Below, piece by piece: positions 1 through 64,000 of a stretch of 64,000 nucleotides of DNA. The first letter of the stretch is position 1, and every line of letters starts with the position of its first letter. The notes under the pieces are model-generated. The model saw only the letters and a list, made by a program, of their open reading frames with translations. It ran no database searches and had not been told where the DNA came from. This DNA comes from Escherichia phage FL38, in the sequence record PP400784; one strand, given 5' to 3'. The translations under genes were made by a program, and so were the position numbers.

Positions 1-476
1 GATTTTAACTCGAACTCAAGTTCATAATGAGCAGTGTCGCCCAATCCTTCTCCTACTTTGCCATAATAGAAAGTGTCTTTGCACATTTCCACTATACCGC
101 AACCCATATCTAGAGTCAATGACTTGCGATATGTCATTACTTGCATTATTGTAGTGATATAGTCGGAGTTTACCCCTAGACTATCAATAAAATGGACGAA
201 CTCATCCCAATTTGAAAATGTCATTTCCTCGCGGTTGAATAGTCCAGATTCATTATCACCCATTTTGACCATGATCTCTGATTTTCTACAGTCAAGTCGT
301 GCATAAATTCCTTTTTGACGTAGCGCATGATCTTCGGTATCATAATAAAATTCGTGTTTTAATATGTTATCTCGATCGACGATATTATAACCGTCATACA
401 TTGCCACCCACAAATCACAGATGGTTTCGACGCCAATTTGTGAGTGTGCATAGTATTTTAACTCAAGTTCTTTCAT
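1..476 (-). CDS. CYTH-like domain protein, partial (start at 476, 3' end beyond window edge)
   Basis: Open frame on minus from ATG at 474-476 with no stop before position 1; N-terminus MKELELKYY (ExExK), FYYDTEDHALRQKGIYARLD and later HYELEFELK resemble CYTH/triphosphate-tunnel motifs; lies immediately downstream of rnh. Confidence 0.45.
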   Translation of the reverse strand, partial: MKELELKYYAHSQIGVETICDLWVAMYDGYNIVDRDNILKHEFYYDTEDHALRQKGIYARLDCRKSEIMVKMGDNESGLFNREEMTFSNWDEFVHFIDSLGVNSDYITTIMQVMTYRKSLTLDMGCGIVEMCKDTFYYGKVGEGLGDTAHYELEFELK

Positions 477-486
477 GTGTCAACCC

Positions 487-1434
487 TTAGAACTCACCAA
501 TTTTCTGCAACATTTTAACTAACGCATTTGTTACAAAATAGTTATAAATTTTACCGCGTGGTGCTGGTTTAGATTTCTCCCATGCTAACAAAATTTCATA
601 TTCGATGTTATCAGGAATAAATTCAAAATCAATAAGTTCGCGGTTTTCGTCAAAGCGTCGTGCTTCTTCCTCTGTCATCAAAGACTTTGGATCTTCGGCA
701 TCGAAAATTTGCTCTAACCATTTGGTTGCAATTGGTTTAGCTCGTTCTCCTTCCAGTCGTGAGATAATGAAATCACTACGGCACTTGATAGAAGCTACAC
801 CGTCTTTTGCGTCACCCTTAACACATTTTACCATAAGGTCTTTGTAAGGGCTACCATATTTGCATTTCTTCCACGCTTTCTGTACTGGCGACCACTGTTT
901 CACGTTTTTGTATTTGTGCAACTGTGTGTAGTCACCATCGCCTGAGTTGATCAGCACCTGGCGACCTTCGACAGAAAACTTTTTAGTTAACACAGCGATT
1001 ATATCATCCGCTTCAACTTTGTCAACCTTAATAACGTGATAAGGCATGTTCTCTTTAAACTCTTCGGTGATCTTATTGATCGCAGCAAAGATCATCTCCC
1101 AATCACGCGGATCTGCGTCTCGTTTTTCCTTACGGTTGCGTTTATAGTAAGGGGCGATATCACGTCGCCAGTAACCTTTACTTGAATCAAAGGCAAGTAC
1201 CGTAATTGGGTATTGCTCTTTGAATTTTGTCATATTATAACGCATGGTGTCAAGAATAAGATGACGAATCATGCCTTCATTAATAGGATCTTCCGGTTTA
1301 AAGGTATGCGAGATAGTAGCAATCATAAGCTGCGACATATCAATCAAATGCACACCTTCCGGCAGTTTATCTTCTGGATCATCGAAGAAATCATTAAGTG
1401 TAGCGGTAGTTTTTGTAAACGGGTTATACGTCAT
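487..1434 (-). CDS. rnh: RNase H (5'-3' exonuclease, FEN family)
   Basis: 315 aa; size and position (divergent from gene 34) match T4 rnh; FEN-like acidic motifs. Confidence 0.85.
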   Translation of the reverse strand: MTYNPFTKTTATLNDFFDDPEDKLPEGVHLIDMSQLMIATISHTFKPEDPINEGMIRHLILDTMRYNMTKFKEQYPITVLAFDSSKGYWRRDIAPYYKRNRKEKRDADPRDWEMIFAAINKITEEFKENMPYHVIKVDKVEADDIIAVLTKKFSVEGRQVLINSGDGDYTQLHKYKNVKQWSPVQKAWKKCKYGSPYKDLMVKCVKGDAKDGVASIKCRSDFIISRLEGERAKPIATKWLEQIFDAEDPKSLMTEEEARRFDENRELIDFEFIPDNIEYEILLAWEKSKPAPRGKIYNYFVTNALVKMLQKIGEF

Positions 1435-1436
1435 AA

Positions 1437-1622
1437 TTAAGTTCTCTCCACTCTCACAACAACATATTCGCCAAACGAGTTAGATACTTCACGATCATAC
1501 CCGTACTTCTCCATAACTCGCAGAATTGCATTGTTTAATTCAGCACGGAAATAATTATAATCCTTATCAGGGATTCTGTCAACTACCCATTTTGCACCTT
1601 CTGACAAATCAACTTTAACCAT
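1437..1622 (-). CDS. hypothetical protein (61 aa)
   Basis: ATG with AGAGGA SD upstream; stop abuts rnh start; divergent from gene 34. Confidence 0.5.
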   Translation of the reverse strand: MVKVDLSEGAKWVVDRIPDKDYNYFRAELNNAILRVMEKYGYDREVSNSFGEYVVVRVERT

Positions 1623-1660
1623 AATATATCATCCTCTTTTGTTTCTATCAAGCCTCATTT

Positions 1661-1668
1661 TATAAATA
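1661..1668 (+). promoter_or_regulatory. T4-type late promoter motif TATAAATA upstream of gene 34
   Basis: Exact TATAAATA ~30 nt upstream of gp34 ATG. Confidence 0.5.
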
Positions 1669-1696
1669 TGAACATACTATAAAAGGAGACCCAATA

Positions 1697-4600
1697 ATGG
1701 CAGATTTTTCTCAACATTTCAAGGCCACATTTGGCTTTGACGCTGGTAATGAAAAGGTCGTCAATGTAGCATTGGCTGATAAGAATGTCAACACCGATGC
1801 GATCAACGTTGAATTTTTCAATTACCATAATGGTATTACTCAGTATGACACAACTCGCGGTTATGATCAATACGGAACTACAATCTATCAAAACCGTCCG
1901 TATTATGCAAAAGAAGATATCACAAAACCAGCAGGTGATTTTGACCCGACTAAATGGCAAGCACTGCGCACGGACCCACGTTGGGATTATATTGCAGCAA
2001 CTTCCGGTGATACTCCTTTACAGTCTGGTGATTATATCGCAGCAGATGGTCAATTTGCAAACTTGACTTTCTCTATGCCAACTAAGCCAGCAGAGGGAGA
2101 CACTATAACAGTAAAAGATATCGGTGGCAAGTGTGGTGTTAACGAATTATCGTTCTTGAGTACAGGACATGAGTTTTACCATAACGGTAATGTGTATAAC
2201 CGAAAATGGTATTGCACTACCCCGTATGCAATGAACTATTTCATCTTTGTTCGTAATCGTTGGCATGTTTATCAGACAGGAACAGAGCCACGCGGTGTGT
2301 ACGCACAGCCAGCGATTGATGCTATTCAAATGCAGAATGGTGATCAGGTATTTCGTCGTAGTTCGTTGGGTAATATTACCTTAGTGCTTCCTAAGTTTGC
2401 CAACAATGGCGACATGATCCAGACTACAGACCTTGACGGATTAACCGCAACCAACCACGTTACGGTTAAAGTTCATGAGCACGCAGAAGAACAATCAATT
2501 GGCACGTCCGGTCTAAAAGAGATTATCGGTAAGCGTAGCGGTCATGGTGTATTCATCTTTGACAAGACGGAAAACTTATGGCGTTTGTGGGATGGTGATC
2601 AGTCTGTTCGTCTTAAACCGATCATCGATGACACTCGCTTGCAACCTAATAGCTATGTTGCTGTATTTGGTGATCGTGATGTTACTCTGACGCTGCCGAC
2701 CAATATCGAGCCGGGTGATCGTATTCAAGTTTCTATGCAGTATATGAACGGAAACCAGAATTGCCGTATTATCACCGCCACAGAGGATACAAAAATCCTT
2801 ATGCAGAAAAACATGGTTCAGTTTCCTAAGCGTAGCGAGTACCCATTCAATGGGACCGATACATGGACGGGAGTATCTGAATTGTCTTTCAACGCTGCAA
2901 ATGATTATGTACCTTATCTGGAGTTCTCTTATTCAGAAGGTGATGATGGTAAGAAATACTGGTTGGTGGCACATCCTCACCCGATTGTAGAACGAGTAGA
3001 TCCGACTCGTAAAGATCGTGTTGGTGTAATTGCACTGGCTACCCAAACTGAAACGAATAAAAACCATGAAGAGAATCCTAGCGACGAAGTTGCAGTAACA
3101 CCAAAAATGCTGGCTAATAAAACCGCCAACGAAACTCGACGCGGTATTGCTCGCATTGCGACTCAAGCGGAAACGCATCAAGATACTGGTTCCAACTTCC
3201 TGGATGATGTTATCGTTACGCCTAAAAAGTTAAATGACTGTGTTGCTACCGAAGCCCGTCGTGGTGTGATGGAAATTGCAACCCAGCACGAAACCAATGA
3301 AGGTTTAGACGATACCCGCGCTATTACTCCTAAGAAATTAGAAGAACGTCGCGCTTCCGAAGATCTCGCTGGTATTGCTGAAATTGTTCAGGCTGGCGGC
3401 AGTGCTGCCGCTCGACGTGGCGAAGCTGGTACAGGGATCTATAACATCAATGACCATGCTAAAATTGTTACGCCAAAAAACATCAACGAAGTCAAGGCGA
3501 CCGAAACTTCCCGTGGTGTTGGCTATCTGGCAACTGACGCGGAAGTGCAAGGGGCTACAGAATCAACCCCGCAAGATGCTTTACTCATCACGACTCGCAC
3601 GCTAACGAAACGTACTGCTACCGAATCGCGCACTGGTATCGCTGAAATTGCAACTCAGGAAGAAACAAACTTAGGTCAAAGTGATAACCATATCATCACG
3701 CCTAAAAAGTTGCATACTCGCCGCGCAACGGAAACTTTACACGGTTTAGCAGAAATTGCAACTCAGCCGGAGTTTGACGCAGGTCGTGACGATTCTCGCA
3801 TTTCTACCCCATTGAAGATTAAAACCTTCTTTGAGAATGCACAGCGTTTGAAAGTAGATCCGACTCAGGGGCTTAACCTTACTGGTGATTTGTGGCAAGG
3901 TATCATGATCAGCGGTCTGGATGCAACCGAAGACACAAAAGGTGTCGCTAAAGTTGCTACTACTCAGCTTACTGACGCTGGTCAAGATGATACTACAATC
4001 ATCACGCCTAAAAAGCTGCAAGGCAAAAAGGCCACCGAAGGTAAAGAAGGCATTATCCGAGTTGGTACTCAAGCCGAAACCGTGGCTGGTATTATGGACA
4101 ATGTAGCAATTTCTCCGAAGAACTTCAAATATGTTGTTCAGACAGAGGATACATGGAAAGCAACCGAAGCGCGTCGTGGCTTCTTGAAAGTTGCTACTCA
4201 GGAAAACTGTTTTGTTGGTGATAATCTGCAAGGTTCTACTCAAGAACTAGGAAACTACCAGCATGACGGAATTGCTGTTACTCCGAAAGGATTAAACTAC
4301 GCACTTGCTAATTTCTTACCTAAGATGGCAACCGCTCAGAATAGTTTGAAATTGGGTAACGTAGAGGCCGCTAAATGGGCGCGTAGAGACATTGACCAGA
4401 CCATAGAGAGCAATTACACGTTTAATAAAAAAGTTAACGTGAAGGGCGATTTAGAGTGCTTAAAATCAGGTTCCTTTGAAACTCTGTCTGTGACTAAGAA
4501 CTCGACCGATGTTCCGAGTAATGGTCATCTGGTGTTGGGTGAGCGTGGAGTTGACGGTCACACCGGAATTACTCTGCATGGCACAACCGCATCGGAAGGC

Positions 4601-5437
4601 ATGAAAAACTCTTGGTCTATTATCGTTGGTGGTACTGGAACAGCGCAAGTTGTTGATAGTGATGCTATCGCTTTCGGTAAAATCAATGATGGTGGAGTCG
4701 TTGAGCATTACGCCTTTGCTATGAAACACAATGGCGACGCGACAGCATATCGAGACTTTATTGCAGGTCGTAACCTGTATGCGAAACAAGGCGGTTTATA
4801 CATTGTTGACCAGTCTAATCCGGCAATGACTCGTTCCCCAGATGGTATGCTGAATATCGGTCACGGTGGAAGTGTTAACATCAAGGCAGGGCATCAAACG
4901 TTAACTACAGAGATCGCCGGACAGAAGTATCAGATCGTACATGCAGGAAACGCTGACGAAGTTCTTAACCGTCAGTTTGTTAAGAATGCTGGCGATACAA
5001 TGGTCGGTAAGCTGACTATGGATAATGCGCCTATTGTTTCTGTTAAGCATGAAGCTAGCGCGGCAACCGCTCCGGCAATCGGTAACATCGGTTTCTGGAA
5101 TATGCGAGTTACTACCCAGAACATCAAAGAAACTTATCCAGAGAAGAAAAACGGTACTCTGATGCAATGGGGTACTGACGCGGACGGGCTTACCCAGCTT
5201 TGGTCCCCTGATGGTACTCATAAACATTATATCCGTTCCGGTACTGGTGGTCAATGGACCGCATGGGGTGAAATTTACACCAAACAGAACAAGCCTACCG
5301 CTCAGGAAATTGGGGCAGTGGTTGCCGAAGGTGGTTTGATGAACTCTATGACGGTTCGTGATTGGATCAAAGTTGGTAATGTTAAAATCATCGCCAATAA
5401 TCTGACTCGTACCGTAGACTTTATCTGGGAAGACTAA
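1697..5437 (+). CDS. 34: long tail fibre proximal subunit gp34
   Basis: 1246 aa; position after rnh as in T4; internal tandem ATE..RG.AEIATQ..ITPKKL fibre repeats; strong SD AAAGGAG. Confidence 0.9.
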   Translation: MADFSQHFKATFGFDAGNEKVVNVALADKNVNTDAINVEFFNYHNGITQYDTTRGYDQYGTTIYQNRPYYAKEDITKPAGDFDPTKWQALRTDPRWDYIAATSGDTPLQSGDYIAADGQFANLTFSMPTKPAEGDTITVKDIGGKCGVNELSFLSTGHEFYHNGNVYNRKWYCTTPYAMNYFIFVRNRWHVYQTGTEPRGVYAQPAIDAIQMQNGDQVFRRSSLGNITLVLPKFANNGDMIQTTDLDGLTATNHVTVKVHEHAEEQSIGTSGLKEIIGKRSGHGVFIFDKTENLWRLWDGDQSVRLKPIIDDTRLQPNSYVAVFGDRDVTLTLPTNIEPGDRIQVSMQYMNGNQNCRIITATEDTKILMQKNMVQFPKRSEYPFNGTDTWTGVSELSFNAANDYVPYLEFSYSEGDDGKKYWLVAHPHPIVERVDPTRKDRVGVIALATQTETNKNHEENPSDEVAVTPKMLANKTANETRRGIARIATQAETHQDTGSNFLDDVIVTPKKLNDCVATEARRGVMEIATQHETNEGLDDTRAITPKKLEERRASEDLAGIAEIVQAGGSAAARRGEAGTGIYNINDHAKIVTPKNINEVKATETSRGVGYLATDAEVQGATESTPQDALLITTRTLTKRTATESRTGIAEIATQEETNLGQSDNHIITPKKLHTRRATETLHGLAEIATQPEFDAGRDDSRISTPLKIKTFFENAQRLKVDPTQGLNLTGDLWQGIMISGLDATEDTKGVAKVATTQLTDAGQDDTTIITPKKLQGKKATEGKEGIIRVGTQAETVAGIMDNVAISPKNFKYVVQTEDTWKATEARRGFLKVATQENCFVGDNLQGSTQELGNYQHDGIAVTPKGLNYALANFLPKMATAQNSLKLGNVEAAKWARRDIDQTIESNYTFNKKVNVKGDLECLKSGSFETLSVTKNSTDVPSNGHLVLGERGVDGHTGITLHGTTASEGMKNSWSIIVGGTGTAQVVDSDAIAFGKINDGGVVEHYAFAMKHNGDATAYRDFIAGRNLYAKQGGLYIVDQSNPAMTRSPDGMLNIGHGGSVNIKAGHQTLTTEIAGQKYQIVHAGNADEVLNRQFVKNAGDTMVGKLTMDNAPIVSVKHEASAATAPAIGNIGFWNMRVTTQNIKETYPEKKNGTLMQWGTDADGLTQLWSPDGTHKHYIRSGTGGQWTAWGEIYTKQNKPTAQEIGAVVAEGGLMNSMTVRDWIKVGNVKIIANNLTRTVDFIWED
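3010..4300 (+). repeat. in-frame tandem ~40-aa tail-fibre repeats within gp34 (about 9 copies)
   Basis: Repeated ...TPKKL....ATE.RRG.AEIATQ.E... units seen in the translation. Confidence 0.6.
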
Positions 5438-5442
5438 TTAAA

Positions 5443-5458
5443 GGGGGCGAAAGCCCCC
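5443..5458 (+). other. GC stem-loop GGGGGC-GAAA-GCCCCC between genes 34 and 35
   Basis: Perfect 6-bp stem with GNRA tetraloop GAAA; no U-tract, so not a classical terminator. Confidence 0.4.
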
Positions 5459-5470
5459 TATGGGGTTATT

Positions 5471-6610
5471 ATGACACAAGATATAGAATTACGCAATACT
5501 GGAATTAGGTTTGCGCATTTCGACGAAGACTCTGCGACATTTACCAGCATTTCAGAAAATAACTCTGTGATGTATAAGCTGGAAGTGCGCGGATCTAATG
5601 CGGATTCTACCAAACCAGCAAGGATTAGATTTAATGGAGTGGAGATCGTTGGCACTGGCTATGAAAATGGCCTAAATTTTAAAGTTCTTACTCCAACTGG
5701 ACAACTACACGAAGAAAAGGTATTCTATGGTCGCGGTGCTGTTTTGGCAATGCGTGATTATCTTTCTTTGCTGAAAGGTGACTATATCATTGCGATGGCA
5801 ACGCATGGAGAATTGTTTGCAGATCCGATCAGTGATGGTGTATTCTCTAAGCTGGGATCTGTATCATTCCCGAATCACATTTTGCTACAGCAAATGCCTC
5901 GTGTATCCTATGCAGCAATTTATTCTACTAAAATGGGTAAAATTGTGTGCGAAGGGATGCAAGCAACTCACGGGGAAGGACAAGATTCATCTATACAAAT
6001 TGAGAAAGTCTATGATACTATAGATGATCTTGCTATAACAGGAACACCACAACGATTTTTAGATTATCCGGTTGAGTATGTTAGCGAAGATTCCGAACAT
6101 TTCGAGCTAATACAATGGCCTCGTGATGAGACCAGCGCCCCACTTGAGGATTTTAACATAAAGGCAGGTGACAAACTATCAATATCCTTTGAATTGTTCC
6201 GTGATAGTGCCGCAGCCGCAGCCAACGTAACAGCGCGTTTCTATCACAACTACTTCACCGATGGACAATATCAAACTGGTGTTCGATACAATGCCAGCAA
6301 AAAAGACCAATGGGAAAAGTTTGAAGCCGTCTATACCGTACCGGAAGGAGTTGATAGTGTAGTAACTGGTTGTATCAGATATCCAACCAACTCCAATGAA
6401 GGTATTGTTAAAATTAGAAACATACTAATAACGCCGATCAGTGGAGTCGTCAAAACTACTGGTCCTACTTCATTTGGTGTTAATGGTGTTAGAACAACTC
6501 ATATTCAGGATAACGGTGATTTTACTAACCCTGTAATGAGTCTTCTTAAACTACCCAGAGATAATAAACACATCACATCCAACAACTTTAAAGAGTTCGA
6601 TGTTGATTAA
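5471..6610 (+). CDS. 35: long tail fibre hinge/connector gp35
   Basis: 379 aa (T4 gp35 is 372 aa), between 34 and 36. Confidence 0.75.
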   Translation: MTQDIELRNTGIRFAHFDEDSATFTSISENNSVMYKLEVRGSNADSTKPARIRFNGVEIVGTGYENGLNFKVLTPTGQLHEEKVFYGRGAVLAMRDYLSLLKGDYIIAMATHGELFADPISDGVFSKLGSVSFPNHILLQQMPRVSYAAIYSTKMGKIVCEGMQATHGEGQDSSIQIEKVYDTIDDLAITGTPQRFLDYPVEYVSEDSEHFELIQWPRDETSAPLEDFNIKAGDKLSISFELFRDSAAAAANVTARFYHNYFTDGQYQTGVRYNASKKDQWEKFEAVYTVPEGVDSVVTGCIRYPTNSNEGIVKIRNILITPISGVVKTTGPTSFGVNGVRTTHIQDNGDFTNPVMSLLKLPRDNKHITSNNFKEFDVD

Positions 6611-6622
6611 CATTTTTTAACA

Positions 6623-6652
6623 AGCCGATCCATGTGGTCGGCTTTATTTTTA
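6623..6652 (+). terminator. intrinsic terminator after gene 35
   Basis: AGCCGA-(9 nt)-TCGGCT stem followed by TTTATTTTTAT. Confidence 0.6.
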
Positions 6653-6773
6653 TACAGTTGGTTAAAATGTAACCAAAACGAAGAAAGATCTTTAGAATAA
6701 TAGAAAATTTGTTTCGGTTAAAAATTAGTCAGTGCCTACGGCACGTCGCGAAGCGATATTTTTGTTAACATTC

Positions 6774-6781
6774 TATAAATA
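6774..6781 (+). promoter_or_regulatory. T4-type late promoter motif TATAAATA upstream of gene 36
   Basis: Exact TATAAATA ~35 nt upstream of gp36 ATG. Confidence 0.5.
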
Positions 6782-6815
6782 CTCGGAACTATAACTAATT
6801 TTTTGAGGTTACTTT

Positions 6816-8306
6816 ATGGCAGATTTGAAATATGGATCTACTGTAGGTGGATCTCCCATTTGGACGCAAGGAAACTTGACGATCCAGCCAGCGGGGGATC
6901 AGCTTTTCTACAAAGGTCATAAAATCTATACCGCTTTTGATAGACCTTCGGCTACCGATTTTGATGCTGTTAGTGCATCCGAAGGTGGCACATTTCAAAA
7001 GCAAGTTCATTTCGAGGAAGGTTTAAGCGTAGGTAGCGCATCGGCTGGAGAAACCAAAAAGAATGGTATCTTTAAAGGTCAGAGCGACGCTGCTAATTTT
7101 GACGGCGTAAGCTGGGGTTTGCATTCATGGAAGTCAATCGGCTTTGTTAATGCCCGTGATGGCGTTATTATGGCGTATATTGACACCACAACGGGCGAAT
7201 TTAAGTCTAAAGGGACTATCGAAGGGACAACCATTAAAGACACAGGTCAACGCGTCTATAGCCCTGTTAATAAACCAACGAATAATGATTTAGATTTGGT
7301 GTCTCGTCGCGGTGATACCCTCACAGGAACATATAATTTAAACACTGTCACTGTTAAACTATCGGTTGATTCGAAATTAATTGCAAGGGAACGTGATTTA
7401 ATTAATTTTGATGCGACTAAGATCTATTATGGTAACGTTCTTGACACGTTGGTCTTCCGAAGTAAAGATGAGCCTACCATTTTTGTTAATGACAGAGAAG
7501 GTCGTTTTTATCACACCAACAATAAACCAACTAAAGCCGATGTTGGACTAGGCAATGTCACCAATGATGCACAGGTTAAACGTGCTGGTGATATTATGGA
7601 AGGTAACTTGCAAGCGCCTAGAATGTTGGCGACAAACGATCCTGCTGGTCCTAATGAATTGGTTCGTTTGAGCTACTTTGAGAGAAAATCAATGGTAGCA
7701 AATCCAACCATCATTGGAAACGTTGATTGGAACACTCTTATTAATCGCGGTATCTATCGTGTGGAAAATGCTGGATCAGGTACTAATAAACCGTCTGATA
7801 GCTATTATAACGGCGTTTTGATGGTATATCGCCCAGAAGATGCTGTTGGTACTCGTCGAATTGTTCAGGTGTATTATCCTGAATCTATTGACCATCCGAT
7901 GTGCTGGCGTTCGTGTTCTAATGAATCATGGACTGCATGGAACTATGTAGATCACCGTAAATTGGCTGATATTCTCTATGTTAACGTCACTGGCGATACC
8001 ATGACAGGACCGTTAACTGTTCCGGCTGCAAACGGTGTTAGAACAGCTAAAACTAACTATAACGGGGATAACTGTTATGCGGCGTTAAGCGGTGCTGATG
8101 GTACTGCTATGATTCACCGCATTAGTGATATTAAAGGGACCGAAAAGCTGGGGATCACCCACGACTCAAAGGTCGTGTTTTTCCGTTCTCGAAACAATAC
8201 TCAAACCGTGGACCGCTATCAGCTTTATCATGAAGGTAATAAACCTACTCCGGCTGATGTTGGAGCGGTTCCACTTAATGCGGTGATTGATTTTGGTACT
8301 TTCTAA
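6816..8306 (+). CDS. 36: long tail fibre distal subunit gp36 (enlarged, 496 aa)
   Basis: N-terminus MADLKYGSTVGGSPIWTQGN matches the T4 gp36 N-terminus; position between 35 and 37. Confidence 0.75.
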   Translation: MADLKYGSTVGGSPIWTQGNLTIQPAGDQLFYKGHKIYTAFDRPSATDFDAVSASEGGTFQKQVHFEEGLSVGSASAGETKKNGIFKGQSDAANFDGVSWGLHSWKSIGFVNARDGVIMAYIDTTTGEFKSKGTIEGTTIKDTGQRVYSPVNKPTNNDLDLVSRRGDTLTGTYNLNTVTVKLSVDSKLIARERDLINFDATKIYYGNVLDTLVFRSKDEPTIFVNDREGRFYHTNNKPTKADVGLGNVTNDAQVKRAGDIMEGNLQAPRMLATNDPAGPNELVRLSYFERKSMVANPTIIGNVDWNTLINRGIYRVENAGSGTNKPSDSYYNGVLMVYRPEDAVGTRRIVQVYYPESIDHPMCWRSCSNESWTAWNYVDHRKLADILYVNVTGDTMTGPLTVPAANGVRTAKTNYNGDNCYAALSGADGTAMIHRISDIKGTEKLGITHDSKVVFFRSRNNTQTVDRYQLYHEGNKPTPADVGAVPLNAVIDFGTF

Positions 8307-8310
8307 TTTT

Positions 8311-8336
8311 AGCGGGGATTATCTCCCCGCTTTTCT
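8311..8336 (+). terminator. stem-loop/terminator after gene 36
   Basis: AGCGGGGA-TTATC-TCCCCGCT followed by TTTTCT. Confidence 0.5.
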
Positions 8337-8376
8337 AAATAATATTATTCTAATAACCGTTTAAGGATTTTATAAA

Positions 8377-11166
8377 ATGGCAGATTTAAGCAGAATCCAA
8401 TTTAAACGCACTAGCACTAAAGGTCGTAAACCTGATGCTAGTACGATGAATCCGGGGGAATTGGCAATCAACCTTGCGGATCAATATCTTCTTACTAAAA
8501 ATGATTCCGGTGCTATTATCAATTTAAGTTGTCCTCCTGTTTATGACCGCGATGTTACAATGGCGGGTAAGGTTAAAGGTAATAATTATATCTTAAGTAA
8601 AACCGCTAACTATCTGGAAGATCAGACCGCACGAGATCTTAATTACTTTGGTGCTTTCCGAACTAATGGACAAGATGGTCTTTTAGATCTAACTCTTAAT
8701 GTTCCTCATTCTGCTGGCATTAATCATGGTCGAGGATTTACTTTCCGTTATGCGACTGGCGGATCTCGTGTTGAAACCTATGGGTATAATGCACAGGGAC
8801 AAAAAGCATTTAGCTATAAAATGTATCACGAAGGTGATAAACCAACTCCAGGAGAATTGAACGTCTATAGCAAACAAGAAATTGACCGGATGTTTGTTAA
8901 GAACGTTAAAATGGTTGTTCCTTCTGGTGGTACAAACCGTGGTTATTTTAAAATTGCATCCGCAATGATCCCGCAGAGTGGTCGGATGGCGTTTCTGCGA
9001 ATCTATGGTGGTAATGGATATAATGTAAACTCATATGACCAAGTTGATTTTCTTGAAATTGTTATTCGTAGTGGTAATAATAACCCTAAAGGCGTTAGTA
9101 TTGCTGCATATCGTCGAAATTCTTTGAACGTCCATGAAGTATTTGCAATTAATACTTCCGGTGATAGCTATGACATTTATGTTAACTATGGTCGTTACAC
9201 TGATAACGTTATTGTAGAGTTTGGAAAAACTGTTGACGTCGCATTGACTGTTCATGATGTTCCTGAATTTTCGGCGACTAAACCAGAAACCGGAACTAAA
9301 TTTGATGCTCGTGTTATTACGATGTTCAACACCGAAAACAAAGCCGGAACATTGATGTTTGATAATAACAATCAGTTAACCTATGATATTGTTAGCCTTA
9401 GCAATGGTCCTGATGATGTTAGAAATTATCTGCGTAAATTCCGAAGTAAAGCGGGTGAAATGATTTGGCATGAAACCGTTCAGGGTGCTGTATATCGTCT
9501 TGCTACTGGAACTACTGATTCTACGGAAGTTCTTAGAGTTGATTCTAACAGTGCTCTCCCGGGTAGCTATAAAGGATATGTAATTACTGGTAAAATGGAA
9601 TTGCACGGTAGCGGTAGTGCGATGAATTTACACCGCCAGACTGGTCAAGCTGCATATATGGCGTGGTGGGATCGTCGTGATGGTAAAAACCAACGTAGTG
9701 GTTATATCGGCCATGCGGATGGTACTACTGATGGTTTTGTGTGGCGTAATGATGTTGGTGCGAACTCATTTGATTTGGAAAGTAGTGGACAAGTAAATTT
9801 GACTACAGGAAAAACAAAAATTGTATATACCAACGGACAATATTATTCCGCTAACTCTGATGCATTCCGTATGATTTACGGCAATTATGGCGCATTCTGG
9901 CGTAATGACGGCACTAAAGTTTATCTTCTTTCTACTGCCGAAAATGATCGTTTTGGTGGATGGAACGGCAACCGACCATTCATTTACGATTTGACTTCCG
10001 GTAACGTTCAATTAGGCGGTGACGGTAACGAAGCTGCATTAACGTTAGAACGTGCAAGCAAAGCCGCTCGTTTTACGGGTGATGTTTATGTAGAAAAAGG
10101 TTTCCTTCATTTCTCTAGTGGACGATTAGGATCTCGTGATTTCTTTAAAATCAACCATTGGGGTGATAGCAATAACGGTCGTGATAACATTTTGCAGTTT
10201 GAAGACAATAGCGGTGCACACTTCACAACTGAACGTAAAATGGCAACCGGTGAAATTACTGCGCGATTTAAAGGATTTGTGCGTGTAGAATCTGGCGAAA
10301 TTACATTCCATGCTAACCGTGGTTCTTCTTCGCAATTTAGTCTCAATACATGGGGTAATGAATCACGAAAACAAGTTTTTGAATGTAAGGATGCAACAAG
10401 TTATCATTGGTATACCGAACGTACTGCGGGTGGAACTGGTCCGGTTAAGTTCTCTGTTGCAGGTTCTTTCTATAGCGGAAGCGATGCTAACGTAGGCGGT
10501 AGTCTGAATTTTGGTAATGCTATTCAACGCGGCGCTAGCGTCATTACTATAGATTCTGGTTCTGCGGGTGCTGGTTCTTTTGCATCTCAACATGATGATA
10601 ACGTCAAAGCACCTATTTTCCAACGTTTAGACCGTGGTGATGCGTCTACATATGTTCCTTTGATCAAGCAACGTTATGTTCAAGGTGCAGTAACATTCTC
10701 GTTGGGTATGCTTCTTAATGAAGGTTCATGGCGAGTTCATGTTAAAGGTTCTGGTGTTGAATCTAATACTACCTTCTATAAAAACGGCGATTTCCAAGCT
10801 GGACGCAATGGTAACTTTAACGACGTTTACATTCGCTCTGATGCTCGCCTTAAAATCAACAAGGAAGAGTATAAGGAGAATGCCACTGATAAAGTTAATC
10901 GCTTGACGGTATACACCTATGACAAGGTTAAATCTTTAACCGACCGTACTGTCATTGCTCATGAAGTTGGTATTATTGCTCAGGATCTTGAAAAAGAATT
11001 ACCGGAAGCAGTAACAACTTCTAACATCGGCGATCCCGATAAGCCAGAAGAGATCTTAACAATTTCTAACTCTGCTGTCAACGCTCTTTTAATTAAGGCG
11101 TTTCAGGAAATGAGCGAAGAATTGAATGCCGTTAAAGCTGAACTAGCGGAACTTAAAAAGAATTAA
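8377..11166 (+). CDS. 37: long tail fibre distal subunit gp37 (receptor-binding fibre) with C-terminal intramolecular chaperone domain
   Basis: 929 aa; N-terminus MADLSRIQFKRTSTKGRKPDAS..GELAINL and internal AGSFASQ..DASTYVPLIKQRYVQG match T4 gp37. Confidence 0.9.
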   Translation: MADLSRIQFKRTSTKGRKPDASTMNPGELAINLADQYLLTKNDSGAIINLSCPPVYDRDVTMAGKVKGNNYILSKTANYLEDQTARDLNYFGAFRTNGQDGLLDLTLNVPHSAGINHGRGFTFRYATGGSRVETYGYNAQGQKAFSYKMYHEGDKPTPGELNVYSKQEIDRMFVKNVKMVVPSGGTNRGYFKIASAMIPQSGRMAFLRIYGGNGYNVNSYDQVDFLEIVIRSGNNNPKGVSIAAYRRNSLNVHEVFAINTSGDSYDIYVNYGRYTDNVIVEFGKTVDVALTVHDVPEFSATKPETGTKFDARVITMFNTENKAGTLMFDNNNQLTYDIVSLSNGPDDVRNYLRKFRSKAGEMIWHETVQGAVYRLATGTTDSTEVLRVDSNSALPGSYKGYVITGKMELHGSGSAMNLHRQTGQAAYMAWWDRRDGKNQRSGYIGHADGTTDGFVWRNDVGANSFDLESSGQVNLTTGKTKIVYTNGQYYSANSDAFRMIYGNYGAFWRNDGTKVYLLSTAENDRFGGWNGNRPFIYDLTSGNVQLGGDGNEAALTLERASKAARFTGDVYVEKGFLHFSSGRLGSRDFFKINHWGDSNNGRDNILQFEDNSGAHFTTERKMATGEITARFKGFVRVESGEITFHANRGSSSQFSLNTWGNESRKQVFECKDATSYHWYTERTAGGTGPVKFSVAGSFYSGSDANVGGSLNFGNAIQRGASVITIDSGSAGAGSFASQHDDNVKAPIFQRLDRGDASTYVPLIKQRYVQGAVTFSLGMLLNEGSWRVHVKGSGVESNTTFYKNGDFQAGRNGNFNDVYIRSDARLKINKEEYKENATDKVNRLTVYTYDKVKSLTDRTVIAHEVGIIAQDLEKELPEAVTTSNIGDPDKPEEILTISNSAVNALLIKAFQEMSEELNAVKAELAELKKN
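10837..11166 (+). other. C-terminal intramolecular chaperone (peptidase S74-like) domain of gp37
   Basis: SDARLKINKEEY ... GIIAQDLEKELPEAV ... coiled-coil end; matches the SDxRLK autoproteolytic chaperone signature of phage fibres/endosialidases. Confidence 0.65.
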
Positions 11167-11206
11167 GGAAACTCCCAGGGAAGGGAACTACTAAGGAGAA
11201 ACGGCT

Positions 11207-11446
11207 ATGGTCTATAATATCGTCATTGGTGCTTTGTCTAATTTCGGAATGAAATTATTGTCAAAGTTAATTAGTGAAAAGATGCTCACTAAAATTTTCT
11301 TCTATTGCGCTCGTCGTCTTGCGGATTATACCAATACGCCAATTGATGATCGTTTTGTGGAAGAACTTTATAAGGAGTTTAATAAAGATCAGTCAGAAGA
11401 TAGTAACGAGCAAGATAAACCTAGTGATAGTCAACTACCTAAATAA
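11207..11446 (+). CDS. hypothetical small protein (79 aa), N-terminal hydrophobic segment, acidic C-terminus
   Basis: SD AAGGAGAA; occupies the T4 gp38 position but is unrelated in size. Confidence 0.5.
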   Translation: MVYNIVIGALSNFGMKLLSKLISEKMLTKIFFYCARRLADYTNTPIDDRFVEELYKEFNKDQSEDSNEQDKPSDSQLPK

Positions 11447-11479
11447 GAGTACACTGTCATAGTTATCTTAGGGCATTAT

Positions 11480-12136
11480 ATGCAAGTTTCTGAAAAAGGG
11501 AAAGACTTTGCTATCTCAAATGTCCTGCGCGCTATTTTCACAACTAAAAGCACGGAGTTGCTCGTACTTCGTGTTTTTGCTGCCGTCGTGTTGTCCATAT
11601 TAGCATTTGTCGTTTATAGTAAAAACGAGTTATTTGCGCTTTATAAAGAGACTCGTTATGAGACTTATGCTCACATTCTCCAGGTAGAGAAAGACCGCAA
11701 TTTTGATAATGCAGCACAGGAGCAGTTACAGATAGTTCATGTGTCGGCTGATGCCGATTTTTCTGCTGTTTTTAGTTTTCGTCCGAAAAACCTAAACTAT
11801 TTTGTTGATTTGGTGGCATATGAAGGAAAGCTACCGCATACAATCGATGAAAAAAATTTAGGTGGATTCCCTATCAATAAAACGAGTGAAGAATATCGTA
11901 GGCATCTTTTAGGTAAATCCTATTTTACCGATAAAGATTTCCAGTATATTCCATCAAGAGAAAAGAAATTAGAGAATATCGATATAGGTTTCATGTATTC
12001 TTGTCCTATATTCAATCTCGATAATGTCTATTCTGGTAGTATCGCCATTTCATGGAAGAATAAACCGGATATTGACATTGAGAATTTAGATACTCTTTGC
12101 AATCAATCTGCCAGAATCCTCGGAAGGATTAGATAA
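11480..12136 (+). CDS. t: holin
   Basis: 218 aa; LEQLQIVHVSADADFSAVFSFRPKNLNYFVDLVAYEGKLP and C-terminal ARILGR match T4 holin T. Confidence 0.9.
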   Translation: MQVSEKGKDFAISNVLRAIFTTKSTELLVLRVFAAVVLSILAFVVYSKNELFALYKETRYETYAHILQVEKDRNFDNAAQEQLQIVHVSADADFSAVFSFRPKNLNYFVDLVAYEGKLPHTIDEKNLGGFPINKTSEEYRRHLLGKSYFTDKDFQYIPSREKKLENIDIGFMYSCPIFNLDNVYSGSIAISWKNKPDIDIENLDTLCNQSARILGRIR

Positions 12137-12142
12137 CTTAAA

Positions 12143-12173
12143 GGGGAAGCCTTTCGGCCTCCCCTTCTTTTTA
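12143..12173 (+). terminator. intrinsic terminator at convergence of late (+) and early (-) transcription
   Basis: GGGGAAGCC-TTTC-GGCCTCCCC hairpin then TTCTTTTTA; may act on both strands. Confidence 0.55.
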
Positions 12174-12419
12174 TTGGCGCATAGACGCGCCTGAATCGCA
12201 TTTTGACGCTGTATGATGAAAACAGGTAGCGTACCAGTCATCGGCTTGTTTGTCTTCGTCAGAAAACGCGTAATTGCGTTGTATGCCGTTTTCTACTTTG
12301 ACCAGTGCAATAGCTGTTTCTGGAAGATCAATCAATCGGACAAAATCGCCATCTTCCCATTCTACACGAGCAATATCATAACCCATCTCAAAATAAACAA
12401 TCACTTGCTCTAATCTCAT
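12171..12419 (-). CDS. hypothetical protein (82 aa)
   Basis: ORF with start overlapping the upstream stop. Confidence 0.45.
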   Translation of the reverse strand: MRLEQVIVYFEMGYDIARVEWEDGDFVRLIDLPETAIALVKVENGIQRNYAFSDEDKQADDWYATCFHHTASKCDSGASMRQ

Positions 12420-12763
12420 TCTGGAAACTTCCCGTAAACATTCTCTGCCAACTTACGTGCATCGCTAATAATATCTTTCATGTGATGGTCGTATTGCTTT
12501 GCCATAATAAGAATACAATCAATGAAGAATGAATAACGTCTAGAATTTACTAAAAAGTTTTTACCTAGTGAATCAAACGGATCTGGATCATCAAGTTCGA
12601 TAGATTCTCTAACTTTAGACAATTCTTTCATTACAAGGTTTACATCGTTTATAATATCTTTTGATTTATATGCGCCTTTCTTTAACAATATGGCGGTCAA
12701 TTCTGACGCAGTTTCTTGAAATTCTTTCTGATAAGCTGAGTTTACATCATCGATATTAAACAT
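12416..12763 (-). CDS. hypothetical protein (115 aa), tandem paralog A
   Basis: Starts MFNIDD, ends ENVYG; paralogous to the adjacent 12773..13105. Confidence 0.55.
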   Translation of the reverse strand: MFNIDDVNSAYQKEFQETASELTAILLKKGAYKSKDIINDVNLVMKELSKVRESIELDDPDPFDSLGKNFLVNSRRYSFFIDCILIMAKQYDHHMKDIISDARKLAENVYGKFPE

Positions 12764-12772
12764 AATCGCCTC

Positions 12773-13105
12773 TCAAATATTGCCGTAAATGTTTTCAGTC
12801 ATGGTTCTTGCTTCTTCCAGCATTTTGGTCATGCTCATGGTGTAGTTGTTATCTCGTACAGACTTAATAACGACAAGCAAGGAATCTAGGAAAACTTTAT
12901 ATACTCTCCATTTTACGCTATTGTTGAATAGTTTTATATCTTCTACTTTATCGATCAGATAACCTAAAACAGATAGCGCCTCGTTCACTTCTTCCGTTAC
13001 TTTACTGCCACTAAACCAGATGGGGTAAAGCTGGATTGACAGCGACCGTGCTGCCTCTTTCAGTTCGGTCGCCTTCCATGATTCATATTGATCAAAGTTA
13101 AACAT
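12773..13105 (-). CDS. hypothetical protein (110 aa), tandem paralog B
   Basis: Starts MFNFDQ, ends ENIYG; similar length and termini to 12416..12763. Confidence 0.55.
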   Translation of the reverse strand: MFNFDQYESWKATELKEAARSLSIQLYPIWFSGSKVTEEVNEALSVLGYLIDKVEDIKLFNNSVKWRVYKVFLDSLLVVIKSVRDNNYTMSMTKMLEEARTMTENIYGNI

Positions 13106-13117
13106 TATAGAATACCA

Positions 13118-13450
13118 TTACAGATGAAAACCTGTTACGATCACCGCATCGATCATACCGCTAGGAATAAACGGTTCGCCCTCTTTTATTTCAACTTTGA
13201 ATTGATGCCATTTCGCTAATACTTCTTCCGGTACACCCAGCGATTTGGCGTCTGCTTTAGTTTCATCCATAATCCAACTAGGCTGCATGAGAGCATAGTT
13301 TACATAGTCCATTTCTGGGGTCATGTCATCAATGTTAATATATTTGCAGTTGACGCGTTTCAGAATTTCAAATTCTTTATTGTCAACCTGTACCATGTAT
13401 AATTCAGTAGTTTCTGGAATCAGTTCCCACACAACCAGTACATTTTTCAT
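13118..13450 (-). CDS. hypothetical protein (110 aa)
   Basis: ORF in dense minus-strand array. Confidence 0.5.
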   Translation of the reverse strand: MKNVLVVWELIPETTELYMVQVDNKEFEILKRVNCKYINIDDMTPEMDYVNYALMQPSWIMDETKADAKSLGVPEEVLAKWHQFKVEIKEGEPFIPSGMIDAVIVTGFHL

Positions 13451-13458
13451 AGTTCACC

Positions 13459-13827
13459 TCACTTAACAAAGATTTTCTTTAATGCTTTCAGGATCGTTGC
13501 TTCCGGTGCTTCTTCCGGTGGAGGAAGCAATTCTACCACTTCCTCTTCCAACTCGATATAGTCTACCAGATATTCTACATAGAATGCAAGTGCTTCCATG
13601 AAATTAGATGCTACATCCGATTCACCACAAGCGCCTACATGCATTGTATAAACATCACTGCGATCAAGTTTGTGGATGCTTCCCAGATAGTTTCGGTTAT
13701 ACCAGACTTCCCACACTTTCAGCTTTCCGGTTTTGGTTGCTGTTTTATAATCGGTTTCGTAATGATGCAATTGACGTTGCAGATCATTGATAATAACACA
13801 TTTTTCGTAATTGTTTTGAATTTCCAT
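13459..13827 (-). CDS. hypothetical protein (122 aa)
   Basis: ORF in dense minus-strand array. Confidence 0.5.
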   Translation of the reverse strand: MEIQNNYEKCVIINDLQRQLHHYETDYKTATKTGKLKVWEVWYNRNYLGSIHKLDRSDVYTMHVGACGESDVASNFMEALAFYVEYLVDYIELEEEVVELLPPPEEAPEATILKALKKIFVK

Positions 13828-13837
13828 GATGTAATCC

Positions 13838-14029
13838 TCACTTATCGTTAAGAAGTTCTAAAACTTTCTGTCGTACTTTGTCAATATTAGTTGATTCAAA
13901 AACTGTACGGTATCCCCAGCTTTGACCGTATGAGCGCGAGCAATCCCCATATCCCCATTGTTCAACCTGATAGTATTCAAGGAATGGGTGCTGCCGAACT
14001 ATGATACCATCGCGATTAAAAATTACCAT
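13838..14029 (-). CDS. hypothetical protein (63 aa)
   Basis: ORF in dense minus-strand array. Confidence 0.4.
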   Translation of the reverse strand: MVIFNRDGIIVRQHPFLEYYQVEQWGYGDCSRSYGQSWGYRTVFESTNIDKVRQKVLELLNDK

Positions 14030-14052
14030 AATATAATCCTCACGTCAAAAAC

Positions 14053-14340
14053 TTATTTTCGGTTGTGGTCACGATATGTTTTAAAATATCCCTCGTACCA
14101 CGGTAAAATATCTGGATTTTTACCACTATACAGACATTTAACCATCATGTCAATAAGGCCATCTGGTGTTTGATAGTTTCCAGCTTTTATAAGCTCTTTG
14201 ATTAAAATCTCTCTGTATATGTCTTTCGGATCTTCGTAATCAACTTGTATTGTGGTTGTGGTCTCATTCAATTTGGTTTCTGGAGTATCTCGCATTGCAT
14301 CCCACCAATCTTTTGTGACCTTCATGTTATTGAATTGCAT
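14053..14340 (-). CDS. hypothetical protein (95 aa)
   Basis: ORF in dense minus-strand array. Confidence 0.5.
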   Translation of the reverse strand: MQFNNMKVTKDWWDAMRDTPETKLNETTTTIQVDYEDPKDIYREILIKELIKAGNYQTPDGLIDMMVKCLYSGKNPDILPWYEGYFKTYRDHNRK

Positions 14341-14351
14341 AATTTAACCTC

Positions 14352-15110
14352 TTACTTGCAAACGTATTGATCTACATCAATTGCGCCACCGAATGTAGGG
14401 TGACGTTTTTCAAATCGAATAGTTCCGTCGTTTGGTTCGAAAACGGAGTATTCATATAGATCTTTCTTGCCAACATTCTTATAAAACCCGCCTTTAGTCA
14501 TAACGGTTTCTTGTACGTTTGCTTTGTGTACGTTGTATTCGTCAATGTATACAAAATCAACCATCTTCCCATTTTTAATGGTTACTTTAAGATCTCCTGG
14601 CTGGTTTCCATATTTTGCATACAGTGGAGCTTCTTTAATTTTGGTGGAAATTCCATCTTTAATACTCCACTCATAACGAACGGTGCATTGATAGGTAAAA
14701 GTTTCGACCTTCGGTTCTTCCACCATTTTTTCTTCCTGTTTCGGTTGTTCTTCTTCAACCTTCGCAGAAGTCTCTGAATCGCTTTCTGACGCGGTTTCTT
14801 CTTTAGGTAATACATTCATCAAGTTTTGGATTTGAGCGTTGTATACAGCCTCCAGTGGCTGAATCTGCCCGATATTGATCATTGTATCACGAACAGTTTT
14901 ATTCCAGTTGAGTTGCTCTTGTTTAAGAGACGGATCAATCTTAACAGCCTTAACATATACTTCATGAAGTTTCGAATCCAGTGCGGAGATTGACTCATTA
15001 GCACAAATAAACTTCTCTGATTTGGTAGTGGCTTTAGCGCAATCAAAGGACGCAGCATTAGCACCGAAAGCAGTAGCGGAAAGAACGATAGCAGCGATAA
15101 TGTTTTTCAT
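14352..15110 (-). CDS. secreted protein with LprI/DUF1311-like N-terminal domain (candidate periplasmic lysozyme inhibitor)
   Basis: Signal peptide MKNIIAAIVLSATAFGANA; then SFDCAKATTKSEKFICANESISALDSKLHEVY, typical of DUF1311; Glu-rich linker; Cys-bracketed C-terminal domain. Confidence 0.55.
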   Translation of the reverse strand: MKNIIAAIVLSATAFGANAASFDCAKATTKSEKFICANESISALDSKLHEVYVKAVKIDPSLKQEQLNWNKTVRDTMINIGQIQPLEAVYNAQIQNLMNVLPKEETASESDSETSAKVEEEQPKQEEKMVEEPKVETFTYQCTVRYEWSIKDGISTKIKEAPLYAKYGNQPGDLKVTIKNGKMVDFVYIDEYNVHKANVQETVMTKGGFYKNVGKKDLYEYSVFEPNDGTIRFEKRHPTFGGAIDVDQYVCK

Positions 15111-15138
15111 AATATATTCCTCAATGTTTTGTCTTGAT

Positions 15139-15173
15139 GGGAGTATCTTACTACTCCCTTAATCCGGTGTCAA
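15139..15173 (-). promoter_or_regulatory. early promoter with inverted repeat (type II): -35 TTGACA, GGGAGTA/TACTCCC arms flanking -10 TAAGAT
   Basis: Minus strand reads TTGACA-17 nt-TAAGAT with a 7-bp palindrome around the -10; upstream of 14352..15110. Confidence 0.5.
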
Positions 15174-15179
15174 CTATTT

Positions 15180-15335
15180 TTAAATTTCTTCTACAGTAAA
15201 GTCTTCAATGTTATTGTGCTCGGAGAACGTTGCCAGACCAGCATTCCATGCATCATCCTCAGAGAAGAATACACCGTAACGTTCATATCCTTTAGCGCCT
15301 TCAAATTTAACCATTAATTTGTGAGTATGTTTCAT
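15180..15335 (-). CDS. hypothetical protein (51 aa; start trimmed to internal ATG)
   Basis: Track ORF 15180..15398 begins inside the promoter palindrome; internal ATG MKHTHK has SD GGAGAATCAAA. Confidence 0.45.
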   Translation of the reverse strand: MKHTHKLMVKFEGAKGYERYGVFFSEDDAWNAGLATFSEHNNIEDFTVEEI

Positions 15336-15366
15336 TTTGATTCTCCTTCGTTGTCTTGATGAGTTC

Positions 15367-15396
15367 ATTGTAGGGGATCGGCGATCCCCTGTCAAC
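15367..15396 (-). promoter_or_regulatory. early promoter with palindromic spacer (type I): GTTGACA-GGGGATCGCCGATCCCC-TACAAT
   Basis: Perfect 17-nt palindrome fills the -35/-10 spacer exactly. Confidence 0.6.
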
Positions 15397-15405
15397 AACT
15401 ATTTT

Positions 15406-15618
15406 TTAATTTTTACCCGCTCGTGCATTAATACGCATTTTCTGAATAGCCATGATCTGGCTTACTGCTTCTTCTTTACGTTCTTGCGTGATAACGTGAC
15501 CAGATTCCGCAAACTCTCCCGCAACTTCTTCTACGATCTCGCGAACTTGAGAACGTCCAAAGATGCGGTTTCCTTCGTAGCTCATAAACTCGGTTACTAC
15601 TTGCTCGATAGATTTCAT
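15406..15618 (-). CDS. hypothetical protein (70 aa)
   Basis: ORF with SD; preceded by promoter/palindrome element. Confidence 0.5.
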   Translation of the reverse strand: MKSIEQVVTEFMSYEGNRIFGRSQVREIVEEVAGEFAESGHVITQERKEEAVSQIMAIQKMRINARAGKN

Positions 15619-15642
15619 GTGATTCTCCTTTCGTTTCGGTGT

Positions 15643-15678
15643 GGGAGTATGTTAATACTCCCATTTCTTTACGTCAAC
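15643..15678 (-). promoter_or_regulatory. early promoter with inverted repeat (type II): TTGACG-17 nt-TAACAT inside GGGAGTAT/ATACTCCC
   Basis: Seen on minus strand upstream of 15406..15618. Confidence 0.5.
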
Positions 15679-15684
15679 CAGTTT

Positions 15685-15927
15685 TTAGAAATTTTTCGCT
15701 TCTTCTTCGGTCATCATCACCGCGCATTCGTGCATAACTTTGAAAACCGGATCAATCATATCGAATGCTTCGCGGGACAGTTTACGAGAAGCGATTTTGA
15801 TTGCTTCTACGTCTTCTACTACAGGAACAAAAACAGTTTTCAGTTCATCGAGAACGGCAGCTTCTTTTTCATTCAGGAAGATACCAGCGTCATACAGTGC
15901 AACTTCGATAACATTAACTTTAACCAT
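15685..15927 (-). CDS. hypothetical protein (80 aa)
   Basis: ORF in dense minus-strand array. Confidence 0.5.
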   Translation of the reverse strand: MVKVNVIEVALYDAGIFLNEKEAAVLDELKTVFVPVVEDVEAIKIASRKLSREAFDMIDPVFKVMHECAVMMTEEEAKNF

Positions 15928-15966
15928 TTTAATTCCTCCAGTTCGTTTAGGTATGGGAGTATAATA

Positions 15967-16191
15967 CTACCGATGACCTTTGGCGTCAACTGCTTTTTTA
16001 TTATTTTCGTGAAAATTTTTCGTCGCCTCATGTGCTTTTCGCTGGGCTTCTTGTTGTGCTTGCTGGCGTGCTGCCTCTTGTGAAGCCATAACGGAAGCAT
16101 TTGCAGCAGTTACAGCCGCTACCATCGCTGCGGTATTAGCATTTACAGTACATGCACTAGCCAGCAAAGCAATTGCAATCATTTTCTTCAT
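15967..16191 (-). CDS. small secreted/lipoprotein-like protein (74 aa)
   Basis: Signal peptide MKKMIAIALLASAC with possible lipobox, Ala/Gln-rich. Confidence 0.5.
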   Translation of the reverse strand: MKKMIAIALLASACTVNANTAAMVAAVTAANASVMASQEAARQQAQQEAQRKAHEATKNFHENNKKAVDAKGHR

Positions 16192-16358
16192 AGTTTCCCC
16201 TTTAGGTTATCTTCGACCTTCACCCATTCCGCGTATTCTTGCGCGGCTACTTTCGGATTTAGTCCGTCTTCGTACATTGCTTCAAGTAATGCTTCGTCGG
16301 TGGGCTTATACCCTAGATAAGCCTCCACCTGATTTTTCCAAATTTTATACCAGTTCAT
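16188..16358 (-). CDS. hypothetical protein (start uncertain; internal ATG MNWYKIW chosen)
   Basis: Track ORF 16188..16427 overlaps the upstream gene by 65 nt; the internal ATG removes the overlap. Confidence 0.35.
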   Translation of the reverse strand: MNWYKIWKNQVEAYLGYKPTDEALLEAMYEDGLNPKVAAQEYAEWVKVEDNLKGKL

Positions 16359-16362
16359 ATTA

Positions 16363-16635
16363 TCACCAGTCAAGAGCGCGTGTCTCTGCGTCTTCCCATG
16401 CTTGATCCATAACAGCCTTGAAAACATATTCTAAAGTATCATCTTTAGAGAATCCGAAGACCTTAGACGGAATATCTTCAATTGCTACTCCCGCGACTTC
16501 TGCATTACGCGCTTGGCAATAATGCAACTCTAAGTTATCGAGATAGCGACCGCCTAATTTCTCCATATCATCCCAGCATTTCCAGTAACCTACTTTATTT
16601 GCAATCGCTAACACCTTGCTGTTTTCGTTGTTCAT
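16363..16635 (-). CDS. hypothetical protein (90 aa; start trimmed to MNNENSK)
   Basis: SD AAAGGAGAATCAAAG before the internal ATG; track N-terminal extension reads through the leader. Confidence 0.5.
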   Translation of the reverse strand: MNNENSKVLAIANKVGYWKCWDDMEKLGGRYLDNLELHYCQARNAEVAGVAIEDIPSKVFGFSKDDTLEYVFKAVMDQAWEDAETRALDW

Positions 16636-16703
16636 CTTTGATTCTCCTTTTGTTTGGTATGTGTGTATTATGCAATGATGGATTTGTGAAGTCAACAACT
16701 TTT

Positions 16704-16736
16704 TAAAATAAAAAAGCCGACCACACGGATCGGCTT
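16704..16736 (-). terminator. intrinsic terminator after 16746..17141
   Basis: Minus strand AAGCCGATCCGTGTGGTCGGCTT then TTTTTATTTT; near-identical to the plus-strand hairpin at 6623. Confidence 0.6.
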
Positions 16737-16745
16737 AATAATCAG

Positions 16746-17141
16746 TTACTTACTAAATTTCTTTTTGGCTTCGTCTACCGCATGAGATGCCAGTACCGCA
16801 GCCGCATGTGCACTTTTATCTGTGTTGCAGAGAACGCCCAGATAAACATCACGCCAAAGTTTAATCATCTCGTAGATCATATCAATATCATTTTCTTGTT
16901 TGTTGGCGATGCTATTCGTCGTTATCTGGTAAGATAACGGCTTGATCTGTACTGGTTCCGCCATCGGGCTAATCGGTTTCGGATCAGTCATAATAGGTGC
17001 TGTTGTGGGTGGTGTTTTCCATACGTCATTATTCCACGGTTTAATCGTTGTATCGTAAAGTTTATAAGGATTTTTGTCTGGATTAACCATCCAGGCATGA
17101 TGAGTACCCAAACCATTTGAAGTGATGCGTCGTTCAGTCAT
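16746..17141 (-). CDS. hypothetical protein (131 aa)
   Basis: ORF followed by terminator. Confidence 0.5.
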   Translation of the reverse strand: MTERRITSNGLGTHHAWMVNPDKNPYKLYDTTIKPWNNDVWKTPPTTAPIMTDPKPISPMAEPVQIKPLSYQITTNSIANKQENDIDMIYEMIKLWRDVYLGVLCNTDKSAHAAAVLASHAVDEAKKKFSK

Positions 17142-17343
17142 ACTTTCCCTCCAAAAATTCTTTCATCAAATAGTCTATCGTTGCTCTGTGTTCTGGTGTG
17201 TTTGTTATCTCTGCTAACTTATTCAGAGATTCAATAGTGATCCGGTTGGATTCTTCCAGTGTTTCAACGACAATTGGAACAATCTTTTTATTGTTGTACA
17301 CAAATGCAATATAACCGCCTTCTGGATATTCTTTCATAATCAA
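17134..17343 (-). CDS. hypothetical protein (69 aa)
   Basis: Overlapping start/stop with neighbours. Confidence 0.45.
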   Translation of the reverse strand: MIMKEYPEGGYIAFVYNNKKIVPIVVETLEESNRITIESLNKLAEITNTPEHRATIDYLMKEFLEGKYD

Positions 17344-18701
17344 CCCTTCTTAAGTTCTTTAAGATCTTTCTTATATTCCTTCATTGCGGTCGTCTTTGTC
17401 CAATACTCATATTCACTATGATGTTTATCGGCATCTTTGACCAGTCGATCATACTCTTCTTGAGTAACGCTATACAATGGCATAGAAACTAGCTTATCGG
17501 CGTATGGACGCAGTTTTTCATGTCCATTGATGGATTGCATTACCTCGGCCTTTTTCTTGCCCTGTAGCTCGATTTCGCCCTTAATTACGCGGTCGATAAA
17601 TTCAGCTTTAGCCATTGCATAATTGTATGCTTCCAGTGTTTCCGCTTGCATCAATTCAATGCGTTTATCGACATACCCTAATCGGATTTCGACGAATCGA
17701 CGGATCAGATCGCTCGCTTTCTCGAATACTTCTACTAAACCACGTTCATTAACCACTACGATATTCTGGGCTACTAACTGTGTTAGTTTAAAATCCTTCA
17801 TGATTTGCTCATGTCGAGCGGATTCATCTTCGCTTTTGAAATAATCGCGTTTCAGTGTTACTTCAAATCTGAATCCATCCTTAGAGCAACGGTCATTATA
17901 TGAGACAATCAGATCTTTTTCTTCCAGTGCATCCAGTACCGCTACATATTCTTCACGGTCGAACTTATAAGGAACTTCTGATATTGTCAGTTTAGTCTTG
18001 CCGTTTAGTTCATATGTACCCTCAAGAATCACACCATCGCGATCATCTCGCGGGATAACTTTACCCGTGAATTTCGGGAATTGAACATTAGGTTCTTTAT
18101 CCAGTTTTCCGGCAAGTGCTAGCTCTGTGCATTCAATGAGGCTTTCCAGTGAATGCGGTAAAATGTCAGTTTTATACCCTGAAGCAATACCACTAATACC
18201 ATTAGCCAATACCATTGGCACAACTGGCAAGTAGAACGCTGGCGGGATGTGTTCCAGATCTTCGTGCTTAGGTGCGCAATTCATATCTTTATAGATTTTA
18301 AAGAAGTTTTCATGCACACGAGCAAAGATATAACGTGCCGCTCCTGCTTTCTGGACTAAACGCGATCCGAAGTTACCTTGACCGTCAAGCAGTGGAGTAT
18401 TATTGCTCCATGTATTCGCCATGAGTGATCCGGCTTCTACGGCATTAGTTTCGCCGTGGTGATACCCCAACTCAGCGACACCAGATCCAATATCTGCCAT
18501 CTTACGGAATTTCTTACGGTCGCCTTTACTCTTTTGCAAAGCACATTCCATAACAAAGCGTTGCACTGGTTTAAGCCCATCCACTAATTGAGGAATCCCG
18601 CGTTCCTCGGCAGAATAGATCGCATATTCCTTAGCTTCATTATGTACAATGCTTTCAAGGCTGCGGTAAGTAACTGATTTATTCATCTTCACCTCATACA
18701 C
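17340..18701 (-). CDS. 52: DNA topoisomerase II medium subunit (GyrA-like)
   Basis: 453 aa; GLKPVQRFVM GyrA-type N-terminal motif; T4 gp52 is 442 aa. Confidence 0.85.
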   Translation of the reverse strand: MYEVKMNKSVTYRSLESIVHNEAKEYAIYSAEERGIPQLVDGLKPVQRFVMECALQKSKGDRKKFRKMADIGSGVAELGYHHGETNAVEAGSLMANTWSNNTPLLDGQGNFGSRLVQKAGAARYIFARVHENFFKIYKDMNCAPKHEDLEHIPPAFYLPVVPMVLANGISGIASGYKTDILPHSLESLIECTELALAGKLDKEPNVQFPKFTGKVIPRDDRDGVILEGTYELNGKTKLTISEVPYKFDREEYVAVLDALEEKDLIVSYNDRCSKDGFRFEVTLKRDYFKSEDESARHEQIMKDFKLTQLVAQNIVVVNERGLVEVFEKASDLIRRFVEIRLGYVDKRIELMQAETLEAYNYAMAKAEFIDRVIKGEIELQGKKKAEVMQSINGHEKLRPYADKLVSMPLYSVTQEEYDRLVKDADKHHSEYEYWTKTTAMKEYKKDLKELKKG

Positions 18702-19056
18702 GCTTACAAATCACATTCTTTACTTTATCAGATTTATCAGCCCAATCCAATAGCCATTTTAACGGAAGGATTGACACAATAAACGGGGCAGCAATCAAAG
18801 CAAACATGATACACCTGATAATCAGGAAAACGCAAGTGACAAAACTAGCGATAGTGATCCCGACAAAACAAAATACCATAGAAAACAGAGTAATGATATA
18901 TAAAGGCCAGAATACCCACTCCCGCATCTTAACGCCTTTGTATTCTCTGAATTGCTTAAAATCTACAAACAACTCTCGGATAGACGCGTACAGGACCGAA
19001 AAATCATCTTTCATTGCTCTGAATGAGCAATCTTCTATTTTAGAATGACCTAGCAT
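18694..19056 (-). CDS. hypothetical membrane protein (120 aa, 2-3 TM helices)
   Basis: Long hydrophobic segments in the translation. Confidence 0.5.
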   Translation of the reverse strand: MLGHSKIEDCSFRAMKDDFSVLYASIRELFVDFKQFREYKGVKMREWVFWPLYIITLFSMVFCFVGITIASFVTCVFLIIRCIMFALIAAPFIVSILPLKWLLDWADKSDKVKNVICKRV

Positions 19057-19058
19057 TA

Positions 19059-19352
19059 TTAACCGCCTTTAACCATTGATACAGGAATTGTTTTCTGATT
19101 TGTGTATAAGTGGCCTACTTCAATTTTTTCTTGAATCACCACGACGTTACAATATCCACTGTCTTTAAGTTTTCTGATAATGACTCGCTTTTGTTCGTCG
19201 GTGATAGGATTGACTGTTCTCACCAATTCACCGCAAATAATAGCACCATCTTTACAATTACCAGTAACTTTCATGCTACGACCGTGAACAACAACCACGT
19301 CACCGTAAATCACATTTTCGTCGTCGTATTTGGTAATAACCGTGACCGTCAT
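19059..19352 (-). CDS. hypothetical protein (97 aa)
   Basis: ORF downstream of terminator hairpin. Confidence 0.5.
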   Translation of the reverse strand: MTVTVITKYDDENVIYGDVVVVHGRSMKVTGNCKDGAIICGELVRTVNPITDEQKRVIIRKLKDSGYCNVVVIQEKIEVGHLYTNQKTIPVSMVKGG

Positions 19353-19364
19353 AATGTATTCCCT

Positions 19365-19389
19365 CTAAGAAAGGCCGCGCAAAGCGGCC
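19365..19389 (-). terminator. stem-loop/terminator AGGCCGC-GCAAA-GCGGCCT
   Basis: 7-bp GC stem followed on minus strand by TTTCTT. Confidence 0.45.
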
Positions 19390-19397
19390 TATGTTGA

Positions 19398-19724
19398 TTA
19401 TTGTTCTACAGTATAACCGTTGTTTTCAAGCCATGCAATAACAATCTTTTCGCCAATTTCATCGAGCATTTCATCAGCGCCATATTCTTTAATGAAAGTC
19501 GATGGATCATTATTGCTTACTACGTGCTGGATCACAACATGTTCAGGAATTGCGTCTAGTAGTTCGCTATGATCATACTCATTAACGATATCTTCAACAC
19601 TAACATTATTAACCAAATCAACATCATCCATAGTCACAGTAACGCGACCGGACGGACGCAATGAATATTGGCTACTTTCAACTTCAACATGTGCACTTTC
19701 GCAAGTAACTTTCATATCAACCAT
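19398..19724 (-). CDS. hypothetical acidic protein (108 aa)
   Basis: ORF. Confidence 0.5.
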   Translation of the reverse strand: MVDMKVTCESAHVEVESSQYSLRPSGRVTVTMDDVDLVNNVSVEDIVNEYDHSELLDAIPEHVVIQHVVSNNDPSTFIKEYGADEMLDEIGEKIVIAWLENNGYTVEQ

Positions 19725-19738
19725 AATTAATTCCTCTG

Positions 19739-20740
19739 TTAGTAATGGCTAAAACCTTCGGTTACATCTTCAACCACATAGTAACGATGACAGCGCATTT
19801 TGGCATTCGCATAATCTTTCGGGATACTTACAACGTGACGCGGATCAACTTTACATTTAATGATTCGGCCTCGTCCACCGCCATAGTGCGGAATATAGTG
19901 TTTAGCTGCAACGTGGAGGCCATTAGAGCAAGTGCGATCATCATCTGGGTCCACGTCTTTACGCTTCATTTTAACCGTGCGACCTGGGCTATTATCAAAC
20001 GTATGCGTAAAGAAATCTTTATAATCAACATCAACACGTTTCCATGCATAGAAACAACCATCTTCCACGATCTCAATGTCGTTGTGCTCTAAGAAGTCAA
20101 ATAGACGATCTACGGCCTTACGGCTAGGGTTTTTCTTGCACTTCTCAAAGAAGTTCAGATAGTGCGTATATGGCTTATTCTCTTTAATCGACTCCACAAC
20201 TCGACGAGTCAGATTATTATCAAGAACAATATTATGATAATACACAATACCATTTTCGATACGGAAAGCGCCGTGATAATATACTTCAACCGCTTTCTTA
20301 ATGTCAATCAGCGTAATAGCTTTGATGAAATCATTATGTTTAATCGCTTCCAGTGCTTCATTAAAGTTAACATGCGATGGATCAGCAGTATAAACAATGT
20401 CACCACATGTAATAGTAATAAACTTAGTTGAGGCTATTGCTACGATTTTTGAGGAAGTAGTCACGGGCTTTTTTGCGCGTTCACCGCCTTTTCCTTTACT
20501 GGTTTTACGGCGTGCTTTACGTTTTTCTAGTGCCTTGCGACCTTCCGCTACTGCGTCTTTCTGAATCAGTAATACACGGGAGGCAGTACGACGAGATACC
20601 CCAAATGCTGACGCAAGTGCTTCGCGGGTAGTAAACTTACCTTCGCCCCACTGTTTAGCCAGTTTGATTTGTTTCGCAGAATCCAGGCATTGAACGTTAC
20701 GGTCAGAGCCGGTGATTTTTGCTTTAGTCATAGTATTCAT
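19739..20740 (-). CDS. rIIB: rIIB protein
   Basis: 333 aa; SRLFDFLxxNDIEIxEDGxFYAWK, TFDNSPG.VKM, HPR.VVSIP.DY..AKMR and VVEDVTE match T4 rIIB. Confidence 0.88.
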   Translation of the reverse strand: MNTMTKAKITGSDRNVQCLDSAKQIKLAKQWGEGKFTTREALASAFGVSRRTASRVLLIQKDAVAEGRKALEKRKARRKTSKGKGGERAKKPVTTSSKIVAIASTKFITITCGDIVYTADPSHVNFNEALEAIKHNDFIKAITLIDIKKAVEVYYHGAFRIENGIVYYHNIVLDNNLTRRVVESIKENKPYTHYLNFFEKCKKNPSRKAVDRLFDFLEHNDIEIVEDGCFYAWKRVDVDYKDFFTHTFDNSPGRTVKMKRKDVDPDDDRTCSNGLHVAAKHYIPHYGGGRGRIIKCKVDPRHVVSIPKDYANAKMRCHRYYVVEDVTEGFSHY

Positions 20741-20793
20741 TCCTCTATTAGTTGGGCGACTCTCGCCGCCCGATTCACATCATTATACCAGAA

Positions 20794-20925
20794 TTATTTT
20801 GCTTCTACAACCTTGCGGATTGTGCGGTCTGATACATTATAGATTCGTGCCAGTTCGCCTTTAGTCAAGCCGCGAGCGTATTGTTTACGGATTGTTTCTT
20901 TCTGGATAGCGGTCAGTTTAGTCAT
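20794..20925 (-). CDS. small helix-turn-helix protein (43 aa) between rIIA and rIIB
   Basis: Not in ORF track; SD AGAGGTGA; HTH TKGELARIYNVSDRTIRKV resembles the N-terminal HTH of rIIB. Confidence 0.5.
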   Translation of the reverse strand: MTKLTAIQKETIRKQYARGLTKGELARIYNVSDRTIRKVVEAK

Positions 20926-20936
20926 AATATCACCTC

Positions 20937-23045
20937 TTAAAATTTAACATTCTTAACCAGTTTCATAAAGTCTTGTGCGCGTTTGTCATTATGCAGAATA
21001 CGATACCAGTTATCTACAATATCATACAGTAACGGGCTATTCTCTTTAAACTTCGCACAAACTGCTTTAATTCGTTCGTTTGCTACCGTGAATTTTTCAT
21101 CACAAATCTTTTTAGTTTCTTCGTCCATAATCCAACGAGTACGAAGGAGTAACTTGGAAACCTCTTTATTATAATGACGACCGTACAGTCTGTCAATAAA
21201 TTCTGGAACACAGCGTTCTAGTTCATCGTCATGAAACAACATAGTGATCACACCCAGATATTCGCCATACCCCAGATGATTGGTCTTAACCTTCTTAGCC
21301 AGACCAGCCAGCTTACCGCGAACAAATTCTAGCGCACATTCCAATTGTTCGTCAACGAGATATTTTTGTGTCTCGTTTCGAGTAATAATATACTTTGTTA
21401 CCCCGAAGTAGTCAAGCGCCGTGTGTAATGTATTTTCACTATGGATCGATTTACGACTACGGCTTTCGAATGAATCACCTACGCGGAACATGTGCAAGCC
21501 TGATAACTCGCGAATCTCTGCCGCTTTCATGTGATGGCTGGTTTTATTCCAACTGTCACCAATCTTTTCCATGATATACACGTTAGGCAGCTTAGGAGTC
21601 GCTTCACGTTGTGTACGCTCGGTCTTCTCCGGTTTAACTGCTTTAGCACGCAGATCATCGGCCTCAGAAACTTTAATCACGGTCATTTCAGAATCATCAT
21701 AATACTGTTTGATGTACTCGAAAGTTTCCATATGTTTTTCGTTGCGCTGACGGAACACCAATACCTTTTTATTGATTCCGTATTCCTGGACCATGCCGTT
21801 AAGAGTCAGTGCACGCAGTTTCGGTTTATCGGTATCATCAATAAGACACGTAATATCTTCTTTATGCATCCATACAAAATGCGTAATGTTGTATTGACTG
21901 CTAACGAAAGCAGGGCGCAATTTACTGATTGTGTTACGAGTACGATATAGAGTATACACCTGACCTTCTACGTCATTTGGCGAATCTTTACCCGCATTCA
22001 CAAACTTATTATAGATTGCTACCGGATCATCCCACTGCCCGATCTTACCCATCTTGCTAATAATATTGCGTTGAGTCGATGAATACTCGCTCATAAATTG
22101 CGCAAGTTTACGCTCTGTTTTAATGTTGGCGATCTTCTCTTTAACCTTTTCCAACATCATTTCATTGATTTCTGCAATACGTTTTTCGATGTTCGCTTTA
22201 GTCTCAATTGACAAGTGAACTTCTTCACGCGATGGCATCAGGTCCAGATCACCCAACTCAAAATTAATGTAAATGGTCTGGTGCTGGCGGTTTACAGCTT
22301 CTAACCATGTTCCGCGAACATATTCATACGGGATCGGATACTGGATCTTACCCATGATTGCATATACTACATAGGAATCGTTATCACGCCCATTACAAAC
22401 ATAATAATTATCAAAGCTAGGGAAATAATTAATTTCGATTGCATTGATATTAGGTTTGTGTTCCCCAAAATGACGCAGTACAAATTGCGCTTCTCGATGC
22501 CATGTCTGAATGTCTTTTTCTTTCACTGGAATAGTGATTTTCAGACCATTGTCTTCATAGGTCGGTTCGTCGAAAATCTGCACCATTTTCGGCATAGAGT
22601 TTTGCACAAATGCCGTAAAGCCATAAGCGCGACCATTGTAATAGTTTACGATTGTAAAGGTGTCAGTGTAGCTATAAGCAGATTTCGCACCTAAACCAAA
22701 AGACCCGATATAGTCATTAGTCTGGTCTTTTGTTGATTCAAAGTAAACCGTAAACAGTTGTTCTAATTCTTTCTTAGACGGAATACCAGTACCATAATCA
22801 CGCACAGAAAAATACGGTTCGATTGCAGTCGGTAAATGAATATCAAACGGACGATCTAAGGTTCCGGCTTCTTTGTGAGTGTCGGTAGCATTGCACGAAT
22901 ACTCACGGACGCAAGCACGCTCACAATATTGATAAGTGTTCTTAGAAAGCACCATAAAAGCCTTGCTACTTGCTTTCAGTGAAAAATCAACCGCACCGCT
23001 CAGGTCACTGCCAAATACTTCTTCATTATCAATATGCATTTTCAT
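20937..23045 (-). CDS. rIIA: rIIA protein (GHKL-type ATPase fold)
   Basis: 702 aa; adjacent to rIIB as in T4; DYGTGIP/GSFGLGAKSAY ATPase-like motifs. Confidence 0.85.
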   Translation of the reverse strand: MKMHIDNEEVFGSDLSGAVDFSLKASSKAFMVLSKNTYQYCERACVREYSCNATDTHKEAGTLDRPFDIHLPTAIEPYFSVRDYGTGIPSKKELEQLFTVYFESTKDQTNDYIGSFGLGAKSAYSYTDTFTIVNYYNGRAYGFTAFVQNSMPKMVQIFDEPTYEDNGLKITIPVKEKDIQTWHREAQFVLRHFGEHKPNINAIEINYFPSFDNYYVCNGRDNDSYVVYAIMGKIQYPIPYEYVRGTWLEAVNRQHQTIYINFELGDLDLMPSREEVHLSIETKANIEKRIAEINEMMLEKVKEKIANIKTERKLAQFMSEYSSTQRNIISKMGKIGQWDDPVAIYNKFVNAGKDSPNDVEGQVYTLYRTRNTISKLRPAFVSSQYNITHFVWMHKEDITCLIDDTDKPKLRALTLNGMVQEYGINKKVLVFRQRNEKHMETFEYIKQYYDDSEMTVIKVSEADDLRAKAVKPEKTERTQREATPKLPNVYIMEKIGDSWNKTSHHMKAAEIRELSGLHMFRVGDSFESRSRKSIHSENTLHTALDYFGVTKYIITRNETQKYLVDEQLECALEFVRGKLAGLAKKVKTNHLGYGEYLGVITMLFHDDELERCVPEFIDRLYGRHYNKEVSKLLLRTRWIMDEETKKICDEKFTVANERIKAVCAKFKENSPLLYDIVDNWYRILHNDKRAQDFMKLVKNVKF

Positions 23046-23059
23046 AATATAATCCTCAC

Positions 23060-23317
23060 TTAATTAAAATCTTCTTTGTCCATCTCTGCGTAGATTACAT
23101 CCCACGCCCATAAATCAATAAACGCATTATATGTCACGGTGCAATCGTTGTCAATCACTTCTTTCGCATATTTCTTGATGTTTTCGTAGGAAACTTGCGG
23201 GTCAATTTTGTGTTTACGAAGGTGCGCATATTCATATCTCAGACATTTCATAAACAGGTCCATCGATTTCTTTTCTCGATGACACTTGGCGATCATAAAA
23301 TCAAAACTTCGACTCAT
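23060..23317 (-). CDS. hypothetical protein (85 aa)
   Basis: ORF. Confidence 0.5.
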   Translation of the reverse strand: MSRSFDFMIAKCHREKKSMDLFMKCLRYEYAHLRKHKIDPQVSYENIKKYAKEVIDNDCTVTYNAFIDLWAWDVIYAEMDKEDFN

Positions 23318-23328
23318 TTTTCTACTCC

Positions 23329-23523
23329 TTATACATTTTCAATTACCCATTGCAGATGGGCTTCTGCGTCAACCAGTTCAGCGCGGCTTTTCTCTAAGCA
23401 CTTGCTGTATTCTTTACGTTCCCACTCGGCAATTTCGTTTTTCAGGACTTCTTCATAGTAAGCAATTACGCCTTTCAGGTCTGAAACTTTACGGCTTGCC
23501 AATTCGATGTAATGGTTACGCAT
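23329..23523 (-). CDS. hypothetical protein (64 aa)
   Basis: ORF. Confidence 0.45.
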   Translation of the reverse strand: MRNHYIELASRKVSDLKGVIAYYEEVLKNEIAEWERKEYSKCLEKSRAELVDAEAHLQWVIENV

Positions 23524-23710
23524 TTTGATTCTCCTTTGTTACTAGATAACGAATTTGGTCTTGCATTGCGATCAGTTCCCAGCGTGCTACTTTCATCATG
23601 GAAACTGACTCTTTGAACATAATATTAGCTTTTTCCTTCTCCCCTGTCAAGTAGATTTCTGCAATTTTTTCACAAAATTTTTGAGTTTCTTCATTCTTAA
23701 ACGGTTTCAT
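23516..23710 (-). CDS. hypothetical protein (64 aa; ATG start chosen over track TTG)
   Basis: The track start is TTG lying in the promoter -35; ATG three codons downstream. Confidence 0.45.
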   Translation of the reverse strand: MKPFKNEETQKFCEKIAEIYLTGEKEKANIMFKESVSMMKVARWELIAMQDQIRYLVTKENQNA

Positions 23711-23776
23711 ATAAGTCAACCTTTTGTTTTCGATGGGGACATTATGATATATCCCCGATCCAGTGTCAACAGATTT

Positions 23777-24076
23777 TTAATCTTTTTTCAATGCATCCAT
23801 TACTCGCTCTGCGATCAGTTCTCGTAAGCACTGATAACCATGATATTTGATGGCAATGTCACGCAGATCATTAACCAGTTCCCGTACTTCATGGTCTTTC
23901 AGATCGTCTCTGTATTTCGATTTAACCGTGTCTTTAGGTGGATTGTGGATAACCTGAAAACCTTGTTCTGCAATCACTGCGGCTTCTCGCTGGCGTTCAT
24001 GTTGTACTGTATTTTTGATCAGGTCTACTTCCATGAACTTTGTCATGCTCATCATCATGTTATTCTTTTTGCTCAT
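23777..24076 (-). CDS. hypothetical protein (99 aa; start trimmed to MSKKNN)
   Basis: Track N-terminus reads through the promoter/palindrome; internal ATG has SD GAGGA. Confidence 0.5.
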   Translation of the reverse strand: MSKKNNMMMSMTKFMEVDLIKNTVQHERQREAAVIAEQGFQVIHNPPKDTVKSKYRDDLKDHEVRELVNDLRDIAIKYHGYQCLRELIAERVMDALKKD

Positions 24077-24141
24077 TATTAAATCCTCATAAACGAAAAG
24101 GGAGACTCCCATTATAGAGAATCTCCCTTGTATGTCAAGTG

Positions 24142-25965
24142 TTATGATTGCATCCAAATTTTGCGGCGGTCTGAATCTTCGCTATAGAGCAAATCGAATA
24201 GCTCTTTATAGTTTTCCGGTAACGTGATGATTTCCATTACAGGATCGTTGATCACGCGATGATAATCTGATTCTGTAAGAGATGCTAACCCTTTGATATA
24301 TCGAATGCTATAACCTTTGATATTATCTCGGTCGTTCTCGAAATCTTCTAGGTCATAATACCATCGAACATCATCACCTTTCTTTGGTTCCGCAATGATA
24401 ATAGGTGTTTTGATAAACCGGATTCGTCCATCTTCGAACAATTCAGGCCAACGTGCAAAGAAAGAGATCAGACTAGGTTTAATAGACCCGATCCCGTCAG
24501 TATCAGCGTCTGTCATAATCGCAATATTTTTGTATTGCATAACTTCCAATGCATCAACACCAAATTGCAAACCAGTGATCGCCATGATGTTAAAAATTTC
24601 GGCGTTCTTAACGATCTTTGCCTCCGGTTGTTCCCACGTTGTAAGAGTTTTGCCTCGCAACGGGAAACCTCCATGTAAATCTGGATCACGTACAGAGACC
24701 AGATAGTTGATCGCGGAATCACCTTCCGTCAAAAACAGGGTAGTTTCTGCGTCAGTTCCAATAAGGTTAGCTTTAACGTGTTTTGCTACCTTAGCCCGTT
24801 TCGCTGCTTTGGCTGCCTTAGTCGCTGCCGCTTTATCTGCTGCCTCTTTGCGTGCCAGGACTACAGCAATAATAGGCATGATAATGTTTTCTTTCTTCGC
24901 AATGACTTTAGCCAGCTTTTTAAAATCAAGATCAATATGACGCTTGATATCACCAGTTGGATTAGTCAATCGTTCTTTTGTCTGTGAATCAAAACGAAGG
25001 TTAGGCAATTCACGAACAATAAGAATACAGGTCAATCCAGACTTAACCGCAGCTTTAGTAACATCAACCTTATGTTCTTTCTTGATTCGTTTTACAATCT
25101 CTTCACAAAGATCATCTGTCACGTAGTCTACGTGTGTTCCCCCGTTTTTGGTAAACAGACCATTAGCAAAGGATACTGATTTAAAACCTTCTCCCTCGAC
25201 CGCAGGAACTAGGGCAAGTGAAAAGTTTTTATCTTCAATGACAAACGGATCATCATTGTATAGTTTAGCATAATCCTTGAACTTACTAACAATACGTTTA
25301 CCATTAAACTTAAACGTGATCTTAGGAAAGATTACGCTCAATGATTGCAGACGATCATGAACAATATCTAAAACAGAGTTGTCCATCATATAACCTTCGA
25401 AGTGGTCGAAGTCTGGACAAAATGTAACCTTCGTTCCCTTCAATTTTGATGGTTTTGATGACCATGTGATATTTTCAGCCCCGTTTGTGCATTGAACGGT
25501 CATTTCTGTTTCACCATCACAGGTCACACCAGTAAACCAATCGCTAAAGAAATTTGACAACGACGACCCCACACCGTTCATCCCTTGCGTTAATCGATTG
25601 GTATCATCAAAGTTAGACCCTGCTTTTGTTCGTGTCCATGCGGCTACAGGTTGCGGAATCTGCGTACCCTCTGGGGTAGTAACCATATGTTGAGGAATAC
25701 CGCGACCATTGTCTGTTACCGTAACAATATTGTTTTGGATATCGACGCTAATCACATTGGCAAATTCAAAGTTAGTGCGGATCGCCTCGTCTACAGAGTT
25801 GTCGATGATCTCATCAATGATTTTAACCAGTCCAGGAACATATGAAATTTTTGTCCACTTACCGAACAGGAAACGTTGATGTTCTTCGTAAGTTGTTGAT
25901 CCTATATACATTCCTGCACGCTTAAGGACATGTTCACGATCAGATAAAATGCGAAACTCACTCAT
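24142..25965 (-). CDS. 39: DNA topoisomerase II large subunit (GyrB-like), apparently unsplit
   Basis: 607 aa; GHKL ATPase motif IIDNSVDEA; longer than T4 gp39 (516 aa), consistent with fused 39+60. Confidence 0.9.
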   Translation of the reverse strand: MSEFRILSDREHVLKRAGMYIGSTTYEEHQRFLFGKWTKISYVPGLVKIIDEIIDNSVDEAIRTNFEFANVISVDIQNNIVTVTDNGRGIPQHMVTTPEGTQIPQPVAAWTRTKAGSNFDDTNRLTQGMNGVGSSLSNFFSDWFTGVTCDGETEMTVQCTNGAENITWSSKPSKLKGTKVTFCPDFDHFEGYMMDNSVLDIVHDRLQSLSVIFPKITFKFNGKRIVSKFKDYAKLYNDDPFVIEDKNFSLALVPAVEGEGFKSVSFANGLFTKNGGTHVDYVTDDLCEEIVKRIKKEHKVDVTKAAVKSGLTCILIVRELPNLRFDSQTKERLTNPTGDIKRHIDLDFKKLAKVIAKKENIIMPIIAVVLARKEAADKAAATKAAKAAKRAKVAKHVKANLIGTDAETTLFLTEGDSAINYLVSVRDPDLHGGFPLRGKTLTTWEQPEAKIVKNAEIFNIMAITGLQFGVDALEVMQYKNIAIMTDADTDGIGSIKPSLISFFARWPELFEDGRIRFIKTPIIIAEPKKGDDVRWYYDLEDFENDRDNIKGYSIRYIKGLASLTESDYHRVINDPVMEIITLPENYKELFDLLYSEDSDRRKIWMQS

Positions 25966-26068
25966 TATTAAACCTCTTCATAACATAACCATAACTTACT
26001 GCAACCGCCACAAAGACGGCTGCAACAATCATATTAAAAATTGAGTGATTGTCAAGTATATGACTCAT
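25958..26068 (-). CDS. putative small single-TM peptide (36 aa)
   Basis: Not in ORF track; ATG overlaps upstream stop (ATGA); stop overlaps gp39 start; hydrophobic core MIVAAVFVAVAVSYGYV. Confidence 0.35.
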   Translation of the reverse strand: MSHILDNHSIFNMIVAAVFVAVAVSYGYVMKRFNNE

Positions 26069-26238
26069 GACACGCGCACATTTTTATCATAGTACCCGCC
26101 ATTAATCCCGCGCGGGGCAGTTAATCCCTGTTTGCATTCTTTACCACATTCAGGGCATTCTGCCTTTTCACGTTCGGAAATTTTGCGGATTTTCTGAAAT
26201 TGACCGTGTTCTTCACAAGAATAATCATATAATGGCAT
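26065..26238 (-). CDS. FmdB-like zinc-ribbon protein (57 aa; start trimmed)
   Basis: MPLYDYSCEEHGQF ... CPECGK matches the FmdB-type CxxC zinc-ribbon pattern. Confidence 0.45.
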   Translation of the reverse strand: MPLYDYSCEEHGQFQKIRKISEREKAECPECGKECKQGLTAPRGINGGYYDKNVRVS

Positions 26239-26239
26239 A

Positions 26240-26908
26240 TTATCCCCTTTGTTTCTTAACTGAATTTGGATCTGGATTTTCTGGTAGGTCTTCCAGACCC
26301 ATAGCATAACGTTGTGCATAGATTAGCATAAGAATATCGCGAGCGCAATCATGAATTGCATCATGTGCGATAAAACCATCTAGCGTACCCATTGGTAACG
26401 GACACTCACACATCCCGCGATGCATCAATGTACGCTCAATGGCGGTGCGAACATCTCGGATATTCCAGAATCGCACAGGTTCAAGGCTGAACGTCTCTCG
26501 TGTATTGTGTGCACGTCGAATCATATCAACTAGTAATGGAATATCAAACGCATTACCGCGTGACCACATTACGGATTTAACCGGATCTACCCCTACGGAT
26601 TCACAGAATGCGTTAAAACGCGCTAAACCTTCTTTAGTTGATACTTCCGTACCATTTGTGATTAATTGCTTTCTCATGCCTTCTGAGGCGGTATTCTTCC
26701 ACCATTCAACCACACCATGATCAAACACCCTTACACCTTTCTGGGAAGGAATATCAAATTTTACCAGAAAGGAATTGTCAACCAGTTCTTTAAATGTAGG
26801 TGGATTGTGCGGATCTTCTTTAAATCCGATTGCCGCCATATTGATAACCGCCCCATCAGGCGGATAACCTAAACTTTCAAAGTCAATCATTAAATCCACT
26901 GGAAGCAT
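26240..26908 (-). CDS. dexA: exonuclease A (DnaQ-like 3'-5' exonuclease)
   Basis: Start trimmed to MLPVDLMIDFESLG (SD GGAGGA); DnaQ-like Exo motif; T4 dexA is 227 aa; position between 39 and dda. Confidence 0.7.
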   Translation of the reverse strand: MLPVDLMIDFESLGYPPDGAVINMAAIGFKEDPHNPPTFKELVDNSFLVKFDIPSQKGVRVFDHGVVEWWKNTASEGMRKQLITNGTEVSTKEGLARFNAFCESVGVDPVKSVMWSRGNAFDIPLLVDMIRRAHNTRETFSLEPVRFWNIRDVRTAIERTLMHRGMCECPLPMGTLDGFIAHDAIHDCARDILMLIYAQRYAMGLEDLPENPDPNSVKKQRG

Positions 26909-26909
26909 G

Positions 26910-27152
26910 TTAAATATCCTCCGCGATGTGCCGGAACAACTCCAGATCGTTTTTATCCAGAATGAAACCGCTACAATCAATAATCCCGTTACCGTAATTA
27001 TCGGTTAACAGTCGTTCCGTTGCCATGTATGCGCGTACTTTGTTGTTAAAATTCATTACATGTTGTGCATAGTCACAATGAATCTTTTGACGGTTCCACG
27101 CGACAATTGATTGTAGATGTATTACATTAGCCACATTATTAATAACAACCAT
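26910..27152 (-). CDS. hypothetical protein (80 aa; start chosen at ATG coupled to upstream stop)
   Basis: Track ORF 26910..27215 extends into the repeat; TGAnATG junction with the gene above. Confidence 0.45.
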   Translation of the reverse strand: MVVINNVANVIHLQSIVAWNRQKIHCDYAQHVMNFNNKVRAYMATERLLTDNYGNGIIDCSGFILDKNDLELFRHIAEDI

Positions 27153-27213
27153 ATCAAAACCCTCGCTTAGTGGAATGTTCTGGCATTTTATTGATACATT
27201 CAGCTTGGTAGTC
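27149..27213 (-). repeat. direct repeat copy 1 (~65 bp) spanning a gene junction
   Basis: About 85% identical to 27328..27391. Confidence 0.6.
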
Positions 27214-27330
27214 ACGAGATTTTTTTGACGAATTAAGAGCTACAGCCAAAAAATCCTGTAACTGTTCGTTTGTCATTTTTGGCTTACACCGCGTATCTAA
27301 ACCCTTCGTTCTTCTAGCTTCATTAGCCAT
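27154..27330 (-). CDS. hypothetical small protein (58 aa), ends ...ECINKMPEHSTKRGF
   Basis: Not in ORF track; C-terminus encoded by direct repeat copy 1. Confidence 0.4.
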   Translation of the reverse strand: MANEARRTKGLDTRCKPKMTNEQLQDFLAVALNSSKKSRDYQAECINKMPEHSTKRGF

Positions 27331-27391
27331 ATCAAAAACCTCGCTTAGTGAAATGCTCGATCATTTTATTGATACATGCAGCTTCACTATC
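27328..27391 (-). repeat. direct repeat copy 2 (~65 bp) spanning a gene junction
   Basis: About 85% identical to 27149..27213. Confidence 0.6.
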
Positions 27392-27499
27392 GCCGGACAC
27401 GTTCCAGCCGTATAGACCCCATCTAAAGCACATGGTAACAGTTCCATTGTGACGGCTTACCGTCACATCATTAAATTCTGGGATACTTCGCATAATCAT
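27332..27499 (-). CDS. hypothetical small protein (55 aa), ends ...ACINKMIEHFTKRGF
   Basis: Not in ORF track; SD GAGGAAA; C-terminus encoded by direct repeat copy 2. Confidence 0.4.
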   Translation of the reverse strand: MIMRSIPEFNDVTVSRHNGTVTMCFRWGLYGWNVSGDSEAACINKMIEHFTKRGF

Positions 27500-27509
27500 A
27501 ATAATTTCC

Positions 27510-28901
27510 TCAAATATAGTCTACTCGATACCTCGCACGGGTAACACCCACATATAATAACTGCATTGCCAATTCAAAGTCAACATTGTCTGTACACATG
27601 CAAGGAGTATACAGGAACACGCGGTCTACGCTGATCCCTTGTGACTTATGAATGGTGCAAGCTGGTAATGCTTTTACATTCAAGAACATACGCTTCATCG
27701 TCCAGAAGGAATCCCAATCTGGTTTAAATTTTGGATTCTCTTTCTTCATTTCGCGATATTGTCCGGCGACCGTATTCAGATAGATAGAGAAAATGTTCTT
27801 CTGACGTTGTTCTGTCAGAATGTTGATTTCTACTAAATCTGGTTTATCTGTAGTGATTCCGACTGCATCTAAACCGACTTTCTGATTTAGGATTTCTTTG
27901 TCTTCGTCATCATCGACGCTTTCCACTTTCAGAGTATATCCTAAAACTGGTTGCGGATCTACCCCCGTGCAACGTAATGTAAATTCACGCGGGATGACCT
28001 CTTTAACTCGGATCATCTCACCATTGTTAAAAATAACATTGGGAATCTTCTTCCCGCGTTCATCTCGCAGATATTCGATCAATGGTTCCTGAGTAACCAG
28101 AATTTCATCTACAATCACTGGTTCATCGGTGTTATAAACGCGCTTACGTACAATTTCATTGAGTTTTTCGACGCTCTTGTTAGTGTAGGCCAGAATACGG
28201 TTTTCTAGAAGGTCTTCCGGCGTTTTAACGGTTTCGAAATAATGCTTCATAAACTCCGGCAGAGTTGAGCTATGGAATACACCCTCGTTACCGCACTGCT
28301 TTTCGAATACCCATTTACCATTACGGACAGCGGTCGCCACATCAATTATTGGAGCATTAGATCGTTTAATCTCTGTAAGTTCTACATTCTGAAACCTTTC
28401 ATCGGTGAAGAAAGGAGAGATCGACGTTGCACCGCTCGGATCAACTGGTCGTAACTGGTTCAGATCACCCACGGCAATAATAACAATTCGACCGTTGATA
28501 CTCTTCATGAGAATATCAAATAGTTTCTTATCGACCATACTCGCTTCATCAACAATGATGATCTGAACATCATCTAGCTTAGGAGTATCTTTTTGCTCAA
28601 ATACTTGAGTATCTTCATAGTTGGTCGGGTTTAGTCGCAGTAGTGCATGTAAAGTAAATGCTTGACGACCTACCGCTTTACTCAAAACTTTTTTAGCCTG
28701 GTGGGTAGGCGTTGCCAAAACCACACCAGTTACCCCACGACGGACCATTTCCTGAACAATGAATTTCATCATTGCGGTTTTACCAGTACCCGCCGCACCA
28801 CGGACAGTTGTATGCTTCTTTTGTTCAATACGTTTCATTAGAACATCAAAAGCATGTTTTTGCCCGTCTGTTAACATATCGAAAGTTAATACTCTGCTCA
28901 T
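27510..28901 (-). CDS. dda: Dda-like SF1B DNA helicase
   Basis: 463 aa; Walker A GAAGTGKT; VDEASMV Walker B; position after dexA as in T4. Confidence 0.85.
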   Translation of the reverse strand: MSRVLTFDMLTDGQKHAFDVLMKRIEQKKHTTVRGAAGTGKTAMMKFIVQEMVRRGVTGVVLATPTHQAKKVLSKAVGRQAFTLHALLRLNPTNYEDTQVFEQKDTPKLDDVQIIIVDEASMVDKKLFDILMKSINGRIVIIAVGDLNQLRPVDPSGATSISPFFTDERFQNVELTEIKRSNAPIIDVATAVRNGKWVFEKQCGNEGVFHSSTLPEFMKHYFETVKTPEDLLENRILAYTNKSVEKLNEIVRKRVYNTDEPVIVDEILVTQEPLIEYLRDERGKKIPNVIFNNGEMIRVKEVIPREFTLRCTGVDPQPVLGYTLKVESVDDDEDKEILNQKVGLDAVGITTDKPDLVEINILTEQRQKNIFSIYLNTVAGQYREMKKENPKFKPDWDSFWTMKRMFLNVKALPACTIHKSQGISVDRVFLYTPCMCTDNVDFELAMQLLYVGVTRARYRVDYI

Positions 28902-29215
28902 TATCCTAAAATCCTCACCTTGCGAACACAGATAGTATTGAGTTCTCGCCGTACCCGTTCTTTTTCATATTCAGGAATTTTATATTCGATACCATCCCGA
29001 ACAATTTCAGAAGACCGGATTATGCCAAATTTTCGTTTAGGTACAACCTTGTATTTCGGTTCACCCGCCAATAGACTCTCACAATAATCTATCTGATCAC
29101 ACATTGACGCTAACGCAGCATCATGTGTTTCGCAAGTTAGGACGCGACCCTTCGCGTCCACTGAGTATTGAAAGAATCCGTCTTTATCACGATAACATAC
29201 AGCAAATACATGCAT
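28901..29215 (-). CDS. hypothetical protein (104 aa)
   Basis: ORF coupled to dda. Confidence 0.5.
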   Translation of the reverse strand: MHVFAVCYRDKDGFFQYSVDAKGRVLTCETHDAALASMCDQIDYCESLLAGEPKYKVVPKRKFGIIRSSEIVRDGIEYKIPEYEKERVRRELNTICVRKVRILG

Positions 29216-29970
29216 TATAAACCTACCTTCGCTTTCATCAATTCAATCCACGACGCATCAATCGGAAGCCCGTATTTCACGCGTTCTTTTTGTGCTGGCG
29301 TTAAGTTCTCATACTTAGAAAGAGATTCAATCAAAACGCTGGTATATTTTAGCACGATTTCGGTATTGTTTGCAATAGCCTTAAGTTTTTCTTCTTTCTT
29401 GTTGATTTCGCTAAGTGCTTGCTTGAGATCTGCAATTTTCTGATAACGTTCTTCCATACGGAAGAGAGTATTTTTAATCGCTCGCTCGGCTGCCTCTGCT
29501 TTCTCCGGTTCGTTGTGCTTTTTATGGCGCTCGATTGCTAATTTCTTTTCTTCGATTGCCATTTCCTGATTTTTGATGCGATTCTCGTTAAGTTCGATCC
29601 ACTCGATGTACTTCGCACGTAGGGCAATTTCATCATCAGAAAGTTTACCGTTAGTTCCTAGTTCCTGGATCTCTTTAAGAGATTCGATAGTGTGATTGCC
29701 ACGGAAAGAATTGTATTTCAGTTTAACCGGAATTACATTGCCATCAACATATCCCAGATTGCAATCAATGCGCTCTAAGGAGAGTCCGTCATCACCTTCA
29801 CCGAAAGCCTCACCTGAATAGGCACAATGAGTCTGACGGTAAATGTTACGAACAGTGACTAAGCTCATAGAGAAGTCTTTGTTGCGACGTGAAGCACCAG
29901 CCATGATAGAGTTCAGCCGGAAAACAACCAGCGCCAATTCTTCGTTAGATTTAAAAGCAAACAGTTTCAT
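29215..29970 (-). CDS. hypothetical protein (251 aa) with HNH-like N-terminal motif and coiled-coil C-terminus
   Basis: HCAYSGEAFGEGDDGLSLERIDCNLGYVDGNVIP...NSFRGNH resembles a degenerate HNH motif; Lys/Glu-rich C-terminus. Confidence 0.45.
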   Translation of the reverse strand: MKLFAFKSNEELALVVFRLNSIMAGASRRNKDFSMSLVTVRNIYRQTHCAYSGEAFGEGDDGLSLERIDCNLGYVDGNVIPVKLKYNSFRGNHTIESLKEIQELGTNGKLSDDEIALRAKYIEWIELNENRIKNQEMAIEEKKLAIERHKKHNEPEKAEAAERAIKNTLFRMEERYQKIADLKQALSEINKKEEKLKAIANNTEIVLKYTSVLIESLSKYENLTPAQKERVKYGLPIDASWIELMKAKVGL

Positions 29971-30031
29971 AATTGATTCTCCTTAGTTGGTATGTGTGTA
30001 TTATTGTCTATCTGGTTTGTGCTGTCAACAC

Positions 30032-30535
30032 TTAAATTAAAGAAAATTTGTAAATCTCTATCCGATCGCCATTACACGCGTAAACTTCCTCGATCTCATC
30101 AAGGATCATGGTCGTCCCTGTCTTGTATATGCACTCGCGCTCATCTGCCAACATAGCATACAAAGACAGTCGAGTAGTCGGATTGTCATACTCTTTAGAC
30201 ACCACTCGGTCAATAGCATGTTCGTAATAATTCATGCAAGGCTTGGTAGGTTTTATTGCAATAATCTTTCCTGTTGCATAAACATCGGTCGCAAAGTCCT
30301 CTGCTGTTGATTGCAGTGGCGTAAAGCTCATAGGACGCTCTACAACGAAAGAATCGCCTACAATTAAGGTATCCAGCTTACGACCTTCTCTTTTGCTCAC
30401 ACCGCGATACAAGGCTTCATGATGCACTAACCGCTCAGTCTTTTCGATCAATCCATTAAGGATCGACATATCGATATTTTCTTTAGAGTTCATCACTTCA
30501 TCAATGATGTTAAGTTCTTCTGGTGTAAATTGCAT
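30032..30535 (-). CDS. hypothetical protein, possible ADP-ribosyltransferase-like (ModA/ModB position)
   Basis: 167 aa; candidate R (LYRGV), S-x-T (MSFTP) and E-x-E (ERE) motifs in ART order; synteny with T4 mod genes; speculative. Confidence 0.35.
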   Translation of the reverse strand: MQFTPEELNIIDEVMNSKENIDMSILNGLIEKTERLVHHEALYRGVSKREGRKLDTLIVGDSFVVERPMSFTPLQSTAEDFATDVYATGKIIAIKPTKPCMNYYEHAIDRVVSKEYDNPTTRLSLYAMLADERECIYKTGTTMILDEIEEVYACNGDRIEIYKFSLI

Positions 30536-30604
30536 AATAAAAAAGCCTCCAATCTTTCGACGGGAGGCATAATAAAACCATTATAGAGTAGTGTCAACTA
30601 ATTT

Positions 30605-31129
30605 TTAGTAGCCGCGTTCTTGACGGGCGAAGTTTTCAGCATTTTTCAGATAGTACAGAATAAAGAGTTCTTGAGCGTCAATACCCAGCGGGATCATCTT
30701 TGACAGAATGAAGTGGATCGCGTCCACAAATTCAAATTTCACTTCAAGCTGATCTTCCGGTGACAGTTCAGAGAATTTACGCGCTCGCGCTTCTCCGTGG
30801 TTCTTTTTCCACATTTTCCAGATTGCACTTGCATCTTTACCATTGGACATTCCACCCAGCGATGTGTAAAGCTCTCGTGTTTCGTCTGCGATAGCGTCAT
30901 CCATCCGTTGCATCCAATCCAGCATTTCACCGCAAGTCTCTAGCTTAGTTGGATTTGGGACCCAATCAAATTTTTCGGATAATGCAACCTGCAAACCAGT
31001 TTGCATTTCGAGCATCACCTGAAACGGATCTTTACCTTCTGCAATAGCGTGATGATATGCGGCGATAGCCGCGTTAATATCTTTTTCGTTAACCAGACCA
31101 GCACAAGAATTAAATTCTGACATATTCAC
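30605..31129 (-). CDS. 56: dCTP pyrophosphatase-like (MazG-type) protein
   Basis: 174 aa (T4 gp56 is 171 aa); acidic MazG-like helices; adjacent to primase gene. Confidence 0.6.
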   Translation of the reverse strand: MNMSEFNSCAGLVNEKDINAAIAAYHHAIAEGKDPFQVMLEMQTGLQVALSEKFDWVPNPTKLETCGEMLDWMQRMDDAIADETRELYTSLGGMSNGKDASAIWKMWKKNHGEARARKFSELSPEDQLEVKFEFVDAIHFILSKMIPLGIDAQELFILYYLKNAENFARQERGY

Positions 31130-31137
31130 CTCATTAA

Positions 31138-32166
31138 TTAAAATTTACAATATTTCATAAACCGCATTTTAGCCATCAGACCTTGTACGGTGTTCTCTTT
31201 GATGTATTCCATGATCTGGTCGCGTGTAGCGCCCTCGTCCTGAATCATGGCGTTAACGTCTTTAGAATGCCACGGGCAACGATCCCACAATACAATCTTT
31301 TCCCCTGCATTGATAAACTTTTCCAGTCGGTGCATTGTATCGGCAGACCGTGGTTCCGCATCAAGTACAAACACTCGCTGGTCTGGGAAAGGGATTTCAT
31401 CTAATCCCAAAGTACCGCCAGTAATTGCACACCCGTTATCAATAAACAATGAATCGATCGGACCTTCTAAGAAATACACTGGTTTACTCGGATCGGCGCG
31501 TTCAAGACCATAGACCTTACTCGCTAACTCGTGAGTTTTAATCGTCATATATTTGGTCTTTCCGTAATCCTTTCTCAATGCTCGCCCCTGAATGGATTCT
31601 ATCTTGTTCTCGCGGTTAAAGATAGGAATCACTAAACGCGGTTCAGGTTGTGGATTCTTGAAAGTATCAGCCTTAATGTGATTTGCTACCTTTTGCCATT
31701 CTCTCGTGAAATACAGAAGATCCCATTTATCGTGAGGAATACAGCGATCACTGACATACTTTATTATAGGATGATTAGCCGGAAGAGTATCTAATCTCTC
31801 GCAGAAAGGCAATGTTTGCACTTTCTTAATCTCCGGCTTTTCTACCTTTTTCAGTGGCTTGAACGTGGTGTTCTTGTGGTCGCCTTGTTCCTTCCGTCGT
31901 TCCATAAGCCATTCCCTGAATAGGTCCGGCTTATACTGTTTGAGAAATTCACCTAACGGCTGATTGTAGTTACAGTTGAAACAGCCGCAACGCAAACTAT
32001 CCTTATAGGTATAGATACGGAATCGCGCTTGAGTATGATTTTTCTTTGAGTCACCGCAGATCGGACAACTACAGACCAGCGTAAATGAGCTAGTATGCAA
32101 CCGTTTAAAATTTCGTTCGCCGTATATGGCTTTTTCCGCTATTTCATAATCTGCGTAGTAAATCAT
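31138..32166 (-). CDS. 61: DNA primase
   Basis: 342 aa, same as T4 gp61; N-terminal zinc ribbon CSCPICGD...CGCFNC; TOPRIM region. Confidence 0.9.
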   Translation of the reverse strand: MIYYADYEIAEKAIYGERNFKRLHTSSFTLVCSCPICGDSKKNHTQARFRIYTYKDSLRCGCFNCNYNQPLGEFLKQYKPDLFREWLMERRKEQGDHKNTTFKPLKKVEKPEIKKVQTLPFCERLDTLPANHPIIKYVSDRCIPHDKWDLLYFTREWQKVANHIKADTFKNPQPEPRLVIPIFNRENKIESIQGRALRKDYGKTKYMTIKTHELASKVYGLERADPSKPVYFLEGPIDSLFIDNGCAITGGTLGLDEIPFPDQRVFVLDAEPRSADTMHRLEKFINAGEKIVLWDRCPWHSKDVNAMIQDEGATRDQIMEYIKENTVQGLMAKMRFMKYCKF

Positions 32167-32175
32167 ATTAACCTC

Positions 32176-32379
32176 TTATAGCTCAAATTTCATGAAAGTT
32201 CCTACACTTTCATTTTCATTCTCTCCGTTCTCATCTAAGCCAAATTTGTAGACACTACCATCTGGCGATGTGTAAGAGAATACACGAAAACGGCCTACCG
32301 GATCAAGTTCTGTAAATTCATATTCTTTTCCGGCTTCAAAAAGTGCATATGTGCTTTTAAGACATTTCATCGTAATCAT
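32176..32379 (-). CDS. hypothetical protein (67 aa)
   Basis: ATG overlaps the stop of the small gene above (ATGA). Confidence 0.5.
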   Translation of the reverse strand: MITMKCLKSTYALFEAGKEYEFTELDPVGRFRVFSYTSPDGSVYKFGLDENGENENESVGTFMKFEL

Positions 32380-32519
32380 TTAAGCGCCACCGACAACAGA
32401 ATGAGAACTACACCAACATACATTGTGATCTCGGATAACTTTTCTGTTTTTGTTTTGTGTCCAGATAATCCGAAAACAACAACACCGATAATAGCGGACA
32501 GCAAGCCAACGATAAACAT
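32376..32519 (-). CDS. putative small membrane protein (47 aa, 2 TM)
   Basis: Not in ORF track; SD GGAGAAAG; stop overlaps the next start (ATGA). Confidence 0.45.
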   Translation of the reverse strand: MFIVGLLSAIIGVVVFGLSGHKTKTEKLSEITMYVGVVLILLSVALK

Positions 32520-32526
32520 GATGATA

Positions 32527-32703
32527 CTAAGCACCGTCTTTCTCCTTTTTGCGTTTTTCTTTACCCGCTACACTAGGTCCACGATTGGTAATAGATCCGC
32601 TCGTTTCACCTGCTGCGATCTTCTCAGGATTGCCGCCAGCATCGCCAGCGGTCATATCTTCTTTGAGTTTATTTTCTTCAACAAACTGTTTAAAGCCAAT
32701 CAT
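32527..32703 (-). CDS. putative small protein (58 aa, Gly/Lys-rich)
   Basis: Not in ORF track; ATG overlaps the upstream stop (ATGA). Confidence 0.4.
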   Translation of the reverse strand: MIGFKQFVEENKLKEDMTAGDAGGNPEKIAAGETSGSITNRGPSVAGKEKRKKEKDGA

Positions 32704-33077
32704 AGAATAATCTCTTTCAGTAAGTCAACAATCTGGTCTTTTGTCAGTTTATCCTGATTCTCTACAATCTTGATAACACAAGCGTTAACATCTTTTCTAG
32801 TCACGCGGGAGATCGTTTTAATCCGGTTAAATGGTTCGTAGAAATACACTGCTTCATTATAGAGAGCGGATACTTTACGACGCATTTGATCTTTATCTGA
32901 CAAGAAAACAAGTGCTGTTTTATGACCTTCTACACCCGCCACGTTATATAGTTCAGCAACACCCCAGCGACCTTCCGGTTCAATCATTCCGGCGTGTTTA
33001 CCGTCGATAAAAATAAGAATATCTCCGTTGAATGCGGTTTTGAATGCTACATCTTCCGGTGCAATCATATTTTTCAT
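32700..33077 (-). CDS. hypothetical protein (125 aa)
   Basis: ORF. Confidence 0.5.
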   Translation of the reverse strand: MKNMIAPEDVAFKTAFNGDILIFIDGKHAGMIEPEGRWGVAELYNVAGVEGHKTALVFLSDKDQMRRKVSALYNEAVYFYEPFNRIKTISRVTRKDVNACVIKIVENQDKLTKDQIVDLLKEIIL

Positions 33078-33107
33078 AATATAGTCTCCTTAGAGTTTCA
33101 TTATAGA

Positions 33108-33743
33108 TCAATCGAATGTAGAAAGCAACTGTTTTGTTTCTTTCAGTTGTCGTTCAAGATTTTTGCGTTTCTCTTTAAGTTGCATTTTAGCATTATTTCG
33201 CTCTCTTGTAACCTCTTTATCAATGCTCTTATTCCAGTTATCAATATCAGAATAAGTTGGCATACCCAATTCTAGACCTAATGCGGTTGGATGCAGGGTA
33301 ACAGTCCATAAACCGCTAATCTTCTTAAATAGGTCGGGGTGTAGTGTACTATCTACATCTTCCGGTGTCAACTCTTTTTCTTCTTTCAGTGGTGGGATCT
33401 CGTCATATGGTTCCAGTGCATTTACTTTAATATCAGATACCTCATCAAAGAATCCGCGTACATCCGCAGGAAATACACAAGCAATTTCCCAACCGTGATC
33501 ACGCAGAGAAGTAATATTTTTCACTCCCCCACCATGTGTGATGATTGATGTGACATTGCCATCAAGGTCCACCGAATTTACGAGAAATGGCTTATCGTCT
33601 GTCAGATCATTATAAAACTGTGCTTCGGCTGTAGTCATCTCCAGAAACAGATCTCGGATCGGACGACCATCAGGTGCGTTACCTTCCTTGAGAGTATAAA
33701 AGCGACTTACGATCCATTTTGGCGGTAAAGCATTAGCGATCAT
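33108..33743 (-). CDS. hypothetical protein (211 aa)
   Basis: ORF; coiled-coil C-terminus. Confidence 0.5.
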   Translation of the reverse strand: MIANALPPKWIVSRFYTLKEGNAPDGRPIRDLFLEMTTAEAQFYNDLTDDKPFLVNSVDLDGNVTSIITHGGGVKNITSLRDHGWEIACVFPADVRGFFDEVSDIKVNALEPYDEIPPLKEEKELTPEDVDSTLHPDLFKKISGLWTVTLHPTALGLELGMPTYSDIDNWNKSIDKEVTRERNNAKMQLKEKRKNLERQLKETKQLLSTFD

Positions 33744-33793
33744 GTTATATCTCCTATCAAATCATTCATCAGCGCCCCGCAGGGCGCATTTTA

Positions 33794-35206
33794 TTAGAAA
33801 GTCATGTTATTTGCTAGCTCGTCGAGTTTTTCTCGTTTCTCGGCTTGCTGTGCGCTTTGCGGTTTAACTTGTGCATTCTCCTGATCTGCGATCTGGTTTG
33901 GTACTTCATACCAACGCTGATTGCCTTTTTTCACACCAACGTTAAACCGTGAATAATAGTTCTTGTCACCGTAACGAGACTTGATCTGCTTCATGAGTTG
34001 GACGCCCATTTTAGCCAGGTCTTCGGTTTCGATAACACCCAACATAAAGTCGGCAGTAGCCGGAAGACCTGCTGATTCAGCGGTATCACTCATGTTAAGG
34101 TCGGAAGCATCCCAACCCGCGCGGGTAGTCTGTGCCGCAGTCCAACCAACAACATCCCACTTAACAAAAAATCCTCGCAGTTCTTCCGCAATCGCCTTAA
34201 CTAGTGTGTAACTATTTTCAGAGTATACACGCAAGCGAGACGATGCGCAAATCCCCAGATAGTCAACAATCACAACATCAGGTTTAAACTGTTTCTTGAG
34301 TCGCAATTCATTCATTAACGCCTCAAAGTGATTGGAGTTCGCGCCACCAGTCGGATACTGCTTGATCATCAATTTTCCAACCGGACGATCTCCGATCTTC
34401 TTATTCTTAACACGCTTCATGCGTGCGGAATATTCCGCAAAAGAAACATTACCATTATCCAATTCATCTAATGTAATGTCAAGCAAGTTTGCGTCGATAC
34501 GTTTTGCTACTACATGCTCCGCCATCTCCATTGAGATATACAATACATCATAACCACATTCCATATAATCCGCAGCAAGAGAACACAATCCAAGCGATTT
34601 ACCAACATTTACACCAGCAAGCAACACATTTAGCGTTTTTCTTTCCGCACCTCCTTTCGTGATTTTATTCAACATCGGCAGCTTAAACGGGATCTTATTC
34701 GCCTTAGTCTGATATAGCAAGAATCGTTTTTCAAAGTCATTAAACCAGTCATGACCTACATCAGAATCAAACGTAATGGATAGTGCTTCCTGCATGATCT
34801 CAGGAATAGCACCCTCACTCGGCAATTTCTTATTCTGTTTCTCTTTTGGTAGTTGTGCGTTCGCCTGAATCTCTAGCGCCCGTGACATTGCATTGTACAT
34901 AGCACGGTCACGAATAAATTTTTCGGTTTCCTTCATTAACCAATCAAGGTCTTCCGGTGTATTCTCCAGCGAATCGAGAAGAGTTTTAGCCCCTTCATAT
35001 GTTGTCTGATTGCCTCTCTCCTTGTCTAAAGCAATCTGTAATGCAGTTGGCGTAGGAATATTGGAATATTCGTCTACGTGCTTTTTAATCAGCTTATAAA
35101 TCAGTTTTTCTTCGTCTTCGGTGAAGTAGTCCGCTTTAAGGTGAGGCCATACATTCGTAAAGAATGCGCCATTGTAAATCAACTGTGAAAAGATAGTTTT
35201 AATCAT
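33794..35206 (-). CDS. 41: replicative DNA helicase (DnaB-like)
   Basis: 470 aa; Walker A GVNVGKS; T4 gp41 is 475 aa. Confidence 0.9.
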   Translation of the reverse strand: MIKTIFSQLIYNGAFFTNVWPHLKADYFTEDEEKLIYKLIKKHVDEYSNIPTPTALQIALDKERGNQTTYEGAKTLLDSLENTPEDLDWLMKETEKFIRDRAMYNAMSRALEIQANAQLPKEKQNKKLPSEGAIPEIMQEALSITFDSDVGHDWFNDFEKRFLLYQTKANKIPFKLPMLNKITKGGAERKTLNVLLAGVNVGKSLGLCSLAADYMECGYDVLYISMEMAEHVVAKRIDANLLDITLDELDNGNVSFAEYSARMKRVKNKKIGDRPVGKLMIKQYPTGGANSNHFEALMNELRLKKQFKPDVVIVDYLGICASSRLRVYSENSYTLVKAIAEELRGFFVKWDVVGWTAAQTTRAGWDASDLNMSDTAESAGLPATADFMLGVIETEDLAKMGVQLMKQIKSRYGDKNYYSRFNVGVKKGNQRWYEVPNQIADQENAQVKPQSAQQAEKREKLDELANNMTF

Positions 35207-35520
35207 ACATAGCCCCCAACTACACGCATAACAAAGGTCTTGAGTTTATACCAGAAAGTTTCTTTTTTCAACTTTTCTTCTGCTTCTTTGATCTGCGCGG
35301 TTAACGCCTTAATGACGTGTGGATATACCACATCACGATCTGACGGCGTGGAGTAGTCGACCACAATACCTTTAGTGTCTGGATCGTATTCAACATTATG
35401 AATATAGACAATATGATGTTCTCCCTCTTCATCAACAATTATCAGTTCCTGGATAACTGTCTTCATTGCTTCTTGAATCAAGCTGTGTGCTTCTTCTAAA
35501 CTTGTTGGTTTCTTATCCAT
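35203..35520 (-). CDS. hypothetical protein (105 aa) at the position of T4 gene 40
   Basis: Synteny only (between uvsX and 41); C-terminal hydrophobic segment. Confidence 0.4.
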   Translation of the reverse strand: MDKKPTSLEEAHSLIQEAMKTVIQELIIVDEEGEHHIVYIHNVEYDPDTKGIVVDYSTPSDRDVVYPHVIKALTAQIKEAEEKLKKETFWYKLKTFVMRVVGGYV

Positions 35521-35575
35521 AATATAATCCTCTCTAGATATGAAAAAGGGGCACGTAGCCCCTTTACTACCATTG

Positions 35576-36646
35576 TTATGCTAACATATCTTCGATTTCT
35601 TTGTCAACTGCTTCGTCGCTGATCACTTGCCCCAGCTTATAATGATCGTTGATTGCTTCGTTAAACTTATCGTTTGTCAGAAGTGGTTTCCAGAACTCAA
35701 TGCTATTGGTTTCTTTAGCACGGAACTTGCGTTCTTCGGTTTCCATCTCTCCGGTCTCGGTATTTAGGATTGAACGGGAATACCAGCCGTTTGACGGTTT
35801 CACTACCCAGCCTAACTCTACAGCCAATTCCAGCAAGCCGGAATAAGGATCGATGCCACCGCTAAATGTTACGCTAATCGGGAACTTCGATTTTTCTTTA
35901 ACGGTTCGTGATTTTTCCGCATTCAGGATAAAATCATAACCAGTAATTTCGGTTCCTTCTTTCTGCTGACGACGACCAATAATGAAAACTTCATTGGCTG
36001 AATACATCGCGCCCGTACCGCCGGACATAACGGTCTTACTAAACATTTCTTGCGTTTCGTAAGTGTGGTTAATAGCGATGCACGGGATATCATTCATAGT
36101 CAGATACGGCGTAACCATACGGAACAAGCCTTTAAGTGCTTTCGCTCGCGTCATATCCTGTGCGGATTTCTCATTAATCGCGTCTTCAACTTCTTTTTTA
36201 CTTGCTAAGTTACCGATTGAGTCAATAAAGATGATCACTTTATCTTCACGGGTAATTTGCTCAAGCTGGTTCATGATTTCAAATTTAAGTTCTTCGATGT
36301 TCTTGATTGGAACATGCACCACGCGATCAGGATCTACACCCATAGATTCAAGATAAGCGGGTGTAATACCGAACTCAGAATCAAAGAACAAACACGCCGC
36401 ATCAGGATTCTGTTTCATGTATGCACTAACACAAGTTAATCCCATGTTTGATTTAAAGTGCTTAGACGGACCAGCAAAGAAAATCAGACCAGATTGAAAG
36501 CCTTTTTTAAGATCACCTGAAAACGCAATATTCAGCATCGGGATCTTAGTGCGAGTATTTGTTTTTTCGTTAAAGAAGCTGGATTTAGACAGTACCGCAG
36601 TAGTTTTCAGGGTAGAGTTCTTTTTCAGTTTTTCCAGTACAGACAT
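35576..36646 (-). CDS. uvsX: UvsX recombinase (RecA-like)
   Basis: 356 aa; Walker A FFAGPSKHFKS as in T4 UvsX. Confidence 0.9.
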   Translation of the reverse strand: MSVLEKLKKNSTLKTTAVLSKSSFFNEKTNTRTKIPMLNIAFSGDLKKGFQSGLIFFAGPSKHFKSNMGLTCVSAYMKQNPDAACLFFDSEFGITPAYLESMGVDPDRVVHVPIKNIEELKFEIMNQLEQITREDKVIIFIDSIGNLASKKEVEDAINEKSAQDMTRAKALKGLFRMVTPYLTMNDIPCIAINHTYETQEMFSKTVMSGGTGAMYSANEVFIIGRRQQKEGTEITGYDFILNAEKSRTVKEKSKFPISVTFSGGIDPYSGLLELAVELGWVVKPSNGWYSRSILNTETGEMETEERKFRAKETNSIEFWKPLLTNDKFNEAINDHYKLGQVISDEAVDKEIEDMLA

Positions 36647-36657
36647 TATTAATACCT

Positions 36658-36885
36658 CTATTCAGTTAATCCGTAATACTTTAATTGCTTCATTGTTATT
36701 CGATCTTTGTAGTGCTCTTGAATTAACTTTTTCATCGCATCAACATCGATCGTCACAAATACTTCGTTGCTGTGATTTCCGTGAACTTTCTTGAAATGCT
36801 CTATGCCTTCCTCACGTTCACGTTTAATCTTTTCAATTTCTCTCATAGTATATTTCTCACGTTGGCGGGTATCGTCACCCAACAC
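36658..36885 (-). CDS. hypothetical protein (75 aa)
   Basis: ORF between 43 and uvsX. Confidence 0.5.
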   Translation of the reverse strand: MLGDDTRQREKYTMREIEKIKREREEGIEHFKKVHGNHSNEVFVTIDVDAMKKLIQEHYKDRITMKQLKYYGLTE

Positions 36886-36907
36886 CCGCCATTATACACA
36901 CTTTATC

Positions 36908-39616
36908 TTAAATGTCAAACAGGTCTGTAAGAGATGCCACTTTTTCATATTGCAGCTTTGCAGCCGTGGTAATGTTCTCCAGTGGTTTGACGAAAGTCTT
37001 ATTAAACAACAAAGGCCAGTCTAACCACTTTAACACCTCTGATTCAATTTCTGGAGGAATACGAGTACCGGACAACCAACCAAAACAGATTTCTCCAAAC
37101 GGATTTCGATCTTTCAGCGGTACAATCATAACCTTCTCGCCTTCACGAATCGGATCTAGTCCGAATTTTCGAGCATTACGATTATAACACAATACACTCT
37201 TAACCGCATACGGACAACCCTTAATCGGATACCCGTTTGAATCGCTGTATTTCTGTAGGTTGTTTGCAGATGATACCGCAGCAACATCAAGATAGTCAAG
37301 TTTTCTAAATTCTTGCTCAAAAATACCGTAGTATTCCTGCAATGACTCTTCACCTTCCTGCAACATACGGCGAATACATTCTTTCAGTGATTTCTGACAT
37401 GCTTTAGGGGTGGAGCTACGTTGCGTTTCCAAGCCCATGATTTTTAGCTTAGGTTCAGCAAAGCGCGTTCCTTCCATATCCCAAACATTAAGAGCATAAC
37501 GCTTTTTACCAGTCCAGAATCCACCGATACCCGCAGATTTCAATGGAGGACCAGCAATTGCCTCACGGTCCATAAACATCAAGTGCTCATAGTTGTTCAT
37601 GTACTCGCATAACTCGCGATATCCCTTGTCGATAATAGGTTCCATTCGATGTTTACCGAAATTATCAAGGAAGTCAACAAGTTTTTCGGTATCGTCGAAA
37701 CGGTCTTCCCCGCCAACCTTATCAACAACATTGTTAACCAGCACATAAACGGAGTCAGTATCACAATAACGAACATATGCAAAATCGGTTGTTCCACAAA
37801 GCTCGTTTAAGTATTCGTTAATCTTACGCTCAATCCACTGAATTGCAAGCTGACCAAACAAGGTGATCGCACTAGCGTTACGGAGATCATAAAAACGGAA
37901 TTTAGGATTCCCCAACGCACCATAAAGGGAGTTGATCAAAACTTTACGAGAAAGCTGGTTTGTATTGCACAAGATCGACTCGTCTTTACATTCTTCCAGC
38001 AATTTCTCTAAGGCATCTTTACTTAATTCAGAAAGCATCGATTTAAACGCTTCATCAAAGTCGTGACGCACTTCAACGCTATAGTTAATGGTTCCTCCAT
38101 AAACATGATTTTCATCGTGTAGAATCGCTTTACAGAGTTCAGCATTGCGATCACATGCCAACATCATGTTTTTGTACTGCTTACGCTGATCGAATACCTT
38201 TTTAATCTCAATCGGTACGATACCGTGAATATCTTTTCTATACATCCATCCGTTAGGCGAGCAAGAATACTCATCACTCGGACGTGGTGCAGTTTTATTG
38301 ATATACTCGTGCATCGGTGCAGCATCAAAAGATCCAGCGATTGTTTCAGGCGAAATATTAACCTGTCGAATAATAGATGGGTACAGACTTGTTAAGTCAA
38401 AGCTCATCATCCAACGGTAAGCATTCGGCACAGGTTCTTTTACGAATGCGCCTGGATACGTCTGCTTAGGCTGTATCTTATTTTCCGGTACTACTTTACC
38501 CTCAGCTTTCAGAGATCCGAAGATAATAGCATCCCACACTTTCATCGGGTTATAAACATGGTTAAATTTAATCTTTGCATAGAAACATAGACTATACACC
38601 AGATCGATAAATCCACGCTTTTTATCAATCGCCAGAACACGATCAACGTCGCCGATGTTATAATCGATGTAAAGTTGATGGTTGTCATCACGCAATTTCT
38701 TTAACGGACCATCATAATCAACCTTACCGATTCCTGTCTCATATTCAGCAACATAATCTAATGCATATGTTGGTTGAGTCGTAAAGCTAAATTTCTTGTA
38801 CAGGTCAATATAATCAAGGCTTTCGATCCCCATGATCGTAAATGCTTCACGCTCGTTGCCAAAATCATCCTGTGAGATTCGGGATTTAATCTTACCGCAC
38901 GGGCTTAGACGGTTAGCGGTTCTACTTCCGAACTTATTACTGATACGTTTAATGATATATGGAATATCGAATGTTTCTGTGTTCCAGCCAGTGAAACCAA
39001 CGGGTCGGTTTTCCTCAAAGAATCGGATGTATTCTAACAGCAATTCATCTTCTGTGTCATAGACGTTATAAACAACGCGCTCTACAATATCAGGTCGAAG
39101 AATAGACTTGCTAGATTCCCAGATTTCACCGTTTTTTCCTTTCAAATCAAATACAAAGAAACGATCATGTACGGAATCATAATGCGTAATTGCATCGATA
39201 GGATATTTCGCTTCTTCTGGTTTAGGAAATTCTGGGGCAGTGACCTCGATATCAACCCATGCTACACGGATTTTATTTCGGTCATATCGAATCTCTCCTT
39301 TATACGTATCAGACAGATAGGAGATGATAAAATCATCCATCCCTAGCGCCTCTTGCCCCATTTCTCCCATCTTTTTACGCCATTTGTTGGCCTCGTTCAT
39401 AGAGGGGAATTTTTTAGCAATGCAAGGCTTGCCATAGATATCTTTATAATTCGTAACCATACCAGGCGCGGCATGATGAAATAAAGTTGGCGTATATTCA
39501 ACGTAACGCTCTTGTTCTTGTCCAGCATCATCAATATAACGCTCGTAGATCTTATCACCTACTCGCTCACATGACAGAAAATACATAATATAAACTCCTT
39601 CACTTACGAAAGACAC
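36908..39616 (-). CDS. 43: DNA polymerase (family B)
   Basis: 902 aa; YCDTDS polymerase motif; exonuclease motifs; T4 gp43 is 898 aa. Confidence 0.95.
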   Translation of the reverse strand: MSFVSEGVYIMYFLSCERVGDKIYERYIDDAGQEQERYVEYTPTLFHHAAPGMVTNYKDIYGKPCIAKKFPSMNEANKWRKKMGEMGQEALGMDDFIISYLSDTYKGEIRYDRNKIRVAWVDIEVTAPEFPKPEEAKYPIDAITHYDSVHDRFFVFDLKGKNGEIWESSKSILRPDIVERVVYNVYDTEDELLLEYIRFFEENRPVGFTGWNTETFDIPYIIKRISNKFGSRTANRLSPCGKIKSRISQDDFGNEREAFTIMGIESLDYIDLYKKFSFTTQPTYALDYVAEYETGIGKVDYDGPLKKLRDDNHQLYIDYNIGDVDRVLAIDKKRGFIDLVYSLCFYAKIKFNHVYNPMKVWDAIIFGSLKAEGKVVPENKIQPKQTYPGAFVKEPVPNAYRWMMSFDLTSLYPSIIRQVNISPETIAGSFDAAPMHEYINKTAPRPSDEYSCSPNGWMYRKDIHGIVPIEIKKVFDQRKQYKNMMLACDRNAELCKAILHDENHVYGGTINYSVEVRHDFDEAFKSMLSELSKDALEKLLEECKDESILCNTNQLSRKVLINSLYGALGNPKFRFYDLRNASAITLFGQLAIQWIERKINEYLNELCGTTDFAYVRYCDTDSVYVLVNNVVDKVGGEDRFDDTEKLVDFLDNFGKHRMEPIIDKGYRELCEYMNNYEHLMFMDREAIAGPPLKSAGIGGFWTGKKRYALNVWDMEGTRFAEPKLKIMGLETQRSSTPKACQKSLKECIRRMLQEGEESLQEYYGIFEQEFRKLDYLDVAAVSSANNLQKYSDSNGYPIKGCPYAVKSVLCYNRNARKFGLDPIREGEKVMIVPLKDRNPFGEICFGWLSGTRIPPEIESEVLKWLDWPLLFNKTFVKPLENITTAAKLQYEKVASLTDLFDI

Positions 39617-39668
39617 TCATTATAGGGGAATCGACTTAGTTTGTCAATACCCCTATCCCATCAGTATC

Positions 39669-40031
39669 TTATCGCCCGATCTGATATTTCTCGATCAGCG
39701 TCCACTCTTCTTTCTGTTTGAAAGACAATACACGGAAATTATTAACTTCGGTAGTTTCAAAATCACTATCAATCAGGGTACACAGATTCCACTGCGCCAG
39801 AAGTTTTGCAATGTTATTACGGCGTAATTCATCTTCCCACGTCATTTTAACACTACGACCATCTAATTTCAACAACTCCTTGAAATGAACGATGTAATAG
39901 CGCCCTTTCTTCTGGAGAATATGACAAGACTGATACAGTGTCTTGTCTCGATTGTTGGCAATGCCGCAGCGGGTTAAAGTTTCCTTAATTTTAAGGAAGT
40001 TTTCAGGACTAATCAAATTAATTTCAATCAT
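39669..40031 (-). CDS. regA: translational repressor RegA
   Basis: 120 aa; MIEI.L..PE.FLK.KETLTR.GIANN.DK.LYQSCHILQKKG.YYIVHFKE matches T4 RegA. Confidence 0.92.
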   Translation of the reverse strand: MIEINLISPENFLKIKETLTRCGIANNRDKTLYQSCHILQKKGRYYIVHFKELLKLDGRSVKMTWEDELRRNNIAKLLAQWNLCTLIDSDFETTEVNNFRVLSFKQKEEWTLIEKYQIGR

Positions 40032-40032
40032 T

Positions 40033-40611
40033 TTACCACCTTTCTATAATCTTTTTAAGTCGTTTCCTTTCTGTCTGATTCTTAGTAACACCCGCCAAAA
40101 GTTCATCGGTCGCATACGGTTTAATGTGCTTCAATAACTTGTCCATATATCCCTTTTCATTAGCCAAATCGAGATAAAACCGGGCGTCATCCATATTTAC
40201 ACAATATGCTTTCGCCACTGCCATTAAAACCAATTTTTGGTCCAATTCTTCTGTTAGTTTAGCCCATTTACCGTATCGTTTCCCCTTAGAAATACTCTGT
40301 AAGAGATAATCAAAATGCATTTGATCTGGGAGGCCATGACCGATTAAATTCATCACATACGCGCTATATAGGCAATCTGCGTGCTGGGAAAGAGCGGTGT
40401 TAATCCATCTCTGGTTATATGCAGAATTGTTTCCCACATTAACGCGCTGTTTATCTAAGGTGATATGATCCATCAGAGCAAATAATGCATTGTCGGTTTT
40501 CTCGGTGAATGTATCCGCTAATTCAGACACCTTTTCCCAATCACGAGAGCGCCATGCAATTTCATGCTCGTTTAATTGTGTATCATCTTCACCGAAAAAT
40601 TGACCTAACAT
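40033..40611 (-). CDS. 62: clamp loader small subunit
   Basis: 192 aa; QLNEH..AW.S.DW, YVMNLIG.GL, GKRYGKWAKL match T4 gp62. Confidence 0.88.
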   Translation of the reverse strand: MLGQFFGEDDTQLNEHEIAWRSRDWEKVSELADTFTEKTDNALFALMDHITLDKQRVNVGNNSAYNQRWINTALSQHADCLYSAYVMNLIGHGLPDQMHFDYLLQSISKGKRYGKWAKLTEELDQKLVLMAVAKAYCVNMDDARFYLDLANEKGYMDKLLKHIKPYATDELLAGVTKNQTERKRLKKIIERW

Positions 40612-41600
40612 TATACGAACTCCAATTCAACCATTAATTGCATTAACAAAAAGACAATGTGAATCTCTTTATCAGCCGCGTGCGCAAACATCTGATTATT
40701 TTCACCGATAATCTCAGTGAGACGAATAATAGAAGCTGGCTTAACTTGAGTATACAACTCATTATAAAGTTTCTTGACAAATTGAGCGTATGTATTGGTA
40801 TATCGCGGCGCAAGTTTACGCACATTAGCAAACTGTTTAGTTTTAAGTGCTTCCACCACATCGGTTACTTCGGTATTGCTACTTTCGATAACCATGCTCA
40901 ATACGCCAGCATCAATTTTACCATGTTTAGCGTAGCGGTCCAAAAGTTTCATTACGCGTCGGAAGTCTGGGAAGTTCTGTTTAACCAGTTCCGCTAATAC
41001 GCGCATTTCTTCTACTGGCACACCTTCTTTATCAAGAATTGCTTTACACCGGACGATCATTTCTTTCATCATGCGAAGCTGATCATCTTTAGTCGGAGAT
41101 CCAAACGTTATGGGGTCAAATCGAGATCGTAACGCTGGGATAATACCTTCTAGATCGTTTGCTGTGATAATGAATGTCACATTGTTTGAGTATGCCTCAG
41201 AGAAACTACGCAAGTGTCTTTGAGCGTCAGCCAACCCCGCTCGGTCATACTCATCGATAATAACAACTTTGCCTTTTTCTCTTTTTTCTTCATCGAGTGA
41301 TACACTCTGCGCAAAGCGTGTAATCTCATCGCGGATAAAATCAATCTTACAATCTGCGCCGTTAACAAACAGATAATCAACACCCACATCTTCGCAAAGC
41401 GCCTTAGCAACGGTTGTTTTACCAGTACCCGGCGATGGGCTATGCAGGATCATAGAAGGGATTCGGCCTTGCTTAACAATCTGCGCGAAGATCTTTTTAT
41501 CTGCTTCCGGCAGAATACATTCAGAAATTGATTTCGGACGGTATTTCTGTTCCCACTGAAACTCATTTTCATTAACACTCAGCATATAATCACCTCTCAC
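40611..41600 (-). CDS. 44: clamp loader large subunit (AAA+ ATPase)
   Basis: 329 aa; Walker A SPSPGTGKTT; T4 gp44 is 319 aa. Confidence 0.9.
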   Translation of the reverse strand: MRGDYMLSVNENEFQWEQKYRPKSISECILPEADKKIFAQIVKQGRIPSMILHSPSPGTGKTTVAKALCEDVGVDYLFVNGADCKIDFIRDEITRFAQSVSLDEEKREKGKVVIIDEYDRAGLADAQRHLRSFSEAYSNNVTFIITANDLEGIIPALRSRFDPITFGSPTKDDQLRMMKEMIVRCKAILDKEGVPVEEMRVLAELVKQNFPDFRRVMKLLDRYAKHGKIDAGVLSMVIESSNTEVTDVVEALKTKQFANVRKLAPRYTNTYAQFVKKLYNELYTQVKPASIIRLTEIIGENNQMFAHAADKEIHIVFLLMQLMVELEFV

Positions 41601-41618
41601 AAATTACATCATTAAAAC

Positions 41619-41639
41619 GGGGAGTATTTTATACTCCCC
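41619..41639 (-). other. stem-loop between genes 45 and 44
   Basis: GGGGAGTAT-AAA-ATACTCCCC followed by GTTTT on minus strand; possible partial terminator or RNA structure. Confidence 0.4.
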
Positions 41640-41651
41640 ACAAACATTATA

Positions 41652-42341
41652 TTAGTCGGTGTAGCTGGAGTCAAGGTCACACGCGATCATATAAGATACG
41701 GTTTCACTTGCCAGCCATACAGCCTTACGGCGAGTGAAGCTCAGTTTGTAATCGCCGAAGTCAGTAGCAACCAGTTTCATGTTATCTTTACGAATAAAGA
41801 AATGGAAGTCTGCGGTTCCGGTATATTCGCCCATATCAAGACAAAACATCTCATTAGGATTATTTTTGTCAATCTCTTCCCAACCTTTGATCATCAGACG
41901 ACCATCAATCGGAAGAAATTCAAGGCGATCCACTTTAAGCTGATTGCTCATTTTCATAAGCTGTTTCAGATCGTCATTGCTCAGTTCGTAATCTACATCG
42001 CTTGCAGGTGGAGTAACTCGGCCTTTCGGTGATACGATAGCAGCAGCACTAGCACCAGGGTAATTAATTTTCAGACGATCATTAGACACACGAATGTTAC
42101 CAGTGCGGTCATCAACCGTAATATCTGCTTCATCGCCTACCAGATTCAGAATACCCAAGAAAGAGTTAAGATCATAGATCCCAATTTCGTGTTCCAGTTC
42201 TTGATTCAGAGTCGCTTCACCATATACAACGTTTGTCATGTTTTTGGTGATCAGGACGTTTCCTTTTTTCAGGATGATACCTGGGTTAATAGCGGAAAAG
42301 TTTTTCAGGGTAGCAATGGTTTCTTTAGTCAGTTTCATCAA
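41652..42341 (-). CDS. 45: sliding clamp
   Basis: 229 aa; N-terminus MKL.K.T.A.LKNF..IN.GI.LK and overall similarity to T4 gp45 (228 aa). Confidence 0.9.
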   Translation of the reverse strand: MMKLTKETIATLKNFSAINPGIILKKGNVLITKNMTNVVYGEATLNQELEHEIGIYDLNSFLGILNLVGDEADITVDDRTGNIRVSNDRLKINYPGASAAAIVSPKGRVTPPASDVDYELSNDDLKQLMKMSNQLKVDRLEFLPIDGRLMIKGWEEIDKNNPNEMFCLDMGEYTGTADFHFFIRKDNMKLVATDFGDYKLSFTRRKAVWLASETVSYMIACDLDSSYTD

Positions 42342-42368
42342 ATCACCTTTATCATGTTAATCAATTAA

Positions 42369-42767
42369 TTACGGGTTTACTGCGTGTTCGTTACGAATCT
42401 TGAGCATTTTGTTTTGGAAGTTTTCCGCAGCTTGCTCATCAATAGCATGAGTATACTTAAATCCAATGTATGCTGTCAAGTATTGTTGCAGAGCATAGAC
42501 AGTAACAGGATTCTTTGCGGTCTTCTTGCCTTCGAGATATATCAGATCACCACGAACATCAAACGCAAGTTTACGACGAATCACATTATCAACAAACTCA
42601 TCAACAACAAAATGCCAAATGTTGCTATCGGTTCCAATATCAAAATTAATCACACAGCCTTGTTTGACATAATCAAACGGTATCGGGAATAGTTTATAGT
42701 CAAGTTCGATAAACATTAATTGTTCTTTTAAGCTCATACGTTTCATTCTATCACTTCCCATCAGCAA
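42369..42767 (-). CDS. hypothetical protein at rpbA position (RNA polymerase-binding protein A-like?)
   Basis: 132 aa (T4 RpbA is 129 aa), immediately upstream of 45; synteny only. Confidence 0.4.
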   Translation of the reverse strand: MLMGSDRMKRMSLKEQLMFIELDYKLFPIPFDYVKQGCVINFDIGTDSNIWHFVVDEFVDNVIRRKLAFDVRGDLIYLEGKKTAKNPVTVYALQQYLTAYIGFKYTHAIDEQAAENFQNKMLKIRNEHAVNP

Positions 42768-43143
42768 TTGCGATTAGACGAGTTACTACTACGCTAGCGG
42801 CTTCAATCAGCAGTTCATCAGTATCAATCTGATAACCCTTTTCGAGAATATCTTTACCTCGAATAGTTTTAGCGCCTTTAGCAATTGAATCATCGTAATA
42901 CTTGCGCATTGCCGCGATCCATTCTTTTTGCACCATATCATCAATATGCGCGTACAGTTCAAAGCGTGCTTGCTGCGGGATAACCTTCATTTTAGCTTTC
43001 TCGCTTTCCGGCATTTGTAGTACCCACGCTTTACGGATCTTGTTCATTGCTCGGTCAAATTCGAGACTGGTTTTCTTGTTCTGAATGTCTGCTACAGTAA
43101 TTTTAGCCAGGTTTGCGGAAGTAGTCATAATATTAATCTCCAA
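42751..43143 (-). CDS. hypothetical protein (130 aa)
   Basis: ORF. Confidence 0.5.
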   Translation of the reverse strand: MEINIMTTSANLAKITVADIQNKKTSLEFDRAMNKIRKAWVLQMPESEKAKMKVIPQQARFELYAHIDDMVQKEWIAAMRKYYDDSIAKGAKTIRGKDILEKGYQIDTDELLIEAASVVVTRLIAIADGK

Positions 43144-43158
43144 AATAAAATCAGTATA

Positions 43159-43389
43159 TCACGTTCTAAAGTTTGTTGCAACCCCAGCATCAGGGTAATC
43201 AAGTTTATCAAAGTTTGGGACCAGCATAAACTCATGATGACGACAAGACAACATTTTTGTTATGTCTTCATCGCTGTATATGCTGTTTTTCATATCCCCC
43301 ATACTAACTACATATTCTTCACCGGAATATAGATTGATTAAGGTATACAATTCTAACTCCGGCTGCGTTACTCTGTCAAATGTTAACAT
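43159..43389 (-). CDS. hypothetical protein (76 aa)
   Basis: ORF. Confidence 0.45.
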   Translation of the reverse strand: MLTFDRVTQPELELYTLINLYSGEEYVVSMGDMKNSIYSDEDITKMLSCRHHEFMLVPNFDKLDYPDAGVATNFRT

Positions 43390-45073
43390 TCATTTCAGTG
43401 AATCGCCCACGTTTAACCATCTTGAGATGACGGCTAAAATCATCAGGGTTATGGTCACGATGGCTGATAATATACACGTTATCATCTAACTTGTCAATGA
43501 TGGAATCAAGTGCTTTTACGCCTTGAACGTCCGTAGCCCCATCATAAATTTCGTCGAGTACCAACAAAGAAATGTTAGTACCAGATACTTTACCAGCAAC
43601 ATCACGCCATGTAAAGAGCATCGCAAGGTCAATACGTGCTTTTTCGCCTTGACTGAACGATGTATACGAAAACGATTCACGCCCCCGTGATTTGATTGTT
43701 TCGTTAAACTCTTCATCTAGCGTAAAGATATAATCCGCTTCCATGATATCAAGATAATACGCAATCCGATCATTGAAATATGGAATATATTTCTTGACGA
43801 TAGACGCCTTAACACCGGAATCCTTCAACATTTCTGTTACAAATCCACGGTGATATTTTTCAAGAACTAGCTTTGATTTTTCATTAGTAATCTCTACCAG
43901 TTCGTGTTCCAGTTTAGCAAGTTCTTCGGAATTGTCAACCCTTTCTTTTTGTAATTCCTGAATTGCTTTCTGGATCTGTTTAGCCCGACCTACAGATGCC
44001 GTTAAATTCGCTCTCTGTGACTCTATAGCGCGTTTAATTTCCAAGACCTTAGTTTGTGCTGTCTGGAAAGAATTGGCTTTCTCTGCGTATTCTACGCGTT
44101 TCTCGTCAATAAGAGACAGTTTATGTTCGGCTTGTGCTTTTTGTTCGCGTACAGCCTGATCATTACCCTGAATGATCGGTTGTGTGCACGTAGGACAGAT
44201 CCCGCCTTTCTCGTGCATATGGATAACACGGTCAAAGTTCTGGATCTGCGCACCAATCTGTGCGATAGCAGTATTAATTTTAGCCAATGCTGCGCTAGGA
44301 TCTTCCGGCATAACAACAGACAATAGCTCATCGGTCAAGCGCGTTTCTTCGGCTTTAAACGCTTTAGCTGATTCTACTTCTTTCTCGTACATATTCTGCA
44401 AACGCTGTAGATTCTCGGCACTCGCCTTGCTAGCGTCTTCTATGTACTTTTTATGAGTGTTGATTTGTTGCTGAACGTGATTAGCTTTCATTTCCTGCAT
44501 TTGGATATTCTGGGTTATCTCGCGCACATACGCTTTATTCAGTTTATCCATTTCACCTAGCGTAGCAATATCTAACAGGTCTTCTACCAGTTTACGGCGA
44601 CCCGCTGCCGGAAGACTCATAAACGGAACATAACCAGCAGTGCCTAAAACAACGATCTGTTTGAAGCTGGCTAGGTTCATTCCTATGATACCTTCAAAAT
44701 ATTCCTGAAAGTCTTTGGTGCTTGCGCTCTCGTCGATCTTTTGACCGTCGCGATGCACTTCGAATACTTCCGGTTTTTGACCACGTTTGATATAAAACTC
44801 TTTCCCGTCCAGTTCAAACCAGACTTCGACTAACAGTTTCTTTTTGTTGACGCTGTTAATCAATTGGCCTTTCTTGATACTACGAAACGGTTTACCGAAC
44901 AACACAAAGCAAAGCGCCTCGATCATTGTTGATTTACCAGCACCGTTAACACCAGTGATTAGTGTCTTTTTGAATCCGTCTAGCTGAATCTCTACAGGTT
45001 CAGCACCCACGCTCATTATATTTTGATAGCGCAAGGTTTTAAAATTTAACTTTGCCATTAATCCACTCCGCAA
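43376..45073 (-). CDS. 46: recombination endonuclease subunit (SbcC/Rad50-like)
   Basis: 565 aa; N-terminus ...YQNIMSVG...KTLITG.NG.GKSTM.EA..F.LFGKPFR..KKGQLINS matches T4 gp46. Confidence 0.92.
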   Translation of the reverse strand: MRSGLMAKLNFKTLRYQNIMSVGAEPVEIQLDGFKKTLITGVNGAGKSTMIEALCFVLFGKPFRSIKKGQLINSVNKKKLLVEVWFELDGKEFYIKRGQKPEVFEVHRDGQKIDESASTKDFQEYFEGIIGMNLASFKQIVVLGTAGYVPFMSLPAAGRRKLVEDLLDIATLGEMDKLNKAYVREITQNIQMQEMKANHVQQQINTHKKYIEDASKASAENLQRLQNMYEKEVESAKAFKAEETRLTDELLSVVMPEDPSAALAKINTAIAQIGAQIQNFDRVIHMHEKGGICPTCTQPIIQGNDQAVREQKAQAEHKLSLIDEKRVEYAEKANSFQTAQTKVLEIKRAIESQRANLTASVGRAKQIQKAIQELQKERVDNSEELAKLEHELVEITNEKSKLVLEKYHRGFVTEMLKDSGVKASIVKKYIPYFNDRIAYYLDIMEADYIFTLDEEFNETIKSRGRESFSYTSFSQGEKARIDLAMLFTWRDVAGKVSGTNISLLVLDEIYDGATDVQGVKALDSIIDKLDDNVYIISHRDHNPDDFSRHLKMVKRGRFTEMNVNI

Positions 45074-45302
45074 TCACACATTCCATAATATTAAATGCTA
45101 ACACATCTTCATCAATGTTGTAAACACTTGCCGCCTTCACTTTAACTAATGTGTCTCTGCGATCTGGCAACATGATCACATAATCCAGTGTCGCAGGATC
45201 ATATGTCATAAAGGGATCAACATAAATCCCTTTATTCAATGCCAGATATTCGCGAAGACCTTCTATAACCCTGTGTCTAAGGTAGGTCATCGATAGAATC
45301 AT
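45039..45302 (-). CDS. hypothetical protein (87 aa)
   Basis: ORF. Confidence 0.45.
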   Translation of the reverse strand: MILSMTYLRHRVIEGLREYLALNKGIYVDPFMTYDPATLDYVIMLPDRRDTLVKVKAASVYNIDEDVLAFNIMECVIAEWINGKVKF

Positions 45303-45895
45303 TTTAGTTTATGTTCCTCTAAAAATTCTTCAATTTCACCTTGCAGGTCTTCCGCTTGCTGTTCCAGAATATCGCGAAATTCACCTACAGTCAAGCGGTA
45401 ATCACATTTCACCAGTCGATGCGGGAGAATATACCCTTTATACATTGTCTCTGACGCTTCCAGGAATACCCCACTATGCATGACAGAGATCCAACCTGTT
45501 AACGTCAATGGAGTATTCGGAAAATAATACTTGCTGGATTGTTTCCACTGTACGAAAGCACCATATACAATCGGATTATATTCACCAACCACACTCTTAA
45601 TAATGGATTCTACTTTGTCTTTTACAAAGTCGCCAATGTCCATAGTTACCATCAAATCCTGTGGATGAATCACTTTAAGGTAACGACGATAACCGTCATC
45701 ATACCACATCTTAACCACTGGCGGACCCCACATTTTAGCAATACTCGCTTTCAGATAGCCATAGATCGGATTCTTGCAATGTGATTGTTTTAGTGTGTAT
45801 GTGTGCACCAATTTAATAAAATGTTCCATTACCAACAAATCAGAATCAGCCGCGACCATAGTCGTATTCATAATATGTTCCTCGTTCAATCTCAT
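45299..45895 (-). CDS. hypothetical protein (198 aa; start uncertain)
   Basis: ORF; overlaps the upstream gene by 50 nt from the track start. Confidence 0.5.
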   Translation of the reverse strand: MRLNEEHIMNTTMVAADSDLLVMEHFIKLVHTYTLKQSHCKNPIYGYLKASIAKMWGPPVVKMWYDDGYRRYLKVIHPQDLMVTMDIGDFVKDKVESIIKSVVGEYNPIVYGAFVQWKQSSKYYFPNTPLTLTGWISVMHSGVFLEASETMYKGYILPHRLVKCDYRLTVGEFRDILEQQAEDLQGEIEEFLEEHKLK

Positions 45896-46163
45896 ATTGT
45901 TTCAGGTCTTCTAAAAGTTCATCCACTGCTTGTTTCAGTACATGACGCAGCGTAAAGTAATAGCTTTCATCAAATTCTATTTCCGCGCGAGGAATAGAGC
46001 GAAACTTACACTTAACGGTAGTATCAGTGAGTCGCTTTTCGACCATCATCCGAACTTCTTCATGCTCTTTGGAATACCATACATCAACGGAGATCCCCTT
46101 ACGTCGAGCAAACATAGGCAATGCCTCATTAAATTCCATTACCTTTTGTGCAAGTGTTTTCAT
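45846..46163 (-). CDS. hypothetical protein (105 aa)
   Basis: ORF. Confidence 0.5.
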   Translation of the reverse strand: MKTLAQKVMEFNEALPMFARRKGISVDVWYSKEHEEVRMMVEKRLTDTTVKCKFRSIPRAEIEFDESYYFTLRHVLKQAVDELLEDLKQYEIERGTYYEYDYGRG

Positions 46164-46423
46164 CGTACAGACCCCATAGATCCACGCGCAATAACATTCT
46201 GGGTAATATCAGCAACCTTACGGGATACGATGTTTGTTAGCCCCTCTTTGGTGATATTTTCACGATCAAATGGGATTTCGTCATGAGTCCACAAACCATA
46301 GTTAGATCGAAATGATAGCATATACTGACCATCTCGCACAACCTCAAATACATGGATCTTAGTGAATTTCGATAAACCTTCGTTGATTTCTTTCAATGCA
46401 TTAGTAATCATAACAACCTCCAA
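46160..46423 (-). CDS. hypothetical protein (87 aa)
   Basis: ORF preceded by a type I promoter. Confidence 0.5.
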   Translation of the reverse strand: MEVVMITNALKEINEGLSKFTKIHVFEVVRDGQYMLSFRSNYGLWTHDEIPFDRENITKEGLTNIVSRKVADITQNVIARGSMGSVR

Positions 46424-46436
46424 TCAATTTTTAGAG

Positions 46437-46466
46437 AGTATAACGGGGATTTCTCCCCGCGTCAAC
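46437..46466 (-). promoter_or_regulatory. early promoter with palindromic spacer (type I): TTGACG-CGGGGAGAAATCCCCG-TATACT
   Basis: Spacer is an inverted repeat; overlaps the gp47 stop. Confidence 0.55.
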
Positions 46467-47491
46467 TAACTTTTTGCGCTATTTACCTCGGCTAAAAGTT
46501 CATCAGAAATACGCTTGACCGCCGCAAGTTCTTCCGGTTCTAGGTTTTGTTCTTCCAGATATTCATATACCATCTGAATAGTGCTTTTAACTTCAATAAC
46601 ACCTGTTTCCTGTGATGCGCTACTCTCCAGTTTATGGACCACTTTTAGCTTGTGTACAACGGCCTCTAACGCGCTTTCTAACTTAGTTAACCCATTATCA
46701 GCAACCGTTGCAATAAGACGCACACTAAGCCCCTTAAAGCGTTCTACATCGATTTTATCATCTGACGGGTAAGTGATACGCACATGATAAGTTTTGTCAT
46801 TCTGGATAAACTCTTTTTTGTGTGTATCGGTATCGAATACCCAAAACCCACGCGGATCGTTTTCGTCACCCGCCGTTAGTGTGTATGGTGTACCGATATA
46901 CGTTACATTACCGCCATCGCTGATAGTATGAAAATGACCGGAAAACACTTCACGGTATTTCTTGAGGAAGTCCGCGCTATAACCTTCGGATTTTAGCCCT
47001 TTATAGAAATAGTAACCGGACAATTCCCAATGGCCTACACAATATTCGCTGAATGAGTTTTGAATAAACTCTAAAATCTCTGATTTATTGTCATCACAAA
47101 ACCACGGGAACAGATCAAATGATACACCATCAAAGGTAACTGTTTCCGGTTTATCGATAACCTTAATGCAATCATACTGGCTTAACACTTCACGCGGTGC
47201 GTTAGGCTGGATCTTGTTTCGTTTAAACATATCATGGTTCCCGACCGTGATATAACAAGTAATTCCAGCCTCTTCCAGTAATGGGATGACCTTAGTACGG
47301 TTAAATTTCATGGTTTCATGGGTAATTGCTTTTCGGCAATCAAACCAATCCCCTGTTTGAATCCATGTCTTAATATTATGCTCTTTGGAGTATTCAACCG
47401 CCTTCTTGATGGTATCAAGAATATACTCATGCACCCACGGATCATCGCCACCGATACCAGTATGCAGATCACCTAAAAGCAAAATTTTCAT
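46466..47491 (-). CDS. 47: recombination endonuclease subunit (SbcD/Mre11-like)
   Basis: 341 aa; MKILLLGDLH phosphoesterase motif; T4 gp47 is 339 aa. Confidence 0.9.
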   Translation of the reverse strand: MKILLLGDLHTGIGGDDPWVHEYILDTIKKAVEYSKEHNIKTWIQTGDWFDCRKAITHETMKFNRTKVIPLLEEAGITCYITVGNHDMFKRNKIQPNAPREVLSQYDCIKVIDKPETVTFDGVSFDLFPWFCDDNKSEILEFIQNSFSEYCVGHWELSGYYFYKGLKSEGYSADFLKKYREVFSGHFHTISDGGNVTYIGTPYTLTAGDENDPRGFWVFDTDTHKKEFIQNDKTYHVRITYPSDDKIDVERFKGLSVRLIATVADNGLTKLESALEAVVHKLKVVHKLESSASQETGVIEVKSTIQMVYEYLEEQNLEPEELAAVKRISDELLAEVNSAKS

Positions 47492-47581
47492 AGTCTCTTC
47501 CTCTCTTCGTTTTCGATGCTCTCACTATATCACAGAAAAATAAAAAGGGAAACCCCTTTCAGAGTCTCCCTTATAAAGCCA

Positions 47582-47869
47582 TTACAGCATACTTAATACC
47601 GTTTGCCGTGTACTAATCCACATAGCAGAAAGCAGTTCTGGCGTGTGTGGCTGTTTGTAGATATCACGTAACTTTCCGATAGCGTAGATATACGCATCAC
47701 GGTTATCATCGATGATAGCTTGTTCAGCCCACCGCTTAAGGCGTGCAATCTCTCGCGAGTTCTTACGCAAGATCTTTTCCGCTTTCTTAGCGGCTTTAGC
47801 CTCTAGTTCTGCTTGTACTTTGTCTACTTCATTCACTGCAATCTGGTCATGCTGTTCATTGCAAGTCAT
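47582..47869 (-). CDS. hypothetical protein (95 aa)
   Basis: ORF. Confidence 0.5.
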   Translation of the reverse strand: MTCNEQHDQIAVNEVDKVQAELEAKAAKKAEKILRKNSREIARLKRWAEQAIIDDNRDAYIYAIGKLRDIYKQPHTPELLSAMWISTRQTVLSML

Positions 47870-47870
47870 A

Positions 47871-48104
47871 TTATTTTACCTCTGGGATATAATCAATTAT
47901 TAAAGAAAATTCATCTTCTGATACATTATAGCTATGTGAGATTGTACCCGTAAAGACCTCAAGATCCGGTGATTTGATATTGCACGGATCGATAATCACC
48001 GGAACGCCGCAATCTCTCAAAAATAATTTGGCGAAATACGGCACAAGGTCAGTTTCAAACTCTGCTTCTTCCAGCAAACGGGAAATGTTAATTTTCAATC
48101 TCAT
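47871..48104 (-). CDS. hypothetical protein (77 aa)
   Basis: ORF. Confidence 0.45.
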
Positions 48105-48621
48105 AAAATTGGTCCAAGCTAGGCAATTCCTCGGTCAATACATCTTCAACCTTTGGCGCTTTCGGTTTATTGACCGATTCCTCGTAGTTGTTGATTTTAT
48201 CGTAAATGTCCTGTATGAATGCCTCATCAGCAATCTGGCACATATCAGCGTCGCGTTCGTCATATACATGATGCACAAAATATTTGTATTTTGCGGCTGT
48301 CGCTGTTCTCTCTTTTTTAATGCGCTGTACAAAAGCATTAAAGCACGCTTGCGTGATGTAAGCATGAGGATTTTTATACTTTGTCTCGTCAAAATTAATC
48401 AAACCCTTGACCGCCGCTTCGATTCCGTCGTCGATCATTTCTTCGCGCCACGTTTGACTATAACCAGAAAAGTTAAAACGACGTGATAGATTTTTAGAGA
48501 TTTGCATAATTGCTAGGCCGATTTGATCGCTCATTGGAACTTGCCGACCTTCTGCTGCAATTTGTTGTTTCCAACGGCAAATTTCTTCGTAAAGCTCTTT
48601 ATTGTTTACATAATCAGACAC
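48088..48621 (-). CDS. 55: late-transcription sigma factor
   Basis: 177 aa; [50 protein letters not shown] and FIQDIYDK match T4 gp55. Confidence 0.93.
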
Positions 48622-48661
48622 TTCGCACCCTCGCTATTATTTAGGAAATAACCCTTTCGGG

Positions 48662-50131
48662 CTATTCCCCATTACCATTATACTTTCTTTGCTTAGTTAT
48701 CCACACTCTAACCATCTCTACAGATTCGCCGTCAGACGGATCAAGAGTTTTTCCTTTTTTCTTCATGCGGTACTTAAATCCGTTAAATCTTGCATTCTCT
48801 TGCTCGTTAAAGTCGAACATCTTTTTAAATGATTTTCGCCCTTTACGTTCACCACATTCTAGCGGAATCATTCGATCTGTTATTACATTGGCATTAGGCA
48901 GAAACGTTTTTAGATAATCCACCAACGCCCAATCAGGAACATATAGATTAACATTCTCCTTGCTCTCGTTGTCTCTCAGGTTACAACGCAAACATAATTG
49001 AAATGCTGGTTCCAGATAATCAGACACATGACGCGCTTTCAAAAACTCGTTTGTCGGGAGATCACAACTATTAGCAAGACCTTTTAAAATATCAATCTCC
49101 CATCGTTGAGGGTTAAAGCTGAACATCACAGCAACATTTTTATGATGAATGTAAGAGTTAAGACCATAAGACCCGTAAGGTATCCGCTCACCAATACCAT
49201 TTGTACACGCTTCACGGTCCCGATTCACGGTATAAATGAAGTCATCGCCACATTCATTTTTAACCATATCAACAAGACGTTCAAAGGTATTGTTTGTTTC
49301 TGACTGGTGACGCGACCATCGTTCAGAGTCCGTCATAAGGATGATATTAACTCTATCTGTATTTTTATACTCTTTGAAATATAGTCTGGATTCTAGCGCA
49401 CTCGGAACAAAATCGCAATTTGCATAGTATCGTAGATACTTCCCACTATATGTATCAAAGAGATTTGCACATGCTATCGTAACCTTTTTAAAGTCTCCCC
49501 ACGTACCGTGTTTGTTATCGTTCAAGAAAACAATTTTCGACCCATTCTTCCGGTGTCCTTCGTTATGTTTTACCATAACGTTGATTTTCTTCTCTAATAA
49601 CGCCTCATAAAGCCCTCTAAGAGAAGAATCGATCATATCAGTACCATCCTTCGCACTTTCTATCTTTTCTTTGATAGCGGCCTTCTCAGAGTCTTTTAGA
49701 ACTAAGTTCTGTAGGCATTCCGATTCGTCGGCGATTGGTTCGCAATGCTTCGTGATAAGTTCAAGATTAGACTTAAACGGATACTCATTAAATTCAACCA
49801 GTTGAGGAACTTCATCAATGTAAAGAGCATAATCACCAAACATTTTTGAACGTTCCATATTAGATAACGCTGTATGTGTAATGAATATCACATCAGCACC
49901 ATCTTTAACTGATTGCATTATCGACGCTTGCACTGTCTTAAGGCTTCTTAGTCTTGTGCTATCAATCAAGACAGCACGACCGCCCATTCTTTTAAACTTA
50001 TTGTAAGATTGTTCACTTAAAACACGAGATGGCGAAGCAATAACCGCTTTTTCTTTTGTCTCTAGGACGTGGGAAAGTATAGCATCAGTTTTCCCCGCCG
50101 CTGGCAATGCGATTAATGTTTCAATCTTCAT
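48662..50131 (-). CDS. P-loop NTPase of unknown function (489 aa)
   Basis: Walker A IALPAAGKTD at residues 8-17; motif Ia-like VIASPSRVLSEQ; Walker B LYIDEVP; no T4 counterpart recognised. Confidence 0.5.
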   Translation of the reverse strand: MKIETLIALPAAGKTDAILSHVLETKEKAVIASPSRVLSEQSYNKFKRMGGRAVLIDSTRLRSLKTVQASIMQSVKDGADVIFITHTALSNMERSKMFGDYALYIDEVPQLVEFNEYPFKSNLELITKHCEPIADESECLQNLVLKDSEKAAIKEKIESAKDGTDMIDSSLRGLYEALLEKKINVMVKHNEGHRKNGSKIVFLNDNKHGTWGDFKKVTIACANLFDTYSGKYLRYYANCDFVPSALESRLYFKEYKNTDRVNIILMTDSERWSRHQSETNNTFERLVDMVKNECGDDFIYTVNRDREACTNGIGERIPYGSYGLNSYIHHKNVAVMFSFNPQRWEIDILKGLANSCDLPTNEFLKARHVSDYLEPAFQLCLRCNLRDNESKENVNLYVPDWALVDYLKTFLPNANVITDRMIPLECGERKGRKSFKKMFDFNEQENARFNGFKYRMKKKGKTLDPSDGESVEMVRVWITKQRKYNGNGE

Positions 50132-50436
50132 TAGAAACCCTTACGTCGTGCTTTCTGGCATTTCTTGATCATTTTATCAGAAATTTCGCGCTTAGGTGCA
50201 ATCTCTTTCACACCGAAAGCACTAATGCCAAATTCAGAGAGAATATATTCAACCAACAATTCACGCACACGCGCTTTACCGATATTCACGCCGTTATTTT
50301 TCAGATATGTCTGGCCTTCGACTTGCATCAGATCTAAATCTGCGTCGGTAATATTGATTTCTTCCATGCGCCCAAATCGAGAATAAACCATGTGTGCGAT
50401 TGCATTGTGTACTAACATAATATATTCCTCACTCAA
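50131..50436 (-). CDS. hypothetical protein (101 aa)
   Basis: ORF. Confidence 0.5.
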   Translation of the reverse strand: MSEEYIMLVHNAIAHMVYSRFGRMEEINITDADLDLMQVEGQTYLKNNGVNIGKARVRELLVEYILSEFGISAFGVKEIAPKREISDKMIKKCQKARRKGF

Positions 50437-50439
50437 GAA

Positions 50440-50598
50440 TTACTTAATGATACTTACTTTACCAGATCCATGACAATGAGCGCAACACCCATCACCACGC
50501 AATCCTGTTCCGTTACAGTGTTTACACTTCTTCAACGGTAAAGCCATTATAGCAAATAAAGCAATAATGAATACCGAAACTAAATTCTCAATAATCAT
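50440..50598 (-). CDS. putative membrane-anchored zinc-ribbon peptide (52 aa)
   Basis: Not in ORF track; N-terminal TM helix then CKHCNGTG...CCAHCHGSG; ATG inside the end of the upstream gene. Confidence 0.4.
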   Translation of the reverse strand: MIIENLVSVFIIALFAIMALPLKKCKHCNGTGLRGDGCCAHCHGSGKVSIIK

Positions 50599-50857
50599 AA
50601 ATCGCCCTCAGTTCTTTATAGCCTCCAATGTGCTCGTTGTCAATGAATATCTGGGGGTATACAAATCGGAGGCTCTTTGAGTTCATCCTCCCCGCCAGTT
50701 CTTCAATCATATCACGGTCGGGAATAATGTCAACCCCGACCTGCTTGAATACTGGTTTAAGTGTATACGGAATACCCAGATCATCCAGTAGCTTCATTGC
50801 ACTAATACAACCATAACAATGATAAGCCTCTTTCGGTATACCGTATATCTCGATCAT
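50588..50857 (-). CDS. glutaredoxin-like protein (NrdH-like)
   Basis: 89 aa; CYGC redox motif; C-terminal PQIFIDNEHIGGYKEL glutaredoxin signature. Confidence 0.6.
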   Translation of the reverse strand: MIEIYGIPKEAYHCYGCISAMKLLDDLGIPYTLKPVFKQVGVDIIPDRDMIEELAGRMNSKSLRFVYPQIFIDNEHIGGYKELRAIYDY

Positions 50858-51354
50858 TTCTCAGCCTTTAATCTTTCTAGTTCTTCTTCCAGTTCCTTGA
50901 TCCGTTGGTCACGTTCAAAGTCACGCTGCAACTTAGTGGCGAATACTCGTTTAAACTGATTGTAATCATCGATTTTAAACACTTCTTCTTCGCCATAGCG
51001 ACGCACAGAAACTTCGTAGTTATTGAAGAATTGTTGCATCATTGCTTCGGATGATAGCTCTGCTGATACCACTTTAAAATATTGATCTTCTGTAGGCGAA
51101 AACCAATTACAAGCATAAAGATAAACCTTTTCATTGTCTGGACACTGGTAAGCCTTACCATCGATTTCAATCACAGAAACATATTCAGGTATACTAGATG
51201 AATCAATAGCTAAGACTTTAAACGCACGGTCCCCGATAAACTCGGAGATCACACGATTCGCATCACTGGTTGCAAATGCTTTACGCGCTTGTTCGTTTTT
51301 CCACTGATAGGTCATGCCAACAACAAACATATTACCAACCTCGCTCTTTACCAA
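50854..51354 (-). CDS. repeat-domain family protein (1 domain + helical tail)
   Basis: Shares the ...FKVLAID...IEIDG...WF...DQYFKVV core and coiled-coil tail with neighbours. Confidence 0.55.
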   Translation of the reverse strand: MVKSEVGNMFVVGMTYQWKNEQARKAFATSDANRVISEFIGDRAFKVLAIDSSSIPEYVSVIEIDGKAYQCPDNEKVYLYACNWFSPTEDQYFKVVSAELSSEAMMQQFFNNYEVSVRRYGEEEVFKIDDYNQFKRVFATKLQRDFERDQRIKELEEELERLKAEK

Positions 51355-52156
51355 TCAAAAATTCAACTTCACGACGTTTAATGTCTTCTTGAAGGTCTTT
51401 AATCTTCTGGCGATCTTGCATGATTTCATCCATCTTGTCAAGTGCCGCAATGAAATCATCGAAACGTTCAAAGGTTTTACCTTCATTTGCTTCGCCAAAT
51501 TTAACCATTGTCAGGCCGTAACGACTACTAAACAGACGTTTCAACTGTCCAACGATCTTAGAATCAGTGGTTATAACTTCCAATTCTTCTACTTCACGAA
51601 AGAATTTTCTATCAGAATCAATAAACCAGCTAGTTCCTTTATGGTCTCTATCTTCGGTTGCGCTCATTAGAGTATGGTCTTTACCATCAATTTCAATTAC
51701 ATCAATTTGCCCACATGGACGAACATTTTTAACAGTAAAAGGTCTATAATTTATTGCTCGTGCAATAACATAATTAAGATTAGATACGTTTTCAGCATAA
51801 TGACAGAAGTCGGTCATAGCATTCGCATCTTTCCAAGTATAAGTTTTACCAACTTCCCATTTCTGGGGAACTTCTTCAACTTCACGAAAGAATTTTCGAT
51901 CGAATGGACTAAAGAAATATGTTGCAGTCCAAATGTCTTTTCCTGTAGCAGTTTTCGCCGTATGATAAACACCGTCTAGCTCTATTGCATCAATCCAACC
52001 GTTACCATCGATCTCGATGATGGTAAATGGCTTGTCACCAATAGCTGCACTAATATCGCTGTTAAGTGGAGAAAGAACACCTTCTCCGTTAGTAATAAAC
52101 TCAGTTTTAGCGTTTTCATCTTTCCAGGTGTAGGTTTTACCAATTTCCCATTTCAT
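51332..52156 (-). CDS. repeat-domain family protein (2 tandem domains + helical tail)
   Basis: MKWEIGKTYTWKD...DRKFFREVEE occurs twice, then tail. Confidence 0.6.
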   Translation of the reverse strand: MKWEIGKTYTWKDENAKTEFITNGEGVLSPLNSDISAAIGDKPFTIIEIDGNGWIDAIELDGVYHTAKTATGKDIWTATYFFSPFDRKFFREVEEVPQKWEVGKTYTWKDANAMTDFCHYAENVSNLNYVIARAINYRPFTVKNVRPCGQIDVIEIDGKDHTLMSATEDRDHKGTSWFIDSDRKFFREVEELEVITTDSKIVGQLKRLFSSRYGLTMVKFGEANEGKTFERFDDFIAALDKMDEIMQDRQKIKDLQEDIKRREVEFLIGKERGW

Positions 52157-52168
52157 AATATATTCCCC

Positions 52169-52669
52169 TTAACCGATTTTATCAAGTTCGTTTAATGCTT
52201 TCTCTGCTTCCTGTATAGCTTGCACCCTTTCCGGCATTTTGTCAAGAAAATCTTTCAACTCTTCAAAACTGGAGATATGACGCAATGCGTTAGCACCGAT
52301 AGCCGCATGTGATTTGCATTCAAAGCGGATTTTATAATTATCCATCGCCAATTTGAGAAGGTCTATTAGATCATATTCATGACCAGGCAATAAAACTTCT
52401 TTGAAGCACGCTCGGTCGCCATCGGAAAACCATATATTATCACCAACATCGATAGAACTAATATAATCCCCTTCGTGATTATAGATTGAACGTACATTAC
52501 CCCAACGGTCTACCGTAGCGACAGTAAATGGTTTATCTAGATATGTAAACACACCATCAATATTAGGTTTTTGTTCGTAACGCCAACAATCACGCAAAAT
52601 GCGCTTTTCGTCCTCACCAACCAACTTATATGTCTTCCCTTCTTCCCATTTCATAATATCATCTCTCAT
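52169..52669 (-). CDS. repeat-domain family protein (1 domain + helical tail)
   Basis: MKWEEGKTY...KPFTVATVD...DRACFKEV, tail with LKDFLDKMP. Confidence 0.6.
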   Translation of the reverse strand: MRDDIMKWEEGKTYKLVGEDEKRILRDCWRYEQKPNIDGVFTYLDKPFTVATVDRWGNVRSIYNHEGDYISSIDVGDNIWFSDGDRACFKEVLLPGHEYDLIDLLKLAMDNYKIRFECKSHAAIGANALRHISSFEELKDFLDKMPERVQAIQEAEKALNELDKIG

Positions 52670-53195
52670 TTTTGATACGTGATTCTAATTGGATCATACG
52701 GTCGCGCGTTTGTTTGTATTCTCGGATAGCACCGATCCGGCTAGGCATACCATCCAGTACGCTCTTAATACCTTCTAGGGTAGTGATTTTAGCAATGCTA
52801 TTATGCAACCCCATCTTATCGATCAACTGAATGTCGTAGGCTTCCATAAGCAGACCCAGACGTTCTAAAGTTAGGTCTTCTTCTTTTTCTTCAGAATCTG
52901 GAATCTTAGGTTCAATAATAACTTCGGTAAAGAAACGACGCTCACCCGACCAAAACCACACACCGGAACAGCCAATAGGGGATTCTTTTAACGTCATAGA
53001 GTCGAAATCACTACCGATAATAGTAATTTCTCTAACATCACCATCATCGTCAATGTCTTCTACCCTAAACGGGCGACCAGCCAACAAGTCAACAATACAT
53101 CTGTTAATAGACGACGAAAATTTAGTCAGTTCGGCTTTCGACGCTTCGCATTCAATCTTGTAAGTTTTACCAACTTCCCATTCCATAATAATCAC
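52659..53195 (-). CDS. repeat-domain family protein (1 domain + helical tail)
   Basis: MEWEVGKTY...RPFRVEDID...ERRFFTEV, tail with LDGMP. Confidence 0.6.
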   Translation of the reverse strand: MIIMEWEVGKTYKIECEASKAELTKFSSSINRCIVDLLAGRPFRVEDIDDDGDVREITIIGSDFDSMTLKESPIGCSGVWFWSGERRFFTEVIIEPKIPDSEEKEEDLTLERLGLLMEAYDIQLIDKMGLHNSIAKITTLEGIKSVLDGMPSRIGAIREYKQTRDRMIQLESRIKNER

Positions 53196-53196
53196 C

Positions 53197-53706
53197 TCAA
53201 ATAATTTTCACTGGAATACTATTAACAATCTTGTATTGTACTTGATTGTCAGATCCCCGCCACGGCTTCTTCGTTGGCATATCTTTAATATAACGCCCAT
53301 CGATGAACATGTCAACTGATTCTACAATTTTTCTTTGCTCATCATTCAATTGGTCAAGGGTATAACCGGACCATAGCCAAATATCTTTATTTGGCATCCA
53401 TGATTTTACTTCATCGATGATCCGCTGTACACCCTTTAAATTGCGTTTATACAGTGGATCGCCACCTAAGAATGTTAGCCCCTGAATAAAATCAGGTCTA
53501 AGCAGATCCAGAATCAATCCCATTGTATCATCGGTGAATGGTTCCCCGTTCTTAGGATTGAGTAGGCTAGCATTAAAGCAACCATCACATGCATGTGAAC
53601 ATCCGGTAACGTAAAGGGAGACTCTCACTCCCTCACCGTTAACCATATCACAATCTTTAATATCGGCATAGCGTAGTTTGCCGTATGTATCAGAACTCAT
53701 ATTCAA
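53197..53706 (-). CDS. nrdG: anaerobic ribonucleotide reductase activating protein (radical SAM)
   Basis: 169 aa; GCSHACDGC cysteine cluster; adjacent to nrdD. Confidence 0.8.
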   Translation of the reverse strand: MNMSSDTYGKLRYADIKDCDMVNGEGVRVSLYVTGCSHACDGCFNASLLNPKNGEPFTDDTMGLILDLLRPDFIQGLTFLGGDPLYKRNLKGVQRIIDEVKSWMPNKDIWLWSGYTLDQLNDEQRKIVESVDMFIDGRYIKDMPTKKPWRGSDNQVQYKIVNSIPVKII

Positions 53707-53842
53707 TTACCCCGAACTCGTTTACAATCTGCGCTTTATAGTAACCACCGCGAGATGCTAATAGATAAGCTGGGCTTAGGTATTCGTATTCACGGATTTC
53801 TACTTGTGCGTTTTCAGTTTCCCAAATCAGTAAAGTCCACAT
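53690..53842 (-). CDS. hypothetical small protein (50 aa; start trimmed)
   Basis: Track start lies inside the promoter palindrome; internal ATG MWTLLIW has SD AGGAGAATCAAAT. Confidence 0.4.
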   Translation of the reverse strand: MWTLLIWETENAQVEIREYEYLSPAYLLASRGGYYKAQIVNEFGVIEYEF

Positions 53843-53884
53843 ATTTGATTCTCCTGTAAAGTTGTATCTCGTCTTGATGAATAT

Positions 53885-53914
53885 AGTATAGGGGATCTCG
53901 CGATCCCCGTCAAG
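53885..53914 (-). promoter_or_regulatory. early promoter with palindromic spacer (type I): TTGACG-GGGATCGCGAGATCCCC-TATACT
   Basis: Inverted repeat fills the spacer. Confidence 0.55.
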
Positions 53915-53917
53915 CAT

Positions 53918-54466
53918 TTATTTTAAATTTTTTCGAATGTAGTCAGACCATTCCTTCCCTGTCAGTTCGGTCCCATTCTGGAAACTGAAATATTCATACG
54001 GCATCGAGTCAAGATAAAACAGGATCATACATCGCGCCATATAATACCAATCACGATTAAAGTAAACTACGTTATCACCAGTACCATCAACCCCTTTATC
54101 ATAACCATCGCGGGTACGGGCGACCCATTGAATAGTATCATTTTTCTCGCGGATCGTAACAGGTTCCCAATATCCAGCACATCCAGCATGACCACACGAA
54201 CAAGTCAGGAAATATTGACCTTTTGCTTTGTTGTCATCCCATTCACGATGGATTGGTTCGATCTCGTGAAACAGTGCTAAGCAATCATGATTATGCAACA
54301 CTGGCTTACCATCAATCAATGCATGGAATGTATACAAACGACCAGTAGACAAATAGCTATCCTCACGCTCAACCAGTTCAATAGCAATCTTTTTAGCTCG
54401 TTCTTTGTGTCGTTGTGCTTTACGCTTACGGTTTAATGATTTCATATTCACCTCACACATTATCAA
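53918..54466 (-). CDS. hypothetical protein (182 aa) with Cys cluster CSCGHAGCAGY
   Basis: ORF between nrdD and nrdG. Confidence 0.5.
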   Translation of the reverse strand: MIMCEVNMKSLNRKRKAQRHKERAKKIAIELVEREDSYLSTGRLYTFHALIDGKPVLHNHDCLALFHEIEPIHREWDDNKAKGQYFLTCSCGHAGCAGYWEPVTIREKNDTIQWVARTRDGYDKGVDGTGDNVVYFNRDWYYMARCMILFYLDSMPYEYFSFQNGTELTGKEWSDYIRKNLK

Positions 54467-55002
54467 AGGTCGCGATATAGTACATTATGAAAATGAGAAC
54501 TTGCATTACCAATATTGTAGATAATAAATTCTTCATCCGGCGCTTGCGCTACAAATTGAGTATGAGCAACCGCCACAACCTTAAAAATACGATCCGTGAT
54601 CTTGTGTTTAATTTCTGCCCCTACTTCCATAGGAACATATTCATTTGTTTCTGTTTCAGTCGCAAAACAGCCATCTTCTTCATAAGCACGAACAAATCGA
54701 TCGCAATCAGTACGCTTAACAAATTCAAGAGTATACAATTCTCGTGAATTGTCGGTATAGACCAATACAGAATTATTATGATAGCGAATCACATACAGGT
54801 TATTATCATCGTCAATTACGCAAAAGCTACGGATTCCTTCGCCTTGACTCCAGCAGATATTAACCACCGTTCCTCTAATAAAAAAACTTTCCTTTAAATT
54901 AAAACTAGTCAATGTGCTAGCGTGCATTTTAACAACAACACCATCGCCAATTTCCAGTTTACGAAGTTTAACTTCTTTGTTCAGTACACAAAACATCATC
55001 AT
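54463..55002 (-). CDS. hypothetical protein (179 aa)
   Basis: ORF; TTGACA-16 nt-TATAAT promoter upstream at about 55030-55058. Confidence 0.5.
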   Translation of the reverse strand: MMMFCVLNKEVKLRKLEIGDGVVVKMHASTLTSFNLKESFFIRGTVVNICWSQGEGIRSFCVIDDDNNLYVIRYHNNSVLVYTDNSRELYTLEFVKRTDCDRFVRAYEEDGCFATETETNEYVPMEVGAEIKHKITDRIFKVVAVAHTQFVAQAPDEEFIIYNIGNASSHFHNVLYRDL

Positions 55003-55069
55003 GTTGTCCTCTCGTTGTTTTCGATGTGAGCATTATACATTAGCTAATCATGTTGTCAACACCCCAAAA

Positions 55070-55097
55070 CGAAAAAGCCGACCCTTTCGGATCGGCT
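55070..55097 (-). terminator. intrinsic terminator after nrdD
   Basis: Minus strand AGCCGATCCGAAAGGGTCGGCT then TTTTTC; same arm sequence as hairpins at 6623 and 16714. Confidence 0.55.
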
Positions 55098-55102
55098 GAA
55101 AA

Positions 55103-56965
55103 TTACATGTGCTTAACGCGGTTTACCATCTCGGAGTGTTTCCCGTGGTTAAATGGACGCAGATCAACAGATCCAAGATATCCACTAACGCGACGGATAA
55201 CATTCATCTTTTCCAGATTGTCATTGCCGCAATCAGGGCAAACAAAACCAGACTCGGTCGCTCTCATTTCCTTATTAGATCCGCATACATGACATACATC
55301 AGAAGGAGTATTAACACCGAAGTAGTGCAATTTATCCATTGCATAGTCTACTACAGTTTCAAGACCTTTCAGGTTGTTTTTCATGTCTGGGAACTCAACA
55401 TAAGAGATCATGCCACCGGACGCCAGCCAGTGATAATCTTTCTCAAAGTCGATTTTCTCAAATGGTGTGACTTTCCGGTCTACGTCAAGGTGGAATGAGT
55501 TGGTGTACCAGTCTTTATCGGTAGCACCCTTAACAATACCAAATTTCTCTCTGTCCAGTCGATTAAATCGATAGCAAAGACTCTCGGCTGGCGTACCGTA
55601 AAGACTAAACCCAAGTCCGGTTTCGTCCTTCCATTTTTCAGTATAATGACGCAAGATCTTAAGAATATGTTTACCGTATCGCTGCGCATCTTCCGAATCA
55701 AACGGATGAACACCAAACAGGACGCTCAATACCTCATGTAAACCAATATATCCAAGAGAGATACTAGCGCGACCATCTTTCAGCACTTCCAAAATTTCAT
55801 CGTTTTGATGAATACGGAAAAATGCACCTTCGGTATACAGTACAGGAGCAACATTGGCTTTAGCCCCTTTTAAAGCGTCTACGCGACTCATAAGCGCATC
55901 AAAACAAATAGGCAGACGATTCGCTAGCTCTTGTTCGAATAGCTCAATTCTGCGCATTACAGACGCTTTACCAGCACGACGCGCGGCAATAAGGGCAATA
56001 CGCGGAAGATTCAGAGTCACAACACCTAAGTTATTACGTCCGTCTAATACTTCTTCGCCTTTCTCATTATGCCACACACCCAGGAAGCTACGACAACCCA
56101 TCGGGCTAACCGGAACACTAGATCCAGTGATGCTACGGTTATTCTTCGCAGAGATATAATCAGGGTAAAGACGCTTACTCGAACATTCCAATGCAAGTTG
56201 CTTAATGTCGTAGTTCGGATCTTCCGGTTTAAGGTTTAATCCTTCTTCTAAGAACATCACCAGCTTAGGAAACACCGGAGTTATACCGTCTTTACCTAAA
56301 CCTTTAGTTCGAACTTTCAGGATCGCTTTCTGAATCAGTTTTTCTTCCCAGCTAGTACCCATACCAAAGGTTAAAGTCACAAAAGGCGTTTGACCGTTGG
56401 TGGAGAACAAAGTGTTGATTTCATATTCCAACGCTTGATACCCGTCTAAAGTTTCTTTTTCTGTCTTCTCTTGTGCATAGAGAGTATCAGCTTTGATTCC
56501 GTAGGTTTCGGCATCAGCAAGGTGTTTATGATATGTTTTCTCAACGTATGGCGCTAAAACCTGATCGATGTTTGCAATTGTGGTCCCGCCATATTGATGA
56601 CTTGCCACCTGTGCGATAATTTGAGCGGTTACAGCACAAGCAACGCCGATTGATTTCGGACTTTCGATTTGTGCGCTACCCAATTTAAAACCATTCTCTA
56701 ACATGTCTTTGAGATTAACAAGACAGCAGTTAGTAAACGGCATAGCTGGTGCATAATCCATATCATGATAATGAATATCACCGTCTACATGCGCTTTATA
56801 GATGTGCTCAGGTAACACGGTTTTAGCAATCTGTTTAGACACAGCGCCAGCAATCAGATCTCGACGTGTCGGGAATGTTCGCGCGTCTTTGTTCGCGTTC
56901 TCTTTGCTTACTTCGTTTTCTTTACCCGTTGCGATCTCTGTAATGTCTTTGATTAGTTTTTCCAT
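55103..56965 (-). CDS. nrdD: anaerobic ribonucleoside-triphosphate reductase (glycyl radical enzyme)
   Basis: 620 aa; C-terminal zinc ribbon CHVCG...CPDCGN and glycyl-radical motif RVSGYLG. Confidence 0.95.
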   Translation of the reverse strand: MEKLIKDITEIATGKENEVSKENANKDARTFPTRRDLIAGAVSKQIAKTVLPEHIYKAHVDGDIHYHDMDYAPAMPFTNCCLVNLKDMLENGFKLGSAQIESPKSIGVACAVTAQIIAQVASHQYGGTTIANIDQVLAPYVEKTYHKHLADAETYGIKADTLYAQEKTEKETLDGYQALEYEINTLFSTNGQTPFVTLTFGMGTSWEEKLIQKAILKVRTKGLGKDGITPVFPKLVMFLEEGLNLKPEDPNYDIKQLALECSSKRLYPDYISAKNNRSITGSSVPVSPMGCRSFLGVWHNEKGEEVLDGRNNLGVVTLNLPRIALIAARRAGKASVMRRIELFEQELANRLPICFDALMSRVDALKGAKANVAPVLYTEGAFFRIHQNDEILEVLKDGRASISLGYIGLHEVLSVLFGVHPFDSEDAQRYGKHILKILRHYTEKWKDETGLGFSLYGTPAESLCYRFNRLDREKFGIVKGATDKDWYTNSFHLDVDRKVTPFEKIDFEKDYHWLASGGMISYVEFPDMKNNLKGLETVVDYAMDKLHYFGVNTPSDVCHVCGSNKEMRATESGFVCPDCGNDNLEKMNVIRRVSGYLGSVDLRPFNHGKHSEMVNRVKHM

Positions 56966-56976
56966 TGTATCACCTA

Positions 56977-57000
56977 TGAAAAAGCGGGATTTCTCCCGCT
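56977..57000 (-). other. stem-loop AGCGGGA-GAAA-TCCCGCT plus U-tract immediately upstream of nrdD
   Basis: Terminator-like hairpin 12 nt before the nrdD ATG; possible attenuator or processing site. Confidence 0.45.
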
Positions 57001-57009
57001 CGTTGATAG

Positions 57010-57504
57010 TTATTTTACCAGTTCTGCTAATTCTTTTTCTTTAGCTTCTAGTTCAGCTTTAAGCTGTTTAATCTCTTGTCGCTTCTTATTAGCGGCTTCT
57101 TGCTTACTATTTCGGATAACCTGATCTAGATACAACTCCCAATCCTGAATATTTTTGATAATGTAACCGTCAACATTAATTGGTCGGAGATTCAGTACAG
57201 CTTCCAGTTTAGTCGCAAAAACTTTAATTGCTGGTGTGAAGTATTCATATTCGTTATCTTCAAACCAATAACCTAGACTTGCATTATCAATACGAAGACG
57301 AAGTTCAAGATCAAGGTCTTTATCTTCGGTGTAAAGATCTTTCACCTGACCCAGCGAACTAACAACAACTTTAAAACGAATTTTATCTACACCACCAAAC
57401 ACATCAGTAAGGATACCAGCAATTGAGCTATTAGCGCAAGATTGGTCGCTGAATGCGTCAAGGTTTTCTTTAGTTACAGTATACCAAACATCTTGTACCC
57501 ACAT
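57010..57504 (-). CDS. hypothetical protein, possibly divergent member of the repeat-domain family (coiled-coil C-terminus)
   Basis: YWFEDNEYEYF and KQLKAELEAKEKELAEL tail; weak similarity only. Confidence 0.45.
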   Translation of the reverse strand: MWVQDVWYTVTKENLDAFSDQSCANSSIAGILTDVFGGVDKIRFKVVVSSLGQVKDLYTEDKDLDLELRLRIDNASLGYWFEDNEYEYFTPAIKVFATKLEAVLNLRPINVDGYIIKNIQDWELYLDQVIRNSKQEAANKKRQEIKQLKAELEAKEKELAELVK

Positions 57505-57528
57505 AATATAATCCTCTCGTTGTTAAGT

Positions 57529-57563
57529 GGGAGTATTATAGCATACTCCCTTCGCATGTCAAG
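57529..57563 (-). promoter_or_regulatory. early promoter with inverted repeat (type II): TTGACA-16 nt-TATAAT within GGGAGTAT/ATACTCCC
   Basis: The -10 TATAAT sits in the loop of an 8-bp inverted repeat. Confidence 0.55.
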
Positions 57564-58737
57564 CACTAACTTTTTTCTTTACTGCTTTCACCTTCTGGCG
57601 AATTGCTCGAATCTCTTCGATCTCTTTTTCAGTCTCTTTAACAATTTCTTTGCGATTCTGAATATCTGTATCTAGATTATCATCAAGTTTAGGCAGCATG
57701 TCAATCAAGAACTTTTTAAAGTCTTTCAGGTTTCGGATAACAGCACCTTCACCCATTACCGCCACGCCTACACCATCCGGCAGATCACCAAACAGCTTAA
57801 CCAGTTCAGACAGATGATCATGATCTTCTAGTGCTTCTTCCGGTTCAGATGGCAGTTCAACAAAGTTATAACGTTCATCATTGCTGATCAGGTGATACCA
57901 GCAAAGCCCAAAAGATTTAGGAGTATATTCTACACCACCAACTTCAACTGCGTCAACACTTCCGAAAGAATCTACTTTAGTTACCTTAAATCCATGTTCC
58001 AGCGTTTTAATAATTTCAATAACATGACTGGATACGGTTTCAGTATTAAACCAATGAGGCAAATTATGTGGATTTGGCTTGTATCGTTCGCCTACTTTAA
58101 ATCTCTGACCACGCTCTTGCATACGGACATATTCAACTCGCGTGATTTCCGCGAAGTATTCAAATTCGCTACCGTCAAACAAGCAATTCCATTGATCACA
58201 AAAACGGTCCGCCTTGACGGTTTCACCTTTCGCGGTGATCATGGTAGCTGATCCGTGCAATTCTTCTTCAACTAAAAAGCCATATTCGACAAAATCAACA
58301 AGTTTCATGGCTTCTTTGTGCTCTGGGTCATGCTCTCCCCAGAATCGCTTAAATTCTTGCAAACCTTCTGGGGTAAACGAATAACATTTACCTTTTTCAA
58401 AGTAAGTCGGCATTGCATCCTCTTTCTTGTTCATCGCTTCGTATGCCTCTTTTGAGATACGTTTAAAGTATTTGCGCTCATTGTGCATAATCATAGTAGA
58501 CCAATAATAAACGATATCCTCAGCGGAATAAACTACATCTCCAGCTTCAATAGTAATAACATGACCGTGGTCATCTTTTTCTAATACTTTAAAGCCCTTT
58601 TCTACGATTTCAGCAACCCGAATATGACCACGGCGCGAAGCATCGGTCAGAATAATTGAATAGCGAGAAAAGTCTAGAAACTCATCTTTACCGCCTTCAC
58701 GGAATGCATAGTAATGACCTTCAAAGAATTTAGCCAT
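57559..58737 (-). CDS. repeat-domain family protein (3 tandem domains + helical tail)
   Basis: Three units each with F.xG.YY...GFKV...ERKYF/ERYNF, then tail with NLKDFKKFLIDMLP. Confidence 0.6.
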   Translation of the reverse strand: MAKFFEGHYYAFREGGKDEFLDFSRYSIILTDASRRGHIRVAEIVEKGFKVLEKDDHGHVITIEAGDVVYSAEDIVYYWSTMIMHNERKYFKRISKEAYEAMNKKEDAMPTYFEKGKCYSFTPEGLQEFKRFWGEHDPEHKEAMKLVDFVEYGFLVEEELHGSATMITAKGETVKADRFCDQWNCLFDGSEFEYFAEITRVEYVRMQERGQRFKVGERYKPNPHNLPHWFNTETVSSHVIEIIKTLEHGFKVTKVDSFGSVDAVEVGGVEYTPKSFGLCWYHLISNDERYNFVELPSEPEEALEDHDHLSELVKLFGDLPDGVGVAVMGEGAVIRNLKDFKKFLIDMLPKLDDNLDTDIQNRKEIVKETEKEIEEIRAIRQKVKAVKKKVSA

Positions 58738-58762
58738 AATATAATCCTCTCGTTGTTTAGAT

Positions 58763-58797
58763 GGGAGTATCTTACTACTCCCGTTTCATCATGTCAA
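58763..58797 (-). promoter_or_regulatory. early promoter with inverted repeat (type II): TTGACA-17 nt-TAAGAT within GGGAGTA/TACTCCC
   Basis: Palindrome identical to the one at 15139. Confidence 0.55.
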
Positions 58798-59378
58798 GCG
58801 TTAAATGACTTTTGGATCTCTTTCAGTTCAGCTACTTTATCTGCGCTGAATTTAGCGTAGGTATCATGTCGAATAATTTCACTTTCAAGAAAGGTTTCCA
58901 GTCGAGATCTATTTTCAATAAGGAACTCTTTCAGGTCTTCCGCGTTCTTGACAAAGATTTTATTGTCGGTAATGTCATCTTCAATCGCAAAGGAGATAGA
59001 GCGAACTTTACCAAACAAGTTAATCAGATCTTCCAGAGATTCTTCTTTCTTAACTGGTTTCATTTCTTCAAACTGCTTTTTAGTGATGCGTTTAAAGTAT
59101 TTGCGCTCGCTTGCATCAATCATGATTGACGCACCCTCATAATCATGAGTTTCTACCAAATACACTTTACCCATAACATTAACCGTAAGAACTTTAAAGC
59201 CCCTGTGAAGCACACCATACAGGAACTTGTTATGTTGTGGGTAGCGTTTAACAAATTCCTCTGCGGACTCAGCATTACGGAAAGTGTAATAACGACCTCG
59301 TTCAAAAACAGCATCATTTGAAGACTTAGCCGGATACAATTTATACGTTTTCTGTACCATAATATAATCCTCTATCAT
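58794..59378 (-). CDS. repeat-domain family protein (1 domain + helical tail)
   Basis: FERGRYYTF...GFKVL...ERKYFKRI, tail with AEDLKEFLIEN. Confidence 0.6.
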   Translation of the reverse strand: MIEDYIMVQKTYKLYPAKSSNDAVFERGRYYTFRNAESAEEFVKRYPQHNKFLYGVLHRGFKVLTVNVMGKVYLVETHDYEGASIMIDASERKYFKRITKKQFEEMKPVKKEESLEDLINLFGKVRSISFAIEDDITDNKIFVKNAEDLKEFLIENRSRLETFLESEIIRHDTYAKFSADKVAELKEIQKSFNA

Positions 59379-59707
59379 TTCACTAATTGAACAGCACGGA
59401 ACAGAATGCGCTCACACGGAAGCAGCATAAATTCCCAACGCGGATCAAAGTCTTTAGCGGTGTATGTTTTCCCATCAACCGAGATTTCACTTACATAACC
59501 AACAGGTGACACTTTAAGAACAGTAAACCCATTCTTGATGACTTCGTAGGTATATTTCACCCCTTCGTATTCATCATCTAAGAAGTCTTTATGTGCTTGC
59601 TCAGATTTAAAAACATAGGCAACACCGGATTTAAACATCTTACGCATTGTTGATTCTCCTTCTTGATTAGATGGGAGTATTTTACTACTCCCATTTCTTA
59701 TTGTCAA
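59375..59707 (-). CDS. repeat-domain family protein (single domain, no tail)
   Basis: MFKSGVAYVF...GFTVLKV...ERILFRAV. Confidence 0.55.
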   Translation of the reverse strand: MTIRNGSSKILPSNQEGESTMRKMFKSGVAYVFKSEQAHKDFLDDEYEGVKYTYEVIKNGFTVLKVSPVGYVSEISVDGKTYTAKDFDPRWEFMLLPCERILFRAVQLVK

Positions 59708-59708
59708 C
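59673..59708 (-). promoter_or_regulatory. early promoter with inverted repeat (type II): GTTGACA-17 nt-TAAAAT within GGGAGTA/TACTCCC
   Basis: Between gene 49 and the family gene 59375..59707. Confidence 0.55.
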
Positions 59709-59710
59709 TA

Positions 59711-60199
59711 CTATCTTAATCTTTGTATGAATTGTTTCTTATACTTCTTCGTGATTTCTTCTCGTGTATCAGCGTCGCAGTAATCGAAACCTTCTGCGTC
59801 CATAATATCAACCATCTCCGCGCGTGTCAAGCGTGAAAATCGTTTTACTTTATCAACAGCATATTGAGGATGTAAATGATTGTTGGTGTAGTCTCCTTTG
59901 ATGTAATTAACATAGTTTGTAGCCCAAACAACGAAATCAGCACCTAAAGCACCAACACCAAACCGTTTAAAGTCTCCGGTCAACGATCCTTCTAGGCGGT
60001 TGCAACACGAATGAAGCAATCCCCTTACGCGGCCTTGCCCTTTCCCATCTAGATCGTGGTCGTGGTCAAGATGGTTTTTGCTCATATCCTCAAAAAGTGG
60101 CAATTGACAAAGGGGGCAAATGCCCCCCTGTTTTTCGAATAGTTCTTGTTTGTACTCTTTAGCACTCTTAGCAGTCAGTAACATAAATTCACCCTCCAA
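59711..60199 (-). CDS. 49: endonuclease VII (Holliday junction resolvase)
   Basis: 162 aa; C.LCQ zinc site, HLDHDH...G..RGLL..CN..EG and YIK.DYT.N..HP match T4 gp49. Confidence 0.88.
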   Translation of the reverse strand: MEGEFMLLTAKSAKEYKQELFEKQGGICPLCQLPLFEDMSKNHLDHDHDLDGKGQGRVRGLLHSCCNRLEGSLTGDFKRFGVGALGADFVVWATNYVNYIKGDYTNNHLHPQYAVDKVKRFSRLTRAEMVDIMDAEGFDYCDADTREEITKKYKKQFIQRLR

Positions 60200-60208
60200 A
60201 GAAGGTAT

Positions 60209-60502
60209 TTAACCATTAATCTTGTTTTTGACTACAAAGGATCGGAACTCATCAAAGCCACCGATATAATCACCATCATAGAAAATCTGCGGCATGGTGG
60301 CAATAACTTCTACCCCTGCGCGATCCTGAATATCGGCAATGATAGAATCAATCTTTACCGGACGACCGTTTTCGTCCACACCATCATTAACCGGAATGTA
60401 GATGTAAGGGATCTTACGCGATTCACAAAGGCGCTTTGCATTCTGGCAATACTTACAGTTGTAACCTTCAAAACCAAAAATTTCTACCATGTTATACCTC
60501 AA
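60209..60502 (-). CDS. nrdC: thioredoxin/glutaredoxin
   Basis: 97 aa; C.YCQNAKRL and TMPQIF.DG..IGGFD match T4 NrdC. Confidence 0.8.
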   Translation of the reverse strand: MRYNMVEIFGFEGYNCKYCQNAKRLCESRKIPYIYIPVNDGVDENGRPVKIDSIIADIQDRAGVEVIATMPQIFYDGDYIGGFDEFRSFVVKNKING

Positions 60503-61311
60503 TCTACGTTAGTTACATAAACTTCTTGTGTATCAGAAGACTTGCCACCTGAACGATCTAGGCAATAGGTCTTATTCAACAGGACGCAGTTTAAATCATT
60601 CCGCTTGATAAAGTCAAGAAGATGATCATTTACCTTTCCCTTATGATGTGTGACATTACTGATACCAAACTGAAAACCACGCGCCATAATAGATTCTACC
60701 CACTGATAGAATTTAATCTCTTCCTCGTCACTCCAGAACTTATTATATTCCGCAGAAGTGATAAGGTACGGCGGGTCCAAATAAACGAAATCACCCGGCA
60801 AGATCTCGATCTCGTCATAACGACCAGACGTAAAACTGATTCGACCGTCTTTGTTTTCTTCCTTAAAATTCAGGACACGCTCTACCGCGTTTTCGTTAAA
60901 AGTCCGGCGACCAAAATTAGCATTAAATTCGCCCTTCCGGTTATGACGGTTAATGTTGCTAAAACTATGCTGAATCAACACAAACAGCGATAGCGGATCT
61001 GGATTCTCGTTATACTTCTTGCGGAATGCCATATAAGAATCTTTATCATCACGAGACAAACCATTTTCGGCAATAATCCTCTTGATCATAAAAACCGGAT
61101 CAGGACACTCATCAATGGCCTTGTAAGCGTCAATTAAGCGGTGATCATAGTCATTAGCCAGCACATCCCCTTCGACGTACAGAGACACGCTCAAGCCACC
61201 ACAAAAGGCATCGACAAAGCGGTTATAGTGCTTAGGGAAATACTTACTAACACCAGGCAATAACTTTTCCTTATTGCCCGTATAGGGAATTAAACCTAAT
61301 GCTTTCTTCAT
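60499..61311 (-). CDS. dam: DNA adenine methyltransferase (N6-A, GATC-type Dam)
   Basis: 270 aa; FVDAFCGGLSVSL and DFVYLDPPYLIT...YNKFWS match T4 Dam. Confidence 0.88.
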   Translation of the reverse strand: MKKALGLIPYTGNKEKLLPGVSKYFPKHYNRFVDAFCGGLSVSLYVEGDVLANDYDHRLIDAYKAIDECPDPVFMIKRIIAENGLSRDDKDSYMAFRKKYNENPDPLSLFVLIQHSFSNINRHNRKGEFNANFGRRTFNENAVERVLNFKEENKDGRISFTSGRYDEIEILPGDFVYLDPPYLITSAEYNKFWSDEEEIKFYQWVESIMARGFQFGISNVTHHKGKVNDHLLDFIKRNDLNCVLLNKTYCLDRSGGKSSDTQEVYVTNVD

Positions 61312-61745
61312 TATCCCTTCCTCAAATAAGTTCTTTCAATTTCTACCAGTTCGAAAAATTCTTCCCAATCACACGGAAAATTGCAGTTTCCAAAATGGTC
61401 TTCATTGTAAAGTTCTTTACCGGATGGCAACTTAATATCTGTTACAGTATACCAACCGCAACAATCGCAATCACCCTCAGCAACAGAAACTTTCGTAGGA
61501 ATTTGCATCATTGCAAGATACAAAGGCACGTCGGACTGTTCAAAGATCATGTAACCTTCATGGTCAAACGAAACAAAATTATCATCACCCAAAAAAGGGA
61601 TATAGTGGTCATAGTCAGTAACAGGTTGACCGTGTAATTCCCATTCTACAATATTAATCTTACCGCTAAAAGTGATACCCATCATATCAACCATAAAATG
61701 GGTATCATCGATGTAAATCTTACTAGGAGTTGGATAAACCATCAT
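61311..61745 (-). CDS. hypothetical protein (144 aa)
   Basis: ORF. Confidence 0.5.
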   Translation of the reverse strand: MMVYPTPSKIYIDDTHFMVDMMGITFSGKINIVEWELHGQPVTDYDHYIPFLGDDNFVSFDHEGYMIFEQSDVPLYLAMMQIPTKVSVAEGDCDCCGWYTVTDIKLPSGKELYNEDHFGNCNFPCDWEEFFELVEIERTYLRKG

Positions 61746-61752
61746 ATAATCC

Positions 61753-62049
61753 TCATATCTCAGAGAATAGAATCTCTGTTAATCGTACTGACTGCTCTCT
61801 GAATGTTAGCGTATACTCGAAAGGAAAGTCAACACCTAATTTCATAAGAGAATAGCCTACCGCCTCTTTATGCTTGTCTGTTAGGGCAATCCTAACCAAT
61901 TCCCGTTGAATCTCTTTAGGCGGTGAATGGATAGTAACACGGGTATCGTGCAATGTCCAGTCACCATTACGAATCAAGATTAACGGTTTATCGTCATTGA
62001 AGATCACCGACCCCTTTCCGGTCGGTGAGTGTTTTATACTAATCATCAA
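61753..62049 (-). CDS. hypothetical protein (98 aa)
   Basis: ORF. Confidence 0.5.
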   Translation of the reverse strand: MMISIKHSPTGKGSVIFNDDKPLILIRNGDWTLHDTRVTIHSPPKEIQRELVRIALTDKHKEAVGYSLMKLGVDFPFEYTLTFREQSVRLTEILFSEI

Positions 62050-62260
62050 ACTCTAAGAAATATTCTGGAACGATATACCCGTTAAAGTCATTGCACTTAT
62101 AAAAGTGTGGTGCATTTAATGCTGGATGAGCATTAGTAAAGAGTTTACCCTCTAGAAACAGAATGTAATTAATAGGTCTAATACCTACAGAATCAGGGTC
62201 TAAACCTTTTTCTTTCAGTTCAGCCAGCGTTAAAACTCGTCCAGATCGTAACTTAGCCAT
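62039..62260 (-). CDS. hypothetical protein (73 aa)
   Basis: ORF. Confidence 0.45.
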   Translation of the reverse strand: MAKLRSGRVLTLAELKEKGLDPDSVGIRPINYILFLEGKLFTNAHPALNAPHFYKCNDFNGYIVPEYFLEFDD

Positions 62261-62546
62261 GATTTACCCCTAATTCATCAAGATTATGTCTCAGCATTTC
62301 AGAGTATTTTTCTACTTCCTTGATCTTAGTGTGGATCTCCACGATCTCATCTTCACTATCAGATAGTTTAATGGCAATAGCGAGCGTGCTTTTACCAGCT
62401 TTCATAGTCTCTTTCCGTTCAACCAATAGATCCGCGTGTTTCAATAGCAATTCTTCACGTCGAACATAAGCGACGGTCAAAGCCTCATCAGCGATTTCTA
62501 AAGCATTTTCAGCGACACCAACAACCATTTTACGAGTAGACAGCAT
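62253..62546 (-). CDS. hypothetical protein (97 aa)
   Basis: ORF. Confidence 0.5.
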   Translation of the reverse strand: MLSTRKMVVGVAENALEIADEALTVAYVRREELLLKHADLLVERKETMKAGKSTLAIAIKLSDSEDEIVEIHTKIKEVEKYSEMLRHNLDELGVNHG

Positions 62547-62560
62547 AAATTCACCTCACA

Positions 62561-62869
62561 TTATTTCACGTTAACGCCGTTATCAATCCAGCCGACGCTA
62601 TTTGGTTTAACAGTTTTACCATAGGATGCATACTTAATCAAGCATGGTTTAACATCATTATCAAATCTTCCTAAACGTACTCCCAAATCAGGAATATCCA
62701 TGTATGCGGCTTTATATCCCCATGTACCGTATTCAGAATCAATCTCAACCGGACGGCCTTTAAAAGCATACACTACACCGTGACGGTCAACGATAACATA
62801 GCGATAGCCAGCCGGAAGATACACAGTTTCGCCGTAAACTTTAACTGGAGTAGCAGAAGAGATAAACAT
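62561..62869 (-). CDS. hypothetical protein (102 aa)
   Basis: ORF. Confidence 0.5.
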   Translation of the reverse strand: MFISSATPVKVYGETVYLPAGYRYVIVDRHGVVYAFKGRPVEIDSEYGTWGYKAAYMDIPDLGVRLGRFDNDVKPCLIKYASYGKTVKPNSVGWIDNGVNVK

Positions 62870-62938
62870 AATATAATCCTCACATCGTTCATTTGATGCG
62901 GTTATTATATGATAACCGCATTTTCATGTCAACAGTTT

Positions 62939-63313
62939 TTAAAAATCTTCTTCCGGTTTATATCGACCGTCGTCTTCTTGTTTTGGAGTAAATCCTTTAT
63001 GCGTGCGCGGCTTCGCTTCCGGTTTACCCGCGATCGATAGTCCAAGCCATTTAAGAAGTTTGTATGAGTAAGCGATGATCACAACTACCCACGTTAAAGG
63101 CCATACAATAGAACAAATGGCATATGCTCCAGTATCGACCGCTTTGGTGTCCTTGTCGAATCTGGCGTATAAGCAAATTATAAGATAGGTGATCATTGCA
63201 CCAGTAGGCCAGATATAAAGCACATTAACAATATCTTGTGTTGTCAAATTGTCCTCCTTACATGTCTTGCAGTGCATAAAAGCATTTTTCTTCGTAGTCA
63301 TAGAAAATGTCAA
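62939..63313 (-). CDS. hypothetical membrane protein (start uncertain, 2 TM)
   Basis: Hydrophobic helices; the track N-terminus may be an over-extension. Confidence 0.4.
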   Translation of the reverse strand: MTFSMTTKKNAFMHCKTCKEDNLTTQDIVNVLYIWPTGAMITYLIICLYARFDKDTKAVDTGAYAICSIVWPLTWVVVIIAYSYKLLKWLGLSIAGKPEAKPRTHKGFTPKQEDDGRYKPEEDF

Positions 63314-63536
63314 AGTATGCTTTTTCTACATACTCGCCATTGATCCAAGCGGCAGTAACAATCAGAGTGGTCCAGGTAGATCCGCTCTCAACGGTAAAGG
63401 TTTTAATACCCAGCTTCGCTGCCAAGTCGAACGCAAACCGGACGCAACCACGACAGGAAGTGATGTTGGAAGTTTTGATTTTAAAGCCACCGCGAGTTTT
63501 AGAAATTTCTACTTTAGCGAAAGACAGGTTGCTCAT
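63258..63536 (-). CDS. hypothetical protein (92 aa; start trimmed to MSNLSFAK)
   Basis: SD AAGGAGAATCAAA before the internal ATG; the track start reads through the promoter. Confidence 0.45.
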   Translation of the reverse strand: MSNLSFAKVEISKTRGGFKIKTSNITSCRGCVRFAFDLAAKLGIKTFTVESGSTWTTLIVTAAWINGEYVEKAYFDIFYDYEEKCFYALQDM

Positions 63537-63578
63537 TTTGATTCTCCTTAAGAAAGTGTGTTTCGTTTTGATGTGTGT

Positions 63579-63608
63579 AGTATAGGGGATCACCGATCCC
63601 CTGTCAAC
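63579..63608 (-). promoter_or_regulatory. early promoter with palindromic spacer (type I): GTTGACA-GGGGATCGGTGATCCCC-TATACT
   Basis: Perfect 17-nt palindrome as spacer. Confidence 0.6.
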
Positions 63609-63623
63609 AACTTTTTTATGATT

Positions 63624-63881
63624 TTAGTGAATTAACTCTACACCAAAATGAGGCACAGAGAACGCCTTACAAAACACATATTCATCATGTTTAGGAATCG
63701 CCCCTAACCGCTCTATTTCGCTCGCTAACACTATAAACTGTTTATCTGGTGCATATGCCTTGCGTGCTTCAACAACGCACGGAAAACGCGTTTTAGAGAG
63801 TTCTGGATAGTTTTCCGAATCCAGCAGGACAATGAATACCCTGTTACATTGATTGTAGAATCCTGTTTTTGATTTCATCAA
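63624..63881 (-). CDS. hypothetical protein (85 aa)
   Basis: ORF. Confidence 0.5.
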   Translation of the reverse strand: MMKSKTGFYNQCNRVFIVLLDSENYPELSKTRFPCVVEARKAYAPDKQFIVLASEIERLGAIPKHDEYVFCKAFSVPHFGVELIH

Positions 63882-64000
63882 GTTTTCCTCTCAGTACAAT
63901 TCGTGAAATCTTCCCTTCATGATTTCGTTGGTTCTTGTCTTCACAGTTTACCCATTCAACAAGGTCTTTACCTAACTCGAAAGCCCATTCTCGGTCCTGC

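Follow-up and report, generated by a model that had tools for sequence, protein, structure and literature searches.

A conserved helicase-like SF2 ATPase with a predicted XPD/DinG-like fold, encoded directly upstream of gene 55 in several T4-type genera

We analysed a window of 64,000 nucleotides from Escherichia phage FL38 (PP400784), in which the region of a 489-aa gene is 99–99.9% identical to the Krischvirus genomes kaaroe, RB49, Phi1 and JSE. The strand of this gene had been left unstated in an earlier note on this DNA; we found a 489-codon open reading frame which runs from ATG to TAG on the minus strand and fills its interval exactly (Table 1), and the plus-strand frame over the same positions is full of stops. 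We estimate the probability of a 489-codon open frame arising by chance at ~1e−14 (~39% GC, with stops making up ~6.5% of random codons), so a frame of this length is unlikely to be a chance one. The gene is the orthologue of RB49p044 (NP_891615.1), which is annotated as “hypothetical protein” and whose locus is 99% identical; one record, W115, names the product “putative helicase”. As the GC content of the gene is indistinguishable from that of neighbouring genes, recent horizontal acquisition was rejected.

Table 1 Features of the helicase locus and of related loci (window positions unless a locus is named; residues are those of the 489-aa protein).
Feature	Coordinates	Strand	Basis
CDS, 489 aa, SF2 helicase-like ATPase	48662..50131	minus	ORF and translation
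Motif I / Walker A, residues 8-15 ALPAAGKT, family AxPxxGKT	50087..50110	minus	74-sequence alignment
Motif Ia, residues 31-41 IASPSRVLSEQ	50009..50041	minus	Family consensus IAxP(T/S)xxLxxQ
Motif Ib-like, residues 84-89 ITHTAL, family ITHxAL	49865..49882	minus	T85 84%, H86 81%
Motif II / Walker B, residues 103-109 LYIDEVP	49805..49825	minus	D106 and E107 100%, P109 91%
Insertion of ~105 residues between motifs II and III, residues 110-215	49487..49804	minus	Alignment and model
Motif III-like, residues 218-223 TIACAN, family TxLxAN	49463..49480	minus	A222 89%, N223 64%
Second RecA-like domain (predicted), ~residues 255-420	48872..49369	minus	AlphaFold2 model
Motif V, residues 322-327 YGLNSY, family HGLNxY	49151..49168	minus	G323 and N325 100%
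Motif VI, residues 374-386 EPAFQLCLRCNLR	48974..49012	minus	Q378, R382, R386 100% (74 sequences, ~20% identity)
VPD block, family-specific, residues 398-400	48932..48940	minus	V398 95%, D400 96%
Basic helical C-terminal tail, residues 432-489	48665..48838	minus	Helices 443-458 and 468-486 (model)
Translation initiation region: Shine-Dalgarno AAGGG 50142-50138, 6-nt spacer, TAATG	50129..50142	minus	Sequence reading
55.2 homologue, 101 aa, upstream, translationally coupled	50131..50436	minus	tblastn and PHROG 1475
Gene 55, late sigma factor, downstream	48088..48621	minus	PHROG 234, E 4e−63; synteny
Homologues in bacterial/metagenomic loci L009, L011, L014, L015, L016/L017, L018/L019	e.g. L014:10001-11641, L018:8001-9431		

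In the direction of transcription, the order of genes on the minus strand is nrdG (53197-53706), four paralogous small genes, nrdH (50588-50857), a CxxC ORF, a 101-aa ORF, the helicase gene, gene 55, homologues of a-gt.5 and a-gt.4, and genes 47 and 46. The gene had previously been placed between gene 55 and the glutaredoxin gene, which is correct apart from the two small ORFs which intervene before nrdH. The 101-aa ORF is a homologue of T4 ORF 55.2 (tblastn: 41.7% identity, E = 2e−11), and in T4 its product acts as an inhibitor of E. coli topoisomerase I (PMC4396842). The 55.2 stop codon overlaps the helicase ATG by one base (50131), an arrangement which was also found in RB16 and in Shigella phage vB_SdyM_006. 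Gene 55 begins 40 nt past the helicase stop codon and is a syntenic anchor across genera. A hairpin (CCC-GAAA-GGG, then TTATTT; 48652-48661, minus strand) lies directly after the helicase stop and before the GAGGG Shine-Dalgarno sequence and GTG start codon of gene 55; it may serve in RNA stability or processing.

Near the helicase gene we found no late-promoter TATAAATA on the same strand and no MotA box, and a late or MotA-dependent middle promoter upstream was therefore rejected; sigma-70-like matches upstream were at chance level. The equivalent T4 region carries annotated early promoters. Taken together, these results make it likely that the gene is expressed before late transcription along with the surrounding genes of DNA and nucleotide metabolism.

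We aligned the protein to 28 T4-type homologues (31–74% identity), in which conserved blocks run along the whole length of the protein; being conserved over this range in T4-type phages of many genera, it is a real gene under selection. A second, broader alignment contained 74 short-form sequences which were mostly 17–28% identical to the window protein, including eleven T4-type sequences (32–49%). The sole invariant residues across this alignment were K14, D106, E107, G323, N325, Q378, R382 and R386. In motif I (AAGKT, residues 11-15) K14 was conserved in 100% of the sequences, G13 in 99% and T/S15 in 100%, and in motif Ia, which lines up with the PTxxL of DDX42, PriA and Mfd, L38 was conserved in 96%, P34 in 59% and T/S35 in 95%. 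The motif II box is DEVP (106-109), neither DEAD nor DEAH. The insertion which follows is present in all relatives (occupancy 0.82–1.0) with few conserved columns. Motif VI has the family pattern ExxYQxxxR(T/C)xIR (374-386) around the core QxxxRxxxR (378-386); Q378, R382 and R386 of this core would act as gamma-phosphate sensor and arginine fingers. Further conserved blocks were WS(K/R) at 272-274, FxYxxN at 298-303 and NPxPW at 340-344. No cysteine was conserved family-wide; C130 and C380 were invariant only within the T4-type clade, in which W477 of the C-terminal tail was also invariant. Read from the sequence, the window protein thus carries a complete SF2 motif set.

The earlier note had described a helicase-like P-loop NTPase from three peptides, IALPAAGKTD, VIASPSRVLSEQ and LYIDEVP. 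All of these are present in the translation, the first at residues 7-16 rather than at 8-17, the others at 30-41 and 103-109, and the description agrees with both the SF2 motif set and the helicase structural neighbours reported below. It had also named a lack of conserved Walker residues among homologues as grounds for abandoning this reading; these residues are invariant in the homologues. Two further statements did not hold. The remaining ~370 residues, which had been described as without a recognisable motif, contain the motif III-like, V, NPxPW, VI and VPD blocks, all conserved family-wide, and a predicted second RecA domain; they are therefore the rest of a helicase, and the 489-aa protein is a complete helicase rather than a lone P-loop domain. 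A kinase-like NTPase, which had been offered as an alternative, was rejected as we found no kinase family in Pfam or NCBIfam and no kinase fold, the structural neighbours all being helicases.

Domain libraries recognise only the N-terminal domain of this family, which is why most of its records are labelled “hypothetical”. Pfam matches only the N-terminal ~130 residues of the window protein (DEAD, RecA1 only, 27.3 bits against a cut-off of 26), and ResIII matches 26 of the 74 relatives. Helicase_C was detected neither in the window protein nor among the Pfam families listed for the 74 relatives, and DEAD_2 and Helicase_C_2 were absent from the window protein and from the best 25 of 36 families for these relatives. 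Searches of NCBIfam, PADLOC and PDB sequences with the window protein gave nothing beyond weak sub-threshold P-loop matches in PADLOC, and a known defence or anti-defence component was rejected on this basis. Over its full length the protein belongs to PHROG 2467 (E = 2.9e−175), a phage family with no assigned function; relatives of ~800 aa match both PHROG 2467 and PHROG 31024, which are uncharacterised bins rather than functional families. In PDB profile searches, whole-family profiles matched only RecA1 of DDX42, PriA, Mfd and reverse gyrase (E ~ 1e−6), XPD and DinG were absent from the matches, and the profile of the C-terminal half (RecA2) matched no solved helicase. The RecA1 similarity to generic SF2 translocases spans motifs I, Ia, Ib and II (E ~ 1e−6 to 1e−4). 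A literature search found nothing on PHROG 2467, on RB49 together with DinG, or on phage DinG-like helicases of this family.

We used AlphaFold2 with the 28-sequence alignment to model the protein (mean pLDDT 88.1, pTM 0.76, five models concordant). Together with fold comparison, the model predicts a tandem RecA-like fold, in which the second RecA domain aligns to HD2 of XPD/DinG and to the C-terminal domains of DEAD-box proteins and holds Q378 and the motif VI arginines. The motif III-like TIACAN lies on strand E216-221, residues 42-102 (the ~60 residues between motifs Ia and II) form ordinary RecA elements, and the insertion at 110-215 is predicted to consist of mixed strands and a helical hairpin (H147-162 and H166-179). 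The closest folds were those of XPD/DinG, E. coli DinG included, and CasDinG and Hna were also among the neighbours; alignments to XPD/DinG were ~70–120 residues longer than those to other two-domain SF2 proteins. In a viral structure library the top matches were uncharacterised proteins of Atu_ph07, phiRSL1, Fnu1, Motura and H101, followed by phage proteins labelled DinG/Rad3-related. In the model, then, the predicted fold is closest to XPD/DinG.

Members of the XPD/DinG family have an Arch domain inserted between motifs II and III, and XPD has a 4Fe-4S cluster domain, with four conserved cysteines, between motifs Ia and II. The insertion of the window protein occupies the Arch-domain position. 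However, there is no Fe-S insertion, not even a vestigial one, and the four cysteines have no family-wide counterpart; it should be noted that some accepted members (CasDinG/Csf4 and Staphylococcus aureus DinG) also lack an Fe-S cluster. The boxes differ, with DEVP where DEAH would stand, HGLN in place of the XPD-type motif V and a motif VI spacing of Q+4R+8R, the protein is smaller (489 aa vs 550–900 aa), and no sequence homology to XPD/DinG was detected beyond the P-loop. We conclude that, going by predicted fold and topology, the window protein operates in the manner of XPD/DinG-type helicases, although membership of the XPD/DinG family cannot be demonstrated. Given the absence of a relation at sequence level and the DEVP box, we regard its family as a separate, uncharacterised SF2 family. 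Generic SF2 translocases (PriA, Mfd, type I HsdR, the helicase domain of reverse gyrase) are more distant, as only their first domain aligns, their accessory domains are all missing from the window protein and their structural matches are weaker than those of XPD/DinG. T4 UvsW, an SF2 helicase acting in branch migration and on R-loops and D-loops, is likewise phage-encoded, monomeric, of similar size and from the same virus family, and an overlap in substrates is plausible. A diverged UvsW was nevertheless rejected, since the two proteins show no homology (BLASTP E = 0.24) and the same phages carry a separate uvsW.

Using tblastn we found the helicase in 243 of 50,697 phage records. Approximately 58 of these are Krischvirus at ≥ 98% identity, and the others, at < 60%, belong to other T4-type genera: Tulanevirus and other Aeromonas phages, Bragavirus, Roskildevirus, phages of Serratia, Proteus and Morganella, and Pseudotevenvirus including RB16, RB43 and relatives from Klebsiella, Enterobacter, Citrobacter and Cronobacter. 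There were also a few distant matches in jumbo phages, such as Atu_ph07. Tequatrovirus (T4) was absent among these matches, in agreement with the earlier note, which could name no T4 counterpart at this position; between 55.2 and 55 T4 has only the unrelated 87-aa ORF 55.1, which was rejected as a helicase remnant (BLASTP E = 1.6, hhalign probability 0.1%). In Krischvirus, Tulanevirus, Bragavirus and Roskildevirus gene 55 comes directly after the helicase, and in RB16 the helicase follows 55.2, gene 55 having been relocated elsewhere. A scan of genome contigs gave just three contigs, all from T4-type phages and binned with MAGs or assemblies. In Aeromonas phages the gene Aes508 gp050 (L003:3429-4004) overlaps the helicase start by 4 nt. 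It is annotated “DprA-like DNA recombination-mediator protein” and has no Pfam match at E ≤ 0.01, so this label may be unreliable; a partnership of the helicase with this protein was dropped for the same reason.

Other helicases are present alongside this one. The window encodes Dda (27510-28901) and gp41 (33794-35206), and tblastn found UvsW, in keeping with its core status (PMC2993671, Table 3), as a separate gene in Krischvirus Phi1 and also in RB43-like and Aeromonas phages. Rather than replacing one of them, the protein is thus an additional, fourth helicase.

To look beyond T4-type phages we ran a profile search over 1.84 billion cluster representatives, which found 1,323 relatives (50%-identity clusters), 757 of them at E ≤ 1e−10. 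Some are ~480–570 aa long and others ~750–900 aa, with homology in the first ~450 residues. The longer ones, of the PHROG 31024 type (L010:9533-12040, L011:1977-4397, L013:3908-6196), carry an extra C-terminal region of ~350 residues without a Pfam domain, and include a protein of the Agrobacterium jumbo phage Atu_ph07. In a rough neighbour-joining tree without support values the T4-type proteins formed one clade, the nearest relatives of which were ~500-aa proteins from uncultured phages and marine gammaproteobacteria. We then examined seven loci of bacterial or metagenomic origin, which amount to six distinct elements because L016 and L017 are one and the same. The homologue was always part of a small integrative element, beside a tyrosine or serine integrase and/or a resolvase. 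The recurrent layout is an integrase, small ORFs, the helicase with its C-terminal HTH and a resolvase, and then variable defence cargo (DUF4062, a CAP12/TIR protein, type I R-M HsdM/HsdS, DUF2971, Pycsar PycC and PycTM). Examples of such elements lie in Thalassotalea fonticola (CP136600, ~1.155–1.177 Mb) and, with Pycsar, in CP128558 (~3.674–3.691 Mb). We found no description of this type of island. Such an arrangement points to a possible part in the replication or maintenance of mobile elements.

We consider it probable that the window protein is an active SF2 DNA helicase or translocase of XPD/DinG-like architecture which serves in phage DNA metabolism, and hold any one specific pathway to be much less so. 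Its two RecA-like domains would bind and hydrolyse ATP at their interface, with K14 and T15 in the P-loop, D106 and E107 for catalysis and Q378, R382 and R386 contributed by domain 2. Hydrolysis-driven domain closure would move the enzyme along a nucleic-acid strand which motifs Ia, Ib, III and V hold, and the ~105-residue domain between motifs II and III would give it an XPD/Rad3/DinG (SF2B) topology with no iron-sulphur cluster. By analogy with the closest folds it would translocate on ssDNA, probably 5′→3′ as XPD/DinG do, and would unwind or remodel branched phage DNA intermediates such as forks, D-loops and R-loops, as an accessory helicase beside gp41, Dda and UvsW. The protein would be made before late transcription within the co-directional DNA-metabolism block nrdD/G/H, 55.2, 55, 47 and 46, its synthesis translationally coupled to that of gp55.2. 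From analogy and context we infer DNA rather than RNA as the substrate, as well as the polarity, the specific intermediates and the timing of expression.

Among specific roles, a Rep-like replication-initiation helicase is a tentative and rather unlikely proposal, both for the ancestral function, the opening of an origin in a phage or integrative element, and for T4-type phages, where the protein would help to start or restart replication at specific sites, in functional analogy to herpesvirus UL9 and other origin-binding SF2 helicases. The integrase and/or resolvase neighbours in six distinct elements are consistent with such a role, as are the non-coding gaps of 400–1000 nt which often flank the island genes, the classic HTH (G[VI]S..T[VI].RW) in which the island relatives end, the versions of ~800 aa with an extra C-terminal domain which head an early-looking operon in phage contigs, and a weak Pfam Herpes_ori_bp match in one family member (E = 0.0014). 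However, the T4-type clade has neither flanking non-coding DNA nor an HTH, and its tail was rejected as a degenerate form of the island HTH (hhalign probability 0.3%). A search for iteron arrays or an origin beside the island homologues gave only two-copy repeats at chance level, and UL9-like models were missing from the top viral fold matches. T4-type phages are also established to initiate replication from R-loops and recombination, with no dedicated initiator (PMC4396842, introduction).

A broader version of this idea, about which we are equally doubtful, is that the large undescribed helicase family (1,323 clusters at 50% identity) is the core replication or maintenance gene of integrase-helicase-resolvase islands, which are widespread and bear anti-phage defence cargo, and of diverse phages, and that the HTH-less T4-type copy has been domesticated as a fourth helicase which, coupled to gp55.2, controls R-loop or origin opening. 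If true, there would be a route of replication initiation or restart in T4-type phages which T4 itself lacks.

It is unlikely, though suggested by gene order, that the protein is instead an R-loop or protein-displacement motor for transcription-replication conflicts which is functionally linked to gp55.2. Inhibition of topoisomerase I by gp55.2 would then lead to hypernegative supercoiling and R-loops, which the DinG-like helicase would create, use or clear. The TAATG overlap of the 55.2 stop and helicase start, seen here, in RB16 and in Bragavirus, points to such a link, the upstream ORF is a true homologue of the T4 inhibitor gene, and E. coli DinG, which is among the closest folds, unwinds R-loops and D-loops. 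The pairing is not obligatory, however, as 55.2 occurs in 1,092 phage records vs 243 for the helicase and so works without it; Aes508 and Cronus have other small genes between the two or in place of 55.2, and adjacency in T4-type genomes predicts function weakly.

A counter-defence motor, which shields phage DNA from host immunity or competes with it, or a part of a defence system in the islands, is a still more improbable role. In the islands the relatives have Pycsar, TIR, DUF4062 and type I R-M genes as neighbours, among T4-type phages the gene is an accessory one, and CasDinG and Hna are structural neighbours. Against this, no PADLOC defence model was found beyond the weak P-loop matches, and in the islands it is the defence genes that vary, as cargo, whereas the helicase stays with the core of integrase and resolvase. 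The synteny of the gene across genera at 35–40% identity is also unlike that of typical fast-turnover anti-defence genes. A DEAD-box-like RNA helicase acting on phage or host transcripts is highly improbable, as the Q motif is missing (just 7 residues precede the P-loop), the boxes are DEVP rather than DEAD, TxxxAN in place of SAT and QxxxRxxxR in place of HRIGRxGR, Helicase_C goes undetected and fold matches over the whole protein point to DNA helicases.

For helicases of replication and recombination the reference system is T4, with gp41, Dda and UvsW, and a conserved fourth helicase of predicted XPD/DinG architecture in large branches of its virus family could reveal a DNA transaction which T4 lacks or carries out in another way. 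With the motifs and fold described here the family can be annotated, and its recurrence as a core gene of defence-carrying bacterial islands suggests a broader role in mobile elements.

Several other features of this region were observed. The CxxC ORF (50440-50598, minus strand) encodes 52 aa, in which a hydrophobic helix at the N-terminus comes before a zinc-finger motif of the DnaJ type (CKHCNGTG...CAHCHGSG), and W115 labels its homologue a putative membrane protein. The four paralogues between nrdH and nrdG form a tandem array (50854-53195, minus strand; 166, 274, 166 and 178 aa) in which each gene starts with a “(K)WExGKTY” module, duplicated internally in the 274-aa member; they match PHROG 5347, which has no assigned function, and give weak goF-like matches (E = 6.5e−6). 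An HNH homing-endonuclease gene separates gene 47 from a-gt.4 in the RB49 reference (L001:2938-3492), where the window has just ~90 nt (47492-47581), a presence/absence polymorphism of a mobile endonuclease.

Follow-up and report, generated by a model that had tools for sequence, protein, structure and literature searches.

Escherichia phage FL38 (PP400784), an RB49-type (Krischvirus) coliphage, carries four tightly packed minus-strand genes between nrdG and nrdH, and in Krischvirus records the four products are annotated as "hypothetical proteins". The locus raises the questions of which protein family these related genes belong to and what an array of such paralogs may do for the phage. Here, we analyzed a window of this DNA, that is, the whole stretch of 64,000 nt to which all positions below refer. 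The best overall explanation, to which we assign a probability of about 60%, is that the array encodes GoF-family early accessory proteins with variable heads on constant tails.

Four coupled genes in the nrdG-nrdH slot

A sequence-only reading of the window had described four consecutive minus-strand genes, and the open reading frames are indeed present at 50854-51354, 51332-52156, 52169-52669 and 52659-53195 (166, 274, 166 and 178 aa). The likely starts of the genes, here named A to D (51330, 52156, 52654 and 53186, respectively), were set by the Shine-Dalgarno and ATG context and by the annotation of GEC-3S. Gene D (52659-53186, 175 aa; longest frame to 53195, 178 aa) has a strong Shine-Dalgarno sequence, GAGGTGAT, ahead of the ATG at 53186, and encodes a head (residues 1-92), an acidic disordered linker and a helical tail. 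Gene C (52169-52654, 161 aa; longest frame to 52669, 166 aa) encodes a single GoF-like head and a tail. In gene B (51332-52156, 274 aa), two tandem heads, B1 (51869-52156) and B2 (51581-51868), precede the tail (51332-51580). Gene A (50854-51330, 158 aa; longest frame from a TTG at 51354, 166 aa) encodes one head and a tail ending in IKELEEELERLKAEK, and its stop codon overlaps the start of nrdH (ATGA). Every gene of the array has a proper Shine-Dalgarno sequence, and the spacing is coupled, at 1-12 nt. The flanking genes, nrdG (53197-53700; PF13353) upstream and an nrdH-type glutaredoxin gene (50588-50857) downstream, are also on the minus strand. The slot between them is a plastic accessory site, in which T4 carries only 55.8.

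A consensus scan identified a sigma-70-type promoter-like site (10/12) at 53885-53913 on the minus strand, which coincides with a promoter annotated in GEC-3S. It stands upstream of a small open reading frame, nrdG, D, C, B, A and nrdH, and a search of the minus strand from there to position 48000 gave no terminator-like site. Since A-D lie downstream of this site, they are probably part of a prereplicative polycistronic message. The location in an early region, as proposed previously, is consistent with such a compact unit below the promoter-like site; early expression of A-D is thus probable, with the timing read from consensus matches only. An Rfam scan of 48000-60500 detected no RNA family.

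The head module, the tail and the T4 GoF family

An N-terminal module of about 92 aa is common to A-D and occurs twice in B. Pairwise identity between the modules is 22-34%, and 51% between B1 and B2. When each module was left out of the HMM in turn, the omitted one was recovered at E 4.5e-9 to 6.6e-18 and at rank 1-3 among 641 open reading frames of the window, and gene B gave two complete module matches (E about 1e-42 each). A shared module of about 95 aa, doubled in 51332-52156, had been claimed earlier; apart from the slightly shorter length, the alignment and the leave-one-out search agree with it, being significant across the copies. The motifs quoted for it, MKWExGKTY, PF(T/R)V..D..G and WF..(D/E)R.FF.EV, were all found, and the central one, described as a hairpin-like core, corresponds to the beta2-turn-beta3 hairpin of the AlphaFold2 model.

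In this model, the head (pLDDT 85-93, the values obtained for gene D) has strands at residues 8-11, 40-45, 51-56, 64-65 and 86-89, with a helical hairpin after beta1. The linker (residues 94-103, pLDDT <50) is acidic (EPKIPDSEEKEED) and leads into a helix, then a hairpin, a further helix and a long helix of 28 residues that closes the tail. Confidence in the tail is low to moderate (pLDDT 55-80 in the full model), and the model of the tail alone (pLDDT 60.5) was left out of the fold search. A ribbon-helix-helix fold (CopG/Arc/MetJ type, a dimer module of one strand and two helices) would be one candidate for the tail. The predicted architecture is therefore one or two SH3-like small beta-barrel heads of about 92 aa, a short acidic disordered linker and a tail of about 70 aa ending in a long amphipathic helix. 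The sequence-only reading also proposed a conserved helical tail. The helical nature holds in the model, but the motif ..L(K/D).FLD.MP.. is clear in C and D only. Leave-one-out HMMs of the tails were weaker between paralogs than those of the heads (E 7.5e-4 to 0.16), yet always placed the omitted tail at rank 1-2 of 641.

Searches of general databases were uninformative. With all paralogs and T4 GoF as queries, Pfam and NCBIfam gave nothing above noise (Pfam without a match at E up to 1), Foldseek gave no significant match in the PDB, and sequence-profile searches of the PDB with full-length and module alignments gave none. A BFVD search returned 64 matches, essentially all of them uncharacterized proteins of T4-like phages. 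The head resembles SH3-like small beta-barrels such as FeoA, domain I of EF-P, Mind bomb REP, Tudor and the C-terminal domain of IdeR/MntR at the fold level only, which is not indicative of function. It has no sequence relationship to FeoA (15% identity, no Pfam FeoA match, best Foldseek E 0.29), and differs from these barrels in the helical hairpin inserted after strand 1 and in the lack of metal-related motifs. Hfq and the Sm/LSm proteins can be grouped with the head in one broad class, that of small bent barrels with five strands, and an Hfq/LSm analogy has been proposed for GoF (PMC12152347). However, the Cluster I heads, as we call those of A-D, are all acidic rather than basic (net charge -3 to -8, pI 4.5-5.6), and ring assembly is not indicated. 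Sm1/Sm2 or Hfq motifs were not found in the paralogs or in T4 GoF (Pfam LSM and Hfq, E up to 1), and Sm or Hfq proteins are not the closest structural neighbors of the head.

The comparison with T4 was more telling. A-D match phrog_5347 over their full length, at E of the order of 1e-59 to 3e-93 (A, 1.4e-60; B, 2.8e-93, in two stretches; C, 3.2e-59; D, 8.5e-67). They also match phrog_622 (E 5e-19 to 2e-4), and A and B additionally match PHROGs labeled goF. Reciprocally, T4 GoF matches phrog_622 (E 4.6e-38) and phrog_5347 (E 6.5e-7, residues 4-137). In hhalign, the module alignment matched GoF residues 3-92 with a probability of 94.7% (E 6.3e-8), and an HMM of the five Cluster I modules alone, searched against 622 T4 open reading frames, ranked GoF first (E 5.5e-8), Frd.2 second (0.029) and MotB.1 third (0.52). 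Among 1.84 billion proteins, a profile of the window modules retrieved the GoF-type representative P0072 (E 5.2e-7), with only 76 clusters at E 1e-3. As in the family, the predicted head is a bent five-stranded antiparallel beta-sheet (small barrel), followed by a flexible linker and a subfamily-variable C-terminal domain, and the occurrence is restricted to T4-like phages: 58 of 58 nucleotide matches are Krischvirus-type, in line with the BFVD neighbors. From these comparisons, A-D are very probably diverged members of the T4 GoF family, with phrog_5347 as their own subfamily.

Ever since the rho/nusD studies, GoF has puzzled geneticists. The family uniting GoF with Frd.2 and MotB.1, proteins with an "LSm-like fold", was described in 2025 (Kim et al. 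2025, PMC12152347). Functional data on the family are limited to GoF(D25Y), which stabilizes mRNA and prolongs the half-life of a gene 41 leader reporter. A strong RNA effect is lacking for wild-type GoF and MotB.1, D25Y is taken to be a gain of function, and growth is normal in goF and motB.1 mutants (PMC12152347). This one functional lead points to RNA and not to protein. D25 of GoF aligns in hhalign with a variable stretch of the module. The sequence-only reading had not recognized the module as a described T4 gene product, which is no longer tenable, as PHROG, hhalign and HMM comparisons all identify it with the N-terminal domain of GoF. It had also named a confident match to a well-characterized T4 family as evidence against its view; a T4 family is indeed matched, but one that is described rather than well characterized, because wild-type GoF has no established function.

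T4 GoF (goF, comC-alpha; 141 aa) and A-D are homologous over the N-terminal 90 aa or so, where GoF is 21-26% identical to the module. Both have the layout of head, acidic linker and C-terminal domain, short in GoF, and both are acidic, confined to T4-like phages and located in accessory gene regions. They differ in position, goF adjoining gene 39 and A-D occupying the nrdG-nrdH slot, and in number: goF is a single gene, whereas here there is an array of four, with two heads in B and three in a relative elsewhere in the window. A-D also sit in a PHROG (5347) separate from that of GoF (622), and their tail is longer than the GoF C-terminus, with an end helix of about 28 residues that GoF lacks. 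A likeness by eye of the tail to GoF and Frd.2, as a strand plus a helix, is tentative at best; the tail HMM did not detect the C-termini of these two T4 proteins, and the phrog_5347 alignment over GoF 4-137 is the only support. Frd.2 and MotB.1 share the predicted five-stranded small-barrel head, but their similarity to the module is marginal (E 0.029 and 0.52, 11-24% identity) and their C-terminal domains differ. A CRISPRi-ART screen of T4 classed Frd.2 as a fitness gene (PMC11879866).

The module was also found in five more genes of the window, all on the minus strand, which justifies the earlier label "Cluster I" for A-D. Cluster II consists of E (57010-57504, 164 aa; one divergent head and a coiled-coil-like tail, found by HMM, phrog_15067 and phrog_3710), F (57559-58737, 392 aa; three tandem heads at E 1e-21 to 1e-25 and a tail, phrog_8944 at E 1e-210), G (58794-59378, 188-194 aa; one head and a tail, by HMM) and H (59375-59647, 90 aa; a head without a tail, phrog_16115). 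The RefSeq annotation of GEC-3S labels F and G "goF mRNA metabolism modulator". The fifth gene, I (33108-33743, 211 aa; one head, a long linker and a tail), is isolated, directly downstream of the helicase gene 41, and its orthologous cluster representatives are P0052, P0075 and P0089. T4 gp61.2, likewise encoded between genes 61 and 41, was rejected as its homolog by the HMM comparison with T4 open reading frames. An open reading frame at 54463-55002, a candidate divergent member in the first HMM (E 0.087), was dropped when a 15-module HMM missed it. In total, the window has nine module-bearing genes with 12 modules, compared with three genes in T4, and the claimed paralog expansion of a repeated module with a helical tail is confirmed.

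Variation of heads and tails among related phages

The region was matched in 58 phage records, and each of the 58 Krischvirus records found has the array. A word-index search with D retrieved orthologs only (66-98% identity). In more distant T4-like contigs, arrays adjoin nrdG or nrdH, with at least six copies in L017. In the nine genomes that we compared, all the open reading frames are intact and in the same order. Amino acid identity among these genomes averages 71-80% for the heads (minimum 47-57%) and 91-98% for the tails, and pooled pN/pS values are 0.42-0.49 in the heads as against 0.07-0.15 in the tails and 0.06 in nrdG. By these sequence measures, the heads evolve faster than the tails, diverging about 5-10 times as fast, and the tails are under strong purifying selection.

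The divergence is concentrated in single head cassettes, in which DNA identity to the window drops to 55-72%, whereas nrdG, nrdH and most tails remain at 94-100%; two A tails, down to about 86%, are exceptions. Replacement affects cassette A in ECD7, Makalu and E26, cassette C in 011D4, and D, B2 and A in FL04 and UPWr_E1. E26 and L005 lack B2 and have one-module variants of gene B, and short B matches were obtained in ELT4 and AV108. Modules B2 and B1 share a 30-nt direct repeat at their 3' ends (51584-51613 and 51872-51901, 93% identity) that encodes DRKFFREVEE; unequal recombination between the two copies might add or remove B2. A second repeat (57 nt, 81%) lies at the starts of the B modules. 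The proposal of diversifying pressure is supported in part. Fast heads and cassette exchange between otherwise 94-100% identical genomes agree with it, but the pN/pS of the heads is below 1, so that positive selection is not demonstrated.

Possible functions of the array

For the function of A-D, we propose that the head would be the specificity element, binding a variable partner (a host or phage protein, or RNA), and the tail the constant element, which may dimerize the protein or dock on a conserved partner. The array would then supply early accessory proteins that are not essential to the phage but modulate host takeover. Heads may be swapped as cassettes, with the conserved tail and the conserved coding ends for MKWExGKTY and DRKFFxEV as anchors of recombination, and the array may grow or shrink by tandem duplication and unequal crossing-over. 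We regard this binder model as an even bet. Within it, a protein is slightly favored over RNA as the partner, because the Cluster I heads are acidic and wild-type GoF has no strong RNA effect (PMC12152347). From the sequences, a role in host interaction or anti-defence, as suggested by the sequence-only reading, is plausible.

An alternative possibility is the literal meaning of the label "goF mRNA metabolism modulator": A-D could be direct RNA-binding chaperones of the Hfq/LSm type that stabilize or destabilize particular phage or host mRNAs, each paralog acting on another set. Their GoF family membership, the LSm-like fold proposed for the family and the reporter result with GoF(D25Y) (PMC12152347) would agree with this, and the position of I next to gene 41 is a positional curiosity in the same direction. 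However, the effect of D25Y is read as a gain of function that wild-type GoF and MotB.1 do not share, and AlphaFold3 gave no confident GoF homomultimers or hexamers (PMC12152347), so that a ring oligomer is not indicated. Furthermore, no Pfam LSM, Hfq or other RNA-binding match was obtained at E up to 1, and in the acidic heads the sole conserved basic position is the Arg of the (D/E)R motif. Direct action on RNA as chaperones is thus unlikely.

A special case of the binder model is a dedicated anti-defence array, in which each head inhibits or decoys another host defence protein and an arms race drives the change of heads and copy number. This would account for the independent replacement of head cassettes in otherwise nearly identical genomes, the fast heads, the variable copy number (four here, at least six in L017; B2 present, replaced or absent), the plastic slot and the acidic proteins. 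On the other hand, pN/pS is below 1 in all heads, PADLOC gave no meaningful match (a 15.8-bit CARF_PIN match on B was treated as chance), and our literature searches linked no family member to a defence system; nothing relevant was found on defence escape of Krischviruses, or on this locus in the RB49/phi1 comparison paper. The presence of the array in every Krischvirus record found suits a core accessory role equally well. A dedicated anti-defence function is therefore rather doubtful. A further alternative, evolutionary filler, is highly improbable; A-D would then be ORFan duplicates or leftovers of mobile cassettes, functionless themselves and carried along by hitch-hiking in the nrdG-nrdH slot. 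In its favor, T4 can do without its related genes in the laboratory, the locus is plastic, and the gene D ortholog of ECD7 has a frameshifted tail. Against this stand the intact and collinear genes in nine of nine genomes, the matches in 58 phage records, the purifying selection on the tails together with head pN/pS below 0.5, the proper Shine-Dalgarno sequences with tight coupled spacing, and the arrays at the same position in more distant phages.

The model of variable heads on constant tails can be carried further. The nrdG-nrdH array and Cluster II might together form a repertoire of binders, in which the tails dimerize or heterodimerize between paralogs, or dock on one conserved hub, while every SH3-like head recognizes its own host target (a defence protein or an RNA-decay factor, for instance), and the cassettes are traded between co-infecting phages. 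This extension is speculative, and we think it quite unlikely in its full form.

The GoF family itself has already been described, but the enlarged head-swapping array (nine genes, 12 modules), the distant arrays at nrdG or nrdH and the independent head replacement appear to be undescribed. A family recognized in 2025 in T4 as three single genes can thus reach nine genes and twelve modules in one phage. Four "hypothetical proteins" in 58 Krischvirus records can be labeled GoF-like. The fast recombining head and the strongly conserved tail suggest a testable split between head specificity and a common function of the tail, and near-isogenic phages with naturally swapped alleles could help to identify the targets. 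If the repertoire of binders is real, it would provide Krischviruses with a combinatorial, quickly re-assortable toolkit for counter-defence or takeover, and would be the first general functional logic for the T4 GoF family.

A GoF-like gene array between nrdG and nrdH

The window derives from a Krischvirus, an RB49/GEC-3S-type T4-like coliphage, and its minus strand reads nrdD, two unknown genes, a small DUF7170 ORF, nrdG, genes D, C, B and A, nrdH, a small ORF, a DUF7570 protein, a 489-aa protein and gp55. In T4, the nrdG-nrdH interval holds only the 70-aa gene 55.8. ORF calling bore out the four ORFs that the sequence-only reading had placed at 50854-53195. Shine-Dalgarno and ATG context, together with the GEC-3S annotation, indicate that three of the products are probably shorter than the longest ORFs, with likely starts at 51330 for A (158 aa), 52156 for B (274 aa), 52654 for C (161 aa) and 53186 for D (175 aa). 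The four genes are spaced by 1-12 nt; A and nrdH meet in an ATGA in which stop and start codon overlap. A promoter-like site at 53913-53885 lies at the same place as the annotated GEC-3S promoter, and a search of the minus strand from there to 48000 gave no terminator-like site; both would fit early co-transcription of A-D with nrdG and nrdH. In a nucleotide search, 58 phage records matched 50400-53800 at 90-99% DNA identity, and all 58 annotate A-D as hypothetical proteins.

The small minus-strand ORF upstream of nrdG (53690-53917) matches DUF7170 over its last 50 residues (E 2.4e-17); the longest ORF, of 75 aa, probably overcalls the start, because relatives annotate the 50-aa version only. 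The two unknown minus-strand genes between nrdD and nrdG (53918-55002; 182 aa, phrog_8242, and 179 aa, phrog_14838) change at a moderately fast rate (88% and 74% identical to the relative L005); Pfam gives no match for either, and by HMM neither is GoF-like. The 489-aa protein (48662-50131, minus), which gives a weak Pfam signal for DEAD helicase, varies to an unusual degree among relatives: its protein identity to L005 is 72% with saturated dS, and its neighbour gp55 is about 99% identical.

A-D have in common an N-terminal module of about 92 aa (the head), which, as had been proposed, occurs twice in tandem in B (B1 and B2, two complete HMM domain matches). Pairwise module identity is 22-34% (51% for B1 and B2), and when each module was left out in turn, an HMM of the others ranked it 1-3 among 641 window ORFs (E 4.5e-9 to 6.6e-18); the similarity of the modules is far above chance. 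The helical C-terminal tails are less alike among the paralogs (leave-one-out E 7.5e-4 to 0.16), yet they always ranked 1-2 of 641, and full-length local alignments extend through them (for example, 171 columns for C and D). Each of the four proteins is covered along its whole length by a match to phrog_5347 (E 1e-59 to 3e-93). The ORFs, the module HMM and phrog_5347 confirm the observation on this region as a whole; the accompanying claim of an undescribed module is refuted, since by PHROG matches, hhalign and the HMM ranking of T4 ORFs the module is GoF-like. Among the PHROG matches of A and B are families annotated as 'goF mRNA metabolism modulator', and all four proteins match phrog_622, to which T4 GoF belongs (E 4.6e-38); T4 GoF also matches phrog_5347 (E 6.5e-7). 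In hhalign, the module alignment matched residues 3-92 of T4 GoF with 94.7% probability (E 6.3e-8). An HMM of the five A-D modules only ranked GoF first (E 5.5e-8) of 622 ORFs from 73 kb of T4, followed by Frd.2 (0.029) and MotB.1 (0.52); Kim et al. 2025 (PMC12152347) had united these three proteins in one family, with an N-terminal 'LSm-like fold'. In GEC-3S, RefSeq already gives the goF label to two nearby paralogs; Pfam and NCBIfam contain no model for the family. These profile comparisons identify the module of A-D as the GoF head.

AlphaFold2, run on D with 17 sequences, gave a confident head (pLDDT 85-93), with five strands (8-11, 40-45, 51-56, 64-65 and 86-89) and a helical hairpin after strand 1; the 'hairpin-like core' noticed earlier corresponds to strands 2 and 3. 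The linker (94-103) is disordered, and the tail is modelled with moderate confidence (pLDDT 55-80) as a helix, two short strands, a helix and a 28-residue terminal helix. A tail-only model was set aside as too poor (pLDDT 60.5). Foldseek against the PDB gave nothing significant, and sequence-profile searches of the PDB found no solved relative of the family. None of the 64 structural neighbours in BFVD is characterised, and T4-like phages are the source of essentially all of them.

Paralogs in the window and in other phages

By HMM, the window contains nine GoF-like genes with twelve modules. A second minus-strand array of four genes (57010-59647) lies between nrdD and the endonuclease VII gene: E (57010-57504), F (57559-58737; 392 aa, three tandem heads), G (58794-59378) and H (59375-59647; 90 aa, head only). 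Perfect 12/12 sigma-70 consensus sites occur at 57562-57535 and 55059-55032. The isolated paralog I (33108-33743, minus, 211 aa) lies just downstream of helicase gene 41, and T4 GoF(D25Y) affects the mRNA level of that gene. T4 gp61.2, similarly positioned, is unrelated to I; the ECD7 protein 'Dc2' (A0A220NT60), also of 211 aa, may be the ortholog of I.

Scanned over its whole genome, a Krischvirus RB49 assembly yielded the same nine genes and one marginal candidate, a 111-aa ORF (OZ035808, 134035-134367) matching a 15-module HMM at E 0.003; this ORF could belong to the family as a highly diverged protein of the Frd.2 or MotB.1 type. The twelve-module profile, run against 1.84 billion representative proteins, matched just 76 clusters with E of 1e-3 or less, one of them with a GoF-type representative. 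A more distant T4-like contig (L017) carries, after nrdG, an uninterrupted row of at least six GoF-like genes with helical tails, and in another (L016) a two-module 274-aa protein lies directly upstream of nrdH; thus, the nrdG/nrdH-adjacent array recurs in more distant phages with varying copy number. L017 is a short metagenomic contig (Logan SRR8048117, 1-3271); its genes, of 162, 168, 164, 171, 159 and at least 71 aa, form the largest array among the sequences compared.

Divergence of heads and tails

We compared the window with eight genomes (GEC-3S, ECD7, Makalu_002, 011D4, FL04, UPWr_E1, E26 and a 170-kb ENA contig). Mean amino acid identity was 71-80% for the heads (minimum 47-57%), 91-98% for the tails, 98.6% for nrdG and 96.8% for nrdH, and pooled pN/pS was 0.42-0.49, 0.07-0.15, 0.06 and 0.21, respectively. 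The proposed paralog expansion and rapid diversification are partly supported: there are nine genes with twelve modules, and heads change faster than tails, but the pN/pS of the heads suggests that selection on them is on average relaxed or faster, not positive.

The divergence of the array is mosaic, not gradual. ECD7 DNA is 97-100% identical to the window across nrdG, D, C, B and nrdH, and 68% and 85% in the head and tail of A. The C head (58%) and B1 (79%) diverge in 011D4, and the D head (about 62%), B2 (about 55%) and the A head (about 70%) in FL04 and UPWr_E1; B2 is wholly absent in E26 and L005. B1 and B2 share a 57-nt repeat (81% identical) at their starts and a 30-nt direct repeat (93% identical) at their ends; these could mediate module gain or loss. 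The heads therefore act as exchangeable cassettes, for which the tails and conserved module ends would be the recombination anchors. The gene D ortholog of ECD7 (L006, 3063-3554; 163 aa, ending ...VLSANTSKRATV) is without the conserved terminal helix because its C-terminus is frameshifted, either by natural truncation or by sequencing error.

Possible roles of the array

T4 GoF is made early and in abundance and runs as a monomer and dimer; goF and motB.1 mutants grow normally, and the gene 41 leader RNA is stabilised only by mutant GoF D25Y, wild-type GoF having no strong effect (PMC12152347). Frd.2 was a fitness gene in a CRISPRi-ART screen (PMC11879866). The heads of A-D are acidic (net -3 to -8), and the module alignment has no conserved basic position except the Arg of the (D/E)R motif, which argues weakly against Hfq-like RNA binding. 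PMC12152347 makes no mention of RB49, Krischvirus, paralogs or multi-module proteins, and head-cassette swapping is the one feature that we found to be undescribed; A-D form a new subfamily, in an enlarged array, of a known phage family. In our best reading, A-D would be early accessory proteins, in which a variable target-binding head is carried on a constant, possibly dimerising or docking, tail. An anti-defence role is plausible as a special case of this arrangement.

Follow-up and report, generated by a model that had tools for sequence, protein, structure and literature searches.

ORF179 and ORF182, two Krischvirus genes in a likely PeSL-bounded cassette between nrdD and nrdG

In Escherichia phage FL38 (PP400784), two genes for orphan proteins, ORF179 and ORF182, lie between nrdD and nrdG, the genes of the anaerobic ribonucleotide reductase and its activating enzyme. 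The reading preferred here, and held to be likely, is that they are two independent accessory genes forming a cassette bounded by promoter-early stem-loops (PeSLs) in a hyperplastic slot of the genus Krischvirus. Deeply divergent alleles of each ORF have been exchanged independently between genomes with 98-100% identity in the flanking sequences, and the breakpoints lie at the PeSLs. An early role of both proteins in binding host factors is proposed with low confidence.

Organisation of the interval

The stretch of DNA analysed, referred to as the window, comprises 64,000 nucleotides and belongs to a Krischvirus, an RB49-like phage of the T4 type. Over the 2.1 kb around the locus, identity is 99.3% with Escherichia phage kaaroe and 98.5% with RB49, and all records matching this segment (58/58) are Krischvirus. 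On the minus strand, the order from 5' to 3' is nrdD, ORF179, ORF182, a DUF7170 gene, and nrdG. The two ORFs of 182 and 179 amino acids that a sequence-only reading had placed in the slot do exist, but three genes, not two, fill the interval, the DUF7170 gene being the third, and ORF182 is more likely 175 aa long. The features are as follows.

53197..53706, minus strand: nrdG, activating enzyme (PF13353, E=2.4e-43)
53690..53842, minus strand: DUF7170 gene, RB49p053, 50 aa (PF23776, E=2.4e-17), with Shine-Dalgarno sequence AGGAG
53885..53913, minus strand: PeSL-B, near-consensus promoter and hairpin between ORF182 and the DUF7170 gene
53918..54466, minus strand: ORF182, RB49p054, phrog_8242, 182 aa in its longest reading, from TTG
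54167..54205, minus strand: codons for residues 88-100 in the 182-aa reading, which form the Cys3 loop T-C-S-C-G-H-A-G-C-A-G-Y-W
54463..55002, minus strand: ORF179, RB49p055, phrog_14838, 179 aa
55032..55097, minus strand: PeSL-A, stem-loop and promoter between nrdD and ORF179
55103..56965, minus strand: nrdD, large subunit of the anaerobic ribonucleotide reductase (PF13597, E=2.6e-175, plus a Gly_radical domain)

The NrdD of the window is 99% identical to that of RB49. The end of the DUF7170 gene overlaps the start of nrdG, whose annotated start in RB49 corresponds to the ATG at 53700. The DUF7170 protein is 98-100% identical in amino acids among the Krischvirus loci compared, and it has no similarity to T4 gp49.1, which was considered as a possible counterpart. 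The true start of ORF182 is probably the ATG at 54445, giving a protein of 175 aa (MKSLNRK...), because homologues begin with M(S)KSLNRK at this point, the RB49 annotation agrees, and the Shine-Dalgarno sequence GAGGTG precedes it. No Rfam match was obtained over the whole window, and no late promoter (TATAAATA) occurs in the nrdD-nrdG region.

A literature search found no paper on DUF7170 or on ORF179 and ORF182. Since publication of the RB49 genome, the two ORFs have been annotated as hypothetical proteins, and their PHROG families already exist. Both are full-length members of these families in PHROGs v4 (RB49ORF054c and RB49ORF055c), with ORF182 matching the phrog_8242 profile at E=3e-83 (positions 2-180 of 181) and ORF179 matching phrog_14838 at E=4.7e-120 (1-180 of 180). 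Both families are labelled 'unknown function', so that membership gives no mechanism.

Promoter and stem-loop elements around the ORFs

PeSLs were defined for RB49 and phi1 by Arbiol et al. 2010 (PMC2839356). That paper counts about 51 PeSLs per genome, most of them located in hyperplastic regions and immediately 5' of orphan ORFs, and distinguishes five subclasses by the position of the stem-loop relative to the promoter. It also reports promoter and terminator activity in reporter assays for a few PeSLs of phi1 and RB49, and names nrdD among the few known genes associated with PeSLs in these phages.

PeSL-A begins directly 3' of the nrdD stop with a 9-bp stem-loop, AGCCGATCC-GAAA-GGGTCGGCT (55097..55076), which is followed by a T-run. 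About 15 nt beyond the stem-loop lies its promoter, TTGACA-16-TATAAT (55059..55032), a 12/12 match to the sigma-70 consensus, and the stem-loop is thus located upstream of the -35 box. The fold has an energy of -23.9 kcal/mol (z=-3.25). The promoter is followed by a conserved leader, AACAACGAGAGGA, and then by the start of ORF179; the same leader occurs again after the promoter at 57562. In nucleotide alignments, PeSL-A and its leader are kept in JSE, JK32, KFS-EC, and KMB43, while a divergent metagenomic contig (L018) carries the same stem with another loop.

PeSL-B, directly 3' of the ORF182 stop, consists of TTGACG-GGGGATCGCGAGATCCCC-TATACT, a 10/12 promoter match with a spacing of 17. Its hairpin, a 7-bp G/C-tract stem with a GCGA loop, sits between the -35 box and the -10 box and folds at -14.7 kcal/mol (z=-3.24). 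The stem is kept in L018 as GGGATC-TTCG-GATCCC, and KMB43 has a loop variant. Both elements are intergenic, PeSL-A lying directly 5' of ORF179 and PeSL-B directly 5' of the DUF7170 gene, with the Shine-Dalgarno sequences GAGAGGA and AGGAG, respectively, downstream of them. No PeSL lies between ORF179 and ORF182. Across the window, perfect TTGACA-N15-18-TATAAT sites number 10, where chance predicts 0.09; all of them lie on the coding strand, and several overlap stem-loops.

As predicted elements, PeSL-A and PeSL-B fit the PeSL definition in sigma-70 promoter, stem-loop, intergenic site, and exchange at the element. Since this composite of promoter and stem-loop is the published PeSL, ORF179 and ORF182 would make up a PeSL-bounded cassette. 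A terminator-like stem-loop and a perfect promoter follow nrdD. ORF179 and ORF182 are therefore probably the first genes of an early transcription unit of their own, and simple co-transcription of nrdD with nrdG in one operon is improbable. The earlier description of the ORFs as lying inside the anaerobic reductase operon is correct as regards their place between nrdD and nrdG, but the stem-loop and promoter after nrdD make a single operon too simple a picture.

Independent exchange of divergent alleles

Sliding identity of the window was computed against four Krischviruses, JSE, KFS-EC, KMB43, and JK32. In JSE, identity stays at about 100% across nrdD and returns to that level from 53900 on, while both ORFs diverge, to 73% and 51% amino acid identity. 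In KFS-EC and KMB43, ORF182 alone is divergent (about 50-58% aa), and in JK32, ORF179 alone (60% aa). NrdD, the DUF7170 protein, and NrdG are 99-100% identical in all four. The divergent ORF182 alleles rejoin the sequence of the window exactly at AAATAAATGC-TTGACG, a stretch made up of the AT-rich region at the stop together with the PeSL-B -35 box, whereas the upstream breakpoints lie at PeSL-A and the 5' end of ORF179. Arbiol et al. 2010 (PMC2839356) place the crossovers at this kind of site.

The locus resembles the PeSL-flanked ORFan modules of RB49, phi1, and JSE-type phages (Arbiol et al. 2010, PMC2839356; Comeau et al. 2014, PMC4122927), in which a promoter with a stable stem-loop is likewise intergenic and 5' of orphan ORFs, a conserved Shine-Dalgarno leader follows, and allele breakpoints fall at the elements. 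It differs from the modules described there in holding two genes in one cassette with a PeSL-free junction, which are nevertheless swapped singly, and in that no deletion or insertion variants of the cassette were found. PeSL-A and PeSL-B themselves are not mentioned in the available part of PMC2839356.

Distribution of the two families

ORF179 is confined to Krischvirus and one metagenomic relative in the same slot. The latter, on the T4-like contig L018, whose NrdD and NrdG are 82% and 72% identical in amino acids to those of the window, is a homologue with 29% identity (P0023), and the order there is nrdD, PeSL-A, P0023, PeSL-B, the DUF7170 gene, and nrdG. No ORF182 homologue was found in the nrdD-nrdG interval of this contig. 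Because L018 holds an ORF179 homologue in the same slot without ORF182, ORF179 probably occupied the slot first and ORF182 probably came later. ORF179 also evolves much faster than the neighbouring genes.

The ORF182 family is rare, wider than Krischvirus, and essentially confined to phages. Ten loci were found in IMG/VR and three matches among 185,579 species genomes, all three on contigs of metagenome-assembled genomes, and phrog_8242 takes in 12/12 of the ORF182 relatives tested. None of the relatives outside Krischvirus is located between nrdD and nrdG. Their settings are as follows.

Certrevirus CR8: with an HD hydrolase and an ATPase as neighbours
A T4-like contig: flanked by a dexA-like gene and gene 39
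Stenotrophomonas jumbo phage RAS14: surrounded by hypothetical genes
Aeromonas phages: 3-4 kb past nrdG
Phage contig L023: 3.8 kb upstream of nrdD

On L023, a 136-kb phage contig, the ORF182 homologue is 88-89% identical in amino acids and 88.5-88.9% identical in nucleotides to the JSE/Makalu allele, and the gene has a TTGACG-17-TATAAT promoter of its own. When 10.5 kb of this locus were compared by megablast with the phage collection, nothing besides the ORF182 gene matched Krischvirus, and other phages matched weakly; the nrdD fragment of the locus encodes a product with 51% amino acid identity to the NrdD of the window. Because L023 shares that gene alone at 88.5-88.9% nucleotide identity in the 10.5-kb locus, the comparison points to a recent horizontal transfer of ORF182 as a single-gene module between dissimilar phages.

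Within the window, phmmer detected no paralogue of either ORF. Paralogy of ORF179 with a neighbouring 'WExGKTY...FKV' gene family is unproven (hhalign probability 7.7%), and an internal duplication of ORF179 was not significant (hhalign P=0.034).

Protein features

The cysteine cluster CSCGHAGCAGY noticed earlier in the 182-aa ORF is present, within the string LTCSCGHAGCAGYWEP encoded at bases 54167-54205. The family shows no variation at C89, S90, C91, G92, G95, and C96, and almost none at T88, A97, and G98. The three-cysteine loop TCSCGxxGC is the sole part common to the ORF182 relatives of other phages, and the family alignment contains no fourth conserved Cys, His, Asp, or Glu. In the AF2 model, the loop has a pLDDT below 50. 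As a guess, it may be a metal site, holding either Zn with a water or inter-subunit ligand or an open-site Fe-S cluster. ORF182 is predicted to combine a basic N-terminal helix with an alpha/beta body carrying the invariant loop, and ORF179 is probably an all-beta orphan protein, putatively of two SH3/Tudor-like barrels.

Neither ORF has a family in Pfam, NCBIfam, or PADLOC, defence-system proteins included, and in sequence searches of the PDB, run with single sequences as well as with profiles, no entry fell below E=0.1 for either. At E<=1, Pfam matches to the window proteins and 12 family members include no Gly_radical, radical-SAM, ferredoxin, flavodoxin, or thioredoxin-type domain. TPR and RING matches among the 12 ORF182 relatives were judged to be noise. 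A HMMER scan of ORF179 against 1.84 billion representatives recovered its own family and P0023, and otherwise weak matches to NHL-type beta-propeller repeats, which were taken as resemblance between beta-hairpins rather than homology.

Autonomous glycyl-radical cofactors are exemplified by YfiD/GrcA of E. coli. In phage T4, vs.6 has a Gly_radical match (PMC1524935), so that small glycyl-radical-linked proteins are known in T4-like phages. The 'CAGYW' of ORF182 faintly recalls RVxG[FWY]; unlike in the YfiD/GrcA type, however, it is internal, its Gly is not invariant, being Ser in one homologue, and there is no Gly_radical match in Pfam. A glycyl-radical site at this position was therefore rejected.

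Selection and retention

ORF179 and ORF182 are both present in all Krischvirus records having this nrdG (58/58), and both have good Shine-Dalgarno sequences, GAGAGGA for ORF179 and GAGGTG for ORF182 at ATG 54445. The dN/dS of the window ORFs against five other Krischviruses is 0.06-0.39 (Nei-Gojobori); between divergent alleles, dS is saturated (1.25-1.49), yet dN/dS is 0.2-0.3. ORF179 and ORF182 are genuine genes under purifying selection, not chance ORFs.

These ratios, well below 1 even between saturated alleles, make it unlikely that the ORFs are functionless hitch-hikers kept by PeSL recombination, with the Cys motif as a structural leftover. Such a fate would suit two orphan families of ordinary base composition, one of which, ORF179, is in two pieces in MIZ6, MIZ3, and pEJ01; the split in MIZ6 is a 1-nt deletion in a T7 run and could reflect either a true frameshift or a mistake in sequencing the homopolymer. 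It is at odds with retention in 58 of 58 genomes, with a Cys loop that is invariant across phage families, and with the position of ORF179, which is kept in L018 at 29% identity.

The slot in other T4-like phages

The sequence-only reading had proposed comparing the nrdG-nrdD interval across T4-like genomes, and the comparison shows contents that vary by genus. In RB69, nrdD and nrdG overlap by 4 nt, and direct adjacency is also seen in many Tequatrovirus and Mosigvirus records. The slot holds mobC (HNH) in T4, one small DUF7415 ORF in Jiaodavirus KP182, seven hypothetical ORFs behind a terminator in Pseudotevenvirus Miller, and, in Pseudotevenvirus leE, two homing endonucleases along with several ORFs. 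No relative of ORF179 or ORF182 is found among the occupants in T4, KP182, Miller, or leE. The nrdD/nrdG junction is a recurrent insertion site, which Krischvirus fills with PeSL cargo.

A function in the anaerobic reductase is a further possibility, in which one or both proteins would be accessory factors; ORF182 might, for instance, act as a redox partner with a metal or Fe-S centre, aiding radical generation by NrdG or the protection or repair of NrdD. The place of the ORFs between nrdD and nrdG invites this idea, as do the invariant three-cysteine loop, the ORF179-like gene in the same slot of its only distant relative, and the ORF182 homologues of Aeromonas phages 3-4 kb from nrdG. Many related phages, however, do with nrdD abutting nrdG, as in RB69, and T4 has the endonuclease alone. 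The ORF182 relatives in Certrevirus, RAS14, and the loci L006, L007, and L008 have no nrdD or nrdG within 5 kb, and alleles just 50% identical have been swapped while NrdD and NrdG stayed unchanged. The loop offers three conserved ligands only, with no Fe-S, thioredoxin, or Gly_radical match, and G98 of 'CAGY', not being invariant, argues against a glycyl-radical site. The ORFs also have their own predicted promoter behind a terminator-like stem-loop. An accessory redox function, suggested earlier from the position of the genes, is not supported by this evidence, and a reductase role for either protein is considered improbable, though less so for ORF179, whose one distant relative keeps the slot.

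T4 does carry an endonuclease gene between nrdG and nrdD, as previously stated, but this HNH gene is mobC, and mobD lies at nrdC.11/mobD.1 (PMC2988022). Both nrdD and nrdG serve as targets of seg and mob endonucleases (PMC2988022). The mobC/segH insertions of T4 (PMC2988022, citing Sandegren et al. 2005) share with ORF179 and ORF182 the slot, the orientation, and a site of repeated insertion or replacement in T4-like genomes. In contrast to mobC and segH, which are sporadic and promoter-less or middle/late, ORF179 and ORF182 are fixed in the genus, have their own predicted early promoter, and show neither a nuclease domain nor sequence similarity. The absence of an endonuclease motif reported earlier was borne out: Pfam, PHROGs, NCBIfam, and PADLOC gave no nuclease match for either ORF, while MobC, as a positive control, matches PF01844 (HNH), and BLASTP of both ORFs against T4 MobC returned nothing, so that homology to a homing endonuclease was not found.

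It is accordingly very improbable that the ORFs represent decayed leftovers of, or substitutes for, a free-standing homing endonuclease of the MobC or SegH type, for although such genes occupy this slot in T4, leE, and others, the ORFs match neither HNH, GIY-YIG, nor any other nuclease domain, they are intact, under purifying selection, and present in 58/58 genomes where homing endonuclease genes are sporadic, and the free-standing endonucleases of T4 are not driven by early promoters (PMC2988022). Of the earlier suggestion of a replaced mobile insertion, the variable slot and the exchangeable modules remain; an endonuclease remnant does not, and the exchange is of the PeSL type rather than homing.

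Proposed mechanism and significance

Under the preferred reading of a PeSL-bounded cassette, transcription of nrdD would end at the stem-loop of PeSL-A, and the predicted sigma-70 promoter would begin a new unit. Host RNA polymerase would probably transcribe both ORFs right after infection, a timing that is probable on the grounds of promoter consensus. The modules would probably be moved by homologous recombination in the conserved PeSL and AT-rich junctions, as proposed in PMC2839356.

Purifying selection, universal retention, and allelic diversity in otherwise identical genomes suggest that the genes serve the phage via a variable host target, and it is from these three traits that a host-interaction role is inferred. 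ORF179 and ORF182 would be non-enzymatic binding factors for takeover or counter-defence rather than parts of the anaerobic reductase, ORF179 as a two-barrel SH3/Tudor-like adaptor and ORF182 as a small protein whose N-terminal helix is basic and whose Cys3 loop binds metal. A more specific version is put forward tentatively, as a possibility that is doubtful at present: phrog_8242 would be an unrecognised fold with an invariant Cys3 metal loop (TCSCGxxGC), acting as an immediate-early takeover or counter-defence effector, with ORF179 as a rapidly evolving two-barrel adaptor in a comparable role. If this were true, an arms race with the host would underlie both the deep allelic diversity of ORF182 and its movement as a single-gene module from one group to another among Straboviridae and further large E. 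coli myovirus-type phages.

Both the PeSL mechanism and the link of PeSLs with nrdD have been published before (PMC2839356). New here are the assignment of ORF179 and ORF182 to a specific cassette between PeSL-A and PeSL-B, the allele-swap breakpoints at nucleotide resolution, the ORF179 homologue in the same slot of a second lineage, the probable transfer of ORF182 between dissimilar phages, and the definition of the invariant Cys3 loop. With this loop and no PDB relatives by sequence, phrog_8242 would be sensible to include when early phage effectors are screened for. For the Krischviruses, the location of the two genes between nrdD and nrdG would reflect a recombination hot spot, not a novel cofactor of the reductase or an unrecognised homing endonuclease.

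Gene exchange and apparent interruption around nrdD and nrdG

Linkage to nrdG is tighter for the 50-aa DUF7170 gene (RB49p053) than for the orphan genes ORF179 and ORF182. The features considered here are the following.

53690-53842, minus strand: DUF7170 gene, 50 aa, overlapping the start of nrdG
52700-53218, minus strand: RB49p051 gene, directly downstream of nrdG
4994-5540 of locus L023: ORF182 homologue, on the 136-kb IMG/VR contig IMGVR_UViG_3300045988_163358

Amino acid identity of the DUF7170 protein is 98-100% across the compared Krischvirus loci, including those in which both upstream ORFs are replaced. In L018, a metagenomic T4-like relative, the DUF7170 match (5560-5710) is split over two different frames, pointing to a frameshift in the gene.

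A second replaced module adjoins nrdG in KFS-EC and KMB43, where the RB49p051 allele is also deeply divergent from that of the window (41-61% nucleotide identity) and the neighboring nrdG product retains 99-100% amino acid identity. In phage JSE (L013 1-1161; approximately window 56140-56300), the nrdD annotation covers just a 3' portion of 996 nt, with a CDS labeled "Homing endonuclease" ahead of it, and upstream of ~56140 the sequence abruptly loses its identity to the window. From these features, a mobile endonuclease appears to interrupt nrdD itself in that phage. The records of MIZ6 (L017 701-1245), MIZ3, and pEJ01 divide ORF179 into two annotated CDSs. In MIZ6 the split is caused by the loss of 1 nt from a T7 run at window ~54880, which reflects either natural inactivation of the gene or a sequencing error in the homopolymer.

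Additional promoters and neighboring gene families

Ten perfect TTGACA-N15-18-TATAAT promoters occur in the window, against 0.09 expected, and all ten lie on the minus strand.

Perfect sigma-70 consensus promoters (minus strand)
998-1025
1554-1582
21168-21196
23126-23154
24111-24138
36891-36918
39619-39647
55032-55059
57535-57562
62904-62932

Several of them, including those at 24138..24111, 57562..57535, 62932..62904, and 39647..39619, overlap G/C-rich stem-loops, which marks these as predicted additional copies of the PeSL (promoter-early stem-loop). The leader AACAACGAGAGGA is common to the promoter copies at 55059 and 57562.

A single paralogous family accounts for seven nearby minus-strand genes, distributed over the two sides of nrdG/nrdD (50854-53195 and 57010-59378). 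Its members have in common an N-terminal module, "W-E-x-G-K-T-Y ... F-K-V..V-D..G.V ... W-F ... F.E", followed by a helical tail, and the 274-aa and 392-aa members carry two or three copies of the module; the latter is annotated in RB49 as frd.2, with the product name "goF mRNA metabolism modulator". The family has no match in Pfam, and its hhalign probability against ORF179 is just 7.7%. Adjoining nrdH is a further small gene.

50440-50598, minus strand: 52-aa ORF, RB49p046, annotated as hypothetical

Its product is hydrophobic at the N-terminus and contains CKHCNGTGLRGDGCCAHCHGSGK, a string similar to a pair of CxxCxGxG zinc knuckles of the DnaJ type.

Probable transfer of ORF182 between dissimilar phages

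In megablast against the phage collection, the 10.5-kb L023 locus has the ORF182 gene alone in common with Krischvirus JSE and Makalu, at 88.5-88.9% nucleotide identity. The nrdD fragment in this locus has 51% amino acid identity to the window NrdD and ~71% nucleotide identity to the nrdD genes of other large phages of Escherichia. By these comparisons, the L023 ORF182 gene has most probably been transferred horizontally, as a single gene, between phages that are dissimilar.
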